Shown here one piece after another: positions 1 to 64,000 of a stretch of DNA of 64,000 bases. The stretch's first letter is position 1; every line of letters begins with the position of its first letter. A program made the translations under genes and the position numbers. The notes below the pieces were generated by a model, which saw only the letters and a program-made list of their open reading frames with translations, did no database searches and was not told the DNA's origin. Origin of the DNA: a virus. The stretch lies in the IMG/VR virus record IMGVR_UViG_3300032242_002636, positions 43,455-107,454 of that record. One strand, written 5' to 3'.

Positions 1-1
1 T

Positions 2-1897
2 ACTGATAGATGTTTTGCAGCCATACAAAACTCTTGGAAATCATTAGTTAAAATTTTTCAAGGTAATGTTTTTATAAAAGGACATGGTAATGTTAGTATA
101 AATGCTGGACATGATGTTCATGTAACTGCTCAAAATAAACAAGAAACTACATATGGTTCCAATAATACATATAATAGAGGTGGTGGAAATACTGTAAAGG
201 GTGAATTAAGCAAAGAACATAGTAAACAAGTAGACGAATATACACAACACTTAGAATCCATTGATAAAGCAAAAATGGATGCAATGAAAGCAACAAAAGC
301 AGAAAAAGTTGTATGCGCTAATTGTAATCAAGTTCACTTGGTGGATGATAAAAGTGATAATTGGAGTATTATTTTAGATGAAGTAAGAAAAAAGATAGAT
401 GGGATGCCGTATCTACAAGGTCCTTTTTCTGTTTTAAGATGGTTGGTTCAAAAGGTTTATGTAGCATTACATGGCACTAAAAGTAATATAGATCTTAATA
501 TGGGAAAAGGGTGCGGACCCGGATGTGATGCTGGACTTAGAGACGGATTATCTTTAAAATTTCAAGCTGGTGAGGAGGCTGCTAAGAAAGAAATGGAAAG
601 ATTGTCCGAAACAATGAATAAACTTACAGCAAATATGCCTAGTAATTCTTCTGGTGCAGAAGTACATGCACTAGGATATGCTTTTGTATTTGGACAACCA
701 TCTGTTCCTAAAAATGTTCCATATCAGAATCATGGTGATTATCATCAATTAGCAATGAATCTTAGAGTTTCTGATGCTCTTAGAAATAAATTAAGAGTAA
801 CAACAGAAGGAAATTGCAAAAGAATAGTTTATCACCCACCCGAAAGTTCACCTTTTGGTAATTTATTAATTAATATACAAAATAATTTTAAAATTACATC
901 AGGTAATAATGGTATGGATTTTATTTCTACTGGAGAAATTGCAATAAAAGGAGGTTCTGTTCATATTAATGGAAGTCAGGGAGAAGTTTCTTTAACCTCT
1001 GGAAATCTTACTACTATTGGTGGTGCAAACGTTTTAATATCTGCTGATAATAAATCAGGAGAATCGGGTGTCCATATAGATTCTAAACGCACTTATATAG
1101 GAGGTTCATTTAACGTAAACGGAGATTCTGCAATGTTAGGTTCATTAAGAGTCGATGGTGCTTTATCTGTAGATTATATTAATTGTCCTACTATGGCTGC
1201 GCCATCAACTATAAATGGTAATGATAATTTTGTAACTCATCATTCAAATTGGCAATATGTAGCAGGTGGTCTAAATGGTGCTAATCTTGCTTTAAAATTG
1301 GGAACAAAATTTGCATTACAACCTTGGATGTTAATGTTACCAACTGGTATATTAGAATTGTTTTTAGAACATTACAACATTGCAATGATGTCTCTTCCTA
1401 TAGAAATTCTTCCTACTGGTGTATTTTGGGGCTATAGTTGGGGAGTAGGAGTAGGAACCTGTGCTGGTTGGATTTGGAATTATCCACACAATCATACAAG
1501 AACACCTGAAGAACATGGACATGAAACACCAGTTCCTAATGGAGGATATTGGAGAAAATCATCTGGAGCAGGACAAGCAAATACTGCTGGTAATCCTGCA
1601 CCTACTCCTATACCAACAAGCGGTACATATCCAAAACCCGGACCTAGAACGTGGGGAGGTGGTTGTGGTGGTGGTGGTTTATATTCTAAGGTTCGTAATC
1701 AAAAATACGGAATCAATAGTGATGATGCATTTAACGGAGGAAATTATGTAACAACTACTGTAGTTAGAAATGCGGATGGTTCTATATACCCAACACCTGA
1801 TTTAACTTATAGATATGTTAAAGACAATGGTTCTAATGCCACTGTAGATACTAATACAGGTACTGTATCATATCCTCTCACAGGTATTAACTGTTAA
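2..1897 (+). CDS. gp5/VgrG-like baseplate central spike protein, C-terminal part (5'-truncated by window)
   Basis: The frame of ORF 275..1897 is open back to base 2 (TDRCFAAIQ...GNVFIKGHGNVSINAGHDVHVTA). It has Gly/Val/Ile beta-helix-like repeats (GEIAIKGGSVHING, GGSFNVNGD) and HxH motifs near the C-terminus. Confidence 0.55.
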   Translation, partial: TDRCFAAIQNSWKSLVKIFQGNVFIKGHGNVSINAGHDVHVTAQNKQETTYGSNNTYNRGGGNTVKGELSKEHSKQVDEYTQHLESIDKAKMDAMKATKAEKVVCANCNQVHLVDDKSDNWSIILDEVRKKIDGMPYLQGPFSVLRWLVQKVYVALHGTKSNIDLNMGKGCGPGCDAGLRDGLSLKFQAGEEAAKKEMERLSETMNKLTANMPSNSSGAEVHALGYAFVFGQPSVPKNVPYQNHGDYHQLAMNLRVSDALRNKLRVTTEGNCKRIVYHPPESSPFGNLLINIQNNFKITSGNNGMDFISTGEIAIKGGSVHINGSQGEVSLTSGNLTTIGGANVLISADNKSGESGVHIDSKRTYIGGSFNVNGDSAMLGSLRVDGALSVDYINCPTMAAPSTINGNDNFVTHHSNWQYVAGGLNGANLALKLGTKFALQPWMLMLPTGILELFLEHYNIAMMSLPIEILPTGVFWGYSWGVGVGTCAGWIWNYPHNHTRTPEEHGHETPVPNGGYWRKSSGAGQANTAGNPAPTPIPTSGTYPKPGPRTWGGGCGGGGLYSKVRNQKYGINSDDAFNGGNYVTTTVVRNADGSIYPTPDLTYRYVKDNGSNATVDTNTGTVSYPLTGINC

Positions 1898-2622
1898 GAA
1901 GATTGATTGAAAATCATAGGAGTACTTTTTAATAAAGCTAAAAAGTCTTTAGGCTCATCAGTAGTATCTATGATATTATTATCGTTTACATCACTTTCTG
2001 TTAAAGGAATTTGTAAAGAAGATGAAATATAATTCTTTTGATCATAGAAATATTTAAAATATACATTAGAACTATTTGCTTTTTTTAACTTTATTACAAA
2101 TTGATTAACAAAAAGCATATCATATAAAATAGCAGTCCATCCATTGTTTAAATAATTAACATTTAAAAAATTAACAAAAGCATCTGCTTCTGCTATTAAT
2201 GCATTATTGAAAGATGTTTTAGTAAATTCTTCAACTTCTTTAGGTTTAATAACTTCAATATTAACTCCGGGTTTACAATTAACAGAAGCCTTTACAATAG
2301 GATTTCCATCACTATCACATATATAGTTATTAATAATTTGACAACCTCCTGCATCTACTACTTCTTGATATGCTAATTGACGAGGAAGAAATGTATCAAA
2401 CATAGCTTTTGTTGCTACATTTAAAGGATATCTAGGATCTCCTGATCCTTTAAAATTATCAGGATCAAATGGATATGTTGGAATATCTATAGGATTATTT
2501 CTAACCCATCCATCCCATGAATCATTTCCTGCTGCATTTGCCATATCAGATACAAATTGTTTGGCATTAAATTTAAGAGGATCTGCTGTAGCAGAGGGCC
2601 AACTTGTTGATAAATTATTCAT
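1894..2622 (-). CDS. hypothetical protein
   Basis: 242 aa ORF, last of a tightly packed minus-strand run; no motif recognised. Confidence 0.75.
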   Translation of the reverse strand: MNNLSTSWPSATADPLKFNAKQFVSDMANAAGNDSWDGWVRNNPIDIPTYPFDPDNFKGSGDPRYPLNVATKAMFDTFLPRQLAYQEVVDAGGCQIINNYICDSDGNPIVKASVNCKPGVNIEVIKPKEVEEFTKTSFNNALIAEADAFVNFLNVNYLNNGWTAILYDMLFVNQFVIKLKKANSSNVYFKYFYDQKNYISSSLQIPLTESDVNDNNIIDTTDEPKDFLALLKSTPMIFNQSS

Positions 2623-2626
2623 ATAA

Positions 2627-3031
2627 TTAATTATCCTCCTCGTCTATATCTAGGAAGTTTTCATGCTGCTGCTTAAGGAATATTGTCTTAAGAAATTCCA
2701 TCATAGCATCACGATCTTTGGCATTTTTAAAGTGCTGAATTATGGTTCTATCTCCTTGTGTACTATATCCAAAAAGAATATAAGCATCCAGATATTCAGT
2801 TATAATTGACTTCAGAATATTTAAATCCCTCATGACAATCTTATTGTCTTGATAATTTTTCTTAAGCCAAATATCTAAAGCCTTTTCTAGCTCTAGGTTA
2901 TTAAGAGAAGAAAATACCTTTTCCCTAATCTCCCCTAAAGAAGGTTCTTCTATAGGAGCTTGTAATCCTGTGGAGGATAGAGAAGGGACAGAAGTATTTT
3001 TCTTTATTGTTCTTTTTTTAGGCTCCGACAT
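2627..3031 (-). CDS. hypothetical protein (start revised to MSEPKK at 3031)
   Basis: The ORF-track start at 3169 overlaps the upstream gene by about 150 nt; the ATG at 3031 overlaps it by only 14 nt. Confidence 0.7.
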   Translation of the reverse strand: MSEPKKRTIKKNTSVPSLSSTGLQAPIEEPSLGEIREKVFSSLNNLELEKALDIWLKKNYQDNKIVMRDLNILKSIITEYLDAYILFGYSTQGDRTIIQHFKNAKDRDAMMEFLKTIFLKQQHENFLDIDEEDN

Positions 3032-3341
3032 AAGTTGAGGCTTTGTTATTAATGCCAAACTTAACAAGGTATTCAATAACAACCTCAATGGAGCTAGTCT
3101 TGATCTTAAAACGATCTGGAATGAACTGTCCTCCGTCATGCAGTTCGAAGTATTCCTCACCCATTTCATTATGATTATTATAACAAGTGATGATTACCGA
3201 TGCTACATTAGGATCTACTACTACAGTCCAACTACGAGGATCTGTATAAGCATATTCACCGAATAGTTTATCTACTACATAACCGCTGTCACGAAGACGC
3301 TTAATAAAGTAGCTGCATGTTGTTATTTTATTCTTTGACAT
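3018..3341 (-). CDS. hypothetical protein
   Basis: 107 aa globular-looking ORF with TAAATA 8 nt upstream. Confidence 0.75.
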   Translation of the reverse strand: MSKNKITTCSYFIKRLRDSGYVVDKLFGEYAYTDPRSWTVVVDPNVASVIITCYNNHNEMGEEYFELHDGGQFIPDRFKIKTSSIEVVIEYLVKFGINNKASTYVGA

Positions 3342-3349
3342 ATCGTTTT

Positions 3350-3355
3350 TATTTA
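3350..3355 (-). promoter_or_regulatory. candidate late promoter TAAATA
   Basis: TAAATA in a 25-nt intergenic gap, 8 nt before ATG 3341. Confidence 0.45.
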
Positions 3356-3366
3356 TTGAAATGTTT

Positions 3367-4119
3367 TTATTTTACAAGTGCAGAAACAATATACTTTAAT
3401 TCAACATCACTATCATCTTTATTCTGAAATACAAATACTTTATACTGATTATTGATCTTTACCTTTACATCATTGCGACATGTAGCAAGATTCTTGAATA
3501 CTTCAGTATTAATAGGAAGTGCTTCAGGAATTGGTTGACCATCAAATTCTTCAGATATTTTTAAAGTAATATTATCAACATTCTGTAGTGTATGATCATT
3601 AATTTCAGCACATATTCTTCCTTCACTGGTATAGAAATAAATCTTAGTAAGATCGGATGCAAATGCATATCCAGCCATGATTTGTTTGAGTTTTGCAGTT
3701 GTTATAGAAAATTCTGTATCAAAGTTTAATTGTGCAATTTTACTGATATTAACAGGACATTCCCTAACAACAGTATCATCAACAAGATGATATTTAAAAT
3801 GAGTATTTTCATTATCAGGAGCTTTATTAAGACACTTGATGTTATTATGATTTAATTCTATAGAAAATTCACCATTGTCACCCAAGCATTCAAGACCAGA
3901 TAAAAGCTTCTTGATACTAATAATGTTCAGTCTGATAGGCTTTTCAATCTTAAGAGGAAGTTTAATCCTAGCATATAAGATTACTGTATTATCAGGTGAT
4001 GAACAGATAGTATAAAGACCTTCTGTATCAGTCTTTAATACACAACTCTCTGAGAGTCTGTTTACAGGCTTCAAAAGCTTTTCTAAAAAAACCTTTGGGA
4101 TAGGGATTAATTCACTCAT
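3367..4119 (-). CDS. 45: DNA polymerase sliding clamp (gp45/PCNA-like)
   Basis: 250 aa with a two-domain clamp-like pattern (N-terminal helix, 'SPDNTVILYARI', C-terminal 'LKYIVSAL'), in a replication gene context. Confidence 0.7.
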   Translation of the reverse strand: MSELIPIPKVFLEKLLKPVNRLSESCVLKTDTEGLYTICSSPDNTVILYARIKLPLKIEKPIRLNIISIKKLLSGLECLGDNGEFSIELNHNNIKCLNKAPDNENTHFKYHLVDDTVVRECPVNISKIAQLNFDTEFSITTAKLKQIMAGYAFASDLTKIYFYTSEGRICAEINDHTLQNVDNITLKISEEFDGQPIPEALPINTEVFKNLATCRNDVKVKINNQYKVFVFQNKDDSDVELKYIVSALVK

Positions 4120-4573
4120 ATTTGGTTAGTTTGCTATTTTGAAGTAATTTTAGCATACCAGCCAATGTTTTGTCGATATTTTTTAGAGAATTTCTGATAC
4201 TATCCACATCACTGCGACTAATCAATACCTCTCCACTATCCTTTCTAATCTTTAAAGGAGCCTGTGGGTGCGCTACAGACGCAGGGAGAGGCGTTCCTAC
4301 TAATGGAGCATGAGCATTGATGGGTTCTGGAATCGACTGCAAAGCCAATTCATTAACACCTTCATAAGCTTTTCTCACATCAGCAGGAACTTCTGCCTCA
4401 AAAGAAGTTTTTTGAATCTGCTGTCCAACAAGAGGAGCAACAAAATTCTGCATATTGATTTTGTTTGCACTATTATTAGAACGCTCGACAGTTAATGAAT
4501 CCACACCGCTTAAGTGTGAACCAACCATTCTGGCAAGCATTGCTGCTTCAATAACTTCTTCTCTATTCTGCAT
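4112..4573 (-). CDS. hypothetical protein
   Basis: 153 aa, coupled between genes 32 and 45; Pro-rich linker and C-terminal coiled coil. Confidence 0.75.
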   Translation of the reverse strand: MQNREEVIEAAMLARMVGSHLSGVDSLTVERSNNSANKINMQNFVAPLVGQQIQKTSFEAEVPADVRKAYEGVNELALQSIPEPINAHAPLVGTPLPASVAHPQAPLKIRKDSGEVLISRSDVDSIRNSLKNIDKTLAGMLKLLQNSKLTKYE

Positions 4574-4574
4574 T

Positions 4575-5435
4575 TTAGAGATCCTTCAGGATATCTTGGA
4601 TTCTATCGTCCTGTGCTTGTGCTTCTGTAAGCTCTTCCTTCTCAGAAGAAACAGAAGATGTCTTGTTGACGATGGGAGCAACGTACTCCTCTTCTTCCTT
4701 ATAAGAAGTAGGAACAGAAGTCTCAGAAACTTCCTCACCCAAGAAGTGAACCTTCAGCATCTTGGAGATTTCGTCTCTAGTCTTGTGTTCAAAGACACCA
4801 TCAAGATCCTTTGCAGATGCATAGATCTCTTCGACATTATCAACACCTTCCAGTGCTGAAGGAGACATGAACTTAGAAGCTGTGTAGGTAGGATAACCAC
4901 CTTCATTCGACTCTACCTTAATACGAAGACTGCATCCCTTCTCAGAAAGATCAAAGATCTTGGAACCAAACTCTTCAGCATCATCACCATTTATGGCTTC
5001 AGAAATAATCTTGAAGAGTTGCTTACCAAAGCGAAGAACCTTGGTCTGTCCCTGATTATCGGGATTGGTAGGATCTTTAACAACATAAGCGTTGCAAAGC
5101 CAACTTTCGTTTCTCTTCAGAGGCTTGATGCGCTCAATCTCACCTTCATTCTTGGTGTTATAAATCTTGGAACGATACTCATCAATAGGGCATCCCTCTC
5201 CATATGTATTAGGACAGAGGACAGAAACCAACTGATTAGTGATGACACTCTTCCAGATATGATGGAAATAGTGGAATAGAGTTCTCTCTGGATTCTCAAG
5301 ATTTGGAATCAGACGAACTACATATGTATTTCCGATCTCAAGCTTCATGAAATCACGATAGCCAGCATTATCGGAGGTTGTCTTCTTGTTAAGAGCCTCT
5401 TTAATAGACTCGAATAGGTTGTTTGTATACTTCAT
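4575..5435 (-). CDS. 32: single-stranded DNA-binding protein (gp32-like)
   Basis: VRLIP; H...CPNTYGEGCPI Zn site; YVVKDPTNPDNQG; FDLSEKG; GYPTYTASKF; acidic tail ending DILKDL. Confidence 0.92.
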   Translation of the reverse strand: MKYTNNLFESIKEALNKKTTSDNAGYRDFMKLEIGNTYVVRLIPNLENPERTLFHYFHHIWKSVITNQLVSVLCPNTYGEGCPIDEYRSKIYNTKNEGEIERIKPLKRNESWLCNAYVVKDPTNPDNQGQTKVLRFGKQLFKIISEAINGDDAEEFGSKIFDLSEKGCSLRIKVESNEGGYPTYTASKFMSPSALEGVDNVEEIYASAKDLDGVFEHKTRDEISKMLKVHFLGEEVSETSVPTSYKEEEEYVAPIVNKTSSVSSEKEELTEAQAQDDRIQDILKDL

Positions 5436-5478
5436 AATTTAGTTTTGTTTGTTTTTGTTTGTTTTTGTTTTCTATGCT
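5436..5478 (-). promoter_or_regulatory. unstructured A/C-repeat leader of gene 32 (candidate autogenous operator)
   Basis: Minus strand reads AAAACAAAAACAAACAAAAACAAACAAAACTAAATT-ATG. Confidence 0.55.
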
Positions 5479-5484
5479 TCTAAT

Positions 5485-5513
5485 ATAATAGCTCAAACTG
5501 ACGCAGTTTGCAA
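5485..5513 (-). promoter_or_regulatory. sigma70-type promoter for gene 32
   Basis: TTGCAA-N17-TATTAT, with a 7-bp inverted repeat CAAACTG/CAGTTTG (5494-5510) in the spacer. Confidence 0.55.
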
Positions 5514-6149
5514 CTCTTTTTTTAGAAATTCTTTTATTTTCTTAATAGCCTCTTTTACAAGAGTTTTTGTCTTTTCACTAGTATAGTAGCGTGTTTTATA
5601 AGAATCAATTCGATCAAAAAAGTCACCAGACCAGATTATTCTTTCCTCTTCATTCATCATTCTAAATCGATCTAGATTACCAAGACCAATCAAAGCATAA
5701 GGATTTACATTATGCTCTCTATAATGCTGCATCCATGTAGGCATTGATCTGATTTTATGGTTTAAATAGTCATCAAGCTGTATTCTATTTTTTAAACAGA
5801 ACATAGCAATGTAGTGAAAACTCTCTTTGATTTTATCCAATTGCTTTTCAGGAGACTCGTCTTCTCTTTTCTTCATAGCAAGAGAATATGCTCTGATTGC
5901 TGGTCTAGTTATAAAGAATTGGATAGGGGGACAATCTTCGTCTGGATGTAGCTCTCTAGGTGCTCCAAAAAAATCATCAGGAGTTATATGAGGAAACTTT
6001 GAGAAAAATGCATTTAGTTTACGCAGTTGAACTACCAGAGTAGGACTTATGTTTGAGAAGTCCTTTCTAGGTTGATACGGTAGTCCATTACGGAAATACT
6101 TTAAGAAACAATTGTATATGTTCTTTTCTTGCTGTGAAATATTGCTCAA
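5493..6149 (-). CDS. hypothetical protein, possibly gp59-like helicase loader
   Basis: 218 aa, basic and helical, directly upstream of gene 32 like T4 gene 59. The call rests on position and size only. Confidence 0.4.
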   Translation of the reverse strand: MSNISQQEKNIYNCFLKYFRNGLPYQPRKDFSNISPTLVVQLRKLNAFFSKFPHITPDDFFGAPRELHPDEDCPPIQFFITRPAIRAYSLAMKKREDESPEKQLDKIKESFHYIAMFCLKNRIQLDDYLNHKIRSMPTWMQHYREHNVNPYALIGLGNLDRFRMMNEEERIIWSGDFFDRIDSYKTRYYTSEKTKTLVKEAIKKIKEFLKKELQTASV

Positions 6150-6454
6150 GGATTGTCGGAAGTTTTTTTGTTAAGTTTTGATCTGAAAATTTTCTTATAG
6201 ATATTGGGTGTGCTACTAAGATAAGCCTTTATTACGTTTTGTAAATTATTTTCTCCTAAAAGTTCAAAATAAATTTTCTGTGTCTTCTTATCTTCTATCA
6301 GGAACTTTAAGAAGTTCAAGAAATTAAATTTCTTTTTTCTGGATATACAGACAAAAGAACCGAATTTAAGAGTAATATCCTCAAATTCGGATAAATCAAA
6401 TACGTTTGATGGGTTTACGATTTCTTCTACTTGTTGTGTGGATGTGATGATCAT
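6146..6454 (-). CDS. hypothetical protein
   Basis: 102 aa, overlaps both neighbours by 4 nt (translational coupling). Confidence 0.7.
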   Translation of the reverse strand: MIITSTQQVEEIVNPSNVFDLSEFEDITLKFGSFVCISRKKKFNFLNFLKFLIEDKKTQKIYFELLGENNLQNVIKAYLSSTPNIYKKIFRSKLNKKTSDNP

Positions 6455-7338
6455 AGTGGTTTTAAATTCTTTGTTATCTCCATGAATATAGGAGTTATCT
6501 TTCCTGCTGAAGCATTCGGATGTCCTCCTCCTTCACAGACTTTTTCAGCAAAAGCACCACAATCAATAGGATTTTCTTGGGTGCATTGTCTTATGGAAAC
6601 TTTTTCATTCTTTACATTGATAAAGAAAAATAGGTCAGGAGAATACTTTTTAATCAGAATCTCCATAACCTGTGGAACTATACGTTCTACCATAGCCGCA
6701 CAGGTTTTTTTTACCTTTCCACCGATGTTTATCTCACCATAATAGACAGGAATCTTTGATGCTTCATCAGCTGCTTCTTTTTTAATAAAGGCTATGGCTC
6801 TCTTTTGCTTATCGGTAAATGGTTTCCATCCATTATAGTAATCTTTTATGAAATCAGAGAATCTATTCTGATATTCACTCCAGAATAAAATATTCAGATC
6901 ATATGAATAAGGAATCTGTAACTTATAAGAATCAAAGTCATCAATGATGGCAACAAGTGTTTTCTGTGCTTCTGTTGCTGTGATGGTTTCTTTGAATAAT
7001 TTATAGGTTAAAAGTGTATTTGATGAATATTCCTTGTATAAGATTTTAGCCTTTTTAAACTTTTCTACAAAGGTTTCAGAAGATTTATGATGGTCTATGA
7101 ATGTTATATGTGACTGATCAAGTTCAGGTAGAAATTCTTCCCTTAAACCCAAATCTAACACAAAAGTCTCTGATGGATTATGAGTATTTGTAATCTCCCT
7201 TTTCAGTTTTGGGATCTCCATATTAGAAATAGGAGTATACTGAAATGAGTCTTCCTGTGGTTTGCTCCACATATAAGCCAGAATACTTCCTGCTCCGTCT
7301 AGATCATTGTGAGAGAATAAATGGTGACATTTTGCCAT
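6451..7338 (-). CDS. DHH/DHHA1 family phosphoesterase
   Basis: Motifs SHNDLDG, VLDL, FIDHH and GGGHPNASAG. Confidence 0.9.
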   Translation of the reverse strand: MAKCHHLFSHNDLDGAGSILAYMWSKPQEDSFQYTPISNMEIPKLKREITNTHNPSETFVLDLGLREEFLPELDQSHITFIDHHKSSETFVEKFKKAKILYKEYSSNTLLTYKLFKETITATEAQKTLVAIIDDFDSYKLQIPYSYDLNILFWSEYQNRFSDFIKDYYNGWKPFTDKQKRAIAFIKKEAADEASKIPVYYGEINIGGKVKKTCAAMVERIVPQVMEILIKKYSPDLFFFINVKNEKVSIRQCTQENPIDCGAFAEKVCEGGGHPNASAGKITPIFMEITKNLKPL

Positions 7339-7347
7339 ATGGTGTAC

Positions 7348-7353
7348 TATTTA
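7348..7353 (-). promoter_or_regulatory. candidate late promoter TAAATA
   Basis: In a 26-nt intergenic gap, 9 nt before ATG 7338. Confidence 0.45.
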
Positions 7354-7364
7354 CAGAGATACTA

Positions 7365-8747
7365 TTAATTGTCATCTGTACTATCTAAATTTTCAATTGC
7401 ATTAAGAGTATCTGCTATACTATTACTTTTACCATTTTTGAACTTATCGGACACAAACATCAAAGATACGTTATCAGGATCTTTGATACTGAGAGTGGGA
7501 TAATCAATCTCCAAAACAGTGTTACAATCTTTTCTACCGAATCGGTTCTTCGTGATACCAAGATGGATTATACCAGCATCAAAATCACCATCTTCAGACC
7601 AAATAGAGAATTGAGCATCAGCAGTATGAGCAAGACCCATAGATTCACTCATCGTTTCTAGACCCGGATTTGCTTCTCCATAAGCACTTCTGTTGGTTTG
7701 AGTGGCACTAATCACAGGACACTCAAAATGATATGACATGGCTCTTACATGCTCCGTAACAGCCTTAACAGACTCATATGAATTCTTACCTTTCTCAGGT
7801 GGAGCAATAAGATTTAGATAGTCGATAACAATTACATCTGGCTTGATTCCCTTTCTTACCAATTTGTCTATATATGCCTTAATATGAGCAGGAGTTACTG
7901 TCTGTGGAGGAAATTCCTTAACAATAAGCTTTGCTTCACTATGCTTTGCTTTATAGGAATTTACTTGCTTCTTAAGTGGTTCAATATTAAAAGGCAATTC
8001 CTTCTGTGCAATGTTAGAAAACAAGGAACTCATTCGCTTTGAGTAAACTTGTTCTGACATTTCCAAAGAGATCAAAACTACTGTTTTATTTTGATTAAGA
8101 ATATTAGCAGCTATGTTACCCAAAAAGATAGATTTTCCTGAATTTGTCGTTCCATAGAATACATATAATGCCCTTCCATCAGAAAGGAATCCACCACCAA
8201 TATGATCATCAAGCCATTTCCAACCAGTAGAAAGTGTTTTGGTAATCTTTAAGAGTTCTTTACAATGCTCATCAATATTCTCAAAGTAATCAAATCCGAT
8301 ATTATCAATAAGAGAAATTCCACATGCCTTTTCAAAATCTTCAAGAATCTGAGTCGTATTGATAGTTCCAGATTGGACATCGACCGATGTTTTTAGAACA
8401 GTATTATAAACTGCTTTCTCTTTCAAGAATCTTTCTGTATTCTTGAGAAGAACATCTCTGTCATAAGTTTTGTCAATATCAGCAAAACTAAGAGCAACAT
8501 TTCTAAGTGCCAGTTTTCTTTCAGGTTCTACTAAATGTGCTTTAAGTTCTGTGATATTTGGTACTTTTCCATGAGCATAAAAATATTGATGAAGAGTCTC
8601 AAATACAATTCTAATGTCTTTGTTTTTAAAGTATGAAGGTTTTGCATACTCTATAATACTTTCTAGATAGATAGAATCAAAAATAGCATTATAGATCATC
8701 ATCCTCTCAAAGAGGTCGAAGTCTAAAGGGAGAGTATTTTTTACCAT
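7365..8747 (-). CDS. 41: replicative DnaB-like helicase (gp41)
   Basis: Walker A GTTNSGKS; ISLEMSE; IVKEFPP; VIDYLNL; SATQTNR; SESMGLAHTAD; KNRFG. Confidence 0.95.
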   Translation of the reverse strand: MVKNTLPLDFDLFERMMIYNAIFDSIYLESIIEYAKPSYFKNKDIRIVFETLHQYFYAHGKVPNITELKAHLVEPERKLALRNVALSFADIDKTYDRDVLLKNTERFLKEKAVYNTVLKTSVDVQSGTINTTQILEDFEKACGISLIDNIGFDYFENIDEHCKELLKITKTLSTGWKWLDDHIGGGFLSDGRALYVFYGTTNSGKSIFLGNIAANILNQNKTVVLISLEMSEQVYSKRMSSLFSNIAQKELPFNIEPLKKQVNSYKAKHSEAKLIVKEFPPQTVTPAHIKAYIDKLVRKGIKPDVIVIDYLNLIAPPEKGKNSYESVKAVTEHVRAMSYHFECPVISATQTNRSAYGEANPGLETMSESMGLAHTADAQFSIWSEDGDFDAGIIHLGITKNRFGRKDCNTVLEIDYPTLSIKDPDNVSLMFVSDKFKNGKSNSIADTLNAIENLDSTDDN

Positions 8748-8755
8748 ATCAGCAT

Positions 8756-8784
8756 ATTATAGATTGCTTTGATGATATTAACAA
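8756..8784 (-). promoter_or_regulatory. sigma70-type promoter for gene 41
   Basis: TTGTTA-N17-TATAAT, 8 nt before ATG. Confidence 0.5.
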
Positions 8785-8789
8785 CGCTT

Positions 8790-9887
8790 TTATTCTTCTC
8801 TCTTAAATTTAAGCTCTGATTGGAGTTTTTCTTCTAGCTTTGGAAGAATCTTTGCCCAAGCAGCATCATCATCTTTCCAATCCTTGTAAAATCCAAGGAC
8901 TTCCTCACCGACAACATAACGATGACCTTGCTTTGTAATAACACCATATCCCTCTGCCATCTCAAGAAGACCAGAATACTTTGAAATTCCAGTTCGGAAG
9001 TTCAGATACATTTCAGCCTCAAGGAAAGGAGGAACAAAGCGATTCTTGGTAGTCAATGCCCTCATGGTAAGTCCATTAACATCCTTGGAGAGAGGAGTAG
9101 TTTCGTCTGAAGCATTCTTGTTGTCAGATTTTCCCACACGCTCTTGCTTGGTTGCCATCTGAACTAGCACAGAGGACATATACAGAGGTCCAGAACCACC
9201 AGACTGACTCTTTATTAGTGTAGGATAAAGAGCACCGGGATTGTCATATGTATGATTGGTAAAGACAACAGGGCAATTAGCTTTAGCAGCAGCATGAGTA
9301 ATTGCTCTAAGCATACTCTTGAGAGAGACTGCTCTTGCTCCCATGTCAGCAGAATCTTTACCGTCTTCAATAACCTTTGCCTCTCTTGCAGAAATAAGAT
9401 TACCAAGAGAGTCGATTGCAATCATCACCTTTCCCTGAAGTTTATTTTCAACAACAGTCTTTAAGAATTTAACAATCTGATTACGACACTCCTCAATAAT
9501 CTCAATAGGACAATGCTTAATCTTTGCAGGATCACAACCAAGACTCTCGGCAGTATCCTTGTCCAAAGCATTTTCTGTATCAAAGTAGACTACATGCATA
9601 CTTTTCTTCTGAGCATTAGCCATGATCTTATTAACCATGAGAGTCTTTCCGCAAGCCTGTGGACCTGCAAAACCAATAATTCTTCCCATAGGAATTCCAC
9701 CATAGAGAGAACCTGAAATAATTGCATTAAGAGCCATACAACCTGTATCAATCCACTCCTTAACGGTGGACAAGGTATTCTCATCCAAAAATTGAGCATC
9801 GGGATTAAGATCATCTAGGATCTTAAATGCATCTTTAATATCACCACTGAACTCTGTATCTTCTGTTTCGTTTTTCTTTTTAGCCAT
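8790..9887 (-). CDS. uvsX: RecA-like recombinase UvsX (start revised to MAKKK at 9887)
   Basis: DTGCMALNAIISG; GPQACGKT; YFDTENA; IDSLGNL; DMGARA; FTNHTY; SGGSG; KNRF. Confidence 0.95.
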   Translation of the reverse strand: MAKKKNETEDTEFSGDIKDAFKILDDLNPDAQFLDENTLSTVKEWIDTGCMALNAIISGSLYGGIPMGRIIGFAGPQACGKTLMVNKIMANAQKKSMHVVYFDTENALDKDTAESLGCDPAKIKHCPIEIIEECRNQIVKFLKTVVENKLQGKVMIAIDSLGNLISAREAKVIEDGKDSADMGARAVSLKSMLRAITHAAAKANCPVVFTNHTYDNPGALYPTLIKSQSGGSGPLYMSSVLVQMATKQERVGKSDNKNASDETTPLSKDVNGLTMRALTTKNRFVPPFLEAEMYLNFRTGISKYSGLLEMAEGYGVITKQGHRYVVGEEVLGFYKDWKDDDAAWAKILPKLEEKLQSELKFKREE

Positions 9888-9893
9888 ATCAAT

Positions 9894-9921
9894 ATAATAA
9901 CACAAAATCCACAAAAGTCAA
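9894..9921 (-). promoter_or_regulatory. sigma70-type promoter for uvsX
   Basis: TTGACT-N16-TATTAT with an extended -10 TG, 6 nt before ATG 9887. Confidence 0.6.
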
Positions 9922-9937
9922 AGACCTTTGTGGATTT
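9905..9937 (-). terminator. 15-bp stem-loop downstream of the 134-aa gene (terminator or operator)
   Basis: Minus-strand RNA AAAUCCACAAAGGUC-UUU-GACUUUUGUGGAUUU. The single DNA mismatch becomes a G-U pair only on this strand. Confidence 0.6.
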
Positions 9938-9970
9938 GTACTGGTTTCTTTTTTTGGATGCGATTACGAA

Positions 9971-10375
9971 TTACTCATCAAAAAGGTTTATGATAGCTGG
10001 ATTAGCTTGTGTTGCTCCAGCAGGTGTTACCTCACCAGCGGTGGGTGGTACAAAGATGTTGCTCTTGTTGAACATCTGATCATACTGAGCCTTCAGACGG
10101 AAATCAAAAGCCTCAATATCGGTCTCGGTGATGCTATTCTTCTTGAATGAGAAGATAACATCTCCACTCTTATCTGCTAAGAACTCACGGAAGAAGATAG
10201 GAAGAAGCTGAACTGACATTCTTCCACTCTGGTCTTGTGGTACTACATGGAGTACAACTGGATTCTTAACAGCCAAGACTGTTTCAGTGGTTTTACTTGC
10301 ATCCTTTTCGCCTACAATCGTTCTACCGACTGTATCAAGGAATGTTACTATGGTTGTTGTTTCTGTTTCGCTCAT
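9971..10375 (-). CDS. hypothetical small beta-rich protein (possibly Sm-like fold)
   Basis: GRTIVGE...VKNPVVLHVVP...VQLLP pattern resembles small conserved proteins of T4-like phages; has its own promoter and a downstream hairpin. Confidence 0.5.
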   Translation of the reverse strand: MSETETTTIVTFLDTVGRTIVGEKDASKTTETVLAVKNPVVLHVVPQDQSGRMSVQLLPIFFREFLADKSGDVIFSFKKNSITETDIEAFDFRLKAQYDQMFNKSNIFVPPTAGEVTPAGATQANPAIINLFDE

Positions 10376-10384
10376 ATGTTTTAT

Positions 10385-10412
10385 ATTTTACTACAAGTTA
10401 GTTATAAGTCAA
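10385..10412 (-). promoter_or_regulatory. sigma70-type promoter
   Basis: TTGACT-N16-TAAAAT, 9 nt before ATG 10375. Confidence 0.6.
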
Positions 10413-11058
10413 CTGACTTTTTCCAATTTAATGCTTCACTAGTATTAGGAAATATATCAATTAATATATCTTTAATAGCAATAGCAATCTCTCTATGTTC
10501 TAATTGAGTATCTTCGTTTGATCTAAGATCAACATAATGTGTCCAGCTTCTAAGGTTTCCTGTCATGTACATAGTTGTTTGTGTACAAAGAGGAAGAATC
10601 ATACGAGCACATTCTTTTGCTGCACCTTTCTTTATAAGTTTATCATACAATTCAGCACCAGTTACCAAATAATTTTTAAGATTTTCCAAATCATTATCAC
10701 TAAGATCCATTAAATCTGCACTGGATTGTCTGTTTTTATCTGCTTGCTTCCTTACTTGGAAAGATTCAAAGTCTGTAACCTCACTATATCTCTGACTAAA
10801 TTCTTGAAAGCAAAAACTTCTATGACGAAGAATCTGTGCAGCAATTGCTCTTGAGGTGACAATTTGAAACGTCAAAGAAACTTGTTCAAATGGCGACCAG
10901 TGCTTATGTTTTATAAGATAAGCAAGTAACTTTGGTGCTGTTTCGGTATTCATCTGATTAGATGGATTGGAAACTCTTGCTATGTAGCTTATAAGATCTT
11001 CAGGGGAAAGAATACCTTCGATTACTGGTTGAGTTAGACTTATTAATTTTACGTTCAT
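10402..11058 (-). CDS. thyX: FAD-dependent thymidylate synthase
   Basis: ThyX signature RHRSFCFQEFSQRY, plus HWSPFEQ, KECARMILP and TQLEHR. Confidence 0.97.
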   Translation of the reverse strand: MNVKLISLTQPVIEGILSPEDLISYIARVSNPSNQMNTETAPKLLAYLIKHKHWSPFEQVSLTFQIVTSRAIAAQILRHRSFCFQEFSQRYSEVTDFESFQVRKQADKNRQSSADLMDLSDNDLENLKNYLVTGAELYDKLIKKGAAKECARMILPLCTQTTMYMTGNLRSWTHYVDLRSNEDTQLEHREIAIAIKDILIDIFPNTSEALNWKKSVDL

Positions 11059-11064
11059 ACCAAT

Positions 11065-11092
11065 ATTATAAACTATTATGAGAATAAATCAA
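11065..11092 (-). promoter_or_regulatory. sigma70-type promoter for thyX
   Basis: TTGATT-N16-TATAAT, 6 nt before ATG. Confidence 0.6.
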
Positions 11093-13649
11093 TAAGATCA
11101 GTATGAACTTGCATGGTAACTTGAGGAAGATCCCATCCTATACAATCATATAATCTTTCAATCGGAGGAGTTACGCTTTTATTAAACATTTTTTCGTAAT
11201 CTATCGTGAAAACATCAGAAAGTTCTTTAGGAAATTCGTCTAAGAATGCCATTGAACTAAAATTAAAAGGATTTCTAGCAGGATAAAACCATTTTATTTT
11301 AATACCACTTCCAATAGACTCATATTTTGATGTTAAATCATAATGTTTCAACATTTCATTGAAATGAATGGCTCCTTTTGAATGTACAGGAGTTCCTTTT
11401 CCAATTTTTCCATCATCTCCAATCTTTCTTTCCTGTTTTCCTAGATCTGAAATGTTACTACGGAAAGAAATATCTTGAATAGGCATACTACAAAACTTGT
11501 CATATGCCTCTTTTAAGATTTTATTGGATGCTGACTTGTCTTGAGAAAGAATCGCAAGCTCAATAACATTTTTAATCAGGCTTTTTGTGGCTTCTGAGAA
11601 AGAAGAACGCACAACTTCAACACCTACATATTTAAATGGATTTTTAGGAACAACTCCTTCTGATTCCAGAACATGCATAATGTATCTCTTCTTTTCCATG
11701 AAGACCGCAACATCACAAACAGCTTCTTGTTTGAAAATAAATCTAGGATCTATGGATTTAAGATCAATCTTTGCCCAATCAATGATTTCTTTATTAAGAT
11801 AATTACCAATATCTTTAATAACCTTACGAGCTTCATCGGTTATCTTTCCGTTTTCCAATAATTTTATGTTTAGATGATTTAGAATAGGTTGGAAAGAGAA
11901 GTAAGCACTATCAGTATCACCATATTTGTAAATATCCTTCTTTTCACAAGACAATCCTTGGTTTAACGCATAGTTATATACGATTTCAGATGCTTGTTTA
12001 ACGACTGATTGACCAGTTAAGGTGATACTTGCGGCATGATCAATGTCATATAAAGGAGAATAACGCTGTCCAAAGACACCATAGATGGAGTTTAGAATGA
12101 GTTTATAGACGTTTTGGATGGTATCTAGGTCTAGAATCCTCTCTTCTATCTTTTCAAGCTGAGAGGGATCTTTAATTTTCTTAGATTCCTTCTTTAATTC
12201 GATCATTTTGTTCTTTGCATCAACACGTTCCGTATAAAGACGATCAATAAACTTAGGAACAACACCTTGAAACTTCTGTGTGTACAGAACATTATACTTT
12301 GAAACAGAAAGTTGTTCCTTTTTTACAAGTCTTTGGAACTTTTCTTCTTCTAAAGTAACTATTTTGTTGTTTGAAAGTCTTAATGTATAGTTTCCATCCT
12401 CTACAAGAGTGATTTTACCTATTTTTGTCTCTGGAGAGACGTTAAGGGAGATGATTGTGTTAGGATATAGACTGTTTGCATCATAACTAACGACTGCTTT
12501 ACTCAAACCACGCTCTGGTTCATGTACATATCCACCTACATAATCAGTTTCTCCTTCATCTAGCTTGAATGTAGGTATAATCATACCATCTTTTGATGCC
12601 TGATGAGCGATTGCACCAGTAATAAGTGACACTTTACCTAATGATTGCTCAAAAGGAATGAATCCTTTGTATGAAAGTGTACGAATTAGTTTGATATACT
12701 TGAGCTTTTCATCAAGTTTTACCAGCAATCTTACGTCTTGGATGTTGTAATCAACGAATTTTTTCCAATCAGTATCAGAAAGTGTTGATAAATTGGTTGC
12801 TCCGATATCAACCTTAGTCTCTCCAAGCTCATATTGACCAATATAACCCAATTTATATGACTCTCTATCACTCCTTGCAAAGGATTTATAGGCTTCCATG
12901 TAATCAATACAGCTTAATCCTCTGATATACCAGCGATTGATTACTTTTCCGAACTTATCTACACCAACATTCTCTCTATAAAAGATAGAATTAACAGGAG
13001 AAAGTCTTGCTGCATCCTCTGAACTGAGGACATTATGCAAACGAGTCATGATATATGGAATATCGAACCCACTTGAGTTCCATCCAACCAATATATCAGG
13101 TGGATCTGCTTCCCAAAACATCAAGAATCGTTGAATTAATTCTATCTCAGACTTACAATGAAAGTATTTTACATTAGAATCCGAAGGAGTATACGGCTTA
13201 AGTCCCCATGTATAGTAGGTATCATTAAGAGTATTGTAAATTGTGATGAGATTTATAGGATCTTCTGCTTTTTCTGGAACAGGAAATGATCCTGTTGAGT
13301 AGGTTTCGATATCGAAGAAGTAAACCTTAAGAGGAAACTGTCCAAAGTTTGGGTTATCTATCTCATCTTTGTATGTACTGAGAAGAAAGTCTTGGTCACA
13401 ACCTATGTTATGGAACAATCTCTTTATAGGAGTCTCGTTTACAAATTTATTCCTTTCAAATTGATTCTTGAAAGTCAGTTTTCTCAATGGAGTATTGAAA
13501 ATAGAGACTCCATCTGTTGCTTTGGGTGACTCTACAAACAGATGAGGCTCATAACTACTTTCAATCTTAATACGATTACCGTTTTCATCCCATGTCCAGA
13601 GATGAATTAACTGGTTTTTGCTATCGTAATATACATTTCTCCACGCCAT
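11076..13649 (-). CDS. 43: family B DNA polymerase (gp43-like)
   Basis: Exo motifs FDIET, GWNSSGFDIPY and YNIQDV; pol motifs YDANSLYP, KLILNSIYG, YGDTDS and KKRY; C-terminal clamp-binding-like DLIDLFS. No intein apparent. Confidence 0.97.
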   Translation of the reverse strand: MAWRNVYYDSKNQLIHLWTWDENGNRIKIESSYEPHLFVESPKATDGVSIFNTPLRKLTFKNQFERNKFVNETPIKRLFHNIGCDQDFLLSTYKDEIDNPNFGQFPLKVYFFDIETYSTGSFPVPEKAEDPINLITIYNTLNDTYYTWGLKPYTPSDSNVKYFHCKSEIELIQRFLMFWEADPPDILVGWNSSGFDIPYIMTRLHNVLSSEDAARLSPVNSIFYRENVGVDKFGKVINRWYIRGLSCIDYMEAYKSFARSDRESYKLGYIGQYELGETKVDIGATNLSTLSDTDWKKFVDYNIQDVRLLVKLDEKLKYIKLIRTLSYKGFIPFEQSLGKVSLITGAIAHQASKDGMIIPTFKLDEGETDYVGGYVHEPERGLSKAVVSYDANSLYPNTIISLNVSPETKIGKITLVEDGNYTLRLSNNKIVTLEEEKFQRLVKKEQLSVSKYNVLYTQKFQGVVPKFIDRLYTERVDAKNKMIELKKESKKIKDPSQLEKIEERILDLDTIQNVYKLILNSIYGVFGQRYSPLYDIDHAASITLTGQSVVKQASEIVYNYALNQGLSCEKKDIYKYGDTDSAYFSFQPILNHLNIKLLENGKITDEARKVIKDIGNYLNKEIIDWAKIDLKSIDPRFIFKQEAVCDVAVFMEKKRYIMHVLESEGVVPKNPFKYVGVEVVRSSFSEATKSLIKNVIELAILSQDKSASNKILKEAYDKFCSMPIQDISFRSNISDLGKQERKIGDDGKIGKGTPVHSKGAIHFNEMLKHYDLTSKYESIGSGIKIKWFYPARNPFNFSSMAFLDEFPKELSDVFTIDYEKMFNKSVTPPIERLYDCIGWDLPQVTMQVHTDLIDLFS

Positions 13650-13668
13650 AGAGAGTATTATACTCTCT
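13650..13668 (-). promoter_or_regulatory. 8-bp hairpin abutting the polymerase start codon
   Basis: AGAGAGTA-TAA-TACTCTCT-ATG; the loop is the upstream gene's stop codon. Confidence 0.5.
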
Positions 13669-13686
13669 GCTCTGGGTTATTTGCAA
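13657..13686 (-). promoter_or_regulatory. sigma70-type promoter for gene 43
   Basis: TTGCAA-N18-TATAAT, 7 nt before ATG. Confidence 0.45.
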
Positions 13687-14971
13687 CTAAAATCTTTGAT
13701 TTAGCGTTTCTTTCTTTAGATCCCCAAGCGGTTGTGTATATTGCTTCGTATTCATCCATATGATTTTCTAACCATAGACCTTCTGTAAAGGTTCTAGCCT
13801 TTCCAGACAGATCCATATAGCGATCAAAGTCAGAAGTAATATACTCTAACTGAGAAATTAGATCCTTACCATCCTTAAACGGACATTCTGCTCCCTCATA
13901 GGTGCAAAGATCCTGATAAGCACCGGGTAATCCGAATGCTCCTGCCTCAACCATCTTGATATTGCTCTTGGATTTGTTGAATACGTTATCAACGAGAGGT
14001 GCGAATACTGCATTGGCTCCTACATCGTGAATACTTTGTGGAAGATCCATTAAAGGAGACCAATCAATGTATTCCATTTCACCATTATCAATGAATGGTT
14101 TGACTGCAAGTGGGTAGCATCCCTTCCATACAAACTTAAATTTCTTACGAGCCTTGATAATTTCTTCTACTACATGAGAGAAATCATCTTTCATCCCTGT
14201 ACGATTGGTTACATCAATGTGTGTTCCAGATCCAGCATAAAGAATACGAGGACGCTTCTTATGTCTGTCATAGAGTTCTTCAACACGTTTCTTATCATAG
14301 AAACGATCAAGCCAAAACTTAGGAGGATAGTTAGGAATGACTGTAATATTTTTATTACCTGTCTTATTGATGTAGTAATCTTTCATGTACTGACAGGTGA
14401 CAGTTACTTCATCCATCATTCCCATGATTTCTAAGATACTTGAAATGATATCTTGGCTTACGAATGCATCTTTACATCTATTATAGTCAGGAATATCATC
14501 CTTGAAGACGATATCATCGACTTCATAAATCAAACGATATCCCATCTGAGGCTTTGCCTTTACCAATTCTTTAATGAATGCATTCTGTACAGGTGTTGCC
14601 TGTCTTTGCATTCTGATTGCACTAATTCCTTGATAGAATCTAAGATCCAAAACCATACAAGTAAGTCCTGAAATGACTGCCTTGTTATAACTATTTAAAC
14701 AAAATTCGGGCCAAATCATTCTCCAATATCCACAGCCACCGTAATCAGCATAGTAATTGATAGCTCTAGGAAGGCTCATCTCTGGCATATCAATAGGAGG
14801 AGGCTCTGGAAGTTTTACAGGATTTGCGGCTACATAACTGTAGCTAGGCATACCCAAAGGAAGATTATTAGGAGCATTTGGAATACCGCTCTTGGTTGGC
14901 TTGTATTCGTATACAATGCTCTTTGAAGTATCTACAGGAGCAGGAGTATTAGAACCTTTTATCTTAATCAT
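13658..14971 (-). CDS. GT-B fold glycosyltransferase-like protein
   Basis: GGCGYWRM; MQRQ; YEVDD; VIPNY; APLVDNVFNKSKSNIKMVEAGAFGLP (GT4-like C-terminal motif). Confidence 0.75.
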   Translation of the reverse strand: MIKIKGSNTPAPVDTSKSIVYEYKPTKSGIPNAPNNLPLGMPSYSYVAANPVKLPEPPPIDMPEMSLPRAINYYADYGGCGYWRMIWPEFCLNSYNKAVISGLTCMVLDLRFYQGISAIRMQRQATPVQNAFIKELVKAKPQMGYRLIYEVDDIVFKDDIPDYNRCKDAFVSQDIISSILEIMGMMDEVTVTCQYMKDYYINKTGNKNITVIPNYPPKFWLDRFYDKKRVEELYDRHKKRPRILYAGSGTHIDVTNRTGMKDDFSHVVEEIIKARKKFKFVWKGCYPLAVKPFIDNGEMEYIDWSPLMDLPQSIHDVGANAVFAPLVDNVFNKSKSNIKMVEAGAFGLPGAYQDLCTYEGAECPFKDGKDLISQLEYITSDFDRYMDLSGKARTFTEGLWLENHMDEYEAIYTTAWGSKERNAKSKILVANNPEQRV

Positions 14972-14979
14972 ATTATTTT

Positions 14980-15008
14980 ATATTAACAAATGGTGTGTTA
15001 TAAATCAA
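14980..15008 (-). promoter_or_regulatory. sigma70-type promoter
   Basis: TTGATT-N17-TAATAT, 8 nt before ATG 14971. Confidence 0.4.
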
Positions 15009-16816
15009 GGTGCTATGGAAGTTTTACCGTCTTTCTTCTCTAACTTAATAATTGCATCAAAGTTAGAATTAACAGCAGCCTTATTATGAGATATGATATA
15101 AACAGCCTCATCATATTTGTCGGTTCTTTCTCTTAAAATCTCAAGAATTTTGTTAACTCCCTTCTCATCTAAGGCAGAATCAAACAACTCATCATACATA
15201 CTCAGATTGAAAGCAACACCTGTCTGCATTCTTAGTATATCTTGGAACATAAAGAGGATAGCAATGTCTATTCTCTTTCTTTCACCACCACTAAAATTGA
15301 AATAGGAACATTCCTTGCCTTGTGTATTGTAGATTGTTTCTTCAAACATCTCATTGAATTCACATGTACAAGGAGCATCAAGAGTTTTTAGATAGAAATT
15401 AAGCTGTGCATTCAGTACAGAAAGCATTTTCTTGACGATAAAAGTTTTAACACCTTCTTCAGATACAACAAACTTTGCAGTTTCTAAAACCAAAAGATGT
15501 TTTTGCAAATCAGAAATGTTTTTTTCCAGATTCTCTATTTTCTTTTGAGCATCTTCTATCTTTTTATCATCTTTGAACTCTTCCTTTTCTATCTCTTCGA
15601 TGTTTTCTTGATACTCTTCTATTTTTTCCTCTAAGGATTTTATTTTCTGCTCATGTAAAGCAGAATTTGATATCTCATCCTTATAATCTTTGATCTCATC
15701 CTTAAGAGTTTCTATGTTATTGGTAATCTTTGAACCGAAAGCAGTTTTTTCAGATCCTATCTTCTTATTTTCATCATAGATGGGTTGGTTAATAGAAATT
15801 AACTCATCTAATTTTTTAATTTCACTTTCAATATACTGTAAATCATCTTCACAATACTGTCTGTTGCAAGTAGGGCATACATTTCCCTTATCTAATATCT
15901 TTTGCTTCTCTTTTTTAGCTTGGTTTATAGTATTATAAGCTTCGGATTTATTTTCTCCTATCTCTACTATTTCTCTGTTTGTTTCGATCAATAATTCTCT
16001 GAGCTTTTCAATCTTATCCTCATTATTCTTTATCTTTTCCTTTAAAGAAGAAATTTCAGGAATGTCTTTTTTTCTCAATGAGGCTAAATCATTTTTGGTA
16101 ACATCAATTTTCTTATTAATACTCTCTATTCTTTCTGATTTGTTCTCATCAAATCCTTCCTTACTGTTTTCTAAAAACTCTAGTATTCTTTGTTCTGAAG
16201 AAAAATCTTTGGATAGGAATTCGTTTTCCTTTTTCTTTTCATTGTAGTCTGCTCTTGTCTTTAAAAGCATCTCACCAAAGATTCCAAGATTTAAAATACC
16301 TTCAACAAACTTTCTCTTATCAATCTTTTTCTGTGCCATGAAGGGCATGGTATTATTTGCCGTCATGATCACAGCATTTTGAAATACTTCTTCGTTTGCT
16401 CCTATCAGTTGCTTGATATACTCATCAGTCTTCGGCATCGTAGAAAGAGAAATATCTTCTAAAGATAAGTCTCCATACTTCTCTAAGAGAAGTTTACTAG
16501 GCTCCAATGATCTAGTTAATTTATAAGATGTGGAAACCTTGCCGTCTTCAATAGCAAATTCCAAAACTACAACAGAACCTCCTTTGCTTTGGTTGTGTAC
16601 TATCTTGTCCTTTTTAATATCTCTGATAGTAGAACCAAACAAAGCCCAATAAATTGACTCTATAAGAGAGCTTTTACCAACACCATTCCTGCCACCATTG
16701 TCTTTATTCTCTCCAGTTATCAGAGAGATTCCCTTCTTAAAATCTAAAGAGACTTCTTCTTTTCCTATAGATAGGAAATTCTTGATTGAAATACTATTAA
16801 ACTTAATTTTTTTCAC
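15005..16816 (-). CDS. 46: recombination endonuclease ATPase subunit (gp46/SbcC/Rad50)
   Basis: KNFLSIG; Walker A NGVGKSS; coiled coil with CPTC zinc hook; FSGGEKKR signature; YDELFDSALD; ISH. Confidence 0.96.
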   Translation of the reverse strand: MKKIKFNSISIKNFLSIGKEEVSLDFKKGISLITGENKDNGGRNGVGKSSLIESIYWALFGSTIRDIKKDKIVHNQSKGGSVVVLEFAIEDGKVSTSYKLTRSLEPSKLLLEKYGDLSLEDISLSTMPKTDEYIKQLIGANEEVFQNAVIMTANNTMPFMAQKKIDKRKFVEGILNLGIFGEMLLKTRADYNEKKKENEFLSKDFSSEQRILEFLENSKEGFDENKSERIESINKKIDVTKNDLASLRKKDIPEISSLKEKIKNNEDKIEKLRELLIETNREIVEIGENKSEAYNTINQAKKEKQKILDKGNVCPTCNRQYCEDDLQYIESEIKKLDELISINQPIYDENKKIGSEKTAFGSKITNNIETLKDEIKDYKDEISNSALHEQKIKSLEEKIEEYQENIEEIEKEEFKDDKKIEDAQKKIENLEKNISDLQKHLLVLETAKFVVSEEGVKTFIVKKMLSVLNAQLNFYLKTLDAPCTCEFNEMFEETIYNTQGKECSYFNFSGGERKRIDIAILFMFQDILRMQTGVAFNLSMYDELFDSALDEKGVNKILEILRERTDKYDEAVYIISHNKAAVNSNFDAIIKLEKKDGKTSIAP

Positions 16817-16823
16817 TTTTATT

Positions 16824-16851
16824 AGTATATACTAAAATAAAGTAATTTCAA
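16824..16851 (-). promoter_or_regulatory. sigma70-type promoter for gene 46
   Basis: TTGAAA-N16-TATACT, 7 nt before GTG. A 14-bp palindrome TTAGTATATACTAA (16822-16835) covers the -10. Confidence 0.6.
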
Positions 16852-17591
16852 CCTGATAGTATATCTTTATTATTCCAATAAAATTTCTCATTAGGATATG
16901 AATTAATTGTTTTAAATTCTAATTTTCTAGGTTCTCCAAACATTCCCTCTATTCCAGAATCGGTCTTAGAATATTTCTTATTGAATATAAAGTCTCTGTT
17001 ATATGCAGTATAGTGCATGATTCCTGTTTTAACACCACTTGGTTTACTTCCATCATGTGCATTAATAATCCCACTCATCATTGGTTTATGAACCTTCTTA
17101 CCTATCTCCTCTAGTCTCCAAAACATATCGGTATCTTCTTCTCCTATTCCTAATAATCTTTCTTCAAACCATCCTACCTTTTCTACTAATTTTCTATTAA
17201 TAAAATAATGCGACCAAGAACCATTTATGGCAAATGCTTCTGTATCTTTATGGTTATCTGCTATGTTAGATAAAGATTCAAAAGAAAAATTCCTATCTAT
17301 AATAACATCATCATTTAGGATTAAATTCCAATCTTTAGGGCTATTTATTAGGATTGTATTCCATAATTTAGCCAAGCTCCTGAATTCAGGAAACATAGAA
17401 ACTATGCAATTAGGAGTTTCACTTGCTAGTTTCAATATTTTTTTCCTATAGTCTTCATCAATAGGTTGATTGTACTCTCCGTTAACAGCAAGTATTATAG
17501 TCCAATTACCTCTTTCTCTTATAGAAGATATTAGATTTTTAACTCTTTCAAATCTGGCTTTAAAGGTTGTTATTCCTATTGCAAAACTCAT
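16848..17591 (-). CDS. GT-A (GT2-like) glycosyltransferase
   Basis: IGITTF; LAKLWN; LILNDDV; VGWFEERLLGIGEEDTD. Confidence 0.8.
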   Translation of the reverse strand: MSFAIGITTFKARFERVKNLISSIRERGNWTIILAVNGEYNQPIDEDYRKKILKLASETPNCIVSMFPEFRSLAKLWNTILINSPKDWNLILNDDVIIDRNFSFESLSNIADNHKDTEAFAINGSWSHYFINRKLVEKVGWFEERLLGIGEEDTDMFWRLEEIGKKVHKPMMSGIINAHDGSKPSGVKTGIMHYTAYNRDFIFNKKYSKTDSGIEGMFGEPRKLEFKTINSYPNEKFYWNNKDILSG

Positions 17592-18483
17592 AAAACTTAT
17601 TTAGCACAGCATCGAATCTTTGGATTGATGTATGATTGTTTAAAACATTTTGATAGCCATTATTTGCTATTCTTTCTCTTTCTTTATCGTTCTTGGAATA
17701 GAAGTTTATTTTTTCTATGGCATCTTCCATGCTATCGTAAAAAACAATATCCTCTCCATCGGTAAAGAGCGTGTCTAATCCTCTTTCAAAAGGAAGTCTG
17801 TCTGTCATCACCATTCTTTTACAATACATTCCTTCAAATATTCTTCTGGAAACTTCTCCGTATCTACTATTTTGAATTACAATTTTTCCTGTGCTAAGAA
17901 GATCTCTCTGTAGAATATTAAAGTCTCTTTTATTAGAGAATCTATTGCCTATTCTTGATTTAAGCTCATCTAGAAATGGTGTGTCTCCGTCTCCTCGTGT
18001 GCTTACGACATCATATGTTGGTTTGATATCAGGATTTTCTGAACCTTCTAATGCATCTGCAAAGTGTGTCCAGTAAATTGCATCTATATCTCTCTTTTTA
18101 TACTCCTGTAATGAAACCAAATCAGGAGTCAGAACAAGATCAAAGTTCCATGCCTTATTAGAATTGTTACCAAAGCACTGAGGATCGTCTCCAGCTTCCA
18201 TTACGGTATAGATGTCTGGAAAGTATTGCCTATCAAGTAAGGGATGATTAAAAGCTCCATAATCCATATGGAAGATTATGTCTGGTTTATATTGACCACT
18301 TTGTATATGTTGGTATAAAGCAGTCAATCCAGATATTGAATACTGTTTATTCCTGTCATATAAAGAATATATACGACCTTTTATATTTCTTCTCTTGGAT
18401 TCATTAACTATGGAGAGGGGAGTAGACCATCTCTCATCAGGCATCCATGCAAAAAGAAAAGCTATGTTAAGATTATTTTCCAT
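17560..18483 (-). CDS. GT-B glycosyltransferase (CgeB/Glyco_trans_1_2-like)
   Basis: GDDPQ; SRRIFEGMYC; LFTDGEDIVFY; RERIANNGYQNVLNNHT. Confidence 0.85.
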   Translation of the reverse strand: MENNLNIAFLFAWMPDERWSTPLSIVNESKRRNIKGRIYSLYDRNKQYSISGLTALYQHIQSGQYKPDIIFHMDYGAFNHPLLDRQYFPDIYTVMEAGDDPQCFGNNSNKAWNFDLVLTPDLVSLQEYKKRDIDAIYWTHFADALEGSENPDIKPTYDVVSTRGDGDTPFLDELKSRIGNRFSNKRDFNILQRDLLSTGKIVIQNSRYGEVSRRIFEGMYCKRMVMTDRLPFERGLDTLFTDGEDIVFYDSMEDAIEKINFYSKNDKERERIANNGYQNVLNNHTSIQRFDAVLNKFYEFCNRNNNL

Positions 18484-19204
18484 CTATTCTATCATGACAG
18501 AATAATCCATCACCTGTTATTACATTAAAATCTTGATTACTCCACCAAGATGTTGCTGCTGTTTCTATGTCTGTATTATCAATACAGAATTGAGGAATGA
18601 TATGCTTCTTATAAAAGTCCCTTCTAAAGATACAGGGATTGTTTGTAAAGTTAGCATTGGCTGATTTGAATTTATACCATATAGGAGATTCACTTATCTT
18701 CTTACAGTATTCAGGAAAATCTAAATCGGGTGTATCTCTCCAGTGTGTACATTCTGCCAAATGAGTCATGCATCTGTGTTCTTGACCAGTAAACCAAGAT
18801 GAATACAAAGGATTACCGGGATTTTTTCTATGTCTGAGTCTTGCAACATCCGCTATTTCATTGTTTATTAATTCTGTTCCTGTTTTTAAAATATCTATTA
18901 CTTTCTGTTTATCTTTTTCTATGAGAAAAAAATCATCTTCCAATAAAAGAATATTATTAGATATACAATTTTCTACAAGCCATTTAAAACCAGCGGCTAT
19001 CCATTTATTACTATCTGCTACATAAGTTTCTACATTAAAATCCTTGAGAACATCAACAGTCTCTTTTACTAAAGAAGAAGGATTAACATATACACTAATC
19101 TGTTTGAATTCTTCATTAATACCCTTTTCAAAAATACTGTTTAATGTATTTCTAAGAGTATTTGGAGCATTATAAGTTAAAATTCCTAAAGTTAAATCAT
19201 TCAT
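18473..19204 (-). CDS. GT-A glycosyltransferase-like protein
   Basis: LGILTYN; ILLLEDDF; FTNNPCIFR; C-terminal H-D. Confidence 0.75.
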   Translation of the reverse strand: MNDLTLGILTYNAPNTLRNTLNSIFEKGINEEFKQISVYVNPSSLVKETVDVLKDFNVETYVADSNKWIAAGFKWLVENCISNNILLLEDDFFLIEKDKQKVIDILKTGTELINNEIADVARLRHRKNPGNPLYSSWFTGQEHRCMTHLAECTHWRDTPDLDFPEYCKKISESPIWYKFKSANANFTNNPCIFRRDFYKKHIIPQFCIDNTDIETAATSWWSNQDFNVITGDGLFCHDRIDGK

Positions 19205-20460
19205 AGAGGTGTTGTAGTGATATCGTCATTATAGATATATGTATGAATGACTTTATCTATATGATACTCTGTTTTAGCCTCTTTTGCAAGTTGTTCTGCC
19301 CAAAACCAATCTTCTGAATAGTTCTTATCACTAAAAGTATATTTTTTTCCTAATTCAGATTTCCATGCACATACATGGAAAGGAACTCTGTTAATATATC
19401 CATCGGGATAATACTCTTCATTAATTTTATTGTTAAGAGAAAAGTTTATAACCGATACTGGTTTGTCATTTACATAGCAATATTGTTTGAACGTAACAAC
19501 ATCAGGATTATGTTTTATTCCTTCTAGGAGTGAATCTACATAATCATCAGATATATCATCATCATCATCTACGAATGCCATGTATCTTCCGTTAGCCATC
19601 TGAACCAATGTTTCTCTTTTGGCTCCTATACTTCTCTTCCTATTATCAAGGAAAACAAGATGCTCTACTTTTTTATCTCCTATTTGGTTTTTTATCTTCT
19701 CTATCAGTTTTTTAAGATGGGAATCTACTCTTTCGTAAACAGAAGGTGTTAATATAGAAAGCAAAGGTTTATTCAAATCAAGATCAAATTTTCTTTCTTT
19801 TCTTTTCTCGTAGGTTTCTCTGTCTATGTTAAAATAAGATTCGTTTCTAATATATAACTCATCATAATTTGTCTTTTGATAGACAGGATGTTGATGTTCA
19901 ATGATGACTTTATCAGAACGATAAACCTTTTTAAGCTGAATGGAAACATCGGTGAATTCGTTGTCACACCAGAGACTGATATAATCTGGATGGTAGATAT
20001 AACCAAAGTGGTCATAGTATTTTTTACCTAAAATACAAAGAGTATTGATATTGTTCTGTCCACCATCGCTATACCAGAGAACTCCATCGGTATCTCTAAA
20101 GTATTCATTCATATCCTTTCGGATAATGTCATCATATCCTTTTATTACAGGAATCATGTCATCGGATGCTAGTAAAACTATATCCCAACCATTAATTTTT
20201 TCCATATCAGCATTAATGGCTTGCATCTTTGTTTTACTATTACCAAAGAAGTATGCAATCTTATATTTCTCTTTGTATGAATCTAATCTACTTCTAATAA
20301 TAAGATTGTTCATACTAGAATCATCATCATCCAATGAAATCAGAAAGGCTATCTTCGATGGATCGGTAGCCATTTCAATATATCTATTCAATACATTAAA
20401 AAACTTTTCTGGTCTTCCTCTAGTTGGAAACTTAATTAATATTTTTAAATTCTTATGCAT
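19201..20460 (-). CDS. two-domain glycosyltransferase (GT-A + GT2)
   Basis: N-domain FPTRGRP, LASDDMIP, LWCDNEF, EHQHP; C-domain LSILTP, SIGAKR, AFVDDDD, SEDWFW. Confidence 0.85.
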   Translation of the reverse strand: MHKNLKILIKFPTRGRPEKFFNVLNRYIEMATDPSKIAFLISLDDDDSSMNNLIIRSRLDSYKEKYKIAYFFGNSKTKMQAINADMEKINGWDIVLLASDDMIPVIKGYDDIIRKDMNEYFRDTDGVLWYSDGGQNNINTLCILGKKYYDHFGYIYHPDYISLWCDNEFTDVSIQLKKVYRSDKVIIEHQHPVYQKTNYDELYIRNESYFNIDRETYEKRKERKFDLDLNKPLLSILTPSVYERVDSHLKKLIEKIKNQIGDKKVEHLVFLDNRKRSIGAKRETLVQMANGRYMAFVDDDDDISDDYVDSLLEGIKHNPDVVTFKQYCYVNDKPVSVINFSLNNKINEEYYPDGYINRVPFHVCAWKSELGKKYTFSDKNYSEDWFWAEQLAKEAKTEYHIDKVIHTYIYNDDITTTPL

Positions 20461-20463
20461 ATT

Positions 20464-21006
20464 TTAACCTCCTGATGGATAGTAGTAGTAAATTGGTCCT
20501 TTAATATAGACTTCTGTTTTTAATTTTCCTTTGAGTGCTTCAGAAAAAGCTTTATCTTCTTGCCAAGATTTGTCTGGAAACATTGTATCAAGTGCTATTT
20601 CTCTTTTGATAGGATTTAAATGATTAGGACAACGATAATAAATGTCATCATTTTCAAACCAATCTTGATATTGAATGGAATGTATGAACTTTTTAGGTCC
20701 AATATTCCTTAAAGTTATAATACCTTCTATACCACAACAATCAGGATTTGACTTGAGGGCTTCCAGAATTCCAAAGGTATAGAAAGGGGAAACCATATCG
20801 TCATCATCAACGAATACTACATAGTCTCCCTTTGCTGCTTGTAAGAGTTCGTTTCTTTTTTGACCAATAGATTTTGATCCATTATCACTATTAGCAAGCA
20901 TTTCTACTTCACCATTAGACTGTGCTCTGAGTACTCTTGCTAAATTTTGAAATACATCTTTTCTACTGTCTACTGTAACTGTTAATATAGATAATTTTTT
21001 ACTCAT
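20464..21006 (-). CDS. GT2-family glycosyltransferase
   Basis: LSILT; SIGQKRNEL; AKGDYVVFVDDDD; QED. Confidence 0.85.
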   Translation of the reverse strand: MSKKLSILTVTVDSRKDVFQNLARVLRAQSNGEVEMLANSDNGSKSIGQKRNELLQAAKGDYVVFVDDDDMVSPFYTFGILEALKSNPDCCGIEGIITLRNIGPKKFIHSIQYQDWFENDDIYYRCPNHLNPIKREIALDTMFPDKSWQEDKAFSEALKGKLKTEVYIKGPIYYYYPSGG

Positions 21007-22007
21007 TTTAAAAATACATTCTCAAAGGTTTTTATGACTTTATCTGGTGTATATGCTCTGTAGGCATTATAATCAAAATCATCTACTATTTTATAGTCGA
21101 GTAGCAATTTTTCTAGGTCTTTTTGATTATTATATAATACTCCTTTATCTCCAAGCATCTCTATATGAGCCTTTTCACGAGAACCAGACCATGTAAGAAC
21201 AGGTTTATTACAAGAAGAGAACTCTGCGATTGCCATTCCAAAAGTTTCTCCTCTTTCACGAGCATGTATCATGGCATTACAGGCTCCTATAAAGCTATAT
21301 TTCTCCTTTAAATCTATTATAGGAGAGAAATAAATAACATTTGGATGTTTAAAGAAACCTTTTGTATTACAAAATATAAAATAGATATTTGGTTCTTTAT
21401 TAACTGTATTTTTGATGGCTTCATGTACAAAATCTATGTTGAATTCATTGAAGCTTCCTATTCTACCAAATACCTTTGCATCTAATGGAATGTTATGCCT
21501 CTCTCTAAATTTATTCCCTAACTCATTAATATCAAATGTATTTTCCCTAACTATATGAGGAACAAAAGGAACACTTCCATTTGAACAGTGAGTGGACAAC
21601 CATTGAGAAACAAACGCATATTTGTCTCCATGCACATGATTTGGATGTTGTGGAAAAACTGCATGAATAATATTTGTTGCCTTTTCAGAAAGATATCCTT
21701 CTGGTTCACCTGATTTTATTTGATAAACATAATCTATTTTGTTTTCTATAATATAATCTTCTAAATCTTTTATATGGGTTCCCAACTTGGTAGGAAATCG
21801 GATTTGAACAGAATTAAAAGCATCATCTACAGCTTTTTTAAAAATATCTTGAGACCAATGAGGTTCAAAGGAAGAATCAATCTTTTTATGAAAAGCCAAG
21901 AATGATTTATTACCTAGATACTTCTCATTTGCAAAGGCATAGTCTAGTAAAGCTCTGGTAGAACCTGCTACTGTAAACAATCCCTCATAGAAAAGAATAT
22001 TAGCCAT
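21003..22007 (-). CDS. GT-B (GT4-like) glycosyltransferase
   Basis: GSTRALLDYA; FRERHNIP; VFGRIG; HARERGETFGMAIAEF (ExFGxxxxE motif). Confidence 0.88.
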   Translation of the reverse strand: MANILFYEGLFTVAGSTRALLDYAFANEKYLGNKSFLAFHKKIDSSFEPHWSQDIFKKAVDDAFNSVQIRFPTKLGTHIKDLEDYIIENKIDYVYQIKSGEPEGYLSEKATNIIHAVFPQHPNHVHGDKYAFVSQWLSTHCSNGSVPFVPHIVRENTFDINELGNKFRERHNIPLDAKVFGRIGSFNEFNIDFVHEAIKNTVNKEPNIYFIFCNTKGFFKHPNVIYFSPIIDLKEKYSFIGACNAMIHARERGETFGMAIAEFSSCNKPVLTWSGSREKAHIEMLGDKGVLYNNQKDLEKLLLDYKIVDDFDYNAYRAYTPDKVIKTFENVFLK

Positions 22008-22010
22008 AAA

Positions 22011-23492
22011 TTAAAAAATTACTGAAATGTATTTCACTCCATCTTTAACTTCCTCTGAAAAACTTTCTATCATTTCCAAGCAATTTGATAGACCATCTTT
22101 CTTGTGATAGTTTTTACCTAGTTTTCCATTGACAAATGCCCTGAATCTATCACCATTCTTTAGGTGTAGATTGTTTTCTACCTGATTTGTCAATCTATGT
22201 TGGTGGGGAACACTATAAAAACGTCCATATGGGCTTTTATAGGGCTTTAAAGACTCTTTCTCACACCTTGCATAGAGGTCATCATCTTCTTTTCCCCAAC
22301 CATTGAACTCATTACTATATCCATTTACCTGTTTGTAATGTTCATTGGTGAATAAAACAACTCCACCCATGATTTTATCAGGGATATTAATATAATTAAA
22401 CTGACTGCAATGACTACTCATGTGAGTAGGTAAGGCTGGATAGCTATAATCAGCAAATTCTGGCAAAAGATCGACATCATGAAAACAAATATAATCAGAA
22501 TCCTTAGCAGAAGCAGCAAATCCCACATTATTAAGCAATCCTTTGTTGAAAGGTTTGTCATTTTGTTGTTCAACTACAATTATCTCAAAGTTTTCTACCT
22601 GCTTTGATACATATTCTTTTAATTTAGGTAATAAAAGTCTACGAGCAGTCTCTCTATTTCTATATGGAATAATAATTGAGAGTTTTTTTCCTTTATTGAC
22701 TAGTTTTTTCCTGCTATAGTTTGTTTGAAGGTGTATTAAACACTCATGCAACTGTTGAGCAGTAGGTTCTGGTACATCTATTGTAAAATGTCCCCACTTT
22801 TTGATAAAGTACTCGGTAGATTTTGCTACATTTTTTTTATACATAGGTTTATTGGTAATAGATGAGTTGTCATTACTACCTTCTATGTCTGTTAGATACT
22901 TTTCACTGTCTAAAATATCAGGAAAGAACCAAAAACAAGGTGCTACTCCCTTTCTAGTAAGGTTATAAGCGAAATCTACATGCTCAAAGGCATTCATGTA
23001 CTGTTCATCAAAGTATCCTAGCTTTTTAACAAGACTAGCATTGATATACATGAAGGCTCCTTGTGGATTATGGTAAAATCCTATCTTAACACCATCAGGT
23101 TGTTCTAATACGAACTTTAAAGTCTGTTCATTACCAGCAATTTTTTCAAAACATAGGTGATGTATACCTGTGGACTGAGCAGCTTTTATATATTGTTGAA
23201 ATATACTGGTATCTTTGATTAGAATATCATCTTCAATCAAGAAGATATGCTCCACATCACGCTTTATAAGCTCAAATATAGCCTTGTTTTTTGATTTGGA
23301 TACACCCAACTGCTTGTCATTGTGGATAACAACATCGCCATCTTCACTTTTTGCATAGTGATCGGTTCCATCATTTACAATAACAAGCTCATCTATCTCA
23401 TTTCTTGGGATAGATGCTAAACATTTCTTATAATACTCAAAACGATTGTAGGTTGTTATTCCTACTCCTATTTTACCGTATGTCTTTTCCAT
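22011..23492 (-). CDS. bifunctional glycosyltransferase: GT2 domain + GT7 (beta-1,4-galactosyltransferase-like) domain
   Basis: N: GITTYNR, VNDG, FLIEDDI. C: IIIPYRNR, VVEQ, FNKGLLNNVGF, FHDVDLLP, GGV, VNGYSNEFNGWGKEDDD. Confidence 0.9.
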   Translation of the reverse strand: MEKTYGKIGVGITTYNRFEYYKKCLASIPRNEIDELVIVNDGTDHYAKSEDGDVVIHNDKQLGVSKSKNKAIFELIKRDVEHIFLIEDDILIKDTSIFQQYIKAAQSTGIHHLCFEKIAGNEQTLKFVLEQPDGVKIGFYHNPQGAFMYINASLVKKLGYFDEQYMNAFEHVDFAYNLTRKGVAPCFWFFPDILDSEKYLTDIEGSNDNSSITNKPMYKKNVAKSTEYFIKKWGHFTIDVPEPTAQQLHECLIHLQTNYSRKKLVNKGKKLSIIIPYRNRETARRLLLPKLKEYVSKQVENFEIIVVEQQNDKPFNKGLLNNVGFAASAKDSDYICFHDVDLLPEFADYSYPALPTHMSSHCSQFNYINIPDKIMGGVVLFTNEHYKQVNGYSNEFNGWGKEDDDLYARCEKESLKPYKSPYGRFYSVPHQHRLTNQVENNLHLKNGDRFRAFVNGKLGKNYHKKDGLSNCLEMIESFSEEVKDGVKYISVIF

Positions 23493-24310
23493 ATTTCTTT
23501 TAGATTCTTTAATACTTCTTCTTCAGTATGATTGGTTTCGGTTGGACCTCTACCATAAATTACTCCAAACTTATTCTTATCAACAAATCTGTCATGATTT
23601 TTGAAAAAATTATCCATGAAATCCTTTTCAGATCTTATTTTACTTTGTTGATGATCAGGAACTACGTCTTTTACACACTCATTAGCACCTTCTACATCAG
23701 CAAACCATCTAAAAGGTGGATGATAACCAGCTTTGATGATCTGATATGTATGGTCAACATGCTCTAATGCATTATAAAACTGTTCATCCATCAATCCAAC
23801 TTCATTTAATGTATCTATATGATAGTAACTGAGTGCTCCTAATACATTAGGATAAAGAATAATCTTTGTTTCATCTGGATAATTAATTATTTTTCTATGA
23901 ACAGGATATCCATTACCATCTGTGTTATGATTTCCATGTAAACCAAAGTTAAAATGCTTTATACCAGTAGATTTGTATGCATTTATGTATAGATTGAATA
24001 CGTTTTTATCCAATATTTCTATATCATCTTCTACTAGGAAGATATGCTCACATCTACATTCAATCAAATACTTTAAGGCTTTGTTTTTAGCTACAGCAAC
24101 TCCTTCTTTTCCTTTTGTCTTTATGTAATGAGTATTACCATCTTCTGTAAAGTCTATTAAATCTCTTACATTTGACTCTGATCCATCATCAACAACCACA
24201 AAGCTTGCATCATAGTTATATTCAAGAGACTTATAACTCTTTTTAAAGAATTCTGGTCTATCGCAGGTGATTAAACCTATACCTATCTTACTTGGTAATG
24301 GGTTTTGCAT
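23468..24310 (-). CDS. GT2-family glycosyltransferase
   Basis: IGLITCDR; VVDDGS; GVAVAKN; FLVEDDI; VGLMDEQF; EHVD. Confidence 0.88.
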   Translation of the reverse strand: MQNPLPSKIGIGLITCDRPEFFKKSYKSLEYNYDASFVVVDDGSESNVRDLIDFTEDGNTHYIKTKGKEGVAVAKNKALKYLIECRCEHIFLVEDDIEILDKNVFNLYINAYKSTGIKHFNFGLHGNHNTDGNGYPVHRKIINYPDETKIILYPNVLGALSYYHIDTLNEVGLMDEQFYNALEHVDHTYQIIKAGYHPPFRWFADVEGANECVKDVVPDHQQSKIRSEKDFMDNFFKNHDRFVDKNKFGVIYGRGPTETNHTEEEVLKNLKEIWKRHTVK

Positions 24311-25049
24311 AATTTTTCTGTAAAGTCTCTAAGAAGGAAAGTAATTGCTCCTGTGTAATGCCAGCAGGATCGTTCTGACCGGGGATATACTTGTGATTGT
24401 GTACAAAATATCCATAGGAAAGACCTACACTACGATGCATATCAGGGAAATCTTTGAATCCGATCTTTTTAATTGGATGATATGACTTCTTCATACCTTC
24501 ACCAATGGTGGGATGATAGTGACTAGGAGGATATACTCCTTTCTTTCTGAGCTTTAGGACATAATCCATCACATCCAAGTCCTTTGTGTTGAAATATCTT
24601 TCATCAAAGTAACCGTTATTGGTTACAATACTAGAAAGGATGAACATGAATTCGCTATTAAGCTCTGGAGAAGCATGTAAAGTGACTCCACTCTCTTCAT
24701 CTTCCAGAGGTAAACTGTTTTTACCATCTCCCATGACAACCCAAGTACCAAAGACTTCTCCTAGTCTTATGGTATTCTCAAATATCTTTGGATCATCTAC
24801 TATTTGATTTGAATGTAACAAGAAAAGATATTTGTATTCATTCAGTCTCATCTGTGACAAGAGCCAATTCCTAAGAGTAGCCATAGGAACATCACCATAC
24901 TTCCTATAGTTTTCATTTACCATAATGTTATTCGTAGCAGAAGCAACAAAAACATTATGTTTTAACTCTTCTGGTATAGAAGCATAACAAACCTCAAGGT
25001 CTTCCTGTTCGTATATATCAATAATTCCTATTCCTATTTTGTCGTTCAT
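24288..25049 (-). CDS. degenerate GT-A-like protein (paralog of the two adjacent GT2s)
   Basis: KIGIGII, LRNWLL, GYFDERY and KKGVYPP align by eye with the neighbours, but the DxD position reads LHSNQ. Confidence 0.55.
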   Translation of the reverse strand: MNDKIGIGIIDIYEQEDLEVCYASIPEELKHNVFVASATNNIMVNENYRKYGDVPMATLRNWLLSQMRLNEYKYLFLLHSNQIVDDPKIFENTIRLGEVFGTWVVMGDGKNSLPLEDEESGVTLHASPELNSEFMFILSSIVTNNGYFDERYFNTKDLDVMDYVLKLRKKGVYPPSHYHPTIGEGMKKSYHPIKKIGFKDFPDMHRSVGLSYGYFVHNHKYIPGQNDPAGITQEQLLSFLETLQKNYAKPITK

Positions 25050-26101
25050 AATGTTAATTCTTTATATGTGTTGGTTAGATACTCTATCACATCTTCTTTA
25101 TGCTGAACGTCTATTGAGTTCACAAAATCTTCGATGTTTTTTTCAATATCTATTAAATTATAATCCACCTTTGAAGAATTTTCAATTAAATCTGTGTTAA
25201 TTGATTTATAATCAATTCTAAAAAACTTGGGAGCAAGGTTTTGTAGTTTGGCGGTTAATAAAGTTATCTTATCATTGGTTATCTCTTCGTCTACGATAAA
25301 AGATACCATGTTGTTAGGCACATTCTCCTTTAAAAAATCAGCATCTTGCTTCTTATTTCTCAAATGACTCAGGTAAACCTTTATATGTTTAGGAGATATT
25401 TTATTTTCTATGAATTCTAACTTCTCTGATTCTATATCCAGTATATAAACACCTCTTACCTGATCAACATCACCAAAATTCTGTTGATAAGGACTTCCTA
25501 CATAAACAATCTTTCCGTTTTTATATGATCTCTCATCTTTGCTGTGAAAGTGTCCAGAGATAATAAAAGATGACTTCTTTAAAAGGTTAGAAGATTCTAT
25601 ACCATGATCACAGACTTTAAAACTGTTCATATAGAAAGTCTGGATCTCAAAATGACCAAAACAAATATCTGCTTTTGGTATATCATCAATCTCCGTTCCC
25701 CAAGGAATAAGAGATATGGTCTTTTCACCTGCCTGTATGAGTAAAGGAGCCTTATCTACTACAACAATATTCTTCCATCCACCAAAAAGAGAAATGGAAT
25801 TTACATCAGAACGATCTTTGTAATAACAATCGTGATTACCAGCTGATATAAAAATCCTAAAGTCCTTTAAGATGTCAAAGAACTCATTAGCAGTAGCAAG
25901 AGTGTTTACGGATATTTCACTTCTGTTATGAAAGATATCACCGGGTATGATGATATCGTTGATACCAGCTTTGGTATAGGTTTTAGAAACCCACTTAGCA
26001 AAATTCAATACGATATCATGCCAAGTAGAACTATCCTGACCTAATCCTATGTGAATATCAGAAAAAACTCCTATCTTTTTACTTTTTATAACACAACTCA
26101 T
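25046..26101 (-). CDS. 47: recombination endonuclease nuclease subunit (gp47/SbcD/Mre11)
   Basis: SDIHIG; GDIFH; GNHD; GHFEI; SGHFH; YVGSPYQQNFGD. Confidence 0.96.
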   Translation of the reverse strand: MSCVIKSKKIGVFSDIHIGLGQDSSTWHDIVLNFAKWVSKTYTKAGINDIIIPGDIFHNRSEISVNTLATANEFFDILKDFRIFISAGNHDCYYKDRSDVNSISLFGGWKNIVVVDKAPLLIQAGEKTISLIPWGTEIDDIPKADICFGHFEIQTFYMNSFKVCDHGIESSNLLKKSSFIISGHFHSKDERSYKNGKIVYVGSPYQQNFGDVDQVRGVYILDIESEKLEFIENKISPKHIKVYLSHLRNKKQDADFLKENVPNNMVSFIVDEEITNDKITLLTAKLQNLAPKFFRIDYKSINTDLIENSSKVDYNLIDIEKNIEDFVNSIDVQHKEDVIEYLTNTYKELTL

Positions 26102-26727
26102 TCGTCTTTCTTATACATCTTAGTTCTGTTATTTTTCATCATGTTGTTATAATTTTCAGAAAACATCATGTATTCATTCTGATACTTCTCATGTGTTTCA
26201 TGAATATGCTTTTCCTTTTTAATTCTATTTCTGAAAGCATTAAATGCAATTCTAGTGAAATATGAAAAAGGATTAGTTCCTTTGGTATGATTATATTTCT
26301 TGGACATCAATGCTTTAAACATTCTAATGATTCCATCACCCACCATCTCTTCACGATATGAATAATTAATAAAATTAGGGGCATAACTTAGTTTATGAGC
26401 AATCTTGCTTACCATCTCTGCTAATTCATTAGAAAGAATGCCTGATTCATAATATTTCATAATCTGAGTATCAAACTCTTTAGGATCTACATAGAATTTG
26501 GTTTTATCAGCTTTCTTGCCTCTCTTTGGTTTTTCATTAACAACAACTTCTTCAATTACTTCCTCTTCAATTAGGTCTTCATCAACCTCTTCTATAAGCT
26601 GCTCTTCAGGCTCTTCCATTTCTATGTCATCTAAACATAGTGCTTCAGCCTCTTCTTGGGAGTACTCAATTTTATCTTCGTTAAGAAGTGCCTTCTTATT
26701 ACGATATTTCTTTTTCTGTGTAGTCAT
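26098..26727 (-). CDS. 55: late transcription sigma factor (gp55-like)
   Basis: YVDPKEF; LSYAPNFINYSYREEMVGDG; NPFSYFTRIAFNAFRNRIKKEK. Confidence 0.92.
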   Translation of the reverse strand: MTTQKKKYRNKKALLNEDKIEYSQEEAEALCLDDIEMEEPEEQLIEEVDEDLIEEEVIEEVVVNEKPKRGKKADKTKFYVDPKEFDTQIMKYYESGILSNELAEMVSKIAHKLSYAPNFINYSYREEMVGDGIIRMFKALMSKKYNHTKGTNPFSYFTRIAFNAFRNRIKKEKHIHETHEKYQNEYMMFSENYNNMMKNNRTKMYKKDE

Positions 26728-28114
26728 AATTTTCTAAATTGTATAATTTCTTGCGTTCATTTAAATGGAGTATACCATACTTTGTATTATCTGCAATATC
26801 AAATATATTAGCCATTGATTTAGTAGGATGTAAACGTAATGCTCTTCCTATTGATTGCATTATTTTAATCTTAGCTTTTCCAGCAGATGCAAATATAATA
26901 TTATGTAAATTGGGAATGTTAATACCTGTGCTGAATATTTTTGATATTGCTATTACGATAACATCATTTCTATCATTCATAAATGATCTTATCTTTTCTC
27001 TATCTTCAATATCAGTAGATCCTCTTATGAAATATATAGGTCTTTTATTATCACAAGTCTTTGTTAAAATTTTTTCTACTATTTCTCCATGAGCAATACG
27101 ATCAACCATTATTAAACTATTATTAGTTAATTTATTTGCTAGATTACAAATAATTTGATTTCTCCTTTCGTTATTGATTAAGAAATCTAATTCATTCTCA
27201 TAAGCAGAACTAGGAGTTCCAACAATTGCGGTGCTTGGTTTTGTTTGATGTTTAACTTTGAGAACTATTACTTTAAAGTTTGAAATATATGACTGATCTT
27301 TTAAAGTTTCAGTTTTCTGTTCAAAGGTTATTGGACCTAATTTACCAATTATATTCCATTGATCTATTTTAGAAGTTGGCATGGTTCCAGTAAATCCAAA
27401 CTTATGAGGAGTTTGTACAAATTTTAAAACTTTGTTTATTTCATTACCTCGTTTAAGTGAATGACACTCATCTACTAATAATATTTTTACATCAGCTAAT
27501 ATAGAAAGATCAGTCTTCTCACTCATTAACATTTGAGTACCTGCTACTATGATTTTAGCAGAATGATCTAATTTGTTATTACCAGACCATTTTGCTACAT
27601 CTTTTAGACCATAAGAGATAAAATCATTAGCAGTCTGCTCTACAAGCTGAATCGATGGAACGGTTACAAGAACCAAAGCATCAGGATCGTTTAAATTTTG
27701 TCTTATGCTTTCAATTAATCCTGCACAGATAAGAGTTTTACCACCTGCCGTAGGAATTATGGTGATTCCTCTGCCTTGTTGAATTGCGGCTATGATAGAT
27801 TTCTCCTGATAATCTCTAAAAGGAAGATTCAATGTCTTCACATTAGGTTCATTAAAACCACAGGAGAATTCTCTTATCAATTCCTTTGAAACATTATATG
27901 TATAATGAGAATTTTCTATAAAACAAATAATATCACCTGTCATTCCTACTTCAAACTTTCCTCTAGGTGTTATTGAATATAAACGACTAGGAATATAAGG
28001 AACATTTTTCCTGTAAGCAGGATTTGCTATAGAAAAATGCTCTCTAATAAGATTTAGAGTATCCGAATCAGCTGTTACCTGACCTTGTGTTTTTGTTAAA
28101 GACAGTTCTATCAT
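26699..28114 (-). CDS. uvsW: SF2 DNA helicase UvsW
   Basis: RDYQ; PTAGGKT; DECH; GFTGT; FSTGINIPNLHNIIFA; QSIGRALR; adjacent to uvsY. Confidence 0.93.
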   Translation of the reverse strand: MIELSLTKTQGQVTADSDTLNLIREHFSIANPAYRKNVPYIPSRLYSITPRGKFEVGMTGDIICFIENSHYTYNVSKELIREFSCGFNEPNVKTLNLPFRDYQEKSIIAAIQQGRGITIIPTAGGKTLICAGLIESIRQNLNDPDALVLVTVPSIQLVEQTANDFISYGLKDVAKWSGNNKLDHSAKIIVAGTQMLMSEKTDLSILADVKILLVDECHSLKRGNEINKVLKFVQTPHKFGFTGTMPTSKIDQWNIIGKLGPITFEQKTETLKDQSYISNFKVIVLKVKHQTKPSTAIVGTPSSAYENELDFLINNERRNQIICNLANKLTNNSLIMVDRIAHGEIVEKILTKTCDNKRPIYFIRGSTDIEDREKIRSFMNDRNDVIVIAISKIFSTGINIPNLHNIIFASAGKAKIKIMQSIGRALRLHPTKSMANIFDIADNTKYGILHLNERKKLYNLENYDYTEKEIS

Positions 28115-28512
28115 TATGTAGTTTCTAATTTATTAATTTCTACGATATTTTTCATATCATAGGTCATGCTTCTGAAGATAGTCTCTATTTTTTCAAAATA
28201 CTCTATCAAGACTTCGGTATCTTGTATTTCTTCTTCTATCTTTAACATTTCTTCAGAACCATCTATCTTTTTATCCAAAGCAGACTTAGGAATTCCTGTT
28301 GGTAATCCTTTTTTTTCTAAAGTTTCCAATACTCCTGCTCTTAATGATTTCTTTTTTCTATTAAGAGAATTGAGTTTTCTTTTCTGATCCATCAACCTAG
28401 CAACCCACTTATGTTTAATTGCAGGAAGCATCATTTGCTTCTCTAATAAATTAATTTGGTCGATTTTTGTATCTTCCTGCAATTCTTCTTTGAATTCTTC
28501 TAAACAGACCAT
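28114..28512 (-). CDS. uvsY: recombination mediator UvsY
   Basis: 132 aa helical protein (EDTKID..NL, P.IKHKW, MTYDMKNIVE) coupled to uvsW. Confidence 0.75.
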   Translation of the reverse strand: MVCLEEFKEELQEDTKIDQINLLEKQMMLPAIKHKWVARLMDQKRKLNSLNRKKKSLRAGVLETLEKKGLPTGIPKSALDKKIDGSEEMLKIEEEIQDTEVLIEYFEKIETIFRSMTYDMKNIVEINKLETT

Positions 28513-28517
28513 AAGTA
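28512..28517 (+). promoter_or_regulatory. candidate late promoter variant TAAGTA
   Basis: 16 nt before ATG 28534; divergent from the uvsY promoter. Confidence 0.35.
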
Positions 28518-28523
28518 TCTTAA

Positions 28524-28551
28524 ATTATACATTATGTTAAATAAATTTCAA
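28524..28551 (-). promoter_or_regulatory. sigma70-type promoter for the uvsY-uvsW-55-47-GT operon
   Basis: TTGAAA-N16-TATAAT, 11 nt before ATG 28512. Confidence 0.6.
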
Positions 28552-28809
28552 GTATTAGTTAAAACTATTTTAGAGAATATGAATGCTGCTGGTGCTGGAG
28601 GTGCTTTTGGTACTCCACAACAGGCAGTTTATGATCCTGCAAATCCTGTAAGTGGAAATACTTATGCTCCAAATGACAATCGTAATGTTACTGGTGCATA
28701 TTTTCCTGCTAAAGGAACTAAGAAAGGAACTAAGAAAGGTAAAAATAAGAATAAAAAGAAAGTAAAACCTTTGGTTATTCGTAGAACTCTTCAAAGGAAA
28801 ACTTTTTAA
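28534..28809 (+). CDS. small basic protein, candidate head-internal protein
   Basis: N-terminal KFQVLVKTILE motif, Gly/Ala linker, Lys-rich tail with a duplicated AAAGGAACTAAG. Confidence 0.6.
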   Translation: MLNKFQVLVKTILENMNAAGAGGAFGTPQQAVYDPANPVSGNTYAPNDNRNVTGAYFPAKGTKKGTKKGKNKNKKKVKPLVIRRTLQRKTF

Positions 28810-28826
28810 TAAATATAATATATTGA

Positions 28827-29768
28827 TTAACAATATTGCCATTTATATCCATATGCAGTTTTTCTTTTACCTAAACATACTCTGACTATTGCTTGATATT
28901 TTGCGTTGTTATCTTTAGCTGCTTCTTTTATAGAGTTATATTCCTTTAATAAATTTCCATTTAAATCTATTTTTTTAACTTTTGTTTTATTAAAATTATG
29001 CAATTTTTTTAAATGATTTATAATTTTTATTGTTTTTTTGGGTGATTTTCTGTTTATATGTTTTCTACCAGTATTTAATTTTCTAAAATAAATCGACCAT
29101 TCTTTTTTTGTTTTTTGTGGTTTTTTATTTTTAATTTTTATTTTTTTTTCTTTTTTAATTTTTATTTTATAATTAAAATCATTATTGTTTTCAAATTTAA
29201 AAATAAATTCATTTTTGTATAGTTTATTATATTCATAAAAATTGTTTCTAAAATATACATCAGAGAATTTTTCAATTTTATACATCTCAGTCATAGATGA
29301 ATATCTTTTAATTAAATTACCATACAAATCTGTTTTTAGTATTGGTTTTAATATTTTTTTATATTTTCCTAATCTATGGTTTTCTTTGTTTTTTAAACTT
29401 ATTTTTATCTTTTCTTCTTTTGTCATTTTTCGTTTAATTGGAGGTTTGTTTCCTCCTTTATGTAAATTTAAACCTATTTTAGAACCATTTAAAACATTTG
29501 AATTGTATTTTTTAATATAAAAAATTTCTCTTGAGTTTAGATCAATTTCATTACATTCTTCTAAAACTTCAAATTTATGGTTAATATACCCATATTTTTT
29601 AAAAGATTTAAAAATTAAACTGTTTTTATTTCTTTTTTTATAACAATCATAGTCTCTCTGAAAATATTTATAAGAATTCCATCTAGAACATATGTTTTTT
29701 GATTGTCCTATATAAATTTTATTATTTGGTGATGTTATTTTGTATATTCCCGTTATTTTTTTCATCAT
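28827..29768 (-). mobile_element. free-standing GIY-YIG homing endonuclease with C-terminal NUMOD1-like domain
   Basis: GIYKITSPNNKIYIGQS, R, E and N catalytic pattern; EYNSIKEAA...VCLGKRKTAYGYKW. Very AT- and Lys-rich. The likely start is the second ATG (29765). Confidence 0.9.
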
Positions 29769-30210
29769 TGTTACTTATACATGAAACCATATTTTCGTAA
29801 TATTTTTTTAAACTTTTTGGAGGACGGTTAATTCTAACATTTAAAATTCCATTATATGTATCATCTCTAAACAAAACATTATTTTCTATTTGTAATTTTA
29901 ATTCTTCATATTTTAGTTGCCACTTACAGGTACATAACTTGAGTATTGTTCTTTTAAAGTTTTCCTTACCATGTTTTTTAACATCTTTTTTCAATTCTTC
30001 ACTACTACCATAGTAATCTTTCCAATCTGAGTCGCATATTTTTTTTCTTTTTCTTTTAAATCCTTTCAAAGGTTTTAATTTTATTGTTTTTTTTAACATT
30101 TTACATCCCCAATAATATTTTTTTTCTTTTTGTTTTGCATTTAATCTTTCGATCAAATAGACAAAACCAAACCAATCTTCCAAATTATCAGGTATATTTT
30201 CCCATTCCAT
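29722..30210 (-). CDS. GIY-YIG-like nuclease family protein (start revised to MEWEN at 30210)
   Basis: FGFVYLI...YYWGCK; DWKDYYGSS; GKENFKRTIL; YNG. Confidence 0.75.
   Translation of the reverse strand: MEWENIPDNLEDWFGFVYLIERLNAKQKEKKYYWGCKMLKKTIKLKPLKGFKRKRKKICDSDWKDYYGSSEELKKDVKKHGKENFKRTILKLCTCKWQLKYEELKLQIENNVLFRDDTYNGILNVRINRPPKSLKKYYENMVSCISNNDEKNNGNIQNNITK
29772..29779 (-). promoter_or_regulatory. candidate late promoter TATAAGTA for the homing endonuclease
   Basis: One mismatch to T4 TATAAATA, 6 nt before ATG 29765. Confidence 0.5.
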
Positions 30211-30215
30211 ATTTG

Positions 30216-30231
30216 TACTTATAGGTAAATA
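30216..30231. promoter_or_regulatory. back-to-back late promoters TATAAGTA (-) and TAAATA (+)
   Basis: Each lies exactly 5 nt before its ATG (30210 minus, 30237 plus). Confidence 0.6.
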
Positions 30232-30236
30232 TAACA

Positions 30237-30797
30237 ATGGCTAATACATCTTGCATCTATTGTGGTTCTTCTTCATATGGAAAACCATGTCTTTTTTCTC
30301 CTACCGAAACACATGTTCATATGGATGAACCCGGTAAGTGCATCTATTGTGGATCTCCTTATATAGGAACAGGTTGTATATGGAATCCTTATGGAAATGT
30401 TCATGTAAGAGGGCCAGAATATCTAAATAGAGCCTCTGTACAGAGTGAAAAAGCTGCTGTTTTATCATATATTTTCAATATTGCTAGTTCTCTTTTATCT
30501 GAAGAACATTCTTATACTTCTCCTTTAGATAGATTATATAAGAGAATGGCTTCTATCATTGCTTCCGTAACAGAACCTCTTCTAGAGGCACTCTGTCTTC
30601 AAGAAACACCTACCTACGGAAAGCTCTCAAAGCCAGAACTCATAAAAACTGTAGAATTTAAAAACAAATTTAAAAAACAGTTGGAAGAATTTTCTGAAAC
30701 TTTAAAAGAAGCTTCTTTGGCTTTACCACAGGAAATAGTTGAAAAAACATTAATAGATGCTATAATGAATCTTGATGTTAGAAAAAACAAAGATTAA
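30237..30797 (+). CDS. hypothetical protein with duplicated Cys/His Zn-binding repeat
   Basis: CIYCGSSSYGKPCLFSPTETHVH and CIYCGSPYIGTGCIWNPYGNVHV. Confidence 0.7.
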   Translation: MANTSCIYCGSSSYGKPCLFSPTETHVHMDEPGKCIYCGSPYIGTGCIWNPYGNVHVRGPEYLNRASVQSEKAAVLSYIFNIASSLLSEEHSYTSPLDRLYKRMASIIASVTEPLLEALCLQETPTYGKLSKPELIKTVEFKNKFKKQLEEFSETLKEASLALPQEIVEKTLIDAIMNLDVRKNKD

Positions 30798-31257
30798 GGA
30801 TTTCCTAATCTATTATATTTCACAAAGAATTATAATATTCCCAATATATGAGTATCTTCCTATACTTGCGAATACTATTATAAGAGATTTTCAAGAGTGG
30901 GATCTATTAGAAGGTAAGAAAATTACTCAAAAAGAGAAATACTTTAAATATTTCTTAGAAAAAGAACTTGACAAAATATTAGAAACGTTTATAATATTAT
31001 TTAGGGACCTTAATATTAAAATTATTACAGTATATAAAGAAGTATTACTAAATTCAGAATATTCAGAATTCTTCATAAATTATGAAAACTTTAGTAAAAT
31101 TGTAAAGTATAAAATAAAGAAAAAAACCAAGTACTTCAGGGAAATAAAAAATGATTCTCTATTTCTCAATACTAAAGGATATTATAAAAATATAAGAGTA
31201 GGAATACCTAGTGGAGAAGACCTTGAATTTTTTATTAAACTTAATAAATTAAAATAA
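30772..31257 (+). CDS. hypothetical protein
   Basis: 161 aa, fills the gap between neighbours with coupled stop/start. Confidence 0.65.
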   Translation: MMLEKTKIKDFLIYYISQRIIIFPIYEYLPILANTIIRDFQEWDLLEGKKITQKEKYFKYFLEKELDKILETFIILFRDLNIKIITVYKEVLLNSEYSEFFINYENFSKIVKYKIKKKTKYFREIKNDSLFLNTKGYYKNIRVGIPSGEDLEFFIKLNKLK

Positions 31258-32186
31258 TGGACAAATATTCAATTTTTCATATCGATGGTGGTTGTGGTAA
31301 ATCAATAGTAGGTACTTCTGTTGTTAAATCAATAAAAGCAGCATATCCTGAAAACAAATTAATCGTTGTAACAGCATATCCTGAAGTATTCCTTCATAAT
31401 CCTAATGTTTTTAGAGTATATAAATTTGGAAATATTGCTTATTTTTATGATGATTACATAAAAAATAAAGATACTAAAATTTTCAGAATGGAACCTTATC
31501 ATTCTGGTGATCTTCTTTACAAAAAAAAGCATTTAGCGGAAATATGGTGTGATGTTTTTAATATTCCCTGTGTAACCACAAAACCAGAAATATTTTTAAC
31601 TGAAAGAGAATTAGTTTCTGTTAATAAAGAATTAAACAAACAAGGTCCAGTATTGATTATTCAATCATCAGGAGGTGCTGAAAATCAAAAATATCCTTAT
31701 TCATGGTCTAGAGATTTACCTTCTAATACTGCACAAGAAATTGTTAATGAAGTTAAAGATAAGTTTAGTAAAGTCCTTCATATAAGAAGAAATAACCAAT
31801 TAGAAATTAAAAATACAATTCAACTTTCTGATAATTTTAGAAATCTTTTTTGTTATATTTTCTTAGCTGATAAATTCTTATGTATGGACTCTTTTGTTCA
31901 ACATGCAGCAGCAGCTTTTAATAAATCAGCTACAGTTGGATGGATTTCAAATTCACCTGTTGTATTTGGGCATGAAATTCATACTAATATAATTGCATCA
32001 GGAGAAGAATCATTCCGTCATCGTATTGATTCATATTTAGAATCTGAAGATTGGACAGGTGGAAGGCTTTATGAATGTCCTTATGATAATCTTTCTACTA
32101 TTTTTAATAAACAAGATTTTATAGATTCTATTTTAGAAACAAAAAAAGAATTGCTTTTTCAAGAAAATCCAACTATAATATTCTAA
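31257..32186 (+). CDS. GT9-like (heptosyltransferase-fold) glycosyltransferase
   Basis: IDGGCGKSI; YPEVFLHNPNV; SRDLP; MDSFVQHAAAAFNK (DSxxxHxAxA motif of GT9); VFG. Confidence 0.75.
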   Translation: MDKYSIFHIDGGCGKSIVGTSVVKSIKAAYPENKLIVVTAYPEVFLHNPNVFRVYKFGNIAYFYDDYIKNKDTKIFRMEPYHSGDLLYKKKHLAEIWCDVFNIPCVTTKPEIFLTERELVSVNKELNKQGPVLIIQSSGGAENQKYPYSWSRDLPSNTAQEIVNEVKDKFSKVLHIRRNNQLEIKNTIQLSDNFRNLFCYIFLADKFLCMDSFVQHAAAAFNKSATVGWISNSPVVFGHEIHTNIIASGEESFRHRIDSYLESEDWTGGRLYECPYDNLSTIFNKQDFIDSILETKKELLFQENPTIIF

Positions 32187-32187
32187 C

Positions 32188-33006
32188 ATGATATTTTTTA
32201 ATTCCTCAATGCCGAGAAGTATGTCAACGCTTCTCCAATGTATTCTTAATCAAAATCCAGACATAGCAGCAACTCCTACCGATCCTGTTTTGGAATATCT
32301 TTTTGGTGCTAGGTTGAATTATACAAATACACCAGAGGTTAAGGCTATGGATAAGGAGTTAGCCTTGAGAACATGGAGAGGATTTTGTTGGGGAGGATTG
32401 GAAGGATATGCAAATGCTTATTCATCCAAAGAACATCTTTGTATCAAGACAAGAGGAGGAACAATTCATTATAAATGGTTTGAGGCTTTCATGCCAGAAA
32501 AGCCAAAAATGGTTTGTATGGTTAGAAACCTTAAAAGTATTATTTCTTCAATGGAAAAAATCTATAGAAAGAATCAAGAATCCCATCAGGCAATTCAAAA
32601 TCACTCTGAAATGAAAGGAACCAATACTCCAAAGCGTGTTGATGCTTGGATGGCTTCTCCACCAGTAGGAATGGCATTAGAACGCTTACAGCAGTGCTTC
32701 CTAGAAGGTATCAATAAAGAAGTTCTTTATATTAGAGCCGAAGATTTAACTTCCTATCCACAAAGAGAGATGGATAAGATTTACAAATATCTTGGATTTG
32801 AATCTTTCCAACATGATTTTGATAATGTTGAACAGAGTATTAAAGAAGATGATTCTGTTTATGGATTAACTTCTGATCTTCATACTATCAGACAAAAGGT
32901 ACAACCTTTAACAAGCGATTATACACAGATTTTAGGTAATCAGGTATGTGATTGGATTGATAACACTTATTCTTGGTATCAGAAGGGATTTGGTTATATT
33001 AAATAA
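32188..33006 (+). CDS. sulfotransferase family protein
   Basis: 5'-PSB-like loop SSMPRSMSTLL..ILNQNP; 3'-PB-like MVRNLKSIISS; RAEDLTSYP. Confidence 0.85.
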   Translation: MIFFNSSMPRSMSTLLQCILNQNPDIAATPTDPVLEYLFGARLNYTNTPEVKAMDKELALRTWRGFCWGGLEGYANAYSSKEHLCIKTRGGTIHYKWFEAFMPEKPKMVCMVRNLKSIISSMEKIYRKNQESHQAIQNHSEMKGTNTPKRVDAWMASPPVGMALERLQQCFLEGINKEVLYIRAEDLTSYPQREMDKIYKYLGFESFQHDFDNVEQSIKEDDSVYGLTSDLHTIRQKVQPLTSDYTQILGNQVCDWIDNTYSWYQKGFGYIK

Positions 33007-33074
33007 CTAAATAATCACTTATAAAGATATTTTAGTATAAATTAATCTATAGATATATTATTATTTGTATATAA

Positions 33075-33080
33075 TAAATA
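33075..33080 (+). promoter_or_regulatory. candidate late promoter TAAATA
   Basis: 12 nt before ATG 33093, in very AT-rich DNA. Confidence 0.35.
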
Positions 33081-33092
33081 TTATCAGATTAA

Positions 33093-34970
33093 ATGCATCT
33101 CTTTACAACATATTTTAAATCTACTAATCAAGAAAGACAAAAAGAACTTGATTTTTGTATTAAAAAAAATTGCTTAAATGACATTATATCTAGAATAACT
33201 ATTTTTCTAGATAGTAATACAACAGAAGATGATCTTTATAATTTGGGATTAGATTTAACAAAAATTGATTTTGTTAAAATAAATAGACTTCCAACATATA
33301 AAGATTGGCTTATTAATGGAATTAATTCAAATGAAGAGTTTTTAATTTTTTCTAATGCAGACATTTATTTTAATGAAACACTAGAGGAAATTAAAAAATA
33401 CCCATTAAATGAAAAAGCAGTAATGTGTATTAGTCGTTATGAAGAAACCATAAACGGAATTGAAAAAACAAAATTTTCATTTTTTTCTCAAGATGTTTGG
33501 ATAATAAAAAGAAAAAACATACCATCTATAACCTTTATAGATAATTTGAATATATCTACAGGTGTTGTTAGATGTGACAATAAATTTGCTTATTTTTTTG
33601 CATCTAATGGTTGGGATTTATATAATCCAGTAGAACATATAAAAGTCATACATAGACATGAATCAAATATAAGAACTTATGATTATTATAGTAAAGAAAA
33701 TACTGGTTCTGTAGCATTTGTAGAAGAAAGTCACAATTATATGCCTTCTGAAGTTATGGTTAGAAACGCAAATGTTAATAATCTTAACTCTAATTATAGT
33801 TCTGGTGAAAATATTCCTTTTAATATTAAAACCTATATACATAGAGCTATTATTAATAGATACATTATAGCTAATGACTATGAAAGTTTAATAAAATATA
33901 CACAAGAAGAAAATAGTCCCAAATTGCTTTCAATGGTAATGGAACATTTAGATAAGCATAATGATTTGAACTTTGTAGAAATATGTAAAAATGCTTTACA
34001 AAAAAATAATACAGATATTAAAAATAATTTTTTTAAACCTATTTTAAGTCATTATAAAAAACAACATTTGAGTGGTTGGGGAATTATTAATTGTGAATTA
34101 GAAAATTTTAGTACTACAACTGATGCTATAAATTTAGTAAGTTTTCTTTCTCAATCTTATACTTTATATAATAATAGAATTGAATTTAAACAAACTTTAA
34201 GCAAACCTTGGATCGGTATAGAACATCTAACTAACTATATACCAGAATATTACAATTTTGAAAATAATTCTCATAAATTATTTCAGAATATTAAAGATAT
34301 TGGAGTTCTTGATACATGCAAAGGAATACTTTTTACCTCAGAAACTCAATTAAAAAATCAAATAAACAATCTTTTTTTAAATAATATAAAAAAAGATTTT
34401 ATCTATCATCCTATTATTAGATGTAATTCAAGTATAGATTTTAATTTTAATTTGTTTTTAAATAATAAAAATAAGCAATTGATAAATTTGGGTTGGTATA
34501 ATAGAAACTTTACAGTTTTTGAAAAATTACAAGTTCAAGATTATAAAAAAATATTTGTATTTGGAGGAAAAGATAGCAATTATAGATACAATATATTTCA
34601 AAAAGACTTGCAATACCATAATATTGATAAAGTGACAACAGAAATCGCTCCACATTTAAAGGATAATGAATTAAACGAATTATTATCCAATAATATAGTC
34701 TTTATTAATTTATATGATGCAGCAGCAAATAATGCTATTTTAGATTGTATTGAAAGATCAACACCTATAGTTGTAAACAGATTACCTGCTTGCGAAGAAT
34801 ATCTTGGCAAGGAATATCCTCTTTTTTATGATACTATAGATCAGGTACAAGATTTACTTTCTTTTGAAAAAATATATCTAGCTCATTCGTATTTAAAAAA
34901 TATCGATAAAACAAAATTTACAATGGAGTCTTTTATTACAAAGATAAATCAATTTGTTGAATCATTATGA
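33093..34970 (+). CDS. two-domain glycosyltransferase-like protein
   Basis: N-domain FSNADIYF, SQDVW, CDNKFA, H-x-H (GT-A-like); C-domain VFINLYDAAANNAILDCIERSTPIVVN..A.EEYLG (GT-B-like). Confidence 0.55.
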   Translation: MHLFTTYFKSTNQERQKELDFCIKKNCLNDIISRITIFLDSNTTEDDLYNLGLDLTKIDFVKINRLPTYKDWLINGINSNEEFLIFSNADIYFNETLEEIKKYPLNEKAVMCISRYEETINGIEKTKFSFFSQDVWIIKRKNIPSITFIDNLNISTGVVRCDNKFAYFFASNGWDLYNPVEHIKVIHRHESNIRTYDYYSKENTGSVAFVEESHNYMPSEVMVRNANVNNLNSNYSSGENIPFNIKTYIHRAIINRYIIANDYESLIKYTQEENSPKLLSMVMEHLDKHNDLNFVEICKNALQKNNTDIKNNFFKPILSHYKKQHLSGWGIINCELENFSTTTDAINLVSFLSQSYTLYNNRIEFKQTLSKPWIGIEHLTNYIPEYYNFENNSHKLFQNIKDIGVLDTCKGILFTSETQLKNQINNLFLNNIKKDFIYHPIIRCNSSIDFNFNLFLNNKNKQLINLGWYNRNFTVFEKLQVQDYKKIFVFGGKDSNYRYNIFQKDLQYHNIDKVTTEIAPHLKDNELNELLSNNIVFINLYDAAANNAILDCIERSTPIVVNRLPACEEYLGKEYPLFYDTIDQVQDLLSFEKIYLAHSYLKNIDKTKFTMESFITKINQFVESL

Positions 34971-35719
34971 ATAAGGTACTTTTATTAACACAAGCAAGAC
35001 ATGGATCTACATATTTTATAGATAATTTATTTAAAAAAGGTAATATAGAACAATTTTATATGGAGTATGAATTATTTAAAGAATTTTATTTACAAGACCA
35101 AGATGGACTTTTAGGTTTTGTAAAAAGACATTCCTTAGTAAATTTTGAATTTGAAATTATACAATTAAAAAAATTAAGAAAAACAAATGAAAAAGAATAT
35201 TTTAATACAATTTTTAAAATGTTAGAAAAAAATGCAAAAGAATATAATACTAAAAACTATGGTTTTAAAATTTTTCCTTCTCATGTTTATGGAATGATAG
35301 GAAATAATAAAATAAATTTACAAGAAATAATTTCATTTGTAGATAAAATTATTATTTTAGACAGAGATGATATTGAATTTGCTTATTCATTTGCAAATGC
35401 TATTGTGACAAATAAATGGTCAATTTCTCAGAGACACGAAAAGAAAAGAGTTATTTTAAATAATGAGCAAATAAATAATATTATCAATCAAATTAAATTA
35501 AAAAAAAGATTTTTTGAAGAAGCAAAACAAATAATAAAAGAAACAAATAAAGATTGTTTATATTTACATTATAACAATTTAGGCAAGTCTTATAAAGACA
35601 TTAATAAATTTTTAAATATTGATTTAAAGACTTGGATTCCTTTTGAAAAAAGGAAATATGATTATGAATCTTTTTTAAAAGATAATCCAACCTTGTTAAA
35701 TTTTTTTTATAAAATATAA
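34967..35719 (+). CDS. sulfotransferase-like protein (Stf0-like)
   Basis: LTQARHGSTYF PAPS-binding loop; GFKIF; ILDR...AYS...A..T.KW. Confidence 0.7.
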   Translation: MNKVLLLTQARHGSTYFIDNLFKKGNIEQFYMEYELFKEFYLQDQDGLLGFVKRHSLVNFEFEIIQLKKLRKTNEKEYFNTIFKMLEKNAKEYNTKNYGFKIFPSHVYGMIGNNKINLQEIISFVDKIIILDRDDIEFAYSFANAIVTNKWSISQRHEKKRVILNNEQINNIINQIKLKKRFFEEAKQIIKETNKDCLYLHYNNLGKSYKDINKFLNIDLKTWIPFEKRKYDYESFLKDNPTLLNFFYKI

Positions 35720-35735
35720 AATTTTTAGTTCTTAT

Positions 35736-38699
35736 CTATAAATAAACTGGTATATAACCAATATAATTTCCATTATAATCAAAAGCAGAAACACGTTTTG
35801 AGAATGTACCAAGTGTACCAGCAGTTCCTGTACAATTAAATGCAGGATTTGTCATAGTAACTCTACCTTGTGAACTTAAGTTATTAACATAGGTATAATT
35901 TACTTGTTTAGCACTTAAACCAGAACCTAATAAGAACGTATTGTCATAGTTTGTATAGTTAGCACAACCTCCAGCTATGAAGGAACAAGAACTATTATAG
36001 ATGTAATTGTTTTTTCCACTTGTAATATTTGAACTATCTACAGTACAATTATAAGCGTATATAGTATTACCATGTCCACTTATAATACTGGAATCAAGTA
36101 AAAAGCTTATAGGATACGAATAAGCAGAATTAGAATTATTATTACATAAAGTATTATTAGAACCACCAGAAATACCTAAATTGTTTATTGCACTATTTAG
36201 GTTAGCATTACATATAGTATTATAAGAACCACTAGTAATGTTTGAATTATAAAAATAACCACATGTTGCGCCTCCAGATATACTATTATGAGAGCCACCA
36301 CCTATACTTAGAAAAGAACCGGGATTATAATTACCAAAACCAGAAGAGTTTATTGAATTCGACTGACCACCTACAATACTTGAATACTCTGCATTAATTG
36401 TATTACCACCACCTCCTCCGATATTAGAAGCACCAAGATAAATTGTATTACCAGCACCACCCCCGATATTAGAATTACCACCAGAAACTGTATTAGCATT
36501 TCCACCAGCTATGTTGGAATAACCACCAGAAACTGTATTAGCCTTTCCACCAGCTATGTTGGAATAACCACTAAAAACTGTATTATTTTTACCACCAGCA
36601 ACATTAGAAGCACCACCACAATTAACTAAATTGCTTACACCACCTGCAATAAAAGAACAAGAAGCATTATAAATAAGATTACCATGACCACCTGCTATAC
36701 TAGAATCATTTATATTTCTATTTAAACCGCATATACTATTATTACAACCGCCAACTATAGATGTATTGGAAAGAGTGCCATAGTAACGAACAGAATTAAT
36801 ATTATTAGAACCACCTGCTATAAATGCATTTGAAAGATTGCTATTATTATAACCACAATTACTATTACCACAACCACCTGCTATCGATGTATTTGAAAGA
36901 GTGCTGCATAAACCAATACTATTAATATTATTACAACCACCAGCTATCGATGTATTTGAAAGAGTGGAGCAGTAACCACTATTACTATTACCAGATCCAC
37001 CTGCTATCGATGTATTTGAAAGAGTGGAGCAGTAGCAACCACTATTACTATTACCAGATCCACCAGCTATCGATGTATTTGAAAGAGTGGAGTAGCAACC
37101 ACTATTACTATTACCACAACCACCAGCTATCGATGTATTTGAAAGAGAACTACTAGCACTACAATTGGTATTACTTGAACCACCAGCGATATTTGAATAA
37201 AATATACCTCCACCACTGCTATTACTACAACTACTCGTGCTATTATTATAGCCACTGATAATACCTGAGCTATTTATACAGCTATAACAGGATTTTATAA
37301 TATTGTTACAGCCACCAGCAATATTTGAATTACAAATACAGCCATAATACGGGTATGTAAGTATTGTATTACTACTTCCCCCAGTAATATTTGAATTACA
37401 AATACTAGAATAATAAGCACTATTTGTAGCAATATTGCCACCACAAGTAGGTGTAATAATATTAGCACCTACACTAGTATTATATTGATATACAGATCCT
37501 GCAAAAGCATCACAAAGTAAATAACCAGTCGTTGCATCACAGGTTGCTACATTTGCACTACCAGTACTTGTTGCATATCCAGAGTTTGTTGCATATGTAG
37601 CACTAACAGCAGTACTAGCACTTGTTGCATATCTAGCACTAACAGCACTAACAGCAGTACTAGCACTTGTTGCATATCTAGCACTAACAGCACTAACAGC
37701 AGTACTAGCACTTGTTGCATATCTAGCACTAACAGCAGTACTAGCACTTGTTGCATATGTAGCACTAACAGCACTAACAGCAGTACTAGCACTTGTTGCA
37801 TATGTAGCATTTGTAGCATTTGCAACTGTTCCATTTAAAGAATAAATTGTACCACAAACACAAAGATCGTTTGTATAGGTTGTATTTGAAGCACCAGCTG
37901 TTATGCTTGATCCAAGAATAAAGGAATTATCGGCTGTATTTATTGTATTATTATGACCACCAGCAATAAATGAACAATTAGAATTATAGATTGAATTACT
38001 ATCACCACTTGCAATAGCTGAACCATTTGAAGAACCATAATAACTAGATATGGTATTATTATACCCACCAGCTATATTAGAATTATTTAAAGAACTACGA
38101 TAACAACCAGATATAGTATTATGAGAACCACCAGCTATATTAGAATTTTCAAAAAATACACAATCAGCGTTACTAGTAATTTTATTATTAGAACCACCAC
38201 CTATGTTTAAAGTACTTGAAACTCCCCAACTTATTGGTGAAGCAGTTATTAAATTATTTACACCGCCTACAATACTTGAATAATCTGTATTTACAATATT
38301 ACCACCGCCACCACCGATATTAGAAGCACCACCAGAAACTGTATTACCACCGCCGCCACCGATATTAGAAATTTCACCAGAAACTGTATTACTACATCCT
38401 CCTCCAATATGAGAAGAATTACTGGCTGCATTATTTAAACCACCACCTATTGCTGAGTAATTTCCATAAGCATTATTATTATTACCACCAACTACATTGG
38501 CATATAATCCACCAGCTATATTAGATCCCTTTACTGGTTTAATAGAATTAGTACCAGAGCCAAAATTATAAACATTATCATTAAGCAAAGCAGATAAAGG
38601 AGTCTGATATGTGGTTCCTTGTATATTTGCTATAAGAACTGCACTACCCGATACTGTAAAATTATTAAATGGCAACTGACTAATTTTCTTTGTGGACAT
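35736..38699 (-). CDS. repeat-rich tail fibre/adhesin-like virion protein (start revised to MSTKK at 38699)
   Basis: N-terminal KKISQLP anchor-like motif; dozens of (S)xIxGGxxN beta-solenoid repeats; central Ala/Thr/Ser repeat; C-terminal GYIPVY; perfect TATAAATA 5 nt upstream. Confidence 0.75.
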   Translation of the reverse strand: MSTKKISQLPFNNFTVSGSAVLIANIQGTTYQTPLSALLNDNVYNFGSGTNSIKPVKGSNIAGGLYANVVGGNNNNAYGNYSAIGGGLNNAASNSSHIGGGCSNTVSGEISNIGGGGGNTVSGGASNIGGGGGNIVNTDYSSIVGGVNNLITASPISWGVSSTLNIGGGSNNKITSNADCVFFENSNIAGGSHNTISGCYRSSLNNSNIAGGYNNTISSYYGSSNGSAIASGDSNSIYNSNCSFIAGGHNNTINTADNSFILGSSITAGASNTTYTNDLCVCGTIYSLNGTVANATNATYATSASTAVSAVSATYATSASTAVSARYATSASTAVSAVSARYATSASTAVSAVSARYATSASTAVSATYATNSGYATSTGSANVATCDATTGYLLCDAFAGSVYQYNTSVGANIITPTCGGNIATNSAYYSSICNSNITGGSSNTILTYPYYGCICNSNIAGGCNNIIKSCYSCINSSGIISGYNNSTSSCSNSSGGGIFYSNIAGGSSNTNCSASSSLSNTSIAGGCGNSNSGCYSTLSNTSIAGGSGNSNSGCYCSTLSNTSIAGGSGNSNSGYCSTLSNTSIAGGCNNINSIGLCSTLSNTSIAGGCGNSNCGYNNSNLSNAFIAGGSNNINSVRYYGTLSNTSIVGGCNNSICGLNRNINDSSIAGGHGNLIYNASCSFIAGGVSNLVNCGGASNVAGGKNNTVFSGYSNIAGGKANTVSGGYSNIAGGNANTVSGGNSNIGGGAGNTIYLGASNIGGGGGNTINAEYSSIVGGQSNSINSSGFGNYNPGSFLSIGGGSHNSISGGATCGYFYNSNITSGSYNTICNANLNSAINNLGISGGSNNTLCNNNSNSAYSYPISFLLDSSIISGHGNTIYAYNCTVDSSNITSGKNNYIYNSSCSFIAGGCANYTNYDNTFLLGSGLSAKQVNYTYVNNLSSQGRVTMTNPAFNCTGTAGTLGTFSKRVSAFDYNGNYIGYIPVYL
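36748..37147. repeat. in-frame 60/63-bp tandem repeat (TLSNTSIAGG units)
   Basis: Core CCACCWGCTATCGATGTATTTGAAAGAG at 36874, 36937, 36997, 37060 and 37120, with degenerate copies at 36748 and 36811. Confidence 0.9.
37567..37820. repeat. in-frame 36/45-bp tandem repeat (YATSASTAVSA[VSA])
   Basis: Near-perfect units GCACTTGTTGCATATSTAGCACTAACA(GCACTAACA)GCAGTACTA that differ by a 9-bp sub-repeat. Confidence 0.92.
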
Positions 38700-38704
38700 A
38701 AAGT

Positions 38705-38736
38705 TATTTATATTTATCTCAATAGGAAGGTAAATA
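38705..38736. promoter_or_regulatory. divergent late promoters TATAAATA (-, 38705-38712) and TAAATA (+, 38731-38736)
   Basis: Perfect T4 late consensus 5 nt before the fibre ATG; TAAATA 11 nt before ATG 38748. Confidence 0.65.
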
Positions 38737-38747
38737 GTCATAATCAA

Positions 38748-39092
38748 ATGAGCAAATTCTTAAAATTAATAAATTCCGTAATAATAGAACAGGGATTAAA
38801 TGAATTCCCTGAAAAGACTGATGATGCAGCAGAACCTAAATCTATGGATTCTGATATTCCTTCTGCACTTCCTGAACCTAAAGATATAGCATTAGACGTT
38901 GTAAAGTATAAAACACTTTTAAAGGCTCTCAGAGAAGCACTTTATAATTCAGCAAAAGATAATATTGAAAAACAAAGAGAGATTTCTAATATTGATGTTG
39001 ATGTTGATGATGTTGAAAAGCTCAAACAAGTTGAAGACCAACTTATGGGATTTTTAGATCAGTCAGAAACTATTCCTACAACACAAGAATAA
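38748..39092 (+). CDS. acidic hypothetical protein, candidate head-internal protein (start revised to MSKF at 38748)
   Basis: N-terminal KFLKLINSVIIE motif; late promoter upstream. Confidence 0.65.
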   Translation: MSKFLKLINSVIIEQGLNEFPEKTDDAAEPKSMDSDIPSALPEPKDIALDVVKYKTLLKALREALYNSAKDNIEKQREISNIDVDVDDVEKLKQVEDQLMGFLDQSETIPTTQE

Positions 39093-39093
39093 C

Positions 39094-39121
39094 TTGATTT
39101 TATTCATTTCTTTGGTAAAAT
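39094..39121 (+). promoter_or_regulatory. sigma70-type promoter
   Basis: TTGATT-N16-TAAAAT with extended TG, 6 nt before ATG 39128. Confidence 0.6.
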
Positions 39122-39127
39122 AGGGGA

Positions 39128-39400
39128 ATGAAGAATTATTCTGTAGAAAACTTAACCGAAGATCAACTTAGATTGGTAGTCGAAGCATTATTGTTTTCTG
39201 CCTCAACTTCTGTTAATGCACGTTGGTATTCAGAAGAGGATGAATCCTTGATGAAACTTGCTTTGGATCTCAGAAAAAAATATCCAGAAGTTCTTATGAA
39301 GAATATCTTCATTCTAAAAGAAAAGGAATATCATGATCAATTCGCAGGAGATATTGTTGATTATTTCCCTGAGATCGTAGAAACCGCACCAGTTTTATGA
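39128..39400 (+). CDS. hypothetical protein
   Basis: 90 aa, ATGA-coupled to the kinase gene. Confidence 0.7.
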   Translation: MKNYSVENLTEDQLRLVVEALLFSASTSVNARWYSEEDESLMKLALDLRKKYPEVLMKNIFILKEKEYHDQFAGDIVDYFPEIVETAPVL

Positions 39401-40038
39401 AAATAGCCGTATCAGGTACACATTGCCAAGGAAAAAGTACTTACATAAAAGACTTTTTGAAAACATGGACTAACTATAAGACACCAGAAAAGTCTTATAG
39501 AGATTACATCAAGGAACAAAACCTTCCACATTCTAAAGAAGGAACCGAAGAGAGTCAGCAGATTATTCTCAATGCTCTTCTTGATCAGGCACAGGAATAT
39601 TCAAAGAATGATAATGTCATTTTTGATCGTTGTATTCTTGATAATCTTGCCTATTCTTCTTGGCTTAATCTTAACGGAAAAGTTTCTGATAAATTCTTGG
39701 ATGAATCAAGAATCCTTATCCGTGAAGCACTCAAGACTTTTGATGTAATTTTCTTTGTTCCTCTTACAAAGGTTGCACCTGTAGAATTCAAAGAAGATGA
39801 TCTTCGTGACAATGATCTTGTCTACCGTGAGGAGATTGACAACATCTTTAAGGTATTTGTTCAGTCTTTCCATCAGGGAGACGGAAGAGTATTTGCTGCT
39901 GATGATGCTCCTCCTATCATTGAAATCTTTGGTAATCCTATTGAGCGTATTGAAATGACAAAGCTCTATATTACAGAAGAGGGACAGCCATATGGAGAAG
40001 ACAAGAGTTTAATTTCTGACATTTATACAGGTATCTAG
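39397..40038 (+). CDS. P-loop nucleoside/nucleotide kinase-like protein (AAA_28/NadR-like)
   Basis: IAVSGTHCQGKST; FDRCILDNLAY; D..R.....R lid. Confidence 0.8.
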   Translation: MKIAVSGTHCQGKSTYIKDFLKTWTNYKTPEKSYRDYIKEQNLPHSKEGTEESQQIILNALLDQAQEYSKNDNVIFDRCILDNLAYSSWLNLNGKVSDKFLDESRILIREALKTFDVIFFVPLTKVAPVEFKEDDLRDNDLVYREEIDNIFKVFVQSFHQGDGRVFAADDAPPIIEIFGNPIERIEMTKLYITEEGQPYGEDKSLISDIYTGI

Positions 40039-40040
40039 GA

Positions 40041-40046
40041 TAAATA
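40041..40046 (+). promoter_or_regulatory. candidate late promoter TAAATA
   Basis: In a 21-nt gap, 13 nt before ATG 40060. Confidence 0.5.
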
Positions 40047-40059
40047 TCATATATTATAT

Positions 40060-40839
40060 ATGAAATTTGATGTCTTAGCAGAAAGTATTATATCCTCCTT
40101 AGTAAACGAAGGTCGTTTAGCAAAGGCTTCTAAGTTTGCAAACATTTCTGTTGATGCAGAAAAGCTTGCAGAGAAGTTAAATGCTGGTGATTTTGAAATT
40201 CTAACAAAGGGATGGGCTGGTAATCCTAGATATGCAAGTCTTTCAGAAGACGAAATCAAGGATGTCATAAAAAACGTAGCTACTCAAATTACAGAGTATC
40301 AACCTTCTTCATACCAAGACTTAAATTCAACAATCGAAGGTGTTGTTGATAATGTTTATGCTAATAAAGGTCCAAATAGAAAGACCTATAATACCAGACT
40401 TACAAAGGCAATTGCAAATCTTATTACCCATAAAGAATATGGATTAGTTTCAATCGGTGAATCTCCAAAAACACAGGAGAATGAATACGATATCGAAGGT
40501 CTTTCACAAGTAGAATCTGCTGTTTTAGATTTTATTACACAGGCTGATGTACCAACAAACATCAAAGATGTTGAGACACAGTTTGCCAATGGAAGTGATA
40601 TCGTAGATTCCTTGGTAGAAAAGGGATTTGTAAAGAGAGAAGGTGATATCTTAACCGCTCCTGACAGTGAAGAAGGTGGTAAGGTATTGGATGTTGAAGA
40701 TGAGGACGAGGAAGATCCTCTAGAGGCAGAACCAGATGTTGCCAGAGCATATAGAAGTACAGTAGGAAATACAAGAAGCTACGATGATGACAATAGCGAT
40801 GATACTTCTATGGGATATGTCCCATCTTGGGAGAGATAA
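40060..40839 (+). CDS. acidic hypothetical protein with possible winged-helix domain; candidate head-internal protein
   Basis: N-terminal MKFDVLAESII...LVNE; LSQVESAVLDFI...VDSLVEKGFVKR is wHTH-like. Confidence 0.65.
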   Translation: MKFDVLAESIISSLVNEGRLAKASKFANISVDAEKLAEKLNAGDFEILTKGWAGNPRYASLSEDEIKDVIKNVATQITEYQPSSYQDLNSTIEGVVDNVYANKGPNRKTYNTRLTKAIANLITHKEYGLVSIGESPKTQENEYDIEGLSQVESAVLDFITQADVPTNIKDVETQFANGSDIVDSLVEKGFVKREGDILTAPDSEEGGKVLDVEDEDEEDPLEAEPDVARAYRSTVGNTRSYDDDNSDDTSMGYVPSWER

Positions 40840-40846
40840 AAAAACT

Positions 40847-40874
40847 TTGACATTTCAGTAGTTTTTAGTATACT
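40847..40874 (+). promoter_or_regulatory. sigma70-type promoter for primase
   Basis: TTGACA-N16-TATACT, 6 nt before GTG 40881. Confidence 0.7.
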
Positions 40875-40880
40875 GGTTTA

Positions 40881-41837
40881 GTGAATCAGATACCTTCAAA
40901 CTATCTTTTAGAGAAGTTTTACACTTATGCAGGTGCTCCTTCTTATAATAAGTTTACAAAGGTATATTGTGGATCTTGTCCTGTCTGTAGGGAAGGAAAA
41001 AGCTGGTTAAAGAAGAAGAGATTATTCTTTTATCCTACTACCAATAGCTTTTATTGTTTTAATTGTACTAAATCATGGAATTCATATACATGGTTGTATG
41101 CTGTAACAGGAATGACCAAAGAAGAAATCCATGCAGAAGTACGTTCTGGTGATTCTTCTCGTGATATCTCACAAGAGATAAACAAAAAGAAGACGTTCAA
41201 TCGTCAATCAATGCTTCTTCCTCATGATTCTATCAATTTAAATGAATTACAGCAGAGATCATATTATGGATCTAATGTATATGTTAAAGCAGCATTGGGA
41301 TATATTGAAAGAAGAAAGTTAAATACGGCAGTAAATCGAAATCCAGCTTATTATATAAGCTTAACTGATAATTTTCATAGTAATAGACTTTGTATTCCTT
41401 ACTATGATACGGATAAGAAGATAGTTTTTTATCAGACTCGTTCCTTGGATGGTACTGAACCTCGTTATCTAAATAAGGTAGGATGTGATAAGACTCTATT
41501 TGGTATTGAGCGAATAGATCCTAACCTAGATTATATATTCTTATTTGAAGGACCAATTGATGCAATGATGGTAAAGAATGGTGTTGCTGTAGCAGGGCTT
41601 ACGTTAACCGAATCTCAAAAAAGACAACTCGCACAATTCCCTTTTCATCAAAAGATATGGGTTTTGGATAATCCTAAAATGGATAAAGCAGCTAGTGATA
41701 ATACCAAAAAAATAACTATCGAAGGAGAGAAGGTATTTAGATGGCTAGACAAGCCATATAAAGACTTTAATGAATGGGCTGTGGCAGAAAATCTTAATGA
41801 AATTGACTATAATATTATTATAGAAAATTTATATTAA
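40881..41837 (+). CDS. 61: DNA primase (gp61-like)
   Basis: Zn finger CPVC...CFNC; RLCIP; YQTR; RY; TOPRIM FEGPIDAM; LDN; KDFNE. Confidence 0.93.
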   Translation: MNQIPSNYLLEKFYTYAGAPSYNKFTKVYCGSCPVCREGKSWLKKKRLFFYPTTNSFYCFNCTKSWNSYTWLYAVTGMTKEEIHAEVRSGDSSRDISQEINKKKTFNRQSMLLPHDSINLNELQQRSYYGSNVYVKAALGYIERRKLNTAVNRNPAYYISLTDNFHSNRLCIPYYDTDKKIVFYQTRSLDGTEPRYLNKVGCDKTLFGIERIDPNLDYIFLFEGPIDAMMVKNGVAVAGLTLTESQKRQLAQFPFHQKIWVLDNPKMDKAASDNTKKITIEGEKVFRWLDKPYKDFNEWAVAENLNEIDYNIIIENLY

Positions 41838-42487
41838 GCACTCTTTAGGTTTTCAGAATCTCGTAGCTTTTTTGGAGCCATGATAATGAATGAATTAAGA
41901 ACTTCTTTAAGTTTCTCAATTTCACCAGCGATACGAGTGATAGAATCAGAAGCCTTACGAGTTACACCACGGAGTAAACTTCCTGCCTTGTCGTTATCAG
42001 CAAGGATTTTGTGAAGTGATTCGGTTGAAGGATCATTTAAGAATTCAGCGAATTCATTGAGCTTACCAGACCAATCCTTGATCTTCTTGATACTTTCTGT
42101 TGAAATGTTAGGATCAAGACCTTCTATATCAAAGTTTTCTTTGTCTGTTTCTGGTTCTAATGATTTATCGAAATCTGCTTTTGTAGCATCAGGAGTAAAG
42201 TCTTTAGGAGCCTTTTGTTCTTCATCAGCAATATTTTCAGATGGAATATCAGCAACTTCCTCATCAGCTTCTTTTAAGAGATGAGAATAAAAACTACGAA
42301 CGAAGGGAAGATCCGCTTCAGTTAGATTTTGCTTCTTGATTATAGATTCGATGGATTCTTTCATATGTGGATTAGGAATTGGTAATATATTACTTACTAA
42401 AATTCTACTTATCTCCTTCTTTGCCTTTTTGCATACAGGAGGAATAGTTGTTTTAGGGCTTTTTAACTTGATTTTCTTCTTAGCCAT
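41834..42487 (-). CDS. hypothetical protein (basic N-terminus, acidic middle, helical C-terminus)
   Basis: 217 aa ORF preceded by TAAATATAAGTA. Confidence 0.7.
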   Translation of the reverse strand: MAKKKIKLKSPKTTIPPVCKKAKKEISRILVSNILPIPNPHMKESIESIIKKQNLTEADLPFVRSFYSHLLKEADEEVADIPSENIADEEQKAPKDFTPDATKADFDKSLEPETDKENFDIEGLDPNISTESIKKIKDWSGKLNEFAEFLNDPSTESLHKILADNDKAGSLLRGVTRKASDSITRIAGEIEKLKEVLNSFIIMAPKKLRDSENLKSA

Positions 42488-42496
42488 GCGATAATA

Positions 42497-42508
42497 TACT
42501 TATATTTA
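42497..42508 (-). promoter_or_regulatory. tandem candidate late promoters TAAATA-TAAGTA
   Basis: 9 nt before ATG 42487. Confidence 0.45.
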
Positions 42509-42536
42509 CTCCAAAATAGTTTAAATTATATAAAAT

Positions 42537-43208
42537 ATGAATGAAGAATATAAATTTATTATTGCAACACCACATTCTAGACAAGAATTTGCAGAAAAAA
42601 GTGCCATAGCCATTACTTTAGACAAATTAGGAATAGTTGCTGAGGTTCTTTATGACAATAAAGAAGGCTTAACAAAGATTTATAACAGATATATAACCGA
42701 AGAATACAGAGGCAAAAAGCTAATTTTTGTACATGATGATGTACTCATAGAAGATTTATTCCTTATAGACAAGCTTAATCTGGCTTTTGAGAAGTTTGAT
42801 GTTGTTGGATTAGCTGGAGCAAAGCAATGCGATCTAAATGCACCTATGATGGCATGGCATTTAATGGCTCCTAAAGAGAGTTATGTAGGTGAGGTAGCTC
42901 ATAGCAAGGATGGAATAAACTGGACAACAGTTTTTGGACAAACTCCATCAAGAGCATTGATGATTGATGGTCTTTTTATTGCTGTTAATGTTGGTAAATT
43001 ACTTGATACCAACACTCGTTTTGATGAAGATTTTGATTTTCATCATTATGATATATCATTCTGCTTGATTGCTAATAGAAATAAGCTTAAGATAGGTGTA
43101 TATCCAATCAGAGTTGTACATTTTGGTTTGGGAGACAGTATGATGTCACCTGAATGGAATAAAAGCCAAGTTATATTCAAAAACAAGTATTCTAAATTAA
43201 CAAATTAA
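42537..43208 (+). CDS. GT-A glycosyltransferase-like protein (Glyco_tranf_2_5-like)
   Basis: GLTKIYN; FVHDDV; VVGLAG; IDGLFIAV; FDEDFDFHHYDISFC; VVH.G.G. Confidence 0.85.
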   Translation: MNEEYKFIIATPHSRQEFAEKSAIAITLDKLGIVAEVLYDNKEGLTKIYNRYITEEYRGKKLIFVHDDVLIEDLFLIDKLNLAFEKFDVVGLAGAKQCDLNAPMMAWHLMAPKESYVGEVAHSKDGINWTTVFGQTPSRALMIDGLFIAVNVGKLLDTNTRFDEDFDFHHYDISFCLIANRNKLKIGVYPIRVVHFGLGDSMMSPEWNKSQVIFKNKYSKLTN

Positions 43209-43600
43209 TGGTAAAGAAGTCATTTAATAACGATCTTTTTGGGTATCTTGATTGGATACTAAAAAAAAGAGGAGCAGAACCTTCTGAACAGAGTATTCCT
43301 TATCCTTTTTTAGTCAATAGATGGCTTTCTATGGCAGATCCTTTAATAGCACAAATAGTAAATGCTACTACAAATAAATGGATAGTAGAAAATGGCATTG
43401 CAACCGATGGTGTTATGATGGGAAAATTCTTTAGAGTAATTTTACCTAAGTTTACAGGGAAAATTAACTATATTAAAAAAGCATTTAAGGAAAAAGATCA
43501 CGAAGACTCTTCAAATATTGCACAAAATATGCAACTCTCTATTAGAGAAATAGAAATATACGAAAAAACACTTGCAGAAATTAAAAAGACTGTTAAATAA
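43208..43600 (+). CDS. 62: clamp loader small subunit (gp62-like)
   Basis: LFGYLDWI..K; YPFLVNRWLS; YIKK; ..S.RE...Y pattern. Confidence 0.65.
   Translation: MVKKSFNNDLFGYLDWILKKRGAEPSEQSIPYPFLVNRWLSMADPLIAQIVNATTNKWIVENGIATDGVMMGKFFRVILPKFTGKINYIKKAFKEKDHEDSSNIAQNMQLSIREIEIYEKTLAEIKKTVK
43594..43599 (+). promoter_or_regulatory. candidate late promoter TAAATA
   Basis: 6 nt before the cochaperonin ATG. Confidence 0.5.
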
Positions 43601-43605
43601 AACAT

Positions 43606-44019
43606 ATGATACAAAGACCCGAATTAGAAGATAGAATTGGTGGATTAGTGCAGATTGATGACTATAAAGGAAGTAACTTTGAGTTAGATGGATGGGAACT
43701 GACATCAGTATTAGATGATATTTTAATGGTTCAGTTCGTTGATATCAACGAAGATGGTGATATGGTAAAGCGTGGAAGCATGTGGGTTCCTATTAATGCT
43801 GTAAATCATGTATGGAGAATCGGTAGAGTGCTTTTAGCTGGACCAAATTGTAAAACAGTTAAGGAAGGAGATCATATAGTATTCCCTAATGACAGAGGAA
43901 TACAAGTTTCAAATCTTAATGGATTGAAACATATTGTCTTCTTGAATGAAGCAAGAATTTTTGGTATTTGCAAAACAAAAACTACCGAAGATACTGCTAA
44001 GAAGTCTAAGAAAAAGTAA
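43606..44019 (+). CDS. GroES/Cpn10-like cochaperonin (gp31 analogue)
   Basis: LDDILMV; GRVLLAGP; VKEGDHIVFP; FLNEARIFG. Confidence 0.8.
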   Translation: MIQRPELEDRIGGLVQIDDYKGSNFELDGWELTSVLDDILMVQFVDINEDGDMVKRGSMWVPINAVNHVWRIGRVLLAGPNCKTVKEGDHIVFPNDRGIQVSNLNGLKHIVFLNEARIFGICKTKTTEDTAKKSKKK

Positions 44020-44403
44020 GTGAAATTATCTTGGGATGGTCTCTATAATTTATGTCAGGTAAACTTGGTTGAAATAAAGTTTACTAGAAGACTACAATTT
44101 ATAGGTAGACCTCCTTCCCGAAGAATGTTAGCTACTTTAGATGGACAATTATTAAATTCAAAAGAAGGAATGGAAATTTTAAATTTTAAACCACCGATGA
44201 GAAGTCCTGCCTATGATGCTAAATCAAAAGGACTATTAACTGTTTGGGATTTACTATTCCAAGATTGGAGAAACATTCCTGTTACTAATTGTGATGTTAT
44301 AGCAACGGTTCCTAGTAGACCTCCTGATAAATTTTGGGAATACTTTAACAAAGTTATTGGTAAAATGTCAGCAGCACAAAAAGCTGCATTTGTAGATAGA
44401 TGA
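44020..44403 (+). CDS. WYL_2/DUF2693-like small protein
   Basis: VEIKFTRR...RRMLATL...VWDL..QDWRNI pattern. Confidence 0.55.
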   Translation: MKLSWDGLYNLCQVNLVEIKFTRRLQFIGRPPSRRMLATLDGQLLNSKEGMEILNFKPPMRSPAYDAKSKGLLTVWDLLFQDWRNIPVTNCDVIATVPSRPPDKFWEYFNKVIGKMSAAQKAAFVDR

Positions 44404-44759
44404 ATATTACCAAAACTCCAATTGAAGAAGCTTGTAAGTTTTTGTTGCAAAAAACTATGACTCTGGAACTTAATAATAAAGTTCATAAGCAGGGAAAATT
44501 GATTCTTTTTTATCAAAAGAATTTTTACTTGACTTTTATTATGGATACTGTTAAAAAGAAGAAAGAAAAGATAGAAATACCCATTCCTTTTGAGGTAGAA
44601 ATACATGAAGAAGATAACTTGGTATATTTCGATTATAGATTGAAAACGCTTGCCAAACATGCTCCTGAAGTAGAAAATTACCTCAAAGTATATTCATCAA
44701 AGAAAACCTCAAACAAATTTTGGAATGCAATTTTGACAATAGATGCAAAACTCAAATAA
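44400..44759 (+). CDS. hypothetical protein
   Basis: 119 aa, ATGA-coupled within the operon. Confidence 0.7.
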   Translation: MNITKTPIEEACKFLLQKTMTLELNNKVHKQGKLILFYQKNFYLTFIMDTVKKKKEKIEIPIPFEVEIHEEDNLVYFDYRLKTLAKHAPEVENYLKVYSSKKTSNKFWNAILTIDAKLK

Positions 44760-45000
44760 AATGTTAATGTATAGTGTTTTTTCTGGAAATTTTTATGATA
44801 TTCCAGAAAAAGATTTTCCCTTAATGGATGTAGGTCAGCTTCCTTTAATCAAAAAGCCTTCCTCTAATTGTCCTAAATGCCACGGAAGAGGACATACAGG
44901 TAGAGATACACAAACATTTGGATATTCTGTATGTTCTTGTGTACGAAAGGTGATAAACCATGATATAATTAGACATGCTGAAAACATTACCATTGGTTGA
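44743..45000 (+). CDS. small Zn-finger protein
   Basis: CPKCHGRG...CSCV. Confidence 0.65.
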   Translation: MQNSNKMLMYSVFSGNFYDIPEKDFPLMDVGQLPLIKKPSSNCPKCHGRGHTGRDTQTFGYSVCSCVRKVINHDIIRHAENITIG

Positions 45001-46648
45001 TTACCTAGAGACCTTCCCATCTGATTCAGAGGCACGACCTCAACAAAAACAAGCTCTTGAAAAGATAGCTAGAGTATTCTCTAGCGGTAAAAAGTTTGTA
45101 ATTGCTTGTCTTCCTACAGGATCAGGTAAGTCTCATATTGCCGCCGCTGTTGCAAGGTCAGCAAGTCCTATTTGTGAGCGTAAAAAACAGATTATAAGCA
45201 CATATGCTGTTTATGATAAAGATCGTGATGGTGCATACAAATATGAAGATGATTTTCTTTCTGGTGATTCTTTTGGAAGTTATATTTTAACTGTAACTAA
45301 ATCTCTTCAGGATCAATACAAAGAACTTTTTCCTGATTTGGTTATAGCAAAGGGAAAGAATAATTATAATTGTGATATAGATCCTAATGTAACAGTAGAT
45401 TTTGCTCCTTGTTTACATTCTCCCAAGATTAAAGAAAAGTGTTTTGCGGCTAATAGATGTCCTTATTATATTGCAAGGAATGAGGCATTCATGTCTATTG
45501 ATCCTATTTTAAATTATAGGGCATTTATTTCTTTACCTGCCTTTTTAAGAAGAAGAGAAATTTATATTTGTGACGAAGCAAGTGATTTAGAGGCTGAATT
45601 AGTGGGACAGTATTCCATTACAATCAATTATTCACAGCTTGCGTCTGAAGGTATTGATTATAACAAGCTCTACAGCGATGATAGTGATACTGCATTCAAA
45701 TGGCTTCAGGATGTTTATATCAAAACCAAGAATGAACTTGATAGTCTTAAGACCAGAATATCCAATATGGCTAAGAATGACTCTTCTACAGCTATTAAAG
45801 CAAAGGAAATACAAAGACTTGGTAAATTAAATGGATTGGTGAGTTCCATTGAAGAAGTCATCAGCGTATGGGATGAATGTGAATACTTGGTAGAAAATAG
45901 AGATTCAGAAAAAATCACATTTGTTCCTTATGACATTAAACCTTTGGCTAGAAAGATATTTAATGGTGCGGATATGATTCTTATGATGTCTGCTACCATT
46001 ACAAATCCACAGGAATTTGCCAAGAGTCTAGGTATTACCGAAAATGAATATGAGTATATAGAGATTCCTTCTGGTTTTGATCCTAAAATGTCTCCTATTA
46101 AGTCTACAAGAAAATATAGCCTTTCATATAAGACTAATAATAAAGATCTTCCTCATATCATAGATTCTGCTATTCAGATTTGTGATAATCACAAAGGAGA
46201 AAAGGGGATTATCCATACCCATACCAATCAAATAACCCAAGCTTTGAGAAATAGAGTAGGAAACAATAGTAGGTTCTTGTTCAGGGATATTGGAACTACC
46301 AATGAGCAAATTATCTCTGAACATAGGGACAGAATTAATGATGATACCATTCTCGTAAGTCCTTCCTTGGACACAGGAATTAGTTTAGATGGAGACTTAG
46401 GGAGATTTCAGATTATTTTAAAGGCTCCTTTCCTTCCTCTAAATTCAAAGAGAATTAAAAAGATATACGATAAGAATAAAAAGTATTATATCATGAAAAT
46501 GTTAGATAATCTGGTTCAGATGTGTGGTAGATGTACTAGATCAGCCGAAGATCACTCTGTTACCTATATATTAGATGGTAATGCAGTTACATCTATTCTA
46601 GATAATAAAAGATATTTGCCTAAACACTTCTTAGAACGACTTGTATGA
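44975..46648 (+). CDS. DinG/Rad3-like SF2 helicase with predicted Fe-S cluster
   Basis: Q motif RPQQ; PTGSGKS; LQDQY; KGKNNYNC...C...C...CPY; DEAS; MSAT; K.PF; QMCGRCTR...D...TYILD. Confidence 0.88.
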   Translation: MLKTLPLVDYLETFPSDSEARPQQKQALEKIARVFSSGKKFVIACLPTGSGKSHIAAAVARSASPICERKKQIISTYAVYDKDRDGAYKYEDDFLSGDSFGSYILTVTKSLQDQYKELFPDLVIAKGKNNYNCDIDPNVTVDFAPCLHSPKIKEKCFAANRCPYYIARNEAFMSIDPILNYRAFISLPAFLRRREIYICDEASDLEAELVGQYSITINYSQLASEGIDYNKLYSDDSDTAFKWLQDVYIKTKNELDSLKTRISNMAKNDSSTAIKAKEIQRLGKLNGLVSSIEEVISVWDECEYLVENRDSEKITFVPYDIKPLARKIFNGADMILMMSATITNPQEFAKSLGITENEYEYIEIPSGFDPKMSPIKSTRKYSLSYKTNNKDLPHIIDSAIQICDNHKGEKGIIHTHTNQITQALRNRVGNNSRFLFRDIGTTNEQIISEHRDRINDDTILVSPSLDTGISLDGDLGRFQIILKAPFLPLNSKRIKKIYDKNKKYYIMKMLDNLVQMCGRCTRSAEDHSVTYILDGNAVTSILDNKRYLPKHFLERLV

Positions 46649-46650
46649 AG

Positions 46651-46656
46651 TAAATA
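46651..46656 (+). promoter_or_regulatory. candidate late promoter TAAATA
   Basis: 6 nt before the GTG of the gp15-like gene. Confidence 0.55.
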
Positions 46657-46662
46657 TTAAAG

Positions 46663-47358
46663 GTGAAGAACTATACCTTTAATTTTGAAGTACAGACGCT
46701 GTTAGAACAGTTCGTAGCGGCTTTTAATGATATTATCATTAAAAGATATGATAATAACAAAACATTAATATCTCCTACAAGTGGTCATAAGGTTAGTTTT
46801 GTTTATGCTCCAAAGCAAAGAGTATATGATACTCTCAATACACCATCTCCCGGTGGTTTAACTGTACCTGCTGTTGCTGTAACCATAGCAAGTGTTTCTA
46901 GAGACAATGCTAGAGTATTTAATAAGTTAGATGGATTCACTGTTCCTAATATAGATCTTGATAATGGTGATTACTTAAAGAGTATTCCACAACCAGTTCC
47001 TGTTAATATTGGAGTTAACATGACAATTGTTACAAAGTATCAATCTGATATGGATCAGATTATTACTAATTTTACTCCTTATTGTGATCCATATATTATT
47101 ATTTCATGGAAGCTTCCATTTGCAAAGAATTATGAAATAAGATCAGAAGTTCTATGGAGTGGACAGATAAATCTTAATTATCCAACAGATATAGGACCAA
47201 CACAGCCATATAGAGTATCTGCTGATACATCTTTTACAATTAAAGGTTGGTTGTTTAAGAAAACAGATCAGGTTGTTAAGAAAATTTATACAATTAATGC
47301 AGACTTTTTTGATTCTACTAATCCACAACAAGATTCTATTCTATTAACCGAACTCTAA
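46663..47358 (+). CDS. 15: tail sheath stabilizer/completion protein (gp15-like)
   Basis: F...FNDIIIKR; YAPKQR; PVPVNI; DMDQII; FTIKGWLF. Confidence 0.75.
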   Translation: MKNYTFNFEVQTLLEQFVAAFNDIIIKRYDNNKTLISPTSGHKVSFVYAPKQRVYDTLNTPSPGGLTVPAVAVTIASVSRDNARVFNKLDGFTVPNIDLDNGDYLKSIPQPVPVNIGVNMTIVTKYQSDMDQIITNFTPYCDPYIIISWKLPFAKNYEIRSEVLWSGQINLNYPTDIGPTQPYRVSADTSFTIKGWLFKKTDQVVKKIYTINADFFDSTNPQQDSILLTEL

Positions 47359-47361
47359 AAT

Positions 47362-47853
47362 ATGGAAAAAGTCTCTTTTTACGCAAAACCTAGTGCTACT
47401 GATATAAAGCCTTATAGTCTTTATGTTTTGTCTTTACCACTTTCATCATCACAGTCTAAAACTGTTAATCTTCTTGGTAAAAGTTTTTTATTACCAAGAA
47501 ATTTATATTTAAGTGCAGCTGATATAGAATTATATAATGGACTTAGTTATAGTTATTTCAATCCATTCTCTTCATTTCCTAACTTATCAGAAAATAATCC
47601 CGGTTTTACTGCCTATGCAGTTCCTGAATTTACATTAATAGGTGATACTAAAATTATTTTTAATATACCTAATGAATTTTTTAATTATATTCTTCAAAAA
47701 GAAGGATATAGTACATATATTGATATAATAATAGAAAACGAAGCTGGATATGGTTTGTTATCTAGAGATAGCTATTCATATTCTATTAGTTCTTGGAGTG
47801 GATTTATTCCTTATCAAAAACCAAGTATAAATGGATTTTTACTTTTTAATTGA
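47362..47853 (+). CDS. hypothetical virion-associated protein
   Basis: 163 aa beta-rich ORF in the late operon; IDIIIENEAGY. Confidence 0.6.
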   Translation: MEKVSFYAKPSATDIKPYSLYVLSLPLSSSQSKTVNLLGKSFLLPRNLYLSAADIELYNGLSYSYFNPFSSFPNLSENNPGFTAYAVPEFTLIGDTKIIFNIPNEFFNYILQKEGYSTYIDIIIENEAGYGLLSRDSYSYSISSWSGFIPYQKPSINGFLLFN

Positions 47854-47893
47854 TTTTTAATCAAATACTACAAGATAAATGAGGTATTATCCA

Positions 47894-47899
47894 TAAATA
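47894..47899 (+). promoter_or_regulatory. candidate late promoter TAAATA
   Basis: 6 nt before ATG 47906. Confidence 0.55.
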
Positions 47900-47905
47900 T
47901 TGTTA

Positions 47906-50900
47906 ATGTCTGCTACGTTTAGTATATACAATATTTTATCTGCTACCTACTGGAAACCAGTGGATTTTAATGTAGTTGGGGAGCAATTTGATGTCAAAAA
48001 GACACCTTTGCTTCTTGATAATGGGATGTATTTTTATTTACATAATGTATTATCTGATCCTATAGATTTTACTTTTAATAGAAAAACAGGAACATTTCTA
48101 TCAAGTATAATATACAATTCATATTTTTTAAAAAATAAGAAAAATCCAAAATTAGTAGATAATTTGACAAAGATTGAATCTCCTATTGCTACTTTATCTG
48201 GTAATATAGTAACCTTTTACAATTCAAATTCTTCTTTACCTAATAATCCTACTGTTTTAAAAGATACTCTTGGTACTATTTTTGGTAAAAATGATGTTTT
48301 TACGTTTTATTTTGAAGAAAATAATAAAGTAAGCATAAAAAATAAACTAGGAAATGTTCTTACTGCTGATTTTTTTGGTACTAATGGCTTAAAATTTAAA
48401 TCTCAAATATATCCACCTGCACAAACACAACTTTTTGATTACTTTTTAGGAGAATCATCTATTATTTTATTTAAATCTAATACAAATTATACAAATATAG
48501 TAACAAGAAATACAGATAATATATATGTATTAAGTTCTGTAAATTTAACAAATAATAACATTTTACCTAATGATGCAATTTTTAATTTTATTTCTTATAA
48601 GAAAAATTTAATAGATTTTGAAAATGATGTTTCTGACAGTTTTATGGTAAAATATAAAACAAATCCAATAATCTATGAAAATATTTTGGATGTTGATTAT
48701 AATTTTTCTAATAATAATTTATTGTCACAAAATTATCTTGGTCTTTTCCCTGTAGAAAATCCCAACATAACCGATGTGGATTGTGTTTATGATTTACAAG
48801 TACATGGTTTGAAAAATTATCAAACTCCTGAATATAAATACACAACAGCAAATCCCTTAACAGGCATATCTTCCTCAATAAGAAGATTATATAATAAGAT
48901 ATACACAGGAACTAATCAACTTAATGGTTATGATAAAGTTTATCTGGGATATAGTGCAGATACAAAAGAATATAATTTCAAAGTAAATCAAGAAACTCCT
49001 TTTTATTATCCATCTACTTGTAAAAGAGTTACACTTCAAAATTCTGGACTTATAGAAGATGGTGCTACAGCAGGTGAATTGCCATTTACTTCTGATCGTA
49101 TTTATATTTATAGAAAAAATTATGAAGAAACAATTCCCGGTCAACCACAACCAAAAAGTATAACTAAATATGACAATGTTTGGCTTTGTTCTTGGTTATC
49201 TGGTTCTAATTTAGGTCATAAAATTTGGCTAGATAGATACTATAATGCTGCTTACTATACTTTAGATCAAGCATTAACTGCAAAAGCAGTTGTTTATAAT
49301 CCTGCTTTATATGCTGATAAACCATTTACATATGATGTTCCTTCTACAATTATTCTAGAACCTGGTGTTCTTTACAAATACAATAGAACAGGTCAGGAAA
49401 GCAGTAAACAATTTTTATCTTATCTGGATCAAGATAAAAATTTACCAAATGGTGCAAAATTATTGAGTATAACTAATTGGTCTTCTGCTGTTTTAGTAGA
49501 TGATTCTAAATATCATAATAACGGATTAACCTTCTTTAATATTTCTGAAAATTTAAATGGTAATTATTGGAAATTGGATGGAACAAATCATGCAGTATTT
49601 CCATCAAAATCTTCACTTTTACAAAAGTCAAGACTTACTGTTTCCATGTGGATTAATGTGAATGATTGGTCTAATATATATGGAGATCAAGTATTTGGAA
49701 ATTATTACGATAGTGGTTTTGGATTAGTTAATGAAGGTGCTTTAAGTGCTCCTATATTAACTATAACCAATGTAGGATCAGCAGTAGCATATAATATAAA
49801 TTATAAATTTACAAAACTTTCTGAGATACCTCTTCCTGCTAATAAAAATTCTGAATATACTTTTATACAAAGACTACCTGATTATAGTTATTGGGTATTT
49901 GATTCAAAAAATAAAACAGGAGTTAAATACAATGCAATTAATAATATCATAGGAGGTCTTTCTAGTTTAAATACAAAACTCAGTGGAATAGATCAAATAG
50001 AAATTGATGCATATCAAAATTTTTATTTCTATGATAATACAATTAAATCATATATAAAAACAGATGGTAATGGCAATTTTATTGAACAAAATTATTTCTC
50101 ATTGACTTCTGGTTTTAATAGAATAGAAATAGATAATCAAACTAATGATGTGATTGGTATATACGGAAATGCATCTGTAATTGATAACTATAATAACATA
50201 TGGGAAGTTGTCGGTGGTAATTTATATAAGAACAGACAAGTATTTGCAAACATAGGTACAACACAACAATTGACATGTGATTCTAAAAATAATATTTGGA
50301 TATCACATAATCAAGATACAATTTCAAAGTTAAACACAATTACAGGATTGTTCGAATTCTCATTTAGAATAGGTAGAAATTCGTCAGCAGAATTAAATCC
50401 TTGTAAATCACAAGAAAGATTTCGTTATATAGATTTTGTTAAAGTACCAAAAGGAAATACAGAAACATGTGATAAGAGCGTAGTATATCAAGATAATTTA
50501 ATTATTGTTGATGTAAGAGATAATGAAATTTATGTATTAGATCAAACAGGAAATTTTTTATCTAAACTTGATATAAGAGGCTTACTATCAAATCCAAAAA
50601 TTTTATTAAATTTTTATGCAAAGGGAGATTTTACAGGATATCAATATCTTAGAAAATTTGGAGGAAATGTAAAAAGACTTTCTTGGAAGTTTAAAATATC
50701 AGAACCTAATGGTAAAAATTCTAAGCTATTATCACTTAACTATGCTGTAAGTTCACTACCTAAAGGATGGCATCATTTCTCATTTGTTTTTGATTCATTA
50801 AAAGGAAATGCAAAATACTACATAGATTCTATACCAGTAGATAGTGTATCATTTACTCCTTTTAAATATCAATTGTACTATGATTACAGATCTTCATTAT

Positions 50901-51295
50901 TACTTGGTGCAGCTACTGTTAAAAATACAACTTTGAACGATATTATAGGAATAGATGATAGTTATAAATTCATAGGTAATGTTTCAGATCTTAAAATGTA
51001 TTCTAAATCTCTTACAAATGGAGAAATAGAACAGATATATTTCTCTTCAGATTTTACAGATTCTCGTAAGGATCTTAATTGGAATATGAGAGTTGGTAGT
51101 AGAAATTTTATTGAAGAAATTGAACATTGGTATAAGATGCAAATGCCCGGTAGTAAAAGCAAGTACTTTAATATTAATATACACAACCTAAATATAGATA
51201 AAAATATAAAGAAAATTTTAGAGGAATCTTTAAAATCAAGTATATCTAAGATTATACCTGCTGAATCTTCTCTTTATAAGATAAAATGGATGTAA
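47906..51295 (+). CDS. large virion protein: LamG/ConA-like domain interrupted by a beta-propeller
   Basis: DDSKYHNNG...LDG...TVSMWINVNDW, and much later GWHHFSFVFD...YYID...FIG.VSDLKMYSKSL..EI. DSKNNIWI-type repeats lie in between. Confidence 0.7.
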   Translation: MSATFSIYNILSATYWKPVDFNVVGEQFDVKKTPLLLDNGMYFYLHNVLSDPIDFTFNRKTGTFLSSIIYNSYFLKNKKNPKLVDNLTKIESPIATLSGNIVTFYNSNSSLPNNPTVLKDTLGTIFGKNDVFTFYFEENNKVSIKNKLGNVLTADFFGTNGLKFKSQIYPPAQTQLFDYFLGESSIILFKSNTNYTNIVTRNTDNIYVLSSVNLTNNNILPNDAIFNFISYKKNLIDFENDVSDSFMVKYKTNPIIYENILDVDYNFSNNNLLSQNYLGLFPVENPNITDVDCVYDLQVHGLKNYQTPEYKYTTANPLTGISSSIRRLYNKIYTGTNQLNGYDKVYLGYSADTKEYNFKVNQETPFYYPSTCKRVTLQNSGLIEDGATAGELPFTSDRIYIYRKNYEETIPGQPQPKSITKYDNVWLCSWLSGSNLGHKIWLDRYYNAAYYTLDQALTAKAVVYNPALYADKPFTYDVPSTIILEPGVLYKYNRTGQESSKQFLSYLDQDKNLPNGAKLLSITNWSSAVLVDDSKYHNNGLTFFNISENLNGNYWKLDGTNHAVFPSKSSLLQKSRLTVSMWINVNDWSNIYGDQVFGNYYDSGFGLVNEGALSAPILTITNVGSAVAYNINYKFTKLSEIPLPANKNSEYTFIQRLPDYSYWVFDSKNKTGVKYNAINNIIGGLSSLNTKLSGIDQIEIDAYQNFYFYDNTIKSYIKTDGNGNFIEQNYFSLTSGFNRIEIDNQTNDVIGIYGNASVIDNYNNIWEVVGGNLYKNRQVFANIGTTQQLTCDSKNNIWISHNQDTISKLNTITGLFEFSFRIGRNSSAELNPCKSQERFRYIDFVKVPKGNTETCDKSVVYQDNLIIVDVRDNEIYVLDQTGNFLSKLDIRGLLSNPKILLNFYAKGDFTGYQYLRKFGGNVKRLSWKFKISEPNGKNSKLLSLNYAVSSLPKGWHHFSFVFDSLKGNAKYYIDSIPVDSVSFTPFKYQLYYDYRSSLLLGAATVKNTTLNDIIGIDDSYKFIGNVSDLKMYSKSLTNGEIEQIYFSSDFTDSRKDLNWNMRVGSRNFIEEIEHWYKMQMPGSKSKYFNINIHNLNIDKNIKKILEESLKSSISKIIPAESSLYKIKWM

Positions 51296-51296
51296 A

Positions 51297-52076
51297 ATGA
51301 CAACTTTCAAAAAAACAACACCAACATGTTCAAATATCTATTTGATAGATGAGAATCTTTGCTTGGCTAATACATTAGATACTATAAATTACAATGTATA
51401 TTCGCTTTCTTCGGCTATTACTGATGTAAGCAGATATTATTCTACATGGTTTAACTTATATACCATATTTACAACATATAGTTCTAAATGGATAAAAACA
51501 GCTACTAATATTAAATCTTTTAGTGCTACATGGATTGATACTGCAACAACAGTTTCAACACTTAGTTCTAATTGGAATAAATCATATACTTTGTATTATC
51601 CCAAAATGCTTGATATAAATTATTGGAATGGTCTTGGAACAACAAATCAAAATAATATCTTAATAACTTGGTTGAATAATAACTTTAGTTCTAAGATTTA
51701 TAATATAAATCAAATAATTGATATTGTGGTTTATTTAAATCAAAATCAACCATTTTCATTTAGATTTAACAGATCATTCTATGAATCTTGCATACCTACA
51801 GGAGGTGGATTATCTATTTCATGTAATGGTTGTGGTCAGAGACCATACAGAGGATGTAACCACCACGGAGGGAAAGCAGGTTATGGTCCTTGTACAAATG
51901 CTTATGATGGTTGTAACATAACACGAACTTCGAATAATCCTGCATCTGTATCTTGTACTGGAAGCGGAGCAAAAACCTTAAATATAGGATTGAATAGAAA
52001 TGCTACTGATAAAAATACTGCTAGAACAGTAAATGTAAGGTTTAAAAATATAAATAGGAGTTGGACTGTTATATGA
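51297..52076 (+). CDS. virion/fibre protein, paralog 1 (Cys-rich insert)
   Basis: IDENLCLANTLDTINYN N-terminus shared with the next two ORFs. Confidence 0.6.
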   Translation: MTTFKKTTPTCSNIYLIDENLCLANTLDTINYNVYSLSSAITDVSRYYSTWFNLYTIFTTYSSKWIKTATNIKSFSATWIDTATTVSTLSSNWNKSYTLYYPKMLDINYWNGLGTTNQNNILITWLNNNFSSKIYNINQIIDIVVYLNQNQPFSFRFNRSFYESCIPTGGGLSISCNGCGQRPYRGCNHHGGKAGYGPCTNAYDGCNITRTSNNPASVSCTGSGAKTLNIGLNRNATDKNTARTVNVRFKNINRSWTVI

Positions 52077-53071
52077 GTGTATATTATACAATAAATCCAC
52101 AAGATACTATAGGAAACTCATTATCTTCTGTTAATATTAACTATTATAACTTAGAGTTAGATACCTTTACAGTAAAAACAAGTGCTGATAAATTATGGAC
52201 TCCTATGTTGGAGTATTATCTTACCTTTAATAAATTTTTAAAAGATACAACTAGTATTGTTCAGAGAAATTCTTCTTTATTAATCAGCACTGCTACAACT
52301 GTAGAAAGTAATTCTTCTGGTTGGATAAAACCTATTACTATATTTTATCCATCATTATTTCCTTCTAATTATCCAACTAATTCTATAGTAGAAACTATAT
52401 CATCTTGGGTGGAATCTTATTTTCCAGTTATTAATCCTACTAAATATGTTATTGATGATACTACTGGAAATACAATAGAAATACCACCAACAAAAACTAA
52501 CTATGTAGAAAACCAAATGGCTATTATATATGCACATACATGGCAATATGGTACAAGTATTTCAGAAAATCAATTTATATTAGATTACACATTATGCACT
52601 ACTGCTGATAAAACTATTTGTTCATATTGTACTGATAGGTATTATGGATATGTTTATTGTAGTAATGGAAATTTCAACTGTGGGGGACAAGCATTTTCAT
52701 GTCAAAAATGTCAAACATTGAGTTGTTATTATAAAACTCCTCCTTATAATCTTTATGTCCCTCCCATAACATATACTTGGAAAACAGAAGATCATTATTC
52801 TACTATACCAACAGTTGTAAATAATCCTATTTTAAATAAAAAAGGGATATTATTTAAATATATAAAGAAAGTTGTTCAAAGAGTTGTAAAATGGACAACA
52901 AGAACACTTGTTCCTAGTACACCTACACCAAGTAACAAAAATTCTTATGGTGGTATAACGGCAAATATAGAAATGACATTTCAAGACAGAAATGAATTAG
53001 ATACTATAACAGCAGTTGTTTTTAAAGTTAAAAACTGTAAGTGGGTATTTGACAAAAAATATATAACATAA
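52061..53071 (+). CDS. virion/fibre protein, paralog 2 (Cys-rich insert)
   Basis: INPQDTIGNSLSSVNIN N-terminus; the likely start is MSVYY (52073). Confidence 0.6.
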   Translation: MDCYMSVYYTINPQDTIGNSLSSVNINYYNLELDTFTVKTSADKLWTPMLEYYLTFNKFLKDTTSIVQRNSSLLISTATTVESNSSGWIKPITIFYPSLFPSNYPTNSIVETISSWVESYFPVINPTKYVIDDTTGNTIEIPPTKTNYVENQMAIIYAHTWQYGTSISENQFILDYTLCTTADKTICSYCTDRYYGYVYCSNGNFNCGGQAFSCQKCQTLSCYYKTPPYNLYVPPITYTWKTEDHYSTIPTVVNNPILNKKGILFKYIKKVVQRVVKWTTRTLVPSTPTPSNKNSYGGITANIEMTFQDRNELDTITAVVFKVKNCKWVFDKKYIT

Positions 53072-53072
53072 A

Positions 53073-54617
53073 ATGAGCAATAGAAAATTAACTCAAGAAA
53101 TTTATAAAGAAGATTGTGTAGGAGATTCTTCTGGAAAACACAATTATAATTTAATGTCTTTGGACACATATATTTGCAATCTATCTAGTGAATTTTTTAT
53201 ATCAAAAAATAATTTTTATACAATATTCAGTGATTTTATAAAAAATTATCCTATCTTTATACAAGCTACTAATTTGTTTTTAGACCCAAGCAGATATAAT
53301 CTTGTTACAGCAACAGTAAACTTGCTTAGTGCCTATTGGGATAAACATGAATTTTCTGTTCATTATCCTCTTAATATATCACTTCTTAATAATCTTGCAA
53401 TAAGTTGTCCAACAGTTAATCAATTAGATCAAAAATTAATTTCTTTAGCTAAAACATATTTAAATAAAAATTATCCCGCAACAGGTTATACAAAAAATAC
53501 AAATGTAAATGTTATATTTTTCCTTTATAATGTTCCTGTAAATCCTAATGATCCAAATGATTTAATAACCTTTAATACTAGTCCTGAATTTTCATTTATG
53601 ACTAGGCATATGTATGCTGAATACATAAAACAAGATATTCATTTAGGAAATGGAAAAATATTTAAATTTTATAATGATAACAATGGCAATTGGATATATG
53701 ATAGTTTAGATGTAGGTAGTACAGAAGTAACAAAACAACCCATTTTTGTTAAAGGTATACCTCCTAGAATATCAACCAGACCTTCAACAGAAAATGGTAG
53801 ATCTACTATAGAACTAACTTTAGTTAATGACACAACAAACTTTGATTTATTCTATCAAACAGTTCATAGTGGTCTTTATTATGCTGGTTATACTGATGTA
53901 ATATTAACTATTAATAGAGGTGTTAATGTTGGAAGTGATGTAAATGGTGGTGCTGCACTGGTTGTTTCTGGATTTACCGTAGGAGATACTATAACCATAA
54001 AAAATAATGGAAATATATATGGTTATGGAGGTCTCGGTGGTGATGGTGAATCTCTCGGTATTCCTTTATCAAATTCTAATAATGGTTCAAATGGTGGAGA
54101 TGCAATTTTATTAACATTCCCTACTAAAATAGTTAATAACGGAGTTATAGCTGGTGGAGGTGGTGGAGGTGCTGGAGGAATTGCCACATATAATAATACT
54201 AGTTATATTACTTTAAAGGGAAAGAAAGGAGAAAAACTTCAAGGTGGAGGTGGAGGTGGAGGAGGTGCTGGTTATGCTGGTGGTGCTGCTGGTTCTGGTG
54301 GATTTAAAAACGTAAAACCTCTCAACCCAAAAATAAAATATCTTTGGACTGATAGTGCTGGAACTGATGGTATTTCTGGTACATTTAATACACCCGGAAA
54401 TGGTGGAAGCGGTTATGTAAATGGTGGAACTGGCGGAACTTTAGGATCTGATGGTATTAACACAGGAGTTAAAGACGCTAAAGGAACTCAATTACCTCCT
54501 CTTGGTGGTAAGGCAGGTGCAGCTATTAAAGGATATAATTTCATAAACTCAATTACAACAACAAATTCTAATCCTGTGTCTATTAACGGTGACATTAGAG
54601 GATTATTTGTGCTATAA
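53073..54617 (+). CDS. virion/fibre protein, paralog 3 with glycine-rich receptor-binding-like C-terminal domain
   Basis: IYKEDCVGDSSGKHNYN N-terminus; I.NNG.I.G.GG.GG, IAGGGGGGAGG and GG.AG.AI.G resemble T-even gp38-type polyglycine adhesins. Confidence 0.65.
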   Translation: MSNRKLTQEIYKEDCVGDSSGKHNYNLMSLDTYICNLSSEFFISKNNFYTIFSDFIKNYPIFIQATNLFLDPSRYNLVTATVNLLSAYWDKHEFSVHYPLNISLLNNLAISCPTVNQLDQKLISLAKTYLNKNYPATGYTKNTNVNVIFFLYNVPVNPNDPNDLITFNTSPEFSFMTRHMYAEYIKQDIHLGNGKIFKFYNDNNGNWIYDSLDVGSTEVTKQPIFVKGIPPRISTRPSTENGRSTIELTLVNDTTNFDLFYQTVHSGLYYAGYTDVILTINRGVNVGSDVNGGAALVVSGFTVGDTITIKNNGNIYGYGGLGGDGESLGIPLSNSNNGSNGGDAILLTFPTKIVNNGVIAGGGGGGAGGIATYNNTSYITLKGKKGEKLQGGGGGGGGAGYAGGAAGSGGFKNVKPLNPKIKYLWTDSAGTDGISGTFNTPGNGGSGYVNGGTGGTLGSDGINTGVKDAKGTQLPPLGGKAGAAIKGYNFINSITTTNSNPVSINGDIRGLFVL

Positions 54618-54623
54618 TGAAGT

Positions 54624-55067
54624 ATGTTTGCACTTTTTAATACAGAAAAACAATTTATAGGATATAGTCCTGATATTCCAGAAAATTCAAATATCTTAAA
54701 GAAAGATATACCAGAGGAACAATCTGATATTACTCTGTGGAGATGGGAAGGAGACTATGATAATGGTAGAATGATTTCTATAAATATAGGATATCCCATA
54801 GAAGAAATAGAATTAGAAAGACAGTTATTTGAGTATATAGGCAAGGAATATCCTATTAATGTTCAAATACTTAAAATAATAAAGCAATTAAAAAGAATCG
54901 TACAAGATAATGACCGATTACAAGATGATGAATTTATGGATATGTCAGATTGTATAATAAGTGCAGTAGACAAATACACTAAAAGAGTTAATTATTATAG
55001 AAATTACGCCAATTTAATACCAAGACATGAATCAGAGCAACAATTCAATAACGCATTTGGAAAATAA
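54624..55067 (+). CDS. hypothetical protein (possible fibre chaperone)
   Basis: 147 aa directly after the fibre genes; function inferred from position only. Confidence 0.5.
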   Translation: MFALFNTEKQFIGYSPDIPENSNILKKDIPEEQSDITLWRWEGDYDNGRMISINIGYPIEEIELERQLFEYIGKEYPINVQILKIIKQLKRIVQDNDRLQDDEFMDMSDCIISAVDKYTKRVNYYRNYANLIPRHESEQQFNNAFGK

Positions 55068-55512
55068 TAATGATCCTAGTCTAAAATTACGATATTCTCG
55101 TGGATTAGGAGATGCAATTGCATCCATTTTGCATAGTAAAGCCATAGGATGGTTAACAAAAATCATTACAGGCAAGAATAAGCCATGTAAAGTATGTTCT
55201 GAGAGGGCTAATGCATTGAATATTTTATTCCCAATACCTTTTTGGAGATTATTTTTTCGAAATGCAGAAGATCTTGTTCAATCTTTAGCTAAAGAGATGG
55301 AGGAAGCTGGTTACAAAGTCGAATTAACATCAGATAAATTAGGATTATCATCCTCTAAAGCAAAAATAAAAATACATTCAGAAGAAAATCAAGAAGAAAC
55401 CTTTTATAAGCATAAAATAGATCAAAATTTAGATAATTATAAATTAATAACAAGTGGTGATAATTTTGCAGGTGAGTTTATGATAAGAACTCAAATATAC
55501 AAAAAAATATAA
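55027..55512 (+). CDS. hypothetical protein with RGLGD...CxxC..R...LN motif
   Basis: SRGLGDAIASILH...PCKVCSERANALN. Confidence 0.6.
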   Translation: MNQSNNSITHLENNNDPSLKLRYSRGLGDAIASILHSKAIGWLTKIITGKNKPCKVCSERANALNILFPIPFWRLFFRNAEDLVQSLAKEMEEAGYKVELTSDKLGLSSSKAKIKIHSEENQEETFYKHKIDQNLDNYKLITSGDNFAGEFMIRTQIYKKI

Positions 55513-55513
55513 T

Positions 55514-55978
55514 ATGGAAATACAAGTAATAGCTCCTCAACCAGTAGAAAACTCTCTAGATTCAACTAGAGAGTTTGGAATTCTTTTATTAAAGGCAGAA
55601 TCTATCATTCATATGGTTCATTGGTATGTCTTAAATTATGATGCCCATAAAATACTTGGTAATCTCTATGAAGATCTTGATGGATTATTTGATAAGATTC
55701 AAGAAGAAATAATAGGAGTTTGTAGACAGAATAATATAACACTTCCTAGAATTAACTCTGTTATATTAGATTTAGACTATATATTGCAATATAGAGATGA
55801 GAATAGTAATATACTAGAAACCTATTATAAGGTTTATAATATTCTCATAGAGCTTTTAACTTCTTTGGAATTTAACAATTTCCTAACCCAAGCAAAAACA
55901 GGTATACATAATACTGTTGATGATATTATAACCAGATTAAATAAAGCAAATTACCTTCTTTCTTTGGTAAAAAACTAG
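55514..55978 (+). CDS. ferritin/Dps-like four-helix bundle protein
   Basis: HMVHW....Y..HK.L..LYE.L....DKIQE, and C-terminal DDI...LNK..YLL.L. Confidence 0.7.
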   Translation: MEIQVIAPQPVENSLDSTREFGILLLKAESIIHMVHWYVLNYDAHKILGNLYEDLDGLFDKIQEEIIGVCRQNNITLPRINSVILDLDYILQYRDENSNILETYYKVYNILIELLTSLEFNNFLTQAKTGIHNTVDDIITRLNKANYLLSLVKN

Positions 55979-58900
55979 TTTTGTATTAATCCTAGTCCCT
56001 TATATAACTCATAAGAGAATTCAGAATCAATGAATCCTTCCTCACCAAACCAATAGTTTGCTGTTGAAAGATTTTCATTAATTGTTGTTTGTGGATTATC
56101 CCAATCAATGAGACCAGCCACTTGTTTCATATCATAACTAGGTACAAATTCATAAAATTCATAGTATTGTTGCCAGTTATTTTCTAATCCTATGAATACA
56201 CTAAGGTCGTAAAGAGAATAGGTATAATTTCCGTATATCTCTCCTGTAGGTATTATTCTATATTTGTTTAAAGTTTTATCTTTTAATATAACTGGTTTTC
56301 CAGCTGTTATAGTATATGTTAATGAATTTATTAAACTTCCTTTATTACTAATACTTTGATTATTGATATTGATAAATGCATCCTGACTTAATGAACGTGA
56401 ACCAAATAGTCTAGATTGATTTACACTTGCATAATCAACTAATCTTTGAATATTAGGAGGAAAGTTTAACCTAAAATCTTCAGAATCCATTCCTATTTCC
56501 TGTGCCATATCATAAAGTTGATTGATATTACAATAATCTATGTCGGAATGATTTGATACATAGTTTGCAATTTTTTCATAGGTTGCTAAGCCCAAATCAT
56601 CATGAGCAAATGGATATTTTCCATAAATAGAACCTAAGAAATTTTCAAATAAATTAGTACTTTCATTAAGTGCTGGCATAAACGCTAATGATTGCATTTG
56701 ACCTGCCATATCAAAATCTTCATTTTTCTTAAAAATATCATAATCTTCATGCTTGATGAAATTTAAATATTTAGATTGACCAGTTATTTGAACAGTAAAT
56801 GTATCTCCTTTATAGAATGGTAAACTAATATTACCATATTTATTAACCCATTTAAGACCTGACCAATCTCCTGATGCCTGTAGAGATTTATTCCAAAGAG
56901 ATGCAGACATCACAGTTGGACTTGATTGATCTTCTAAATAGAATGTAAATCCTTGTGGATTGATATAGAATTTGTTTAGGAATTTTCTATTAACTGCATC
57001 AATTACATAAACTTGATTTTCAATTGAATTAATTACATAGACTCTTCCCTTGAGATCACAGGCAATACCTTCTAATGCTGTTTCATCATTTCCATAATTA
57101 GGATTTAACCAATCAGCAGCATTTGTTGTTTGATTAGAACCTGAAAGATTGATAGTAAAGATATCACCTGTATCTTCATCAATAGATCCTATCCAACTAT
57201 AACTAAAGGTAAACCAAGGATTTTGATTTGAGTCTATAGTTAGGTAGTTTAGACCTCTTATAGGGAATACAGAACTTAATAATTGACCTGTAGAAGATCT
57301 CTTTTCAAGAGTACATTGAGAATCCCATATATTATTAGATAATGCAATCCATATATTATCTTTATTATCTACAACAATTTGTTGAGGACATGAACATACT
57401 GGATAGGTGTGCGAATAAATCATTCCACCTTGAGAGTTATATTTTACTAAATAACCACTAGCATAATGAGAATATGTTACCCATGCATTATCCTTTGAAT
57501 CTGTATCAACACAATTAGGTTCTACAAAATTAAGATCGACATTGTTTAGTTTATTCCAATCGTACTTAGCAGTCTGATCATAATCATAATATGAATTCTC
57601 AGCATACCAAGGACCAGCTATATTAGGAGCAGGAGGAAATAGATATCCAGTACTAGAAAGTGGTATTGTAGCAAATAAGAAATTTCCCCATCTATCAAAC
57701 TTAAGAGTTGAGATAGTGTCATGGAGAGTCATCCATATATTCTGTTTACTATCTAATACTATAGAAGCAGGAGAAACCTGATCAGGTGAAAGAAATCCTA
57801 ATTGATTATCATATACAACCTGATTAACATCAATAGCACATAGAATATCTCCATTGGTTGTTAATCTGTAAAGATAGTTCAATTCAGAATCTAATGCCCA
57901 TGCATGATAATCAGGGAAAGGCATAGCAGCTATACTATAAATTCCGTGAATACCAGAAAGTGCCATAGGATCTTTTACAAAATCTACCTGATTGATTATA
58001 GGCATTCCAAAACTATGAACTTGTGCTATATTAAGATTAGGAGTAGTAACAGCAGCTGATAATGATGCACTATAGTTGTACTGAGCAGTAGCCATAAGTC
58101 CTGCTTCTGGATTAGATATCCAAAGCACAGGATTAAGATATTGAGCAGATAGTGCAGGTGGATTAAACATTGCAGATGCTGTAATGATAGCATTTAAAGA
58201 TGATACGGTATTAGTAAAAAAACTACCTTTATAATAACCCGGTGTTTTATAACCAGTATCATCTATCCATTGAAATTGTGTAGGTTCTGGTGTGAATCTA
58301 GCACTTATTCCAGTTGCTCCTAATGATAATGAAATAGAATCAGAAAGAGGAATATAATGAGCAAATGCTTTTTCTCTGTCATATAATTTAACACCATTAC
58401 TATTATCATCCCATTCAAAAGGCTCTGGATATGGTTCACTATAATCAGCAGCTACGATTAAAGGTTGTTCTGCTTCTTGCCATCTTGGATTGACATGTTC
58501 TCTTATTCCATTTTCAGATATTCTTAAAATATCAGGTGTTCTGTACATGAACAAATAAGGACATGCAACAGTAGCCAAACTATTAGAAAAACTTGGAAGA
58601 TCATCACTAAGATTAAAACTATCTCCGAAAGACCTTATTCCACTAGTACGAAGTGTAGCTATGATTGTTGTATATGGTTTTTCTTCTAAAAATAAATCAA
58701 AATTATAGATATCATCTACAAAATAAAATTCTGCAACTCCAGTTACACCAACTACTAATCCCCTTGCATCATGATTTATTTTTCCTAAATCATCTGAGTA
58801 TATTAATGTTTCACTAGGAATTATTACATCTATAGGATTTCCATTAAGGTCTAAAAATCTCCATTGAGGTCTTAGAAAAGACCATTTATTTTCAGGAATT

Positions 58901-59565
58901 TGATTTTCATATGACCTAGAGAATTGAGCACCTATATCAATATAATGCGGACCTTCTTTTGATGATGTATATTGAATACGGAAAGGATATCTATTATAAT
59001 GACCTGCAAATGTTGGAGGTGGTACATACTCAAAATAAATTGATTCATTCATCAGAAGATGAACATTCACTACAGATGAAAGACTAATTACACCAGAAGA
59101 AACATAAGCATTTAATGTTATATTATAATTTCCCGGTAAATTATATATGTGTATAGGATTTTCTATATTGCTTATAGAACCATCACCAAAATCCCACATT
59201 AAGGAATATGCAGAAAGAGTCTTATTAACATTTGTTGTGAATTGATAATGAGTTACTCTAGAATATCCTACTTCAGGAGATATTGAAAAACTTAAAGAAT
59301 TTTCAACATTTGATTTAATTGTAAAATTAACAACAGTAGCAAAATTTCCTTCAGAATTTGTTAATAGAATATAAGCTGATCTATTTCCAATTACAGTAGG
59401 AGTTCCTGTAATTAACCCACTATCAATATCAATACTCAATCCATCAGGTAAACCCACAGCAAGCCATGTAAATGGACCTGTTCCACTATAATCAATTATA
59501 TCACTAAAAAAAGTGCCAAAGATTATATCAAAAGATTGTTTAGATGGTATGAACGGAGCAGCCAT
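55975..59565 (-). CDS. large baseplate-associated protein with Ig-like, PKD and beta-propeller domains
   Basis: GLPDGLSID..SGLITGTPT (He_PIG-like); WDFGDG...NP.HIY..PG.Y (PKD); DSKQNIW/DSKDNAW/DNKDNIW/DLKGRVYV blades; follows genes 25 and 6. Confidence 0.75.
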   Translation of the reverse strand: MAAPFIPSKQSFDIIFGTFFSDIIDYSGTGPFTWLAVGLPDGLSIDIDSGLITGTPTVIGNRSAYILLTNSEGNFATVVNFTIKSNVENSLSFSISPEVGYSRVTHYQFTTNVNKTLSAYSLMWDFGDGSISNIENPIHIYNLPGNYNITLNAYVSSGVISLSSVVNVHLLMNESIYFEYVPPPTFAGHYNRYPFRIQYTSSKEGPHYIDIGAQFSRSYENQIPENKWSFLRPQWRFLDLNGNPIDVIIPSETLIYSDDLGKINHDARGLVVGVTGVAEFYFVDDIYNFDLFLEEKPYTTIIATLRTSGIRSFGDSFNLSDDLPSFSNSLATVACPYLFMYRTPDILRISENGIREHVNPRWQEAEQPLIVAADYSEPYPEPFEWDDNSNGVKLYDREKAFAHYIPLSDSISLSLGATGISARFTPEPTQFQWIDDTGYKTPGYYKGSFFTNTVSSLNAIITASAMFNPPALSAQYLNPVLWISNPEAGLMATAQYNYSASLSAAVTTPNLNIAQVHSFGMPIINQVDFVKDPMALSGIHGIYSIAAMPFPDYHAWALDSELNYLYRLTTNGDILCAIDVNQVVYDNQLGFLSPDQVSPASIVLDSKQNIWMTLHDTISTLKFDRWGNFLFATIPLSSTGYLFPPAPNIAGPWYAENSYYDYDQTAKYDWNKLNNVDLNFVEPNCVDTDSKDNAWVTYSHYASGYLVKYNSQGGMIYSHTYPVCSCPQQIVVDNKDNIWIALSNNIWDSQCTLEKRSSTGQLLSSVFPIRGLNYLTIDSNQNPWFTFSYSWIGSIDEDTGDIFTINLSGSNQTTNAADWLNPNYGNDETALEGIACDLKGRVYVINSIENQVYVIDAVNRKFLNKFYINPQGFTFYLEDQSSPTVMSASLWNKSLQASGDWSGLKWVNKYGNISLPFYKGDTFTVQITGQSKYLNFIKHEDYDIFKKNEDFDMAGQMQSLAFMPALNESTNLFENFLGSIYGKYPFAHDDLGLATYEKIANYVSNHSDIDYCNINQLYDMAQEIGMDSEDFRLNFPPNIQRLVDYASVNQSRLFGSRSLSQDAFININNQSISNKGSLINSLTYTITAGKPVILKDKTLNKYRIIPTGEIYGNYTYSLYDLSVFIGLENNWQQYYEFYEFVPSYDMKQVAGLIDWDNPQTTINENLSTANYWFGEEGFIDSEFSYELYKGLGLIQN

Positions 59566-59570
59566 TTGAA

Positions 59571-61373
59571 TTATAAGTCAACAGCTTTGATAGATCCAGT
59601 TTGTTCTATTACTTCAATTCTTGAAGCAATATCATTTATATTATTAAACACTGGATATTGAAAATATCCTAATGTAATATTCTGTGTATATACAGCTGTG
59701 TCTTGAATTGGATATAAATCATTCCATAAAAGTATTGAGATTCCATTTACAGAAGTATCTGTATCCGATCTATAAGTTTCTACATTTTCAACACCATTAA
59801 TGTTGAGGATATCAGAGGTCAATTGATATAGATCAATGACTTGTCCCAACTTAGATACTTTATGATTAAACATATTTGTGAAGAGTGTTTTGATATCAGC
59901 AATAATTGCCGAAGAAGCTCTTCTTGTGTTTTTTGATTTAATAATTCTAAGTTTATTGATATTTAAATCATTGATTGTAGGATTACTTATAGGTGATTTT
60001 GTATAAAAATCTAAGTTCATATAAACAGGATCAGAAACAACAATATTTGATGTTATTGTTTTTGATTCCTGAAGACCATTTAATATCAATTCTTTTTGTG
60101 GAGGAGATAAGAAATTCTGAAGTTCATTATTAGGAACTGCATAAACATATAGATTATTAAAGTTACAACTATTAGCAAATTTAATCTGATTAAATAATAC
60201 TTGATTCTGTAACTGTGGTTGATTTAGTCCTATATTATAAAGATACTTTATATGTCCTGTTAAATAATCATCATTACTAATGACCTTAGTATCACATATT
60301 ATATTAAAGAAATTAGACTTGATGTAAGATTCATAATCTCTTGTTGTTACAAGACGATATTGTGATCTAAAATTCTGAGGAGCATTTAATCTAATGTTAT
60401 CAACACCTTCATAATCAGAATATGAATTTGAAGGATAATCATTAGATAATGAAATATATCCTAATTGATTACTACTTAATTTCTCATCAAAATTAAAACT
60501 TGTATCGGTTAATATTTGATTGTATTGAACAGAATTAAATTGAATAATTTTTGAATTATTGATTGCATTAGATGAAATGCCTGTGGCATTAGAATCTATT
60601 TGTAGATAATAAATTGCTACCTGATCACCTTCTTGAAGTTTTCTTCCATTAACTCCATTACCAAAACTAATTTCATATTTCAGATTTTCATTAAATCTTG
60701 TTGTGTAAACATTATCGGTTGCGGTGTATAGAAAAAGATCTGATACATTTGACCATTCCTGCCAAGAATTAGCATTTTTTGGCTTTACATATACAAAAAT
60801 GTTGAAATGGTCTATTTGTACATTATCTCCTAATGCAAGGTAAATAACTTCATTATCAATACCAGCAGCACTATATAAAGGATATTCTTGGAAGGTTCCT
60901 TGATATAAGAGATAGTTATTGTTTACATCATCAATTTTTGATGCATCATCGGTTAATTTTGAAAATACTATATCTTGATTGGTTGAATACTGAGTTCCTC
61001 CTACATTGATATAACTATAACGAGGAATGAAATAATTTCCCTTGGTAAGATCAGCAGTTGCTGAAAGATTGAAAGGTACATTTTGACCAAGGCGACCTAT
61101 TGGTTTATAGTTAAGTAATTTTACAATACGATTCATGTTCTCATAAATCTGTGATTCGGAGAACATACTTTCAGAAGATGTCTTGTTTAAATAGTATAAA
61201 AGAGTAGTAAAGGTATAACTGATAATATCAATAAGACCTGATAGATTAGATCCCTGATAATTTTGATCGGTGAATACCTTTCCTTGGTTAAGACGGTTTA
61301 CTATGATATCTCTGATGCTAATACCATCAAAGGCTACATATGAATTTTTGTTAAATGGTACTAAATCGCTCAT
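59571..61373 (-). CDS. 6: baseplate wedge subunit (gp6-like)
   Basis: FTDQNYQGSNLS.LID; KLLNYKP; YEISFGNGVNG; IRLNAP...Q.RLVT..DY. Confidence 0.9.
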   Translation of the reverse strand: MSDLVPFNKNSYVAFDGISIRDIIVNRLNQGKVFTDQNYQGSNLSGLIDIISYTFTTLLYYLNKTSSESMFSESQIYENMNRIVKLLNYKPIGRLGQNVPFNLSATADLTKGNYFIPRYSYINVGGTQYSTNQDIVFSKLTDDASKIDDVNNNYLLYQGTFQEYPLYSAAGIDNEVIYLALGDNVQIDHFNIFVYVKPKNANSWQEWSNVSDLFLYTATDNVYTTRFNENLKYEISFGNGVNGRKLQEGDQVAIYYLQIDSNATGISSNAINNSKIIQFNSVQYNQILTDTSFNFDEKLSSNQLGYISLSNDYPSNSYSDYEGVDNIRLNAPQNFRSQYRLVTTRDYESYIKSNFFNIICDTKVISNDDYLTGHIKYLYNIGLNQPQLQNQVLFNQIKFANSCNFNNLYVYAVPNNELQNFLSPPQKELILNGLQESKTITSNIVVSDPVYMNLDFYTKSPISNPTINDLNINKLRIIKSKNTRRASSAIIADIKTLFTNMFNHKVSKLGQVIDLYQLTSDILNINGVENVETYRSDTDTSVNGISILLWNDLYPIQDTAVYTQNITLGYFQYPVFNNINDIASRIEVIEQTGSIKAVDL

Positions 61374-61876
61374 AGAATATTAATTTTATCTCTTTGGAAG
61401 TTTATTTCAAATTTATCAACCTTACCAATATTTAATACTTTATACACAAATATTACATAATATTGATTTTCATCTGGCATTGGCATTACTTGTACATTTT
61501 GTACTTCTATTCTTGGTTCAAATTGACCTACTGAGTTTAAAATGTTATTACCAAGTAATTTTGCTTTAACATCGGTTATACCTTCAAAAAGAAATTGGTC
61601 TAAAGAACCACCAAAGTTAGGATTAAGGATTTTCTGTCCTTTTTTTGTAGTGAATATATTATATAAAGAATTCTTTATTGCATTAGAATCATAATCAGCA
61701 ACAATATCATTGCTATTTACTGGACTTAAGCCATTTCCAACGTTCTTATCTATAGTTAAATCTAAATGAAGATCTGTATAAACGAATTGATTTGGTTTTG
61801 TCTCCTTGGCAGGATAATTAGTAGGAGAATTAACCTCTCTTGGTTTTATAAGATTATCTATGTAAATAGTAGCCAT
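61370..61876 (-). CDS. 25: baseplate wedge subunit (gp25-like; start revised to MATIY at 61876)
   Basis: YTDLHLD; D..AIKNSL.NIFTT.KG.KILNP.FG; FEPRI. Confidence 0.92.
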   Translation of the reverse strand: MATIYIDNLIKPREVNSPTNYPAKETKPNQFVYTDLHLDLTIDKNVGNGLSPVNSNDIVADYDSNAIKNSLYNIFTTKKGQKILNPNFGGSLDQFLFEGITDVKAKLLGNNILNSVGQFEPRIEVQNVQVMPMPDENQYYVIFVYKVLNIGKVDKFEINFQRDKINIL

Positions 61877-61882
61877 GTGTGG

Positions 61883-61892
61883 TAAATATTTA
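61883..61892. promoter_or_regulatory. palindromic bidirectional late promoter TAAATATTTA
   Basis: A 10-bp palindrome gives TAAATA on both strands between the divergent starts at 61876 (-) and 61912 (+). Confidence 0.6.
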
Positions 61893-61911
61893 TGATAAAA
61901 ACCCAAAATAT

Positions 61912-62526
61912 ATGAGCAAAAAGTTTAATAAATTTGAAACTCTCTGTGAAAAAGCATTCACTCACCATTCAAATGGTGGTTTCCGCACCAATACACCTGT
62001 AAAACTCCGTCCTGAGTTTTTCAATTCCGATTTCTATAAGTCACACTATCAGAAGGATTCAGCCTTTGATCAGTGGCTCAGAGGTTCAATAGAGTCAAAT
62101 CCAAATCTATTCTTCTTCATTCATGATATTGCTGCAAACAGTAATAATGCCAATGCAAAGGATGCTAATGATCTTGCTGGTTCTAATCATATTTTTCTTA
62201 CATTAAAGACCGATCCTCGTACATTACAATCACCTACAGAGTATAATGAATTCACCGTTCCCGGTGATTACAAGCTTATAGAGGTTCTTGATTTCGGTAT
62301 CAATCTTCCTCCTGTACAAGGTGTTCCTAACAAGTATGAGCACTATCAGGACTATGTTCAGTCACAACCAGTTCCTGCTAATCCTGACGAGTTTAAGGCA
62401 CTAGGCAATCAACCCACAGACAACAAGCTTCCTGTTACTCAAACTTCAATTCCTGCTTCACCTGCTATTGCTAAGAAGTATTTCACAGGTCCTAAAAAGA
62501 GTAAGAAATCTTCTAAGAAGAAGTAG
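61912..62526 (+). CDS. hypothetical late protein (start revised to MSKKF at 61912)
   Basis: N-terminal KKFNKFETLCE; Pro-rich, Lys-rich tail. Confidence 0.7.
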   Translation: MSKKFNKFETLCEKAFTHHSNGGFRTNTPVKLRPEFFNSDFYKSHYQKDSAFDQWLRGSIESNPNLFFFIHDIAANSNNANAKDANDLAGSNHIFLTLKTDPRTLQSPTEYNEFTVPGDYKLIEVLDFGINLPPVQGVPNKYEHYQDYVQSQPVPANPDEFKALGNQPTDNKLPVTQTSIPASPAIAKKYFTGPKKSKKSSKKK

Positions 62527-63454
62527 AAGTTTCCATTGCTAAAATACAGCAAAAGAAGTTAATTTCGTGATCTAACACGAAATTGTCTCTATAAAGATGC
62601 TCTCCGATATCAATTAAGAAGGTCTTCTTAACCTTGTCTGAAAGTTCATCTGAGCTATAGACATAATCAAATAGGTTCTTAAGAAGCTGTTGATAATCAT
62701 TACCAAAGCTCTTCTCTGACTCTATAACCTTCTTTCTAATGTCTAGAGAGGATATCTTACTAATAGCTATTCCCTTGATGATATAACCTGTAAGATCCAA
62801 GAGTTCATCACCATCTGGAATGATGAGTTCACCTGTTACACAGAATCTTTGTAGATCATTGATAATCCTTCTAAGATCAGGATAACGATCTGTTACAAAT
62901 TCTATAAACTTCTTCTTAGATTCATCACTAATCTTGATGTTCTCTTTTTTAATGATCTCTGCACAACGAGCAACACAATCCTCTATATCATTATGTAGCT
63001 TGAATAACATACAACGAGATCTGATTGGTTCAATGATCTTATTGATATAGTTTGCAGTTAATATAAAGCGTGTAGTATCTATATACTCCTCCATGACATT
63101 ACGAAGGATTCTAAGTGATTCTCCAGTAAGACCATCGGCTTCCTCTAGGATAACCACTTTCTTTTTACTATCAAGAGAACGAGTCTGAGCAAATGAAATG
63201 ACCTTATTTCGGATAGTATCAATACCATTCTCATCAGAGGCATTGATATATAGATACTGGCACTTTAGAATATCATTGATGATAATCTTAGCCAGAGTGC
63301 TTTTACCAGTACCCGGAGATCCATAGAAAAGAAGATTAGGGATATCTTCCTTGATTGTCTTGAAATGATCCTTGAGATCACTATCTAAAAGGATATCATC
63401 AAGCGTTTTAGGACGATATTTTTCACACCAAAGGTTATTATAATGGTTACTCAT
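62513..63454 (-). CDS. 44: clamp loader large subunit (gp44/RFC-like AAA+)
   Basis: WCEKYRP; GSPGTGKS; INASDENGID; EEADGL; SRC; PDLRRIIN. Confidence 0.96.
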   Translation of the reverse strand: MSNHYNNLWCEKYRPKTLDDILLDSDLKDHFKTIKEDIPNLLFYGSPGTGKSTLAKIIINDILKCQYLYINASDENGIDTIRNKVISFAQTRSLDSKKKVVILEEADGLTGESLRILRNVMEEYIDTTRFILTANYINKIIEPIRSRCMLFKLHNDIEDCVARCAEIIKKENIKISDESKKKFIEFVTDRYPDLRRIINDLQRFCVTGELIIPDGDELLDLTGYIIKGIAISKISSLDIRKKVIESEKSFGNDYQQLLKNLFDYVYSSDELSDKVKKTFLIDIGEHLYRDNFVLDHEINFFCCILAMETSTSS

Positions 63455-63470
63455 CTGTGTTTATAAGAGT

Positions 63471-63498
63471 ATTATAGTAGAAATTCGATAATTATCAA
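63471..63498 (-). promoter_or_regulatory. sigma70-type promoter for gene 44
   Basis: TTGATA-N16-TATAAT, 16 nt before ATG. Confidence 0.55.
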
Positions 63499-63499
63499 C

Positions 63500-63505
63500 T
63501 AAATA
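63500..63505 (+). promoter_or_regulatory. candidate late promoter TAAATA
   Basis: 16 nt before ATG 63522. Confidence 0.5.
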
Positions 63506-63521
63506 GTTACAGTATTAAAAT

Positions 63522-64000
63522 ATGGATTCTTCAAATGAAATAGATGCAATTATAGATCAATTGCGTGGAGATGCGGTTCCTTCTCAACCTAAGCCAACAG
63601 AAAAAACAGAGGTAGAAAATCTTAATGATGACAATGTTAGTGATTATGTCTATAAAAAAACTGCCGAAGTAATTGAGGTTGGATTGGAAGCTGTTAATAA
63701 TCTAAAGGATATGGTTACTGCTGGTCAAGATCCAAAGGAGATAGCTGCATTGGCTCAAATGATTGGTGCAGTCACTAAGGCTATTGATAACCTTAATAAG
63801 ATTAATCTTCAAACCAAGCAGCATAAGAATAATTTGGAAGTGGCAAAAGTCGAAGCAAGTGGTACAAAGGCTCTTCCAATTGGTACTCAAACAAATAATA
63901 TTATGATTGCTACAAGAGATGAGGTTATGAATAAATTGTTCGATAGACCTAGTGGTAAGAAAGAAAAAATAGAATTAATAGAAGGCGAGTTCTCTAAAGA
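63522..64000 (+). CDS. probable terminase small subunit (gp16-like), 3'-truncated; absent from the ORF track
   Basis: Manual translation MDSSNEIDAIIDQL...GLEAVNNL...DPKEIAALAQMIGAVTKAIDNLNKINL...TNNIMIATRDEVMNKLF. It has two long helices and a TNN-strand motif like T4-type gp16, and is open to the window end. Confidence 0.55.
   Translation, partial: MDSSNEIDAIIDQLRGDAVPSQPKPTEKTEVENLNDDNVSDYVYKKTAEVIEVGLEAVNNLKDMVTAGQDPKEIAALAQMIGAVTKAIDNLNKINLQTKQHKNNLEVAKVEASGTKALPIGTQTNNIMIATRDEVMNKLFDRPSGKKEKIELIEGEFSK

Follow-up and report, generated by a model that had tools for sequence, protein, structure and literature searches.

A nine-gene glycosyltransferase array between gp47 and gp46 of an uncultured T4-like myovirus: one form of a hypervariable gene island

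Introduction

Phage glycosyltransferases (GTs) are known mainly from one- or two-step glucosylation of DNA, from seroconversion by temperate phages and, recently, from small operons that glycosylate mycobacteriophage virions. The locus described here raises the question of what nine consecutive GT-like genes, lying between two recombination genes, would build and on which acceptor. It is part of a 64 000-nucleotide stretch (the window) of the IMG/VR virus record IMGVR_UViG_3300032242_002636. The phage is an uncultured, deep-branching T4-like myovirus, the DNA polymerase of which has only ∼31% identity to that of any cultured phage. Because the contig is only ∼51% complete, genes missing from it are judged absent by reference to relatives. 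As set out below, the array probably makes a glycan destined for the virus particle or the host surface and not for phage DNA.

Organization of the array

Nine co-directional open reading frames (ORF1–ORF9) occupy 16848–25049 on the minus strand, with gp47 on one side and gp46 on the other. From gp47 to gp46, the anchors and the array are:

25046..26101, minus strand: gp47, Mre11/SbcD-like nuclease subunit, upstream island anchor (Pfam Metallophos)
24288..25049, minus strand: ORF9, 253 aa, GT-A-fold paralogue of ORF8 without DxD (hhalign, AF2, Foldseek)
23468..24310, minus strand: ORF8, 280 aa, GT2-type GT-A with an EDD motif (PF00535; phrog_2456, E 3.8e-28; phrog_1579, E 5e-21)
22011..23492, minus strand: ORF7, 493 aa, fusion of GT2 (about residues 1–250, ORF8-like) and GT7 (253–430) (PF13733 and PF02709 above cut-offs; PF00535)
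21003..22007, minus strand: ORF6, 334 aa, GT-B, GT4-like (PF00534, E 1.3e-5, 25.2 bits; cut-off 26.4)
20464..21006, minus strand: ORF5, 180 aa, small GT-A enzyme, paralogous to the C-terminal domain of ORF4 (PF00535, PF13641; phrog_14775, E 1.7e-29)
19201..20460, minus strand: ORF4, 419 aa, tandem GT-A with a phage-specific N-terminal and a GT2 C-terminal domain (phrog_14945 on 5–211; phrog_8858 on 231–416)
18473..19204, minus strand: ORF3, 243 aa, EDD-bearing GT-A of the GT2 type (PF00535, 26.3 bits; cut-off 23.3)
17560..18483, minus strand: ORF2, 307 aa, CgeB-like GT-B, Glyco_trans_1_2 (PF13524, E 5.8e-22)
16848..17591, minus strand: ORF1, 247 aa, GT2-like GT-A (PF10111, E 5.9e-6, just below cut-off; phrog_29879)
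15005..16816, minus strand: gp46, Rad50/SbcC-like subunit, downstream island anchor (Pfam AAA_23, SMC_N)

Successive ORFs of the array either overlap by 4–32 nt or are separated by 3 nt; ORF9 overlaps gp47 by 4 nt and ORF1 is spaced 31 nt from gp46. This layout, with all nine products GT-like, confirms the array that a first-pass annotation had placed between genes 47 and 46. A relative of gp47 is encoded in 197 related IMG/VR stretches, gp46 has ∼29% identity to T4-like gp46 (tblastn), and gp55, UvsW and gp43 are further neighbours of the pair. The annotation was also right that 47 and 46 are normally near-adjacent: two small ORFs separate them in T4 and one in P-HM2, and in three members of the present clade (L022, L074 and L078) the gap holds no gene. 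None of the nine ORFs has a hydrophobic segment (maximum 19-residue hydropathy <1.0, below transmembrane grade), and all of the products are predicted to be soluble.

The glycosyltransferases

Eight of the nine ORFs match GT models in Pfam or PHROGs, the exception being ORF9. The count of 11 GT domains of both folds made earlier holds: nine are GT-A and two are GT-B (ORF2 and ORF6), with ORF7 contributing GT2 and GT7 and ORF4 two GT-A domains according to its model. Pfam, PHROGs and NCBIfam gave no match for ORF9, and its assignment to GT-A comes from paralogy and from its AF2 model. Over its full length it is paralogous to the active-looking ORF8 (hhalign with the ORF8 family, 99.3%, E 4.6e-20), its model has a pLDDT of 92.7 and every Foldseek match is GT-A. 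The EDD motif is changed to H/N-S-N and the DG is also replaced. The gene has a dN/dS of 0.08, and 37 distinct copies (≥85% coverage) adjoin gp47 across related loci; its product may be a pseudo-enzyme or an unconventional GT.

Residues 253–430 of ORF7 match PF13733 (74 bits) and PF02709 (69 bits), both over the curated cut-offs, and human B4GALT7 (4irp; E 9.6e-26). The motifs H-D-V-D and G-W-G-x-E-D are invariant across 14 homologues. With Glyco_transf_7N/7C and motifs of the DVD and EDDD type, this domain belongs to CAZy family GT7 (β-1,4-galactosyltransferase-like). The weakest assignment is that of ORF6 as a putative GT-B, which draws on a PF00534 score just below the curated cut-off and on E254-x7-E262, invariant across nine homologues; ORF6 has no PDB sequence match. 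PF13524 is found in all 65 metagenomic homologues of ORF2, and the ESM Atlas clusters nearest to ORF1 are viral GT2. ORF7 is 33% identical to ORF8 (E 3e-39), ORF5 is 35% identical to residues 234–408 of ORF4 (E 9e-18) and ORF3 is related to the ORF8 family (hhalign, E 3e-5). As the paralogy of ORF9, ORF8 and the N-terminal part of ORF7 (ORF7N), and of ORF5 and the C-terminal part of ORF4, shows, the island grew by tandem duplication.

ORF4 and ORF7 both carry two GT-A domains per chain, as bifunctional polymerases do. The ORF4 model (pLDDT 78) has its best Foldseek matches among two-domain GT-A polymerases: it superposes on E. coli K4 chondroitin polymerase (K4CP; 2z86) over both domains (E 1.7e-13, ∼510 columns), followed by PmHS2 and LARGE1. 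In ORF7 each of the two Pfam GT-A domains has an acidic DxD-type motif. However, the two chains are shorter (419 and 493 aa against ∼600–700 aa) and identity is 8–15%; they may simply add two successive sugars instead of polymerizing. This architecture raises the possibility that the tandem enzymes polymerize a non-virion polysaccharide, such as a matrix freed at lysis, or that the GTs modify host proteins or metabolites for takeover, and the sequence indeed reveals no identifiable acceptor. We consider such targets improbable: an export system of the Wzx/Wzy kind is lacking, the combination of a conserved core and a variable periphery (see below) better suits the decoration of a defined acceptor, and we know of no precedent in lytic phages.

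Over the whole window, about 13 GT-like genes had been claimed. Eleven are confirmed, namely the nine of the array, one at 42537 (PF13712, E 4e-11) and the following:

13658..14971, minus strand: 437-aa GT-like gene, between gp46 and gp43 (phrog_7162 ‘glycosyltransferase’, E 1.4e-19)

The genes at 31257 and 33093 have no GT match in Pfam or PHROGs. The 13658 gene has no Pfam or PDB match and is conserved across the clade (L048, L056, L057, L074 and others), including members with zero or one island gene. A second cluster in the window comprises a sulfotransferase and genes called GT-like in the first-pass annotation; late-type motifs occur in it, and its neighbour is a fibre gene whose product is 26% Ser+Thr.

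A hypervariable island in related phages

Across 80 related IMG/VR loci the gap between gp47 and gp46 measures up to 12.5 kb and contains 0, 1 or 4–11 genes, where genes were counted in islands of up to 10 kb and the upper end is thus at least 11. The proximal trio ORF9-8-7 is conserved next to gp47, and the distal part is variable and drawn from ∼50 families. In relatives these include FkbM and other methyltransferases, a rhamnosyl O-methyltransferase, an NAD epimerase, GT47, GT6, GT11 and RXYLT1_C, which is glycan-tailoring chemistry. One relative (L083) has all nine genes in the same order with 64–84% amino-acid identity; otherwise the distal set varies between phages. All nine ORFs are under purifying selection (dN/dS 0.08–0.21), like gp46, gp47 and UvsW. 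The array represents one allele of this ‘glycan island’, which is hypervariable in content but keeps its place between gp47 and gp46 in the clade. The 11 domains from several families, the purifying selection, the order shared with L083, the sugar methyltransferases and NDP-sugar epimerase of relatives and the lack of a thymidylate-synthase-family enzyme all support the earlier proposal of a multi-step glycan pathway as opposed to T4-style DNA glucosylation.

Pelagimyophages and cyanomyophages, which are T4-like marine and freshwater myoviruses, similarly carry numerous GT genes, which occur both in hypervariable regions and as groups of two or three spread over the genome. Most of their GTs belong to a ‘host recognition cluster’ bounded by the VrlC gene and gp14, with GT8 the commonest family (PMC7029224), whereas the present island is at gp47–gp46 and has GT2, GT7 and GT4-like enzymes.

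Promoter matches and timing

One candidate promoter precedes the array:

25157..25185, minus strand: sigma-70-like promoter match TTGAAA-17-TATAAT, 11/12 consensus, within the gp47 3′ end, ∼110 nt before ORF9 (consensus match only)

L001, L002, L003 and L005, the closest relatives, share the match at this position, and distant ones do not. Gene 46 had been credited with a promoter of its own; a sigma-70-like match does precede it (TTGAAA-16-TATACT, 16851–16824), but such matches are no commoner overall than in shuffled sequence (81 found against 92 expected). The late-type motif TAA[AG]TA, seen before structural genes, was not found ahead of ORF9 to ORF2, and a TAAATA lies 13 nt before the start of ORF1. 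The array is located in the early/middle replication–recombination module, and early timing fits host-surface or DNA targets at least as well as the virion.

Phage DNA as the acceptor

The GTs might extend a modified base in phage DNA with an oligosaccharide and so evade restriction and CRISPR. The α- and β-GTs of T4 and the arabinosyltransferases of RB69 and DLP3 are DNA-modifying precedents. The array sits within a DNA replication/recombination module, another conserved GT-like gene is placed immediately upstream of gp43 and the timing appears to be early. In T4, the α-glucosyltransferase gene shares this neighbourhood, in a transcription unit with 55, 47 and 46 (55, a-gt, 47, 46) and next to an HNH homing endonuclease. 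The T4 enzymes, however, are two single-step GT-B proteins that depend on the gp42 dCMP hydroxymethylase, whereas the present set is mostly GT-A and would catalyze many steps.

DNA glycosylation by the array is unlikely, and hypermodification of this kind is highly improbable. The glycosylated pyrimidines covered by one source (on 5hmC, 5hmU and 5hoC) start from a thymidylate-synthase-family enzyme (PMC13326640). No hydroxymethylase or hydroxylase of that family (PF00303) was found in the contig or in four relatives that are 92–100% complete; a control search gave a match in 10 of 14 reference genomes. The T4 α-GT and β-GT Pfam families are absent from the scan of the nine ORFs, which returned only GT2, GT7 and GT1-group families. 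The restriction sites GGCC (7 observed against 43 expected), CCWGG (3 against 89), GGATCC (0 against 19), CTGCAG (0 against 15) and CCATGG are strongly avoided, which indirectly implies exposed, unmodified cytosines. All three components of T4-type base glycosylation, a hydroxymethylase or hydroxylase, a T4-family GT and global protection of the DNA from restriction, appear to be missing. Furthermore, L022, L074 and L078 dispense with island genes altogether, and the islands of other relatives encode O-methyltransferases, GT47, GT6 and GT11, for which we know of no precedent in DNA glycans.

The host envelope as the acceptor

The first-pass annotation reported no nucleotide-sugar synthesis genes, flippase or membrane-anchored GT, which was borne out: the contig has no NTP_transferase or epimerase and no Wzx, and no array product has a hydrophobic segment. 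Its further step, that the lack of a flippase and of membrane-anchored GTs favours a cytoplasmic acceptor, does not follow, because the GTs of O-antigen and capsule assembly are normally soluble or peripheral and could borrow a host-primed lipid carrier and host export. Soluble phage GTs at the inner face of the host membrane might act on host-primed lipid-linked LPS, O-antigen or capsule intermediates, with export by the host flippase and ligase, and the early change of surface would block superinfection by competitors or the trapping of progeny. The early/middle location, the sigma-70-like matches and the lack of late-type motifs from ORF9 to ORF2 are consistent with this scheme, as are the O-antigen-type GT families (GT2 and GT4-like; GT11 and GT6 in relatives), near-matches in NCBIfam to polysaccharide enzymes (TuaG, EpsD and a rhamnosyltransferase, all far below cut-offs) and a hypervariability like that of O-antigen loci. 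The GT sets of pelagimyophages were read by their authors as modifiers of the host O-chain (PMC7029224).

Compared with a Wzx/Wzy-type O-antigen or capsule cluster, the locus has the set of soluble or peripheral linkage-specific GTs (nine genes) and lacks the rest. A priming phosphoglycosyl transferase (WbaP/WecA type; PF02397, PF00953), the flippase Wzx (PF01943) and the Wzy polymerase/ligase (PF04932) are absent from the contig and from four near-complete relatives, ABC-transporter routes lying outside this search. The priming transferase could come from the host. There is also no membrane GT resembling GtrABC, the usual machinery of phage seroconversion, and building and exporting a new glycan of 9–11 steps in time within a lytic cycle would be demanding. 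In addition, the characterized phage relatives of the core family come from phages with glycosylated virions (PMC11256854). On balance, we regard the host envelope as a serious but rather unlikely acceptor.

Virion proteins as the acceptor

Our tentative preference, which falls somewhat short of an even chance, is that the product is a strain-specific glycan on virion proteins. The PHROG families of ORF8 and ORF7N are phrog_1579 and phrog_2456 (E 5e-21 to 8.5e-33; ORF7N with phrog_1579, E 5e-26). The same PHROGs are matched by the 478-aa Cheoctovirus GT Job42 gp103 (phrog_1579, E 1e-286), of which ORF7N and ORF8 are homologues at family level, and mycobacteriophages account for 537 of the 573 cultured-phage tblastn matches. 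The cluster F1 phages Che8 and Rita have glycans on their capsid proteins (PMC11256854). In both settings the enzymes are soluble, phage-encoded and outside the structural operon. The second cluster described above, with its sulfotransferase, late-type motifs and adjoining Ser+Thr-rich fibre gene, also counts for a virion acceptor. We infer the acceptor from family-level homology to Che8-type GTs (∼24% identity, over the GT2 domain only) and from the absences noted above. The Che8-type phages also differ from the present clade in being siphoviruses of actinobacteria with about two GTs, in place of a T4-like myovirus with nine genes and 11 domains, and a hypervariable island that ranges from 0 to at least 11 genes has not been described in them. 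A second parallel, in mechanism only, is the eukaryotic giant virus PBCV-1, a chlorovirus in which multi-domain soluble GT-A enzymes (A064R, A061L and others) and sugar O-methyltransferases build a complex strain-specific capsid glycan without the host secretory machinery (PMC9614988). The FkbM-type and rhamnosyl O-methyltransferases in the islands of relatives add to this likeness.

We read the nine genes as one translationally coupled operon of soluble cytoplasmic GTs. Under the virion reading, these would use host nucleotide sugars as donors. The trio ORF9-8-7 would attach the core glycan to its acceptor and build it, and ORF6 to ORF1, including the tandem GT-A protein ORF4, would extend and cap the core into a strain-specific structure. 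The acceptor would most likely be a capsid, decoration or fibre protein that receives its sugars in the cytoplasm, either ahead of assembly or while it proceeds, as happens in Che8-type mycobacteriophages and chloroviruses. The outcome would be a variable glycan coat that alters how the particle is recognized by hosts, grazers or surfaces.

A bolder variant, which we think quite improbable, is a glycosaminoglycan-like or matriglycan-like polymer on the phage's own particle. ORF4 and ORF7 would be alternating-sugar polymerases, ORF9 a non-catalytic acceptor-recognition partner of ORF8, and the sulfotransferase gene(s) of the neighbouring late cluster would sulfate the chain, the gp47–gp46 island acting as a serotype locus. 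If true, this would be the first sulfated, glycosaminoglycan-like glycan coat made by a bacteriophage.

Conclusions

The island differs from earlier settings of phage GTs in scale and organization. Throughout a clade of abundant, uncultured T4-like phages from aquatic habitats, one fixed junction houses an island resembling a serotype locus, with 0 to at least 11 genes. Its conserved core trio is joined by a fast-changing periphery, and it includes sugar methyltransferases and GT families better known from eukaryotes (GT7, GT47, GT6, GT11 and RXYLT1-like). For glycoengineering, it would also offer soluble, linkage-specific GTs in compact form. If the product rewrites the host surface, the island would be more elaborate than any other means of superinfection exclusion known from lytic phages. 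If instead the virion carries the glycan, phage diversity would have a major and overlooked dimension in glycan ‘serotypes’, which in lakes and oceans would affect adsorption, decay, grazing and particle attachment.

Genomic context of the array

The 64-kb window forms the right-hand part of a 107-kb IMG/VR contig, whose completeness is estimated at ∼51%. Its minus strand carries a T4-type replication/recombination module, in which nine glycosyltransferase (GT)-like genes are numbered from ORF9, adjoining gp47, to ORF1, adjoining gp46.

Replication/recombination module (window coordinates)
26699–28114, minus strand: UvsW
26098–26727, minus strand: gp55
25046–26101, minus strand: gp47
16848–25049, minus strand: nine-ORF array, between gp47 and gp46
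15005–16816, minus strand: gp46
13658–14971, minus strand: 437-aa GT-like gene, between gp46 and gp43
11076–13649, minus strand: gp43

The nine ORFs are co-directional and closely packed, as first described, with junctions that are either overlaps of 4–32 nt or 3-nt gaps. Genes 47 and 46 are indeed normally near-adjacent: only two tiny ORFs lie between them in T4 and one in cyanophage P-HM2, so the 8.2-kb insertion is real and unusual. The gp46 and gp43 (DNA polymerase) proteins are ∼29% and ∼31% identical, respectively, to their counterparts in cyanophages, OM43 myophages and enterobacterial T4-like phages (range ∼29–32%), and a megablast search of a 10-kb region against 50,697 phage records gave no nucleotide match. 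Judged by sequence, the phage is far removed from any cultured relative. The 'moraphage' lineage (PMC12619734) was considered as a description of the clade and set aside, as no tie to T4 or to this locus is apparent for it. Just past the UvsW end of the module lies a homing-endonuclease-like pair (28827–30237, minus strand), in which an I-HmuI/NUMOD-like gene (313 aa) is adjacent to a SegE-like GIY-YIG gene (171 aa).

Fold assignment

The first-pass annotation had counted 11 GT domains of both GT-A and GT-B folds in the nine genes, and this count is borne out by Pfam, PHROGs, profiles and structure models. Eight of the nine ORFs match GT models in Pfam or PHROGs, and none contains a membrane-spanning hydrophobic segment. 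ORF1, ORF3, ORF4, ORF5, ORF7 and ORF8 are assigned to GT-A, and ORF2 and ORF6 to GT-B. ORF2 is CgeB-like (PF13524, E = 6e-22); ORF6 falls just below the PF00534 cut-off and has an E254-x7-E262 motif that is invariant across nine homologues. ORF7 consists of a GT2 domain (ORF7N) fused to a GT7 β-1,4-galactosyltransferase-like domain (E = 1e-25 against human B4GALT7). The best structural match of the ORF4 model (pLDDT 78) is the two-domain K4 chondroitin polymerase, on which both halves superpose (E = 1.7e-13); PmHS2 and LARGE1 come next. Single-sequence hhalign against the ORF8 family gave no significant result for ORF1 or for the N-terminal domain of ORF4, and these two are therefore called GTs on evidence from Pfam, PHROGs, the ESM Atlas and the model. 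PDB sequence searches with ORF1, ORF2, the ORF9 and ORF6 profiles and the 437-aa GT-like gene returned nothing useful, and an NCBIfam search gave only sub-threshold near-matches.

ORF9 has no family match. Its profile, built from 34 homologues, can nevertheless be aligned over its full length with that of the ORF8 family (hhalign 99.3%, E = 4.6e-20), and the structural matches of its model (pLDDT 92.7) are exclusively GT-A enzymes. In ORF9 a conserved H/N-S-N stands where ORF8 has its EDD metal-binding motif, the nucleotide-binding D-G is lost as well and the residues conserved instead are E116, D117, W103 and R68. Because of these losses and the conservation of other residues, ORF9 is predicted to be either a pseudo-enzyme or an unconventional GT.

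Four further genes in the window had also been called GT-like. Those at 13658 and 42537 are supported, but those at 31257 and 33093 have no GT family match. The gene at 13658, encoding 437 aa, has phrog_7162 ('glycosyltransferase') as its sole match, with none in Pfam or the PDB; motifs such as G-S-G-x-H suggest a GT-B fold. It is retained throughout the clade, even where the gp47–gp46 gap holds zero or one gene.

A hypervariable island with a conserved core

A gp47 scan of IMG/VR yielded 197 related stretches, of which 80 were retained as loci. The gp47–gp46 gap is empty of genes in three loci (L022, L074 and L078), holds a single ORF8-like GT of ∼255 aa in twelve, several of them duplicate contigs (e.g. 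L056–L061, L068–L071, L075 and L077), and contains four to eleven genes in other loci whose island is no longer than 10 kb; among near-complete genomes (177–227 kb) it spans 4.3–12.5 kb. The trio ORF9-ORF8-ORF7 beside gp47 forms a conserved core. The genes farther from gp47 come from some 50 protein clusters, with Pfam matches to FkbM and other methyltransferases, rhamnosyl O-methyltransferase, NAD-dependent epimerase/dehydratase, GT47 exostosin, GT6, GT11, RXYLT1_C, TOD1/MUCI70 and more GT2s. The synteny comparison suggested at first pass thus shows a variable island in which the core trio is kept, and the gene content and order of one locus (L083) match those of the nine-gene array exactly, with amino-acid identities of 64–84%. 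We conclude that this array represents one allele of an island that is hypervariable among related phages.

Pairwise similarity between ORF8 and ORF7N (33% identity, E = 3e-39) and between ORF5 and the ORF4 C-terminal domain (35%, E = 9e-18) indicates, at the sequence level, that the array grew partly through tandem duplication. Values of dN/dS are 0.08–0.21 wherever computable, ORF9 included, although dS is saturated (and not estimable for ORF8), so that the ratios are approximate; they match those of the flanking essential genes. The sister contig L001 differs from the window almost solely in the GT7-like half of ORF7, with ∼28% nucleotide divergence over 22000–23000, the remainder of the 15-kb overlap being >99% identical. 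An HNH/endonuclease VII-like gene (188 aa; L001:13286–13852, minus strand) is inserted in L001 between ORF7 and ORF6, at about 22009–22184 of the window. This insertion lies just downstream of the diverged half. The pattern looks like cassette exchange driven by a homing endonuclease.

Transcription signals

A sigma-70-like match within the 3′ end of gp47 is conserved solely among the closest relatives. Matches to the T4 late promoter TATAAATA are no more frequent in the window than expected (ten found, 17 expected), and none lies within the array. The motif TAA[AG]TA, often with G or A before it, is enriched upstream of genes in the contig, occurring 11–20 nt before 37 of 118 (for example those at 30237, 33093, 40060, 46663 and 52061). 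Most structural genes have it, and they make up the bulk of its carriers; it seldom occurs in the replication module and is probably the late promoter of this clade.

The acceptor

Phage DNA has position in its favour as an acceptor, as the T4 α-GT lies one gene from 47 in the same transcription unit, but we consider hypermodification of DNA by these GTs very unlikely on three grounds. A thymidylate-synthase homologue is always the first step for the glycosylated pyrimidines covered in PMC13326640 (on 5hmC, 5hmU and 5hoC), and no PF00303 homologue is present in this ∼51% complete contig or in four relatives that are 92–100% complete. None of the nine ORFs resembles T4 α-GT or β-GT in Pfam. Finally, the contig strongly avoids cytosine-containing restriction sites, which would be pointless if cytosines were blanket-modified.

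Restriction sites in the whole 107-kb contig (G000:C1)
GGCC: 7 observed, 43 expected
CCWGG (CCAGG/CCTGG): 3 observed, 89 expected
GGATCC: 0 observed, 19 expected
CTGCAG: 0 observed, 15 expected
CCATGG: 0 observed, 12 expected
GATC: 407 observed, 457 expected; not avoided

Neither the contig nor its near-complete relatives encode a priming phosphoglycosyl transferase, Wzx, Wzy/ligase or nucleotidyltransferase, so the enzymes must draw on host nucleotide sugars; an epimerase occurs in two of the four near-complete relatives, in one of them within the island. Their substrate is either a non-lipid acceptor or an intermediate that the host has primed. Our tentative preference, held at somewhat below even confidence, is that they glycosylate a virion protein. 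ORF8 and ORF7N match phrog_2456 and phrog_1579 (E = 5e-21 to 8.5e-33), the latter being the family of a 478-aa Cheoctovirus GT (Job42 gp103, E = 1e-286), and mycobacteriophages account for 537 of the 573 tblastn matches of ORF7 among cultured phages. Glycans are attached to the major capsid proteins of Che8 and Rita, cluster F1 phages whose GT genes lie at the far genome end, away from the structural genes (PMC11256854). This homology to the Cheoctovirus family is the best positive clue to a virion acceptor. A precedent in mechanism is the chlorovirus PBCV-1, in which multi-domain soluble viral GTs and methyltransferases make a strain-specific capsid glycan (PMC9614988).

A candidate acceptor is the 1003-aa fibre encoded at 35736–38747, with 26% Ser+Thr, which adjoins a cluster with late-type motifs that holds a sulfotransferase (32188–33006, plus strand; PF13469, E = 2e-10). 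Sulfotransferase homologues occur in two of the four near-complete relatives; its neighbours here are the genes at 31257 and 33093. The structural region also encodes a 152-aa Thr/Pro-rich protein (G000:C1:25026–25484; window −18429 to −17971, minus strand) with a mucin-like stretch (42% Ser+Thr across 40 residues), a candidate O-glycosylation target or decoration protein.

Several observations count against a virion acceptor and for remodelling of the host envelope, which we regard as unlikely yet a real contender. The array sits in an early/middle module, has the sigma-70-like match noted above and, save before ORF1, lacks the late-type TAA[AG]TA motif; soluble GTs are also normal in O-antigen assembly. 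Many GTs have been described in pelagimyophages and cyanomyophages, and the similar GT sets of pelagimyophages were read by their authors as host O-chain modifiers (PMC7029224). As a third option, a free polymer or some other target is distinctly improbable, and a small share of our confidence goes to none of these readings.

A scan of genome contigs found just two GT8-like genes; each lies on a large phage-like contig, and one of these contigs was binned with a Cyclobacteriaceae MAG. In L088:7353–14656, which belongs to a contig from a Cyclobacteriaceae MAG bin, a GT resembling ORF8 lies within a different cluster, containing GT11, GT10-like, GT2 and GT2/7C genes together with an MptE/Maf-like protein, a cytidylyltransferase-like protein and a class-III aminotransferase; an RNA-ligase-like gene adjoins. 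This stretch is probably phage DNA and points only weakly to a host among the Bacteroidota.

Proposed pathway and novelty

In the proposed pathway the conserved trio would initiate and build a core glycan on the acceptor, with ORF9 possibly serving as a non-catalytic partner of ORF8, and the variable distal enzymes would extend and then cap the glycan. The tandem GT-A proteins ORF4 and ORF7 might each add two sugars in succession or polymerize a disaccharide repeat.

Phage GTs that act on DNA have been described, as have small operons for virion glycosylation in mycobacteriophages. Literature searches turned up no relevant account of GTs placed as an island between gp46 and gp47, nor of GTs accompanied by sulfotransferases in T4-like phages. 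The enzymes, and phage glycan synthesis as an idea, are thus already known; novelty lies in the scale, in an anchoring point fixed within the recombination module, in the pairing of a conserved core with a periphery that varies, in a paralogue lacking the DxD motif and in GT families of eukaryotic type.

Follow-up and report, generated by a model that had tools for sequence, protein, structure and literature searches.

The window analysed here is a stretch of 64,000 nt (positions 43,455–107,454) of the IMG/VR record IMGVR_UViG_3300032242_002636, which belongs to an uncultured T4-like phage and comprises 107 kb (~51 % complete). On its plus strand, p186 (30237–30797), the first gene of an operon, encodes a protein with a duplicated C-x-Y-C-G-S-x3-G-x2-C motif, for which family searches gave no match and which is kept only within the near clade (51–99 % identity). 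It is followed by p161 (30772–31257), coding for a small conserved protein and overlapping with its stop the start of A (31257–32186; GT9-like glycosyltransferase of GT-B fold, 309 aa). Genes B (32188–33006; PAPS-type sulfotransferase, 272 aa), C (33093–34970; two-domain glycosyltransferase-like protein, 625 aa) and D (34967–35719; NodH/Stf0-like sulfotransferase, 250 aa) are located downstream on the same strand. The fibre gene E (35736–38699, minus strand; 987 aa given a start at the ATG at 38699) converges on D, the stops at 35719 and 35736 being separated by 16 nt. The positions of A–E and the tail-to-tail arrangement of D and E, as given by a preceding sequence-only reading, were confirmed.

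Glycosyltransferases and sulfotransferases of the locus

The assignment of A as GT9-like was borne out by its AF2 model (pLDDT 81) and by Foldseek, which ranked the GT9 structure 3tov first (E 1.5e-11, TM 0.68), followed by 1psw/WaaF, WaaC and TibC. On the profile level, PF01075 (GT9) did not match A at E values up to 10, NCBIfam heptosyltransferase models reached E values of 0.04–0.07 (far under cut-off), and the A2 family profile had no match among solved chains. GT9 enzymes carry a catalytic Asp near the N-terminus and, towards the C-terminus, a nucleotide-sugar motif of the form D-S/T-G-x-x-H-L-A-A-A. Among 30 homologues of A, D10, D211, S212, Q215, H216 and A220 are invariant and A218 and A219 nearly so; residues 211–220 (DSFVQHAAAA) are taken here to be the GT9 nucleotide-sugar motif, their likeness to WaaC residues having been judged by eye without superposition. 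Cys residues are conserved in these homologues at positions 13, 98, 199 and 274. TibC/Aah enzymes possess an iron-binding cysteine site and form dodecameric assemblies; the fold match of A to TibC (4rb4/4rap, E 7e-8 to 3e-7) does not rank above those to the LPS enzymes.

B proved to be a sulfotransferase as read: it matches Pfam Sulfotransfer_3 (PF13469; E 2e-10, 41.7 bits, cut-off 27) and Sulfotransfer_1 (PF00685; 31.1 bits, cut-off 22) and carries both PAPS motifs. The 5'-PSB motif reads P9-R10-S11-x-S13-T14, and in 25 homologues P9, R10, S13, T14, R113 and S121 are invariant, with R113 and S121 forming the 3'-PB. While NCBIfam ranks the Nod-factor sulfotransferase NoeE first for B, the best solved relatives of the B family profile are TPST1 (E 1.4e-9) and TPST2 (E 5e-6). 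Since these are protein-tyrosine sulfotransferases, B need not act on sugar. B, perhaps joined by D, might instead transfer sulfate directly to Tyr, Ser or Thr residues of a protein, whether of phage or host origin, with A and C serving a separate glycan. Direct protein sulfation is considered improbable; it is favoured by the TPST matches and by the MPRSMSTLL stretch of B, which resembles the PRSGTT loop of TPST, and disfavoured by the restriction of the match mainly to the PAPS-binding core.

The two-domain, glycosyltransferase-like nature of C was likewise upheld, with an N-terminal GT-A domain (residues 1–200; VIA, Z 13.6; Foldseek, 1e-5) and a GT-B-like half (residues 437–625) resembling SenB, an enzyme of GT-B-like type (Z 10.4); the model is poor in its central part. 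C is strain-specific, and only 10 relatives were found. D alone did not match Pfam, but an 18-sequence profile retrieved the NodH LPS sulfotransferase 9vki (E 2.4e-5) across both PAPS-binding motifs, one relative matched Sulfotransfer_1 (7.8e-7), and the Atlas model of D matched sulfotransferase clusters with TM 0.62–0.73. R11 and G13 (5'-PSB) are nearly invariant and R133 and S141 (3'-PB) invariant, the latter two being spaced by 8 residues as are R113 and S121 in B. Membership in Pfam Stf0 was rejected: PF09037 gave no match to D at E values up to 10 and is carried by only 14 % of the Atlas cluster nearest to D. Structure and profile matches yielded sulfotransferase folds rather than the kinase folds named beforehand as the refuting outcome. 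GC content at D is 22 %, and C and D together are a low-GC, strain-specific recent insert in a hypervariable slot.

These enzyme families bear on the main rival explanation, in which sugar and sulfate would be added to LPS core, capsule or exopolysaccharide precursors at the inner membrane face. Such remodelling of the host envelope, which is judged unlikely, could block superinfection, keep progeny from sticking to debris or alter the cell surface in the course of infection. It agrees with LPS heptosyltransferases as best fold matches of A, with the annotation of the nearest solved relative of D as LPS sulfotransferase and with the NoeE match of B. It is also compatible with the absence of predicted membrane helices from A–D, WaaC-type enzymes being likewise soluble or peripheral. 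The name of the D relative, together with the usual action of GT9 enzymes on the LPS core, speaks against a fibre protein as acceptor.

Fibre E and transcription signals

E consists of two blocks of UspA1/YadA-type GGxxN head repeats (37 GGxxN motifs) and a neck of ATYATSASTAVSA repeats, and contains 37 Cys residues. It matched the UspA1 head 3pr7 in phmmer (E 7e-11) over two clear stretches, in which the 14–15-residue GG-x-x-N repeats are alignable. Pfam gave no match of any kind on E, which is devoid of a hydrophobic segment, an autotransporter membrane anchor and a signal peptide, and its N-terminal K-I-S-Q-L-P motif is common to fibres of relatives. Because of the missing anchor and signal peptide and the phage-fibre-type N-terminus, E shares the repeat of the trimeric autotransporters and not their family. 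The earlier description of E as rich in Ser and Thr and packed with N-x-S/T sequences is correct for the composition (17.6 % Ser, 15.4 % Asn, 15.1 % Gly, 8.4 % Thr) but not for the packing, the 42 N-x-S/T sites being no commoner than composition predicts (39 ± 5 in composition-preserving shuffles). This lack of enrichment is a further observation against a fibre-protein acceptor. With respect to direct protein sulfation, the Tyr content of E (6 %) is in its favour; TPST sites, however, are acidic, and E is almost without acidic residues (1.3 % Asp, 0.3 % Glu). Moreover, the repeat Tyr of E also occurs in the aligned UspA1 head repeats and therefore appears to be structural.

The T4 late-promoter consensus TATAAATA (38705–38712, minus strand) is located 5 nt upstream of the ATG of E. 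Late-promoter-like motifs on the plus strand are GGTAAATA (30224–30231; TAAATA at 30226), 5 nt before the ATG of p186, and AATAAATA (33073–33080; TAAATA at 33075) in the B–C spacer, 12 nt before the ATG of C. The form (G)GTAAATA was found 5–13 nt before many ORFs of the same phage. The window contains 103 copies of TAAATA, a motif overrepresented in the 40 nt ahead of ORFs (27 of 119 in sense and 8 in antisense orientation, compared to 12.3 ± 3.3 in shuffles). TAAATA had been placed ahead of both glycosyltransferase–sulfotransferase pairs, which holds for C; in the case of A it precedes p186 instead, and the first operon is therefore p186-p161-A-B.

Ahead of A, within p161, lies a sigma-70-type promoter of perfect consensus (TTGACA-16-TATAAT; 30968–30995, plus strand). 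The 107 kb record has three such sites; this one is conserved in the relatives L002 and L003 and matches at 11 of 12 positions in L004, L006 and L007; a second site (11/12) is located at 30739–30766. These promoters suggest that A is transcribed early, too. Expression during late infection is consistent with the motifs before p186, C and E, whereas late-only expression, owing to the conserved sigma-70-type promoters, is doubtful. Early expression would suit envelope remodelling, against which stand the late-type motifs and the apparently lytic, T4-like lifestyle of the phages, which would leave little time for surface renewal.

Conservation of the A+B unit and PAPS supply

Dereplication of 80 IMG/VR loci containing A, the window included, at 90 % identity of A resulted in 41 lineages. 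In 35 of these, B is located within 3 kb of A, and in at least 23 the two are immediate neighbours; three gene orders occur. In most lineages, the module stands with structural (fibre/tail) rather than replication genes. A+B is an old, conserved two-gene unit kept in the fibre/tail module by many uncultured myoviruses. The view of two glycosyltransferase–sulfotransferase pairs forming one system has accordingly to be abandoned, with A+B old and C+D recently inserted. The window shows how the unit is extended, a second transferase and a second sulfotransferase having been inserted in the variable slot that adjoins the fibre gene. In relatives, the slot holds further enzymes of sugar chemistry (an FkbM methyltransferase, GT2/GT92, GT8, GT4 and a TOD1/MUCI70-like domain), which favours a glycan as product.

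Among the products of genes neighbouring A–B are tail sheath and T4 baseplate proteins, E-like fibres and a fibre of 2104 aa carrying an endosialidase-chaperone domain; in some A-containing loci, several 2OG-Fe(II) oxygenases are encoded next to a fibre. The complete 203 kb genome of relative G001 harbours only two ORFs with at least 6 GGxxN motifs, both 1–6 kb from A–B. The suggested co-occurrence of glycosyltransferase, sulfotransferase and fibre genes was thus found in many phages. The constant place of the module within fibre/tail modules across three gene orders argues against envelope remodelling, as do neighbourhoods in which no flippase, polymerase or ligase is apparent, since multi-pass membrane proteins are almost absent from the 1329 neighbouring ORFs. 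The proximity of A and B in 35 of the 41 lineages also suggests a single product and thereby argues against direct protein sulfation.

A soluble product (sulfated small molecule or oligosaccharide), or a glycan on phage DNA as in some T-even-like phages, is highly improbable. Phage glycosyltransferases hypermodifying DNA are known (Pyle et al. 2024, as cited in PMC12619734), and the same phage has many other glycosyltransferase genes. Contrary to such a role are the structural surroundings of the module and the failure to find a ThyA-family hydroxymethylase in the phage's own record or complete G001, so that the T4 route would lack its hydroxymethylated base as a glycosylation substrate.

An APS kinase, the enzyme producing the sulfate donor PAPS, is part of the module in 25 of the 41 lineages (1.8e-12 in Pfam and 8e-19 for the profile against APS kinases of solved structure) and an NMNAT-like nucleotidyltransferase accompanies A+B in 26; many of these myoviruses also add a DUF2061 protein to the unit. 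A canonical ATP sulfurylase was not found in the phage modules. The closer relative G002 possesses a full-length CysC elsewhere in its genome. The search for an APS kinase or PAPS synthase recommended beyond the window was negative for the 107 kb record at its ~51 % completeness, which has no PF01583 match and no tblastn match to the APS kinase, NMNAT-like or DUF2061 families; G001 has no APS kinase either. In the present phage, PAPS must therefore be supplied by the host or be encoded in the half of the genome that is not sequenced, a point against the reading preferred below.

Proposed function and known systems

Because A+B recurs beside fibre genes, often together with an APS kinase, it is probable that phages with this unit sulfate a coat of sugars, which may be located on their own fibres. 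Judged from gene content and context, the preferred reading, held with slightly less than even confidence, is that a surface protein of the phage is glycosylated in the cytoplasm and sulfated with PAPS as donor, the fibre encoded next to the enzymes being the foremost candidate acceptor. Soluble cytoplasmic enzymes, as suggested by the absence of predicted membrane helices from A–D and by the scarcity of multi-pass membrane proteins in the neighbourhoods, would build a short glycan that is subsequently sulfated, A and B acting on one product as the core from the hypervariable slot facing the fibre genes, and C and D as recent uptakes into the same slot. The acceptor would be a phage-made surface protein, for which the adjoining UspA1-like trimeric fibre E is proposed by gene position only. 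Modified in the cytoplasm ahead of assembly, it would bring sulfated sugars onto the attachment organ of the virion. A more comprehensive, tentative and rather doubtful reading is that many aquatic myoviruses sulfate their own UspA1-type or other Ser/Thr/Asn-rich attachment fibres via a GT9-like sugar transfer and TPST/NoeE-like sulfation, that the viral APS kinase serves this pathway and that the small NMNAT-like protein encoded beside the kinase is an unrecognised minimal ATP sulfurylase.

If true, bacterial viruses would thereby gain their first example of a sulfated virion structure, and viral cysC, usually booked as an auxiliary gene of sulfur assimilation, would become a donor supply for structural modification. 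Conserved fibre-linked sulfation would add a new chemical layer to phage–host recognition and give a concrete role to phage sulfotransferases listed in papers as "function unclear". If the attachment organ were negatively charged, adsorption could change, and so could the host range and the tendency to stick to mucus or polysaccharide. Shielding, or mimicry of sulfated polysaccharides to which the host binds, both proposed in the sequence-only reading, are speculative benefits.

Proof of glycosylated virions exists for giant viruses and a few mycobacteriophages. In the literature searched, neither a report of sulfation of any phage structure nor a description of a fibre-linked phage glycosyltransferase–sulfotransferase system was found, in agreement with the sequence-only reading that no such phage pathway had been characterised; sulfotransferases as such are already annotated in cultured cyanophages. 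The annotated, uncharacterised enzymes of Synechococcus phages S-SKS1, S-SRM01 and S-SCSM1 and of OM43 phages belong to the Pfam family of B (26–30 % identity), and the S-SRM01 gene adjoins genes for a glycosyltransferase and a sugar epimerase. For the GT9-like partner, matches were confined to the unannotated record of a marine virus and, at greater distance, two Pelagibacter podophages. Iyer et al. 2010 (PMC2938197) described operons with dioxygenase, sulfotransferase, PAPS synthetase and tail-collar/collagen-like proteins and computationally predicted hydroxylation and subsequent sulfation of the co-encoded fibre-like protein, which favours direct protein sulfation; these operons are bacterial rather than viral and do not involve a glycosyltransferase step.

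Rhizobial NodH, NoeE and LpsS with NodPQ combine dedicated sulfotransferases acting on sugar with PAPS-making genes in the same gene set, paralleled here by the likeness of D to NodH and B to NoeE and by the APS kinase of phage relatives. Unlike the phage modules, the rhizobial system is bacterial, acts on lipo-chitooligosaccharide or LPS and uses a canonical CysDN-type sulfurylase, which the phage modules lack, while the available half of the present genome is without the kinase. In the TibC/Aah systems, a cytoplasmic GT9-fold enzyme glycosylates Ser-rich, beta-structured adhesin repeats of TibA/AIDA-I before export. The heptosylating TibC, being among the fold matches of A, offers a precedent of kind, E likewise being an adhesin-type repeat protein; A, however, is no less similar to GT9 enzymes of the LPS type, the E repeats are of the trimeric UspA1/YadA rather than the AIDA type, and sulfation is not part of that system. 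For Che8-type mycobacteriophages, virion acceptors (capsid and tail tube C-termini) were shown by experiment (Freeman et al. 2023, as cited in PMC12619734). They differ from the present phages by the absence of sulfation, whereas here other enzyme families, sulfotransferases and, in relatives, a PAPS supply are found and the acceptor is a candidate; common to both, as proposed here, would be soluble phage glycosyltransferases that are encoded beside structural genes and decorate, within the cytoplasm, virion proteins of the phage itself.

Gene content and predicted enzymes

The source record, of which the window covers bases 43455–107454, comprises 107,454 bases (estimated completeness ~51 %) and is annotated with family-B DNA polymerase, gp46/47-type recombination nuclease, helicases and baseplate wedge, identifying the phage as a T4-like myovirus. 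Megablast of the region against the INPHARED phage set yielded no match; this set contains no close DNA relative. The gene content proposed by the sequence-only reading proved largely right: GT9-like glycosyltransferase A (31257–32186, +, 309 aa) and PAPS-type sulfotransferase B (32188–33006, +, 272 aa) are followed, after a spacer of 86 nt, by two-domain glycosyltransferase-like C (33093–34970, +, 625 aa), sulfotransferase D (34967–35719, +, 250 aa) and, on the minus strand, fibre gene E (35736–38699), whose stop codon is located 16 nt past D. The ATG start codon of E (38699) has TATAAATA 5 nt upstream.

Two small genes, p186 (30237–30797, +) and p161 (30772–31257, +), precede A, as they always do in the near clade; p186 has no family match and encodes two copies of a C-x-Y-C-G-S-x3-G-x2-C motif that may form a zinc-binding pair. 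Directly upstream of this operon (28827–30237, −; GC 24 %) reside HNH/NUMOD and GIY-YIG SegE-like homing endonucleases; relatives lack the HNH gene and have the GIY-YIG homologue on the opposite strand. Near the fibre start, a 213-aa P-loop protein is encoded (39397–40038, +), which PHROGs assigns to thymidylate kinase but Pfam to AAA_28 (NadR-kinase-like); it is not an APS kinase.

Searched singly, A, C, D and E retrieved nothing usable from Pfam, PHROGs and NCBIfam (A specifically lacking a Pfam match), PDB searches with A, C and D as single queries gave either nothing or noise, and the A-family profile also found nothing in the PDB. Sequence search yielded 458 homologues of A. The model built from 30 of these (pLDDT 81) has GT9 enzymes as its best structural matches throughout, namely 3tov (E-value 1.5e-11, TM 0.68), then WaaF, WaaC and the protein heptosyltransferase TibC. 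Across the 30 homologues D10 is invariant and DSFVQHAAAA (residues 211–220) invariant or nearly so, the latter resembling the GT9 nucleotide-sugar motif. B scores above the Pfam cut-offs for Sulfotransfer_3 and Sulfotransfer_1, its best NCBIfam model is NoeE, and P9-R10-S-x-S13-T14, R113 and S121 are invariant in its family. The solved chains nearest to the B-family profile are protein-tyrosine sulfotransferases (TPST1 at 1.4e-9), a resemblance that would allow direct protein sulfation by B. A glycan is the likely product, judged from the company that the unit regularly keeps: further sugar enzymes, among them an O-methyltransferase of the sugar type. None of A to D contains a membrane helix.

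C has ten relatives only, and its model is poor overall (pLDDT 57), including at residues 190–445. Residues 1–200 are modelled as a clear GT-A domain (VIA Z 13.6 for a chondroitin polymerase subunit and 13.1 for SpsA; Foldseek ~1e-5), residues 437–625 of the model match the GT-B-like enzyme SenB (Z 10.4), and in the ESM Atlas C falls among viral GT1/GT2 clusters. For D, a word-based homologue search returned D itself alone, and only 19 relatives were present among 1.8 billion cluster representatives; IMG/VR scans using the nearest relatives of D and of C gave no match. The profile of the D relatives matched the NodH LPS sulfotransferase 9vki (E-value 2.4e-5) with both PAPS motifs covered, one relative matched Sulfotransfer_1, and the Atlas model of D resembles sulfotransferase clusters (TM ~0.7). 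R11 and G13 are nearly invariant, R133 and S141 invariant; this Arg and Ser are eight residues apart, as they are in B and in the canonical 3'-phosphate-binding motif. The designation of D as a Stf0-like sulfotransferase therefore stands as to sulfotransferase, on the NodH profile match and the Atlas fold, but D is not a member of Pfam Stf0. D and B were rejected as close paralogues, the hhalign probability between both families being only 31 %.

The variable slot between B and the fibre genes

The space between B and the fibre genes represents a variable slot, the contents of which differ by relative. Locus L004 harbours extra fibre genes and L003 an LRR protein, and in L010 A and B are separated by an FkbM methyltransferase, while B is followed by GT2/GT92 and a TOD1/MUCI70-like protein. 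C and D occupy the slot only in the window and its 99 % identical twin L002. All four genes, A to D, also occur on one 35-kb contig recovered from another sample of the same study (~99 % identity). The contigs of this sample leave the middle of the fibre gene without cover and show many odd joints, read here as repeat-driven assembly breakage carrying no evidential weight. Since the GC content of the 3' half of C and of D is 22 % versus 30–34 % nearby, this segment looks recently imported. The two glycosyltransferase-sulfotransferase pairs, previously regarded as one system, are an old core (A and B) and a recent add-on (C and D).

Conservation of A and B and predicted supply of PAPS

An IMG/VR scan with A detected 80 loci, and 1329 ORFs were called and clustered from these and the window; once dereplicated at 90 % A identity, the loci and the window represent 41 lineages. 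B is located within 3 kb of A in 35 lineages and immediately next to it in 23 or more, in three gene orders: A-B, B-A, and B-x-kinase-nucleotidyltransferase-DUF2061-A. A 140-aa APS kinase (PF01583 1.8e-12; profile versus solved APS kinases 8e-19) is part of the unit in 25 lineages. A 132-aa HxGH nucleotidyltransferase, closest to NadM-type NMN adenylyltransferases, is found in 26 lineages, of which 25 also possess the phage APS kinase (e.g., L032:11282–11680, +), and a DUF2061 protein, for which a literature search yielded nothing relevant, follows in 23. Neither canonical ATP sulfurylase nor CysD was detected in five carrier genomes (two complete, three not), the sole signal being a sub-threshold ATP-sulfurylase match inside the nucleotidyltransferase gene; judged by sequence, this NadM/NMNAT-like protein could act as a minimal ATP sulfurylase or sugar-phosphate adenylyltransferase. 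Because A and B are linked to APS kinase in most distant lineages, predicted PAPS-dependent sulfation is the safest part of the reading.

In the window's own clade (L003–L013; A 65–77 % and B 76–80 % identical to the window), no kinase adjoins the unit, which is immediately followed by convergent fibre genes; L014 likewise has no adjoining kinase, its contig ending just after A. APS kinase is absent throughout the complete genome of the relative G001 (202,880 bp). A search of the rest of the genome for APS kinase or PAPS synthase had been suggested earlier; the 107 kb record available (~51 % of the genome) revealed no APS kinase. Genome G002 encodes a full-length CysC-type APS kinase of 180 aa 80 kb from the unit (L084:1495–2037, i.e., G002:C1:10330–10872), located beside a GT-like gene; A of this relative is 69 % identical.

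Neighbours of A comprise a 2104-aa fibre with endosialidase-chaperone domain, E-like fibres, tail sheath and T4-type baseplate genes, and further sugar enzymes (GT2, GT4, GT8), with 2OG-Fe(II) oxygenases near A in loci without B. G001 has just two ORFs containing at least six GGxxN motifs, and both are 1–6 kb from A-B. Multi-pass membrane proteins are nearly absent from A neighbourhoods.

In a single lineage (L078:14418–20678, −) two large multi-pass proteins without Pfam match (1493 aa, ~11 helices; 550 aa, ~7 helices) are encoded 3.5 kb from A-B. In loci that have A without B (L015:6929–9932), A follows a run of genes, the two tested being 2OG-Fe(II) oxygenases; a 1109-aa GT1-FkbM-GT2-CmcI methyltransferase fusion is located after A and a 1732-aa fibre upstream. 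In jumbo-sized L072 (G008, 304 kb), two separate A-B units flank two E-like fibre genes. No cultured carrier of the A-B unit was found in INPHARED, the closest record being the unannotated marine virus MH319754.

Fibre, promoters and proposed acceptor

E is composed of 56.5 % Ser, Thr, Asn and Gly, contains 37 Cys and 37 GGxxN motifs, and has two repeat blocks with ATYATSASTAVSA repeats between them; its repeats can be aligned with the UspA1 head, UspA1 being a trimeric adhesin from Moraxella (phmmer, E-value 7e-11). The fibre had been described as packed with N-x-S/T sites; their number (42 versus 39 ± 5 in shuffles) is explained by composition, and the sequon argument was rejected. The position of the unit beside fibres and the absence of export genes argue for a phage surface protein as acceptor, in this clade the GGxxN fibre, as far as gene context can indicate.

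Sigma-70-type promoters precede the early genes of the phage, and (G)GTAAATA is located 5–13 nt before the start codon of many others. The window contains 103 copies of TAAATA, which is overrepresented in the 40 nt preceding ORFs (27 of 119 in sense orientation, against 8 in antisense and 12.3 ± 3.3 in shuffled sequence). Within the region it is found ahead of p186 and of C but not of A, so the first transcription unit is p186-p161-A-B; the claim that both pairs lie behind TAAATA thus holds for C-D, whereas for A-B the motif sits before p186. A perfect TTGACA-16-TATAAT (30968–30995, +), of which the 107 kb record has three, lies inside p161, its hexamers being perfect or 11/12 in relatives though the spacer changes. 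A second sigma-70-type match (30739–30766, +) reaches 11/12 with TG extension, and both are within p186/p161 coding sequence. From these conserved upstream sites, A-B may also be transcribed early, besides from the late-type motif; among the sequencing runs listed as containing this stretch, none is registered as RNA. The early transcription suggested by these sites speaks against a phage surface protein bearing the glycan, as do the common action of GT9 and NodH/LpsS-type enzymes on LPS and the likeness of B to tyrosine sulfotransferases; against LPS as acceptor stand the same fibre neighbourhood and missing export genes. A T4-style DNA glycan is unlikely, since no ThyA-family hydroxymethylase was found in the own record or G001. 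The proposal that the phage sulfates a glycan, possibly on its own fibres, has gained in its chemistry, through the APS kinase linkage in other lineages, but not in its target, and is overall plausible.

The Synechococcus phages S-SKS1, S-SRM01 and S-SCSM1 have annotated sulfotransferases, and those of OM43 phage genomes were called unclear in role (PMC10580990). PMC12713726 counts viral cysC among the auxiliary genes of sulfur assimilation, as unvalidated, and tail-collar and collagen-like proteins of bacterial operons were predicted to be hydroxylated and sulfated (Iyer et al. 2010, PMC2938197). Literature searches combining phage sulfotransferase and tail fibre, glycosyltransferase or cysC produced no account of the A-B unit, in agreement with the previous statement that no phage pathway of this kind is characterised. 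The gene set would be a form of phage self-decoration set with a function undescribed in the searched literature; a precedent of kind is provided by TibC-type GT9 enzymes, represented among the fold matches of A, which glycosylate adhesins.
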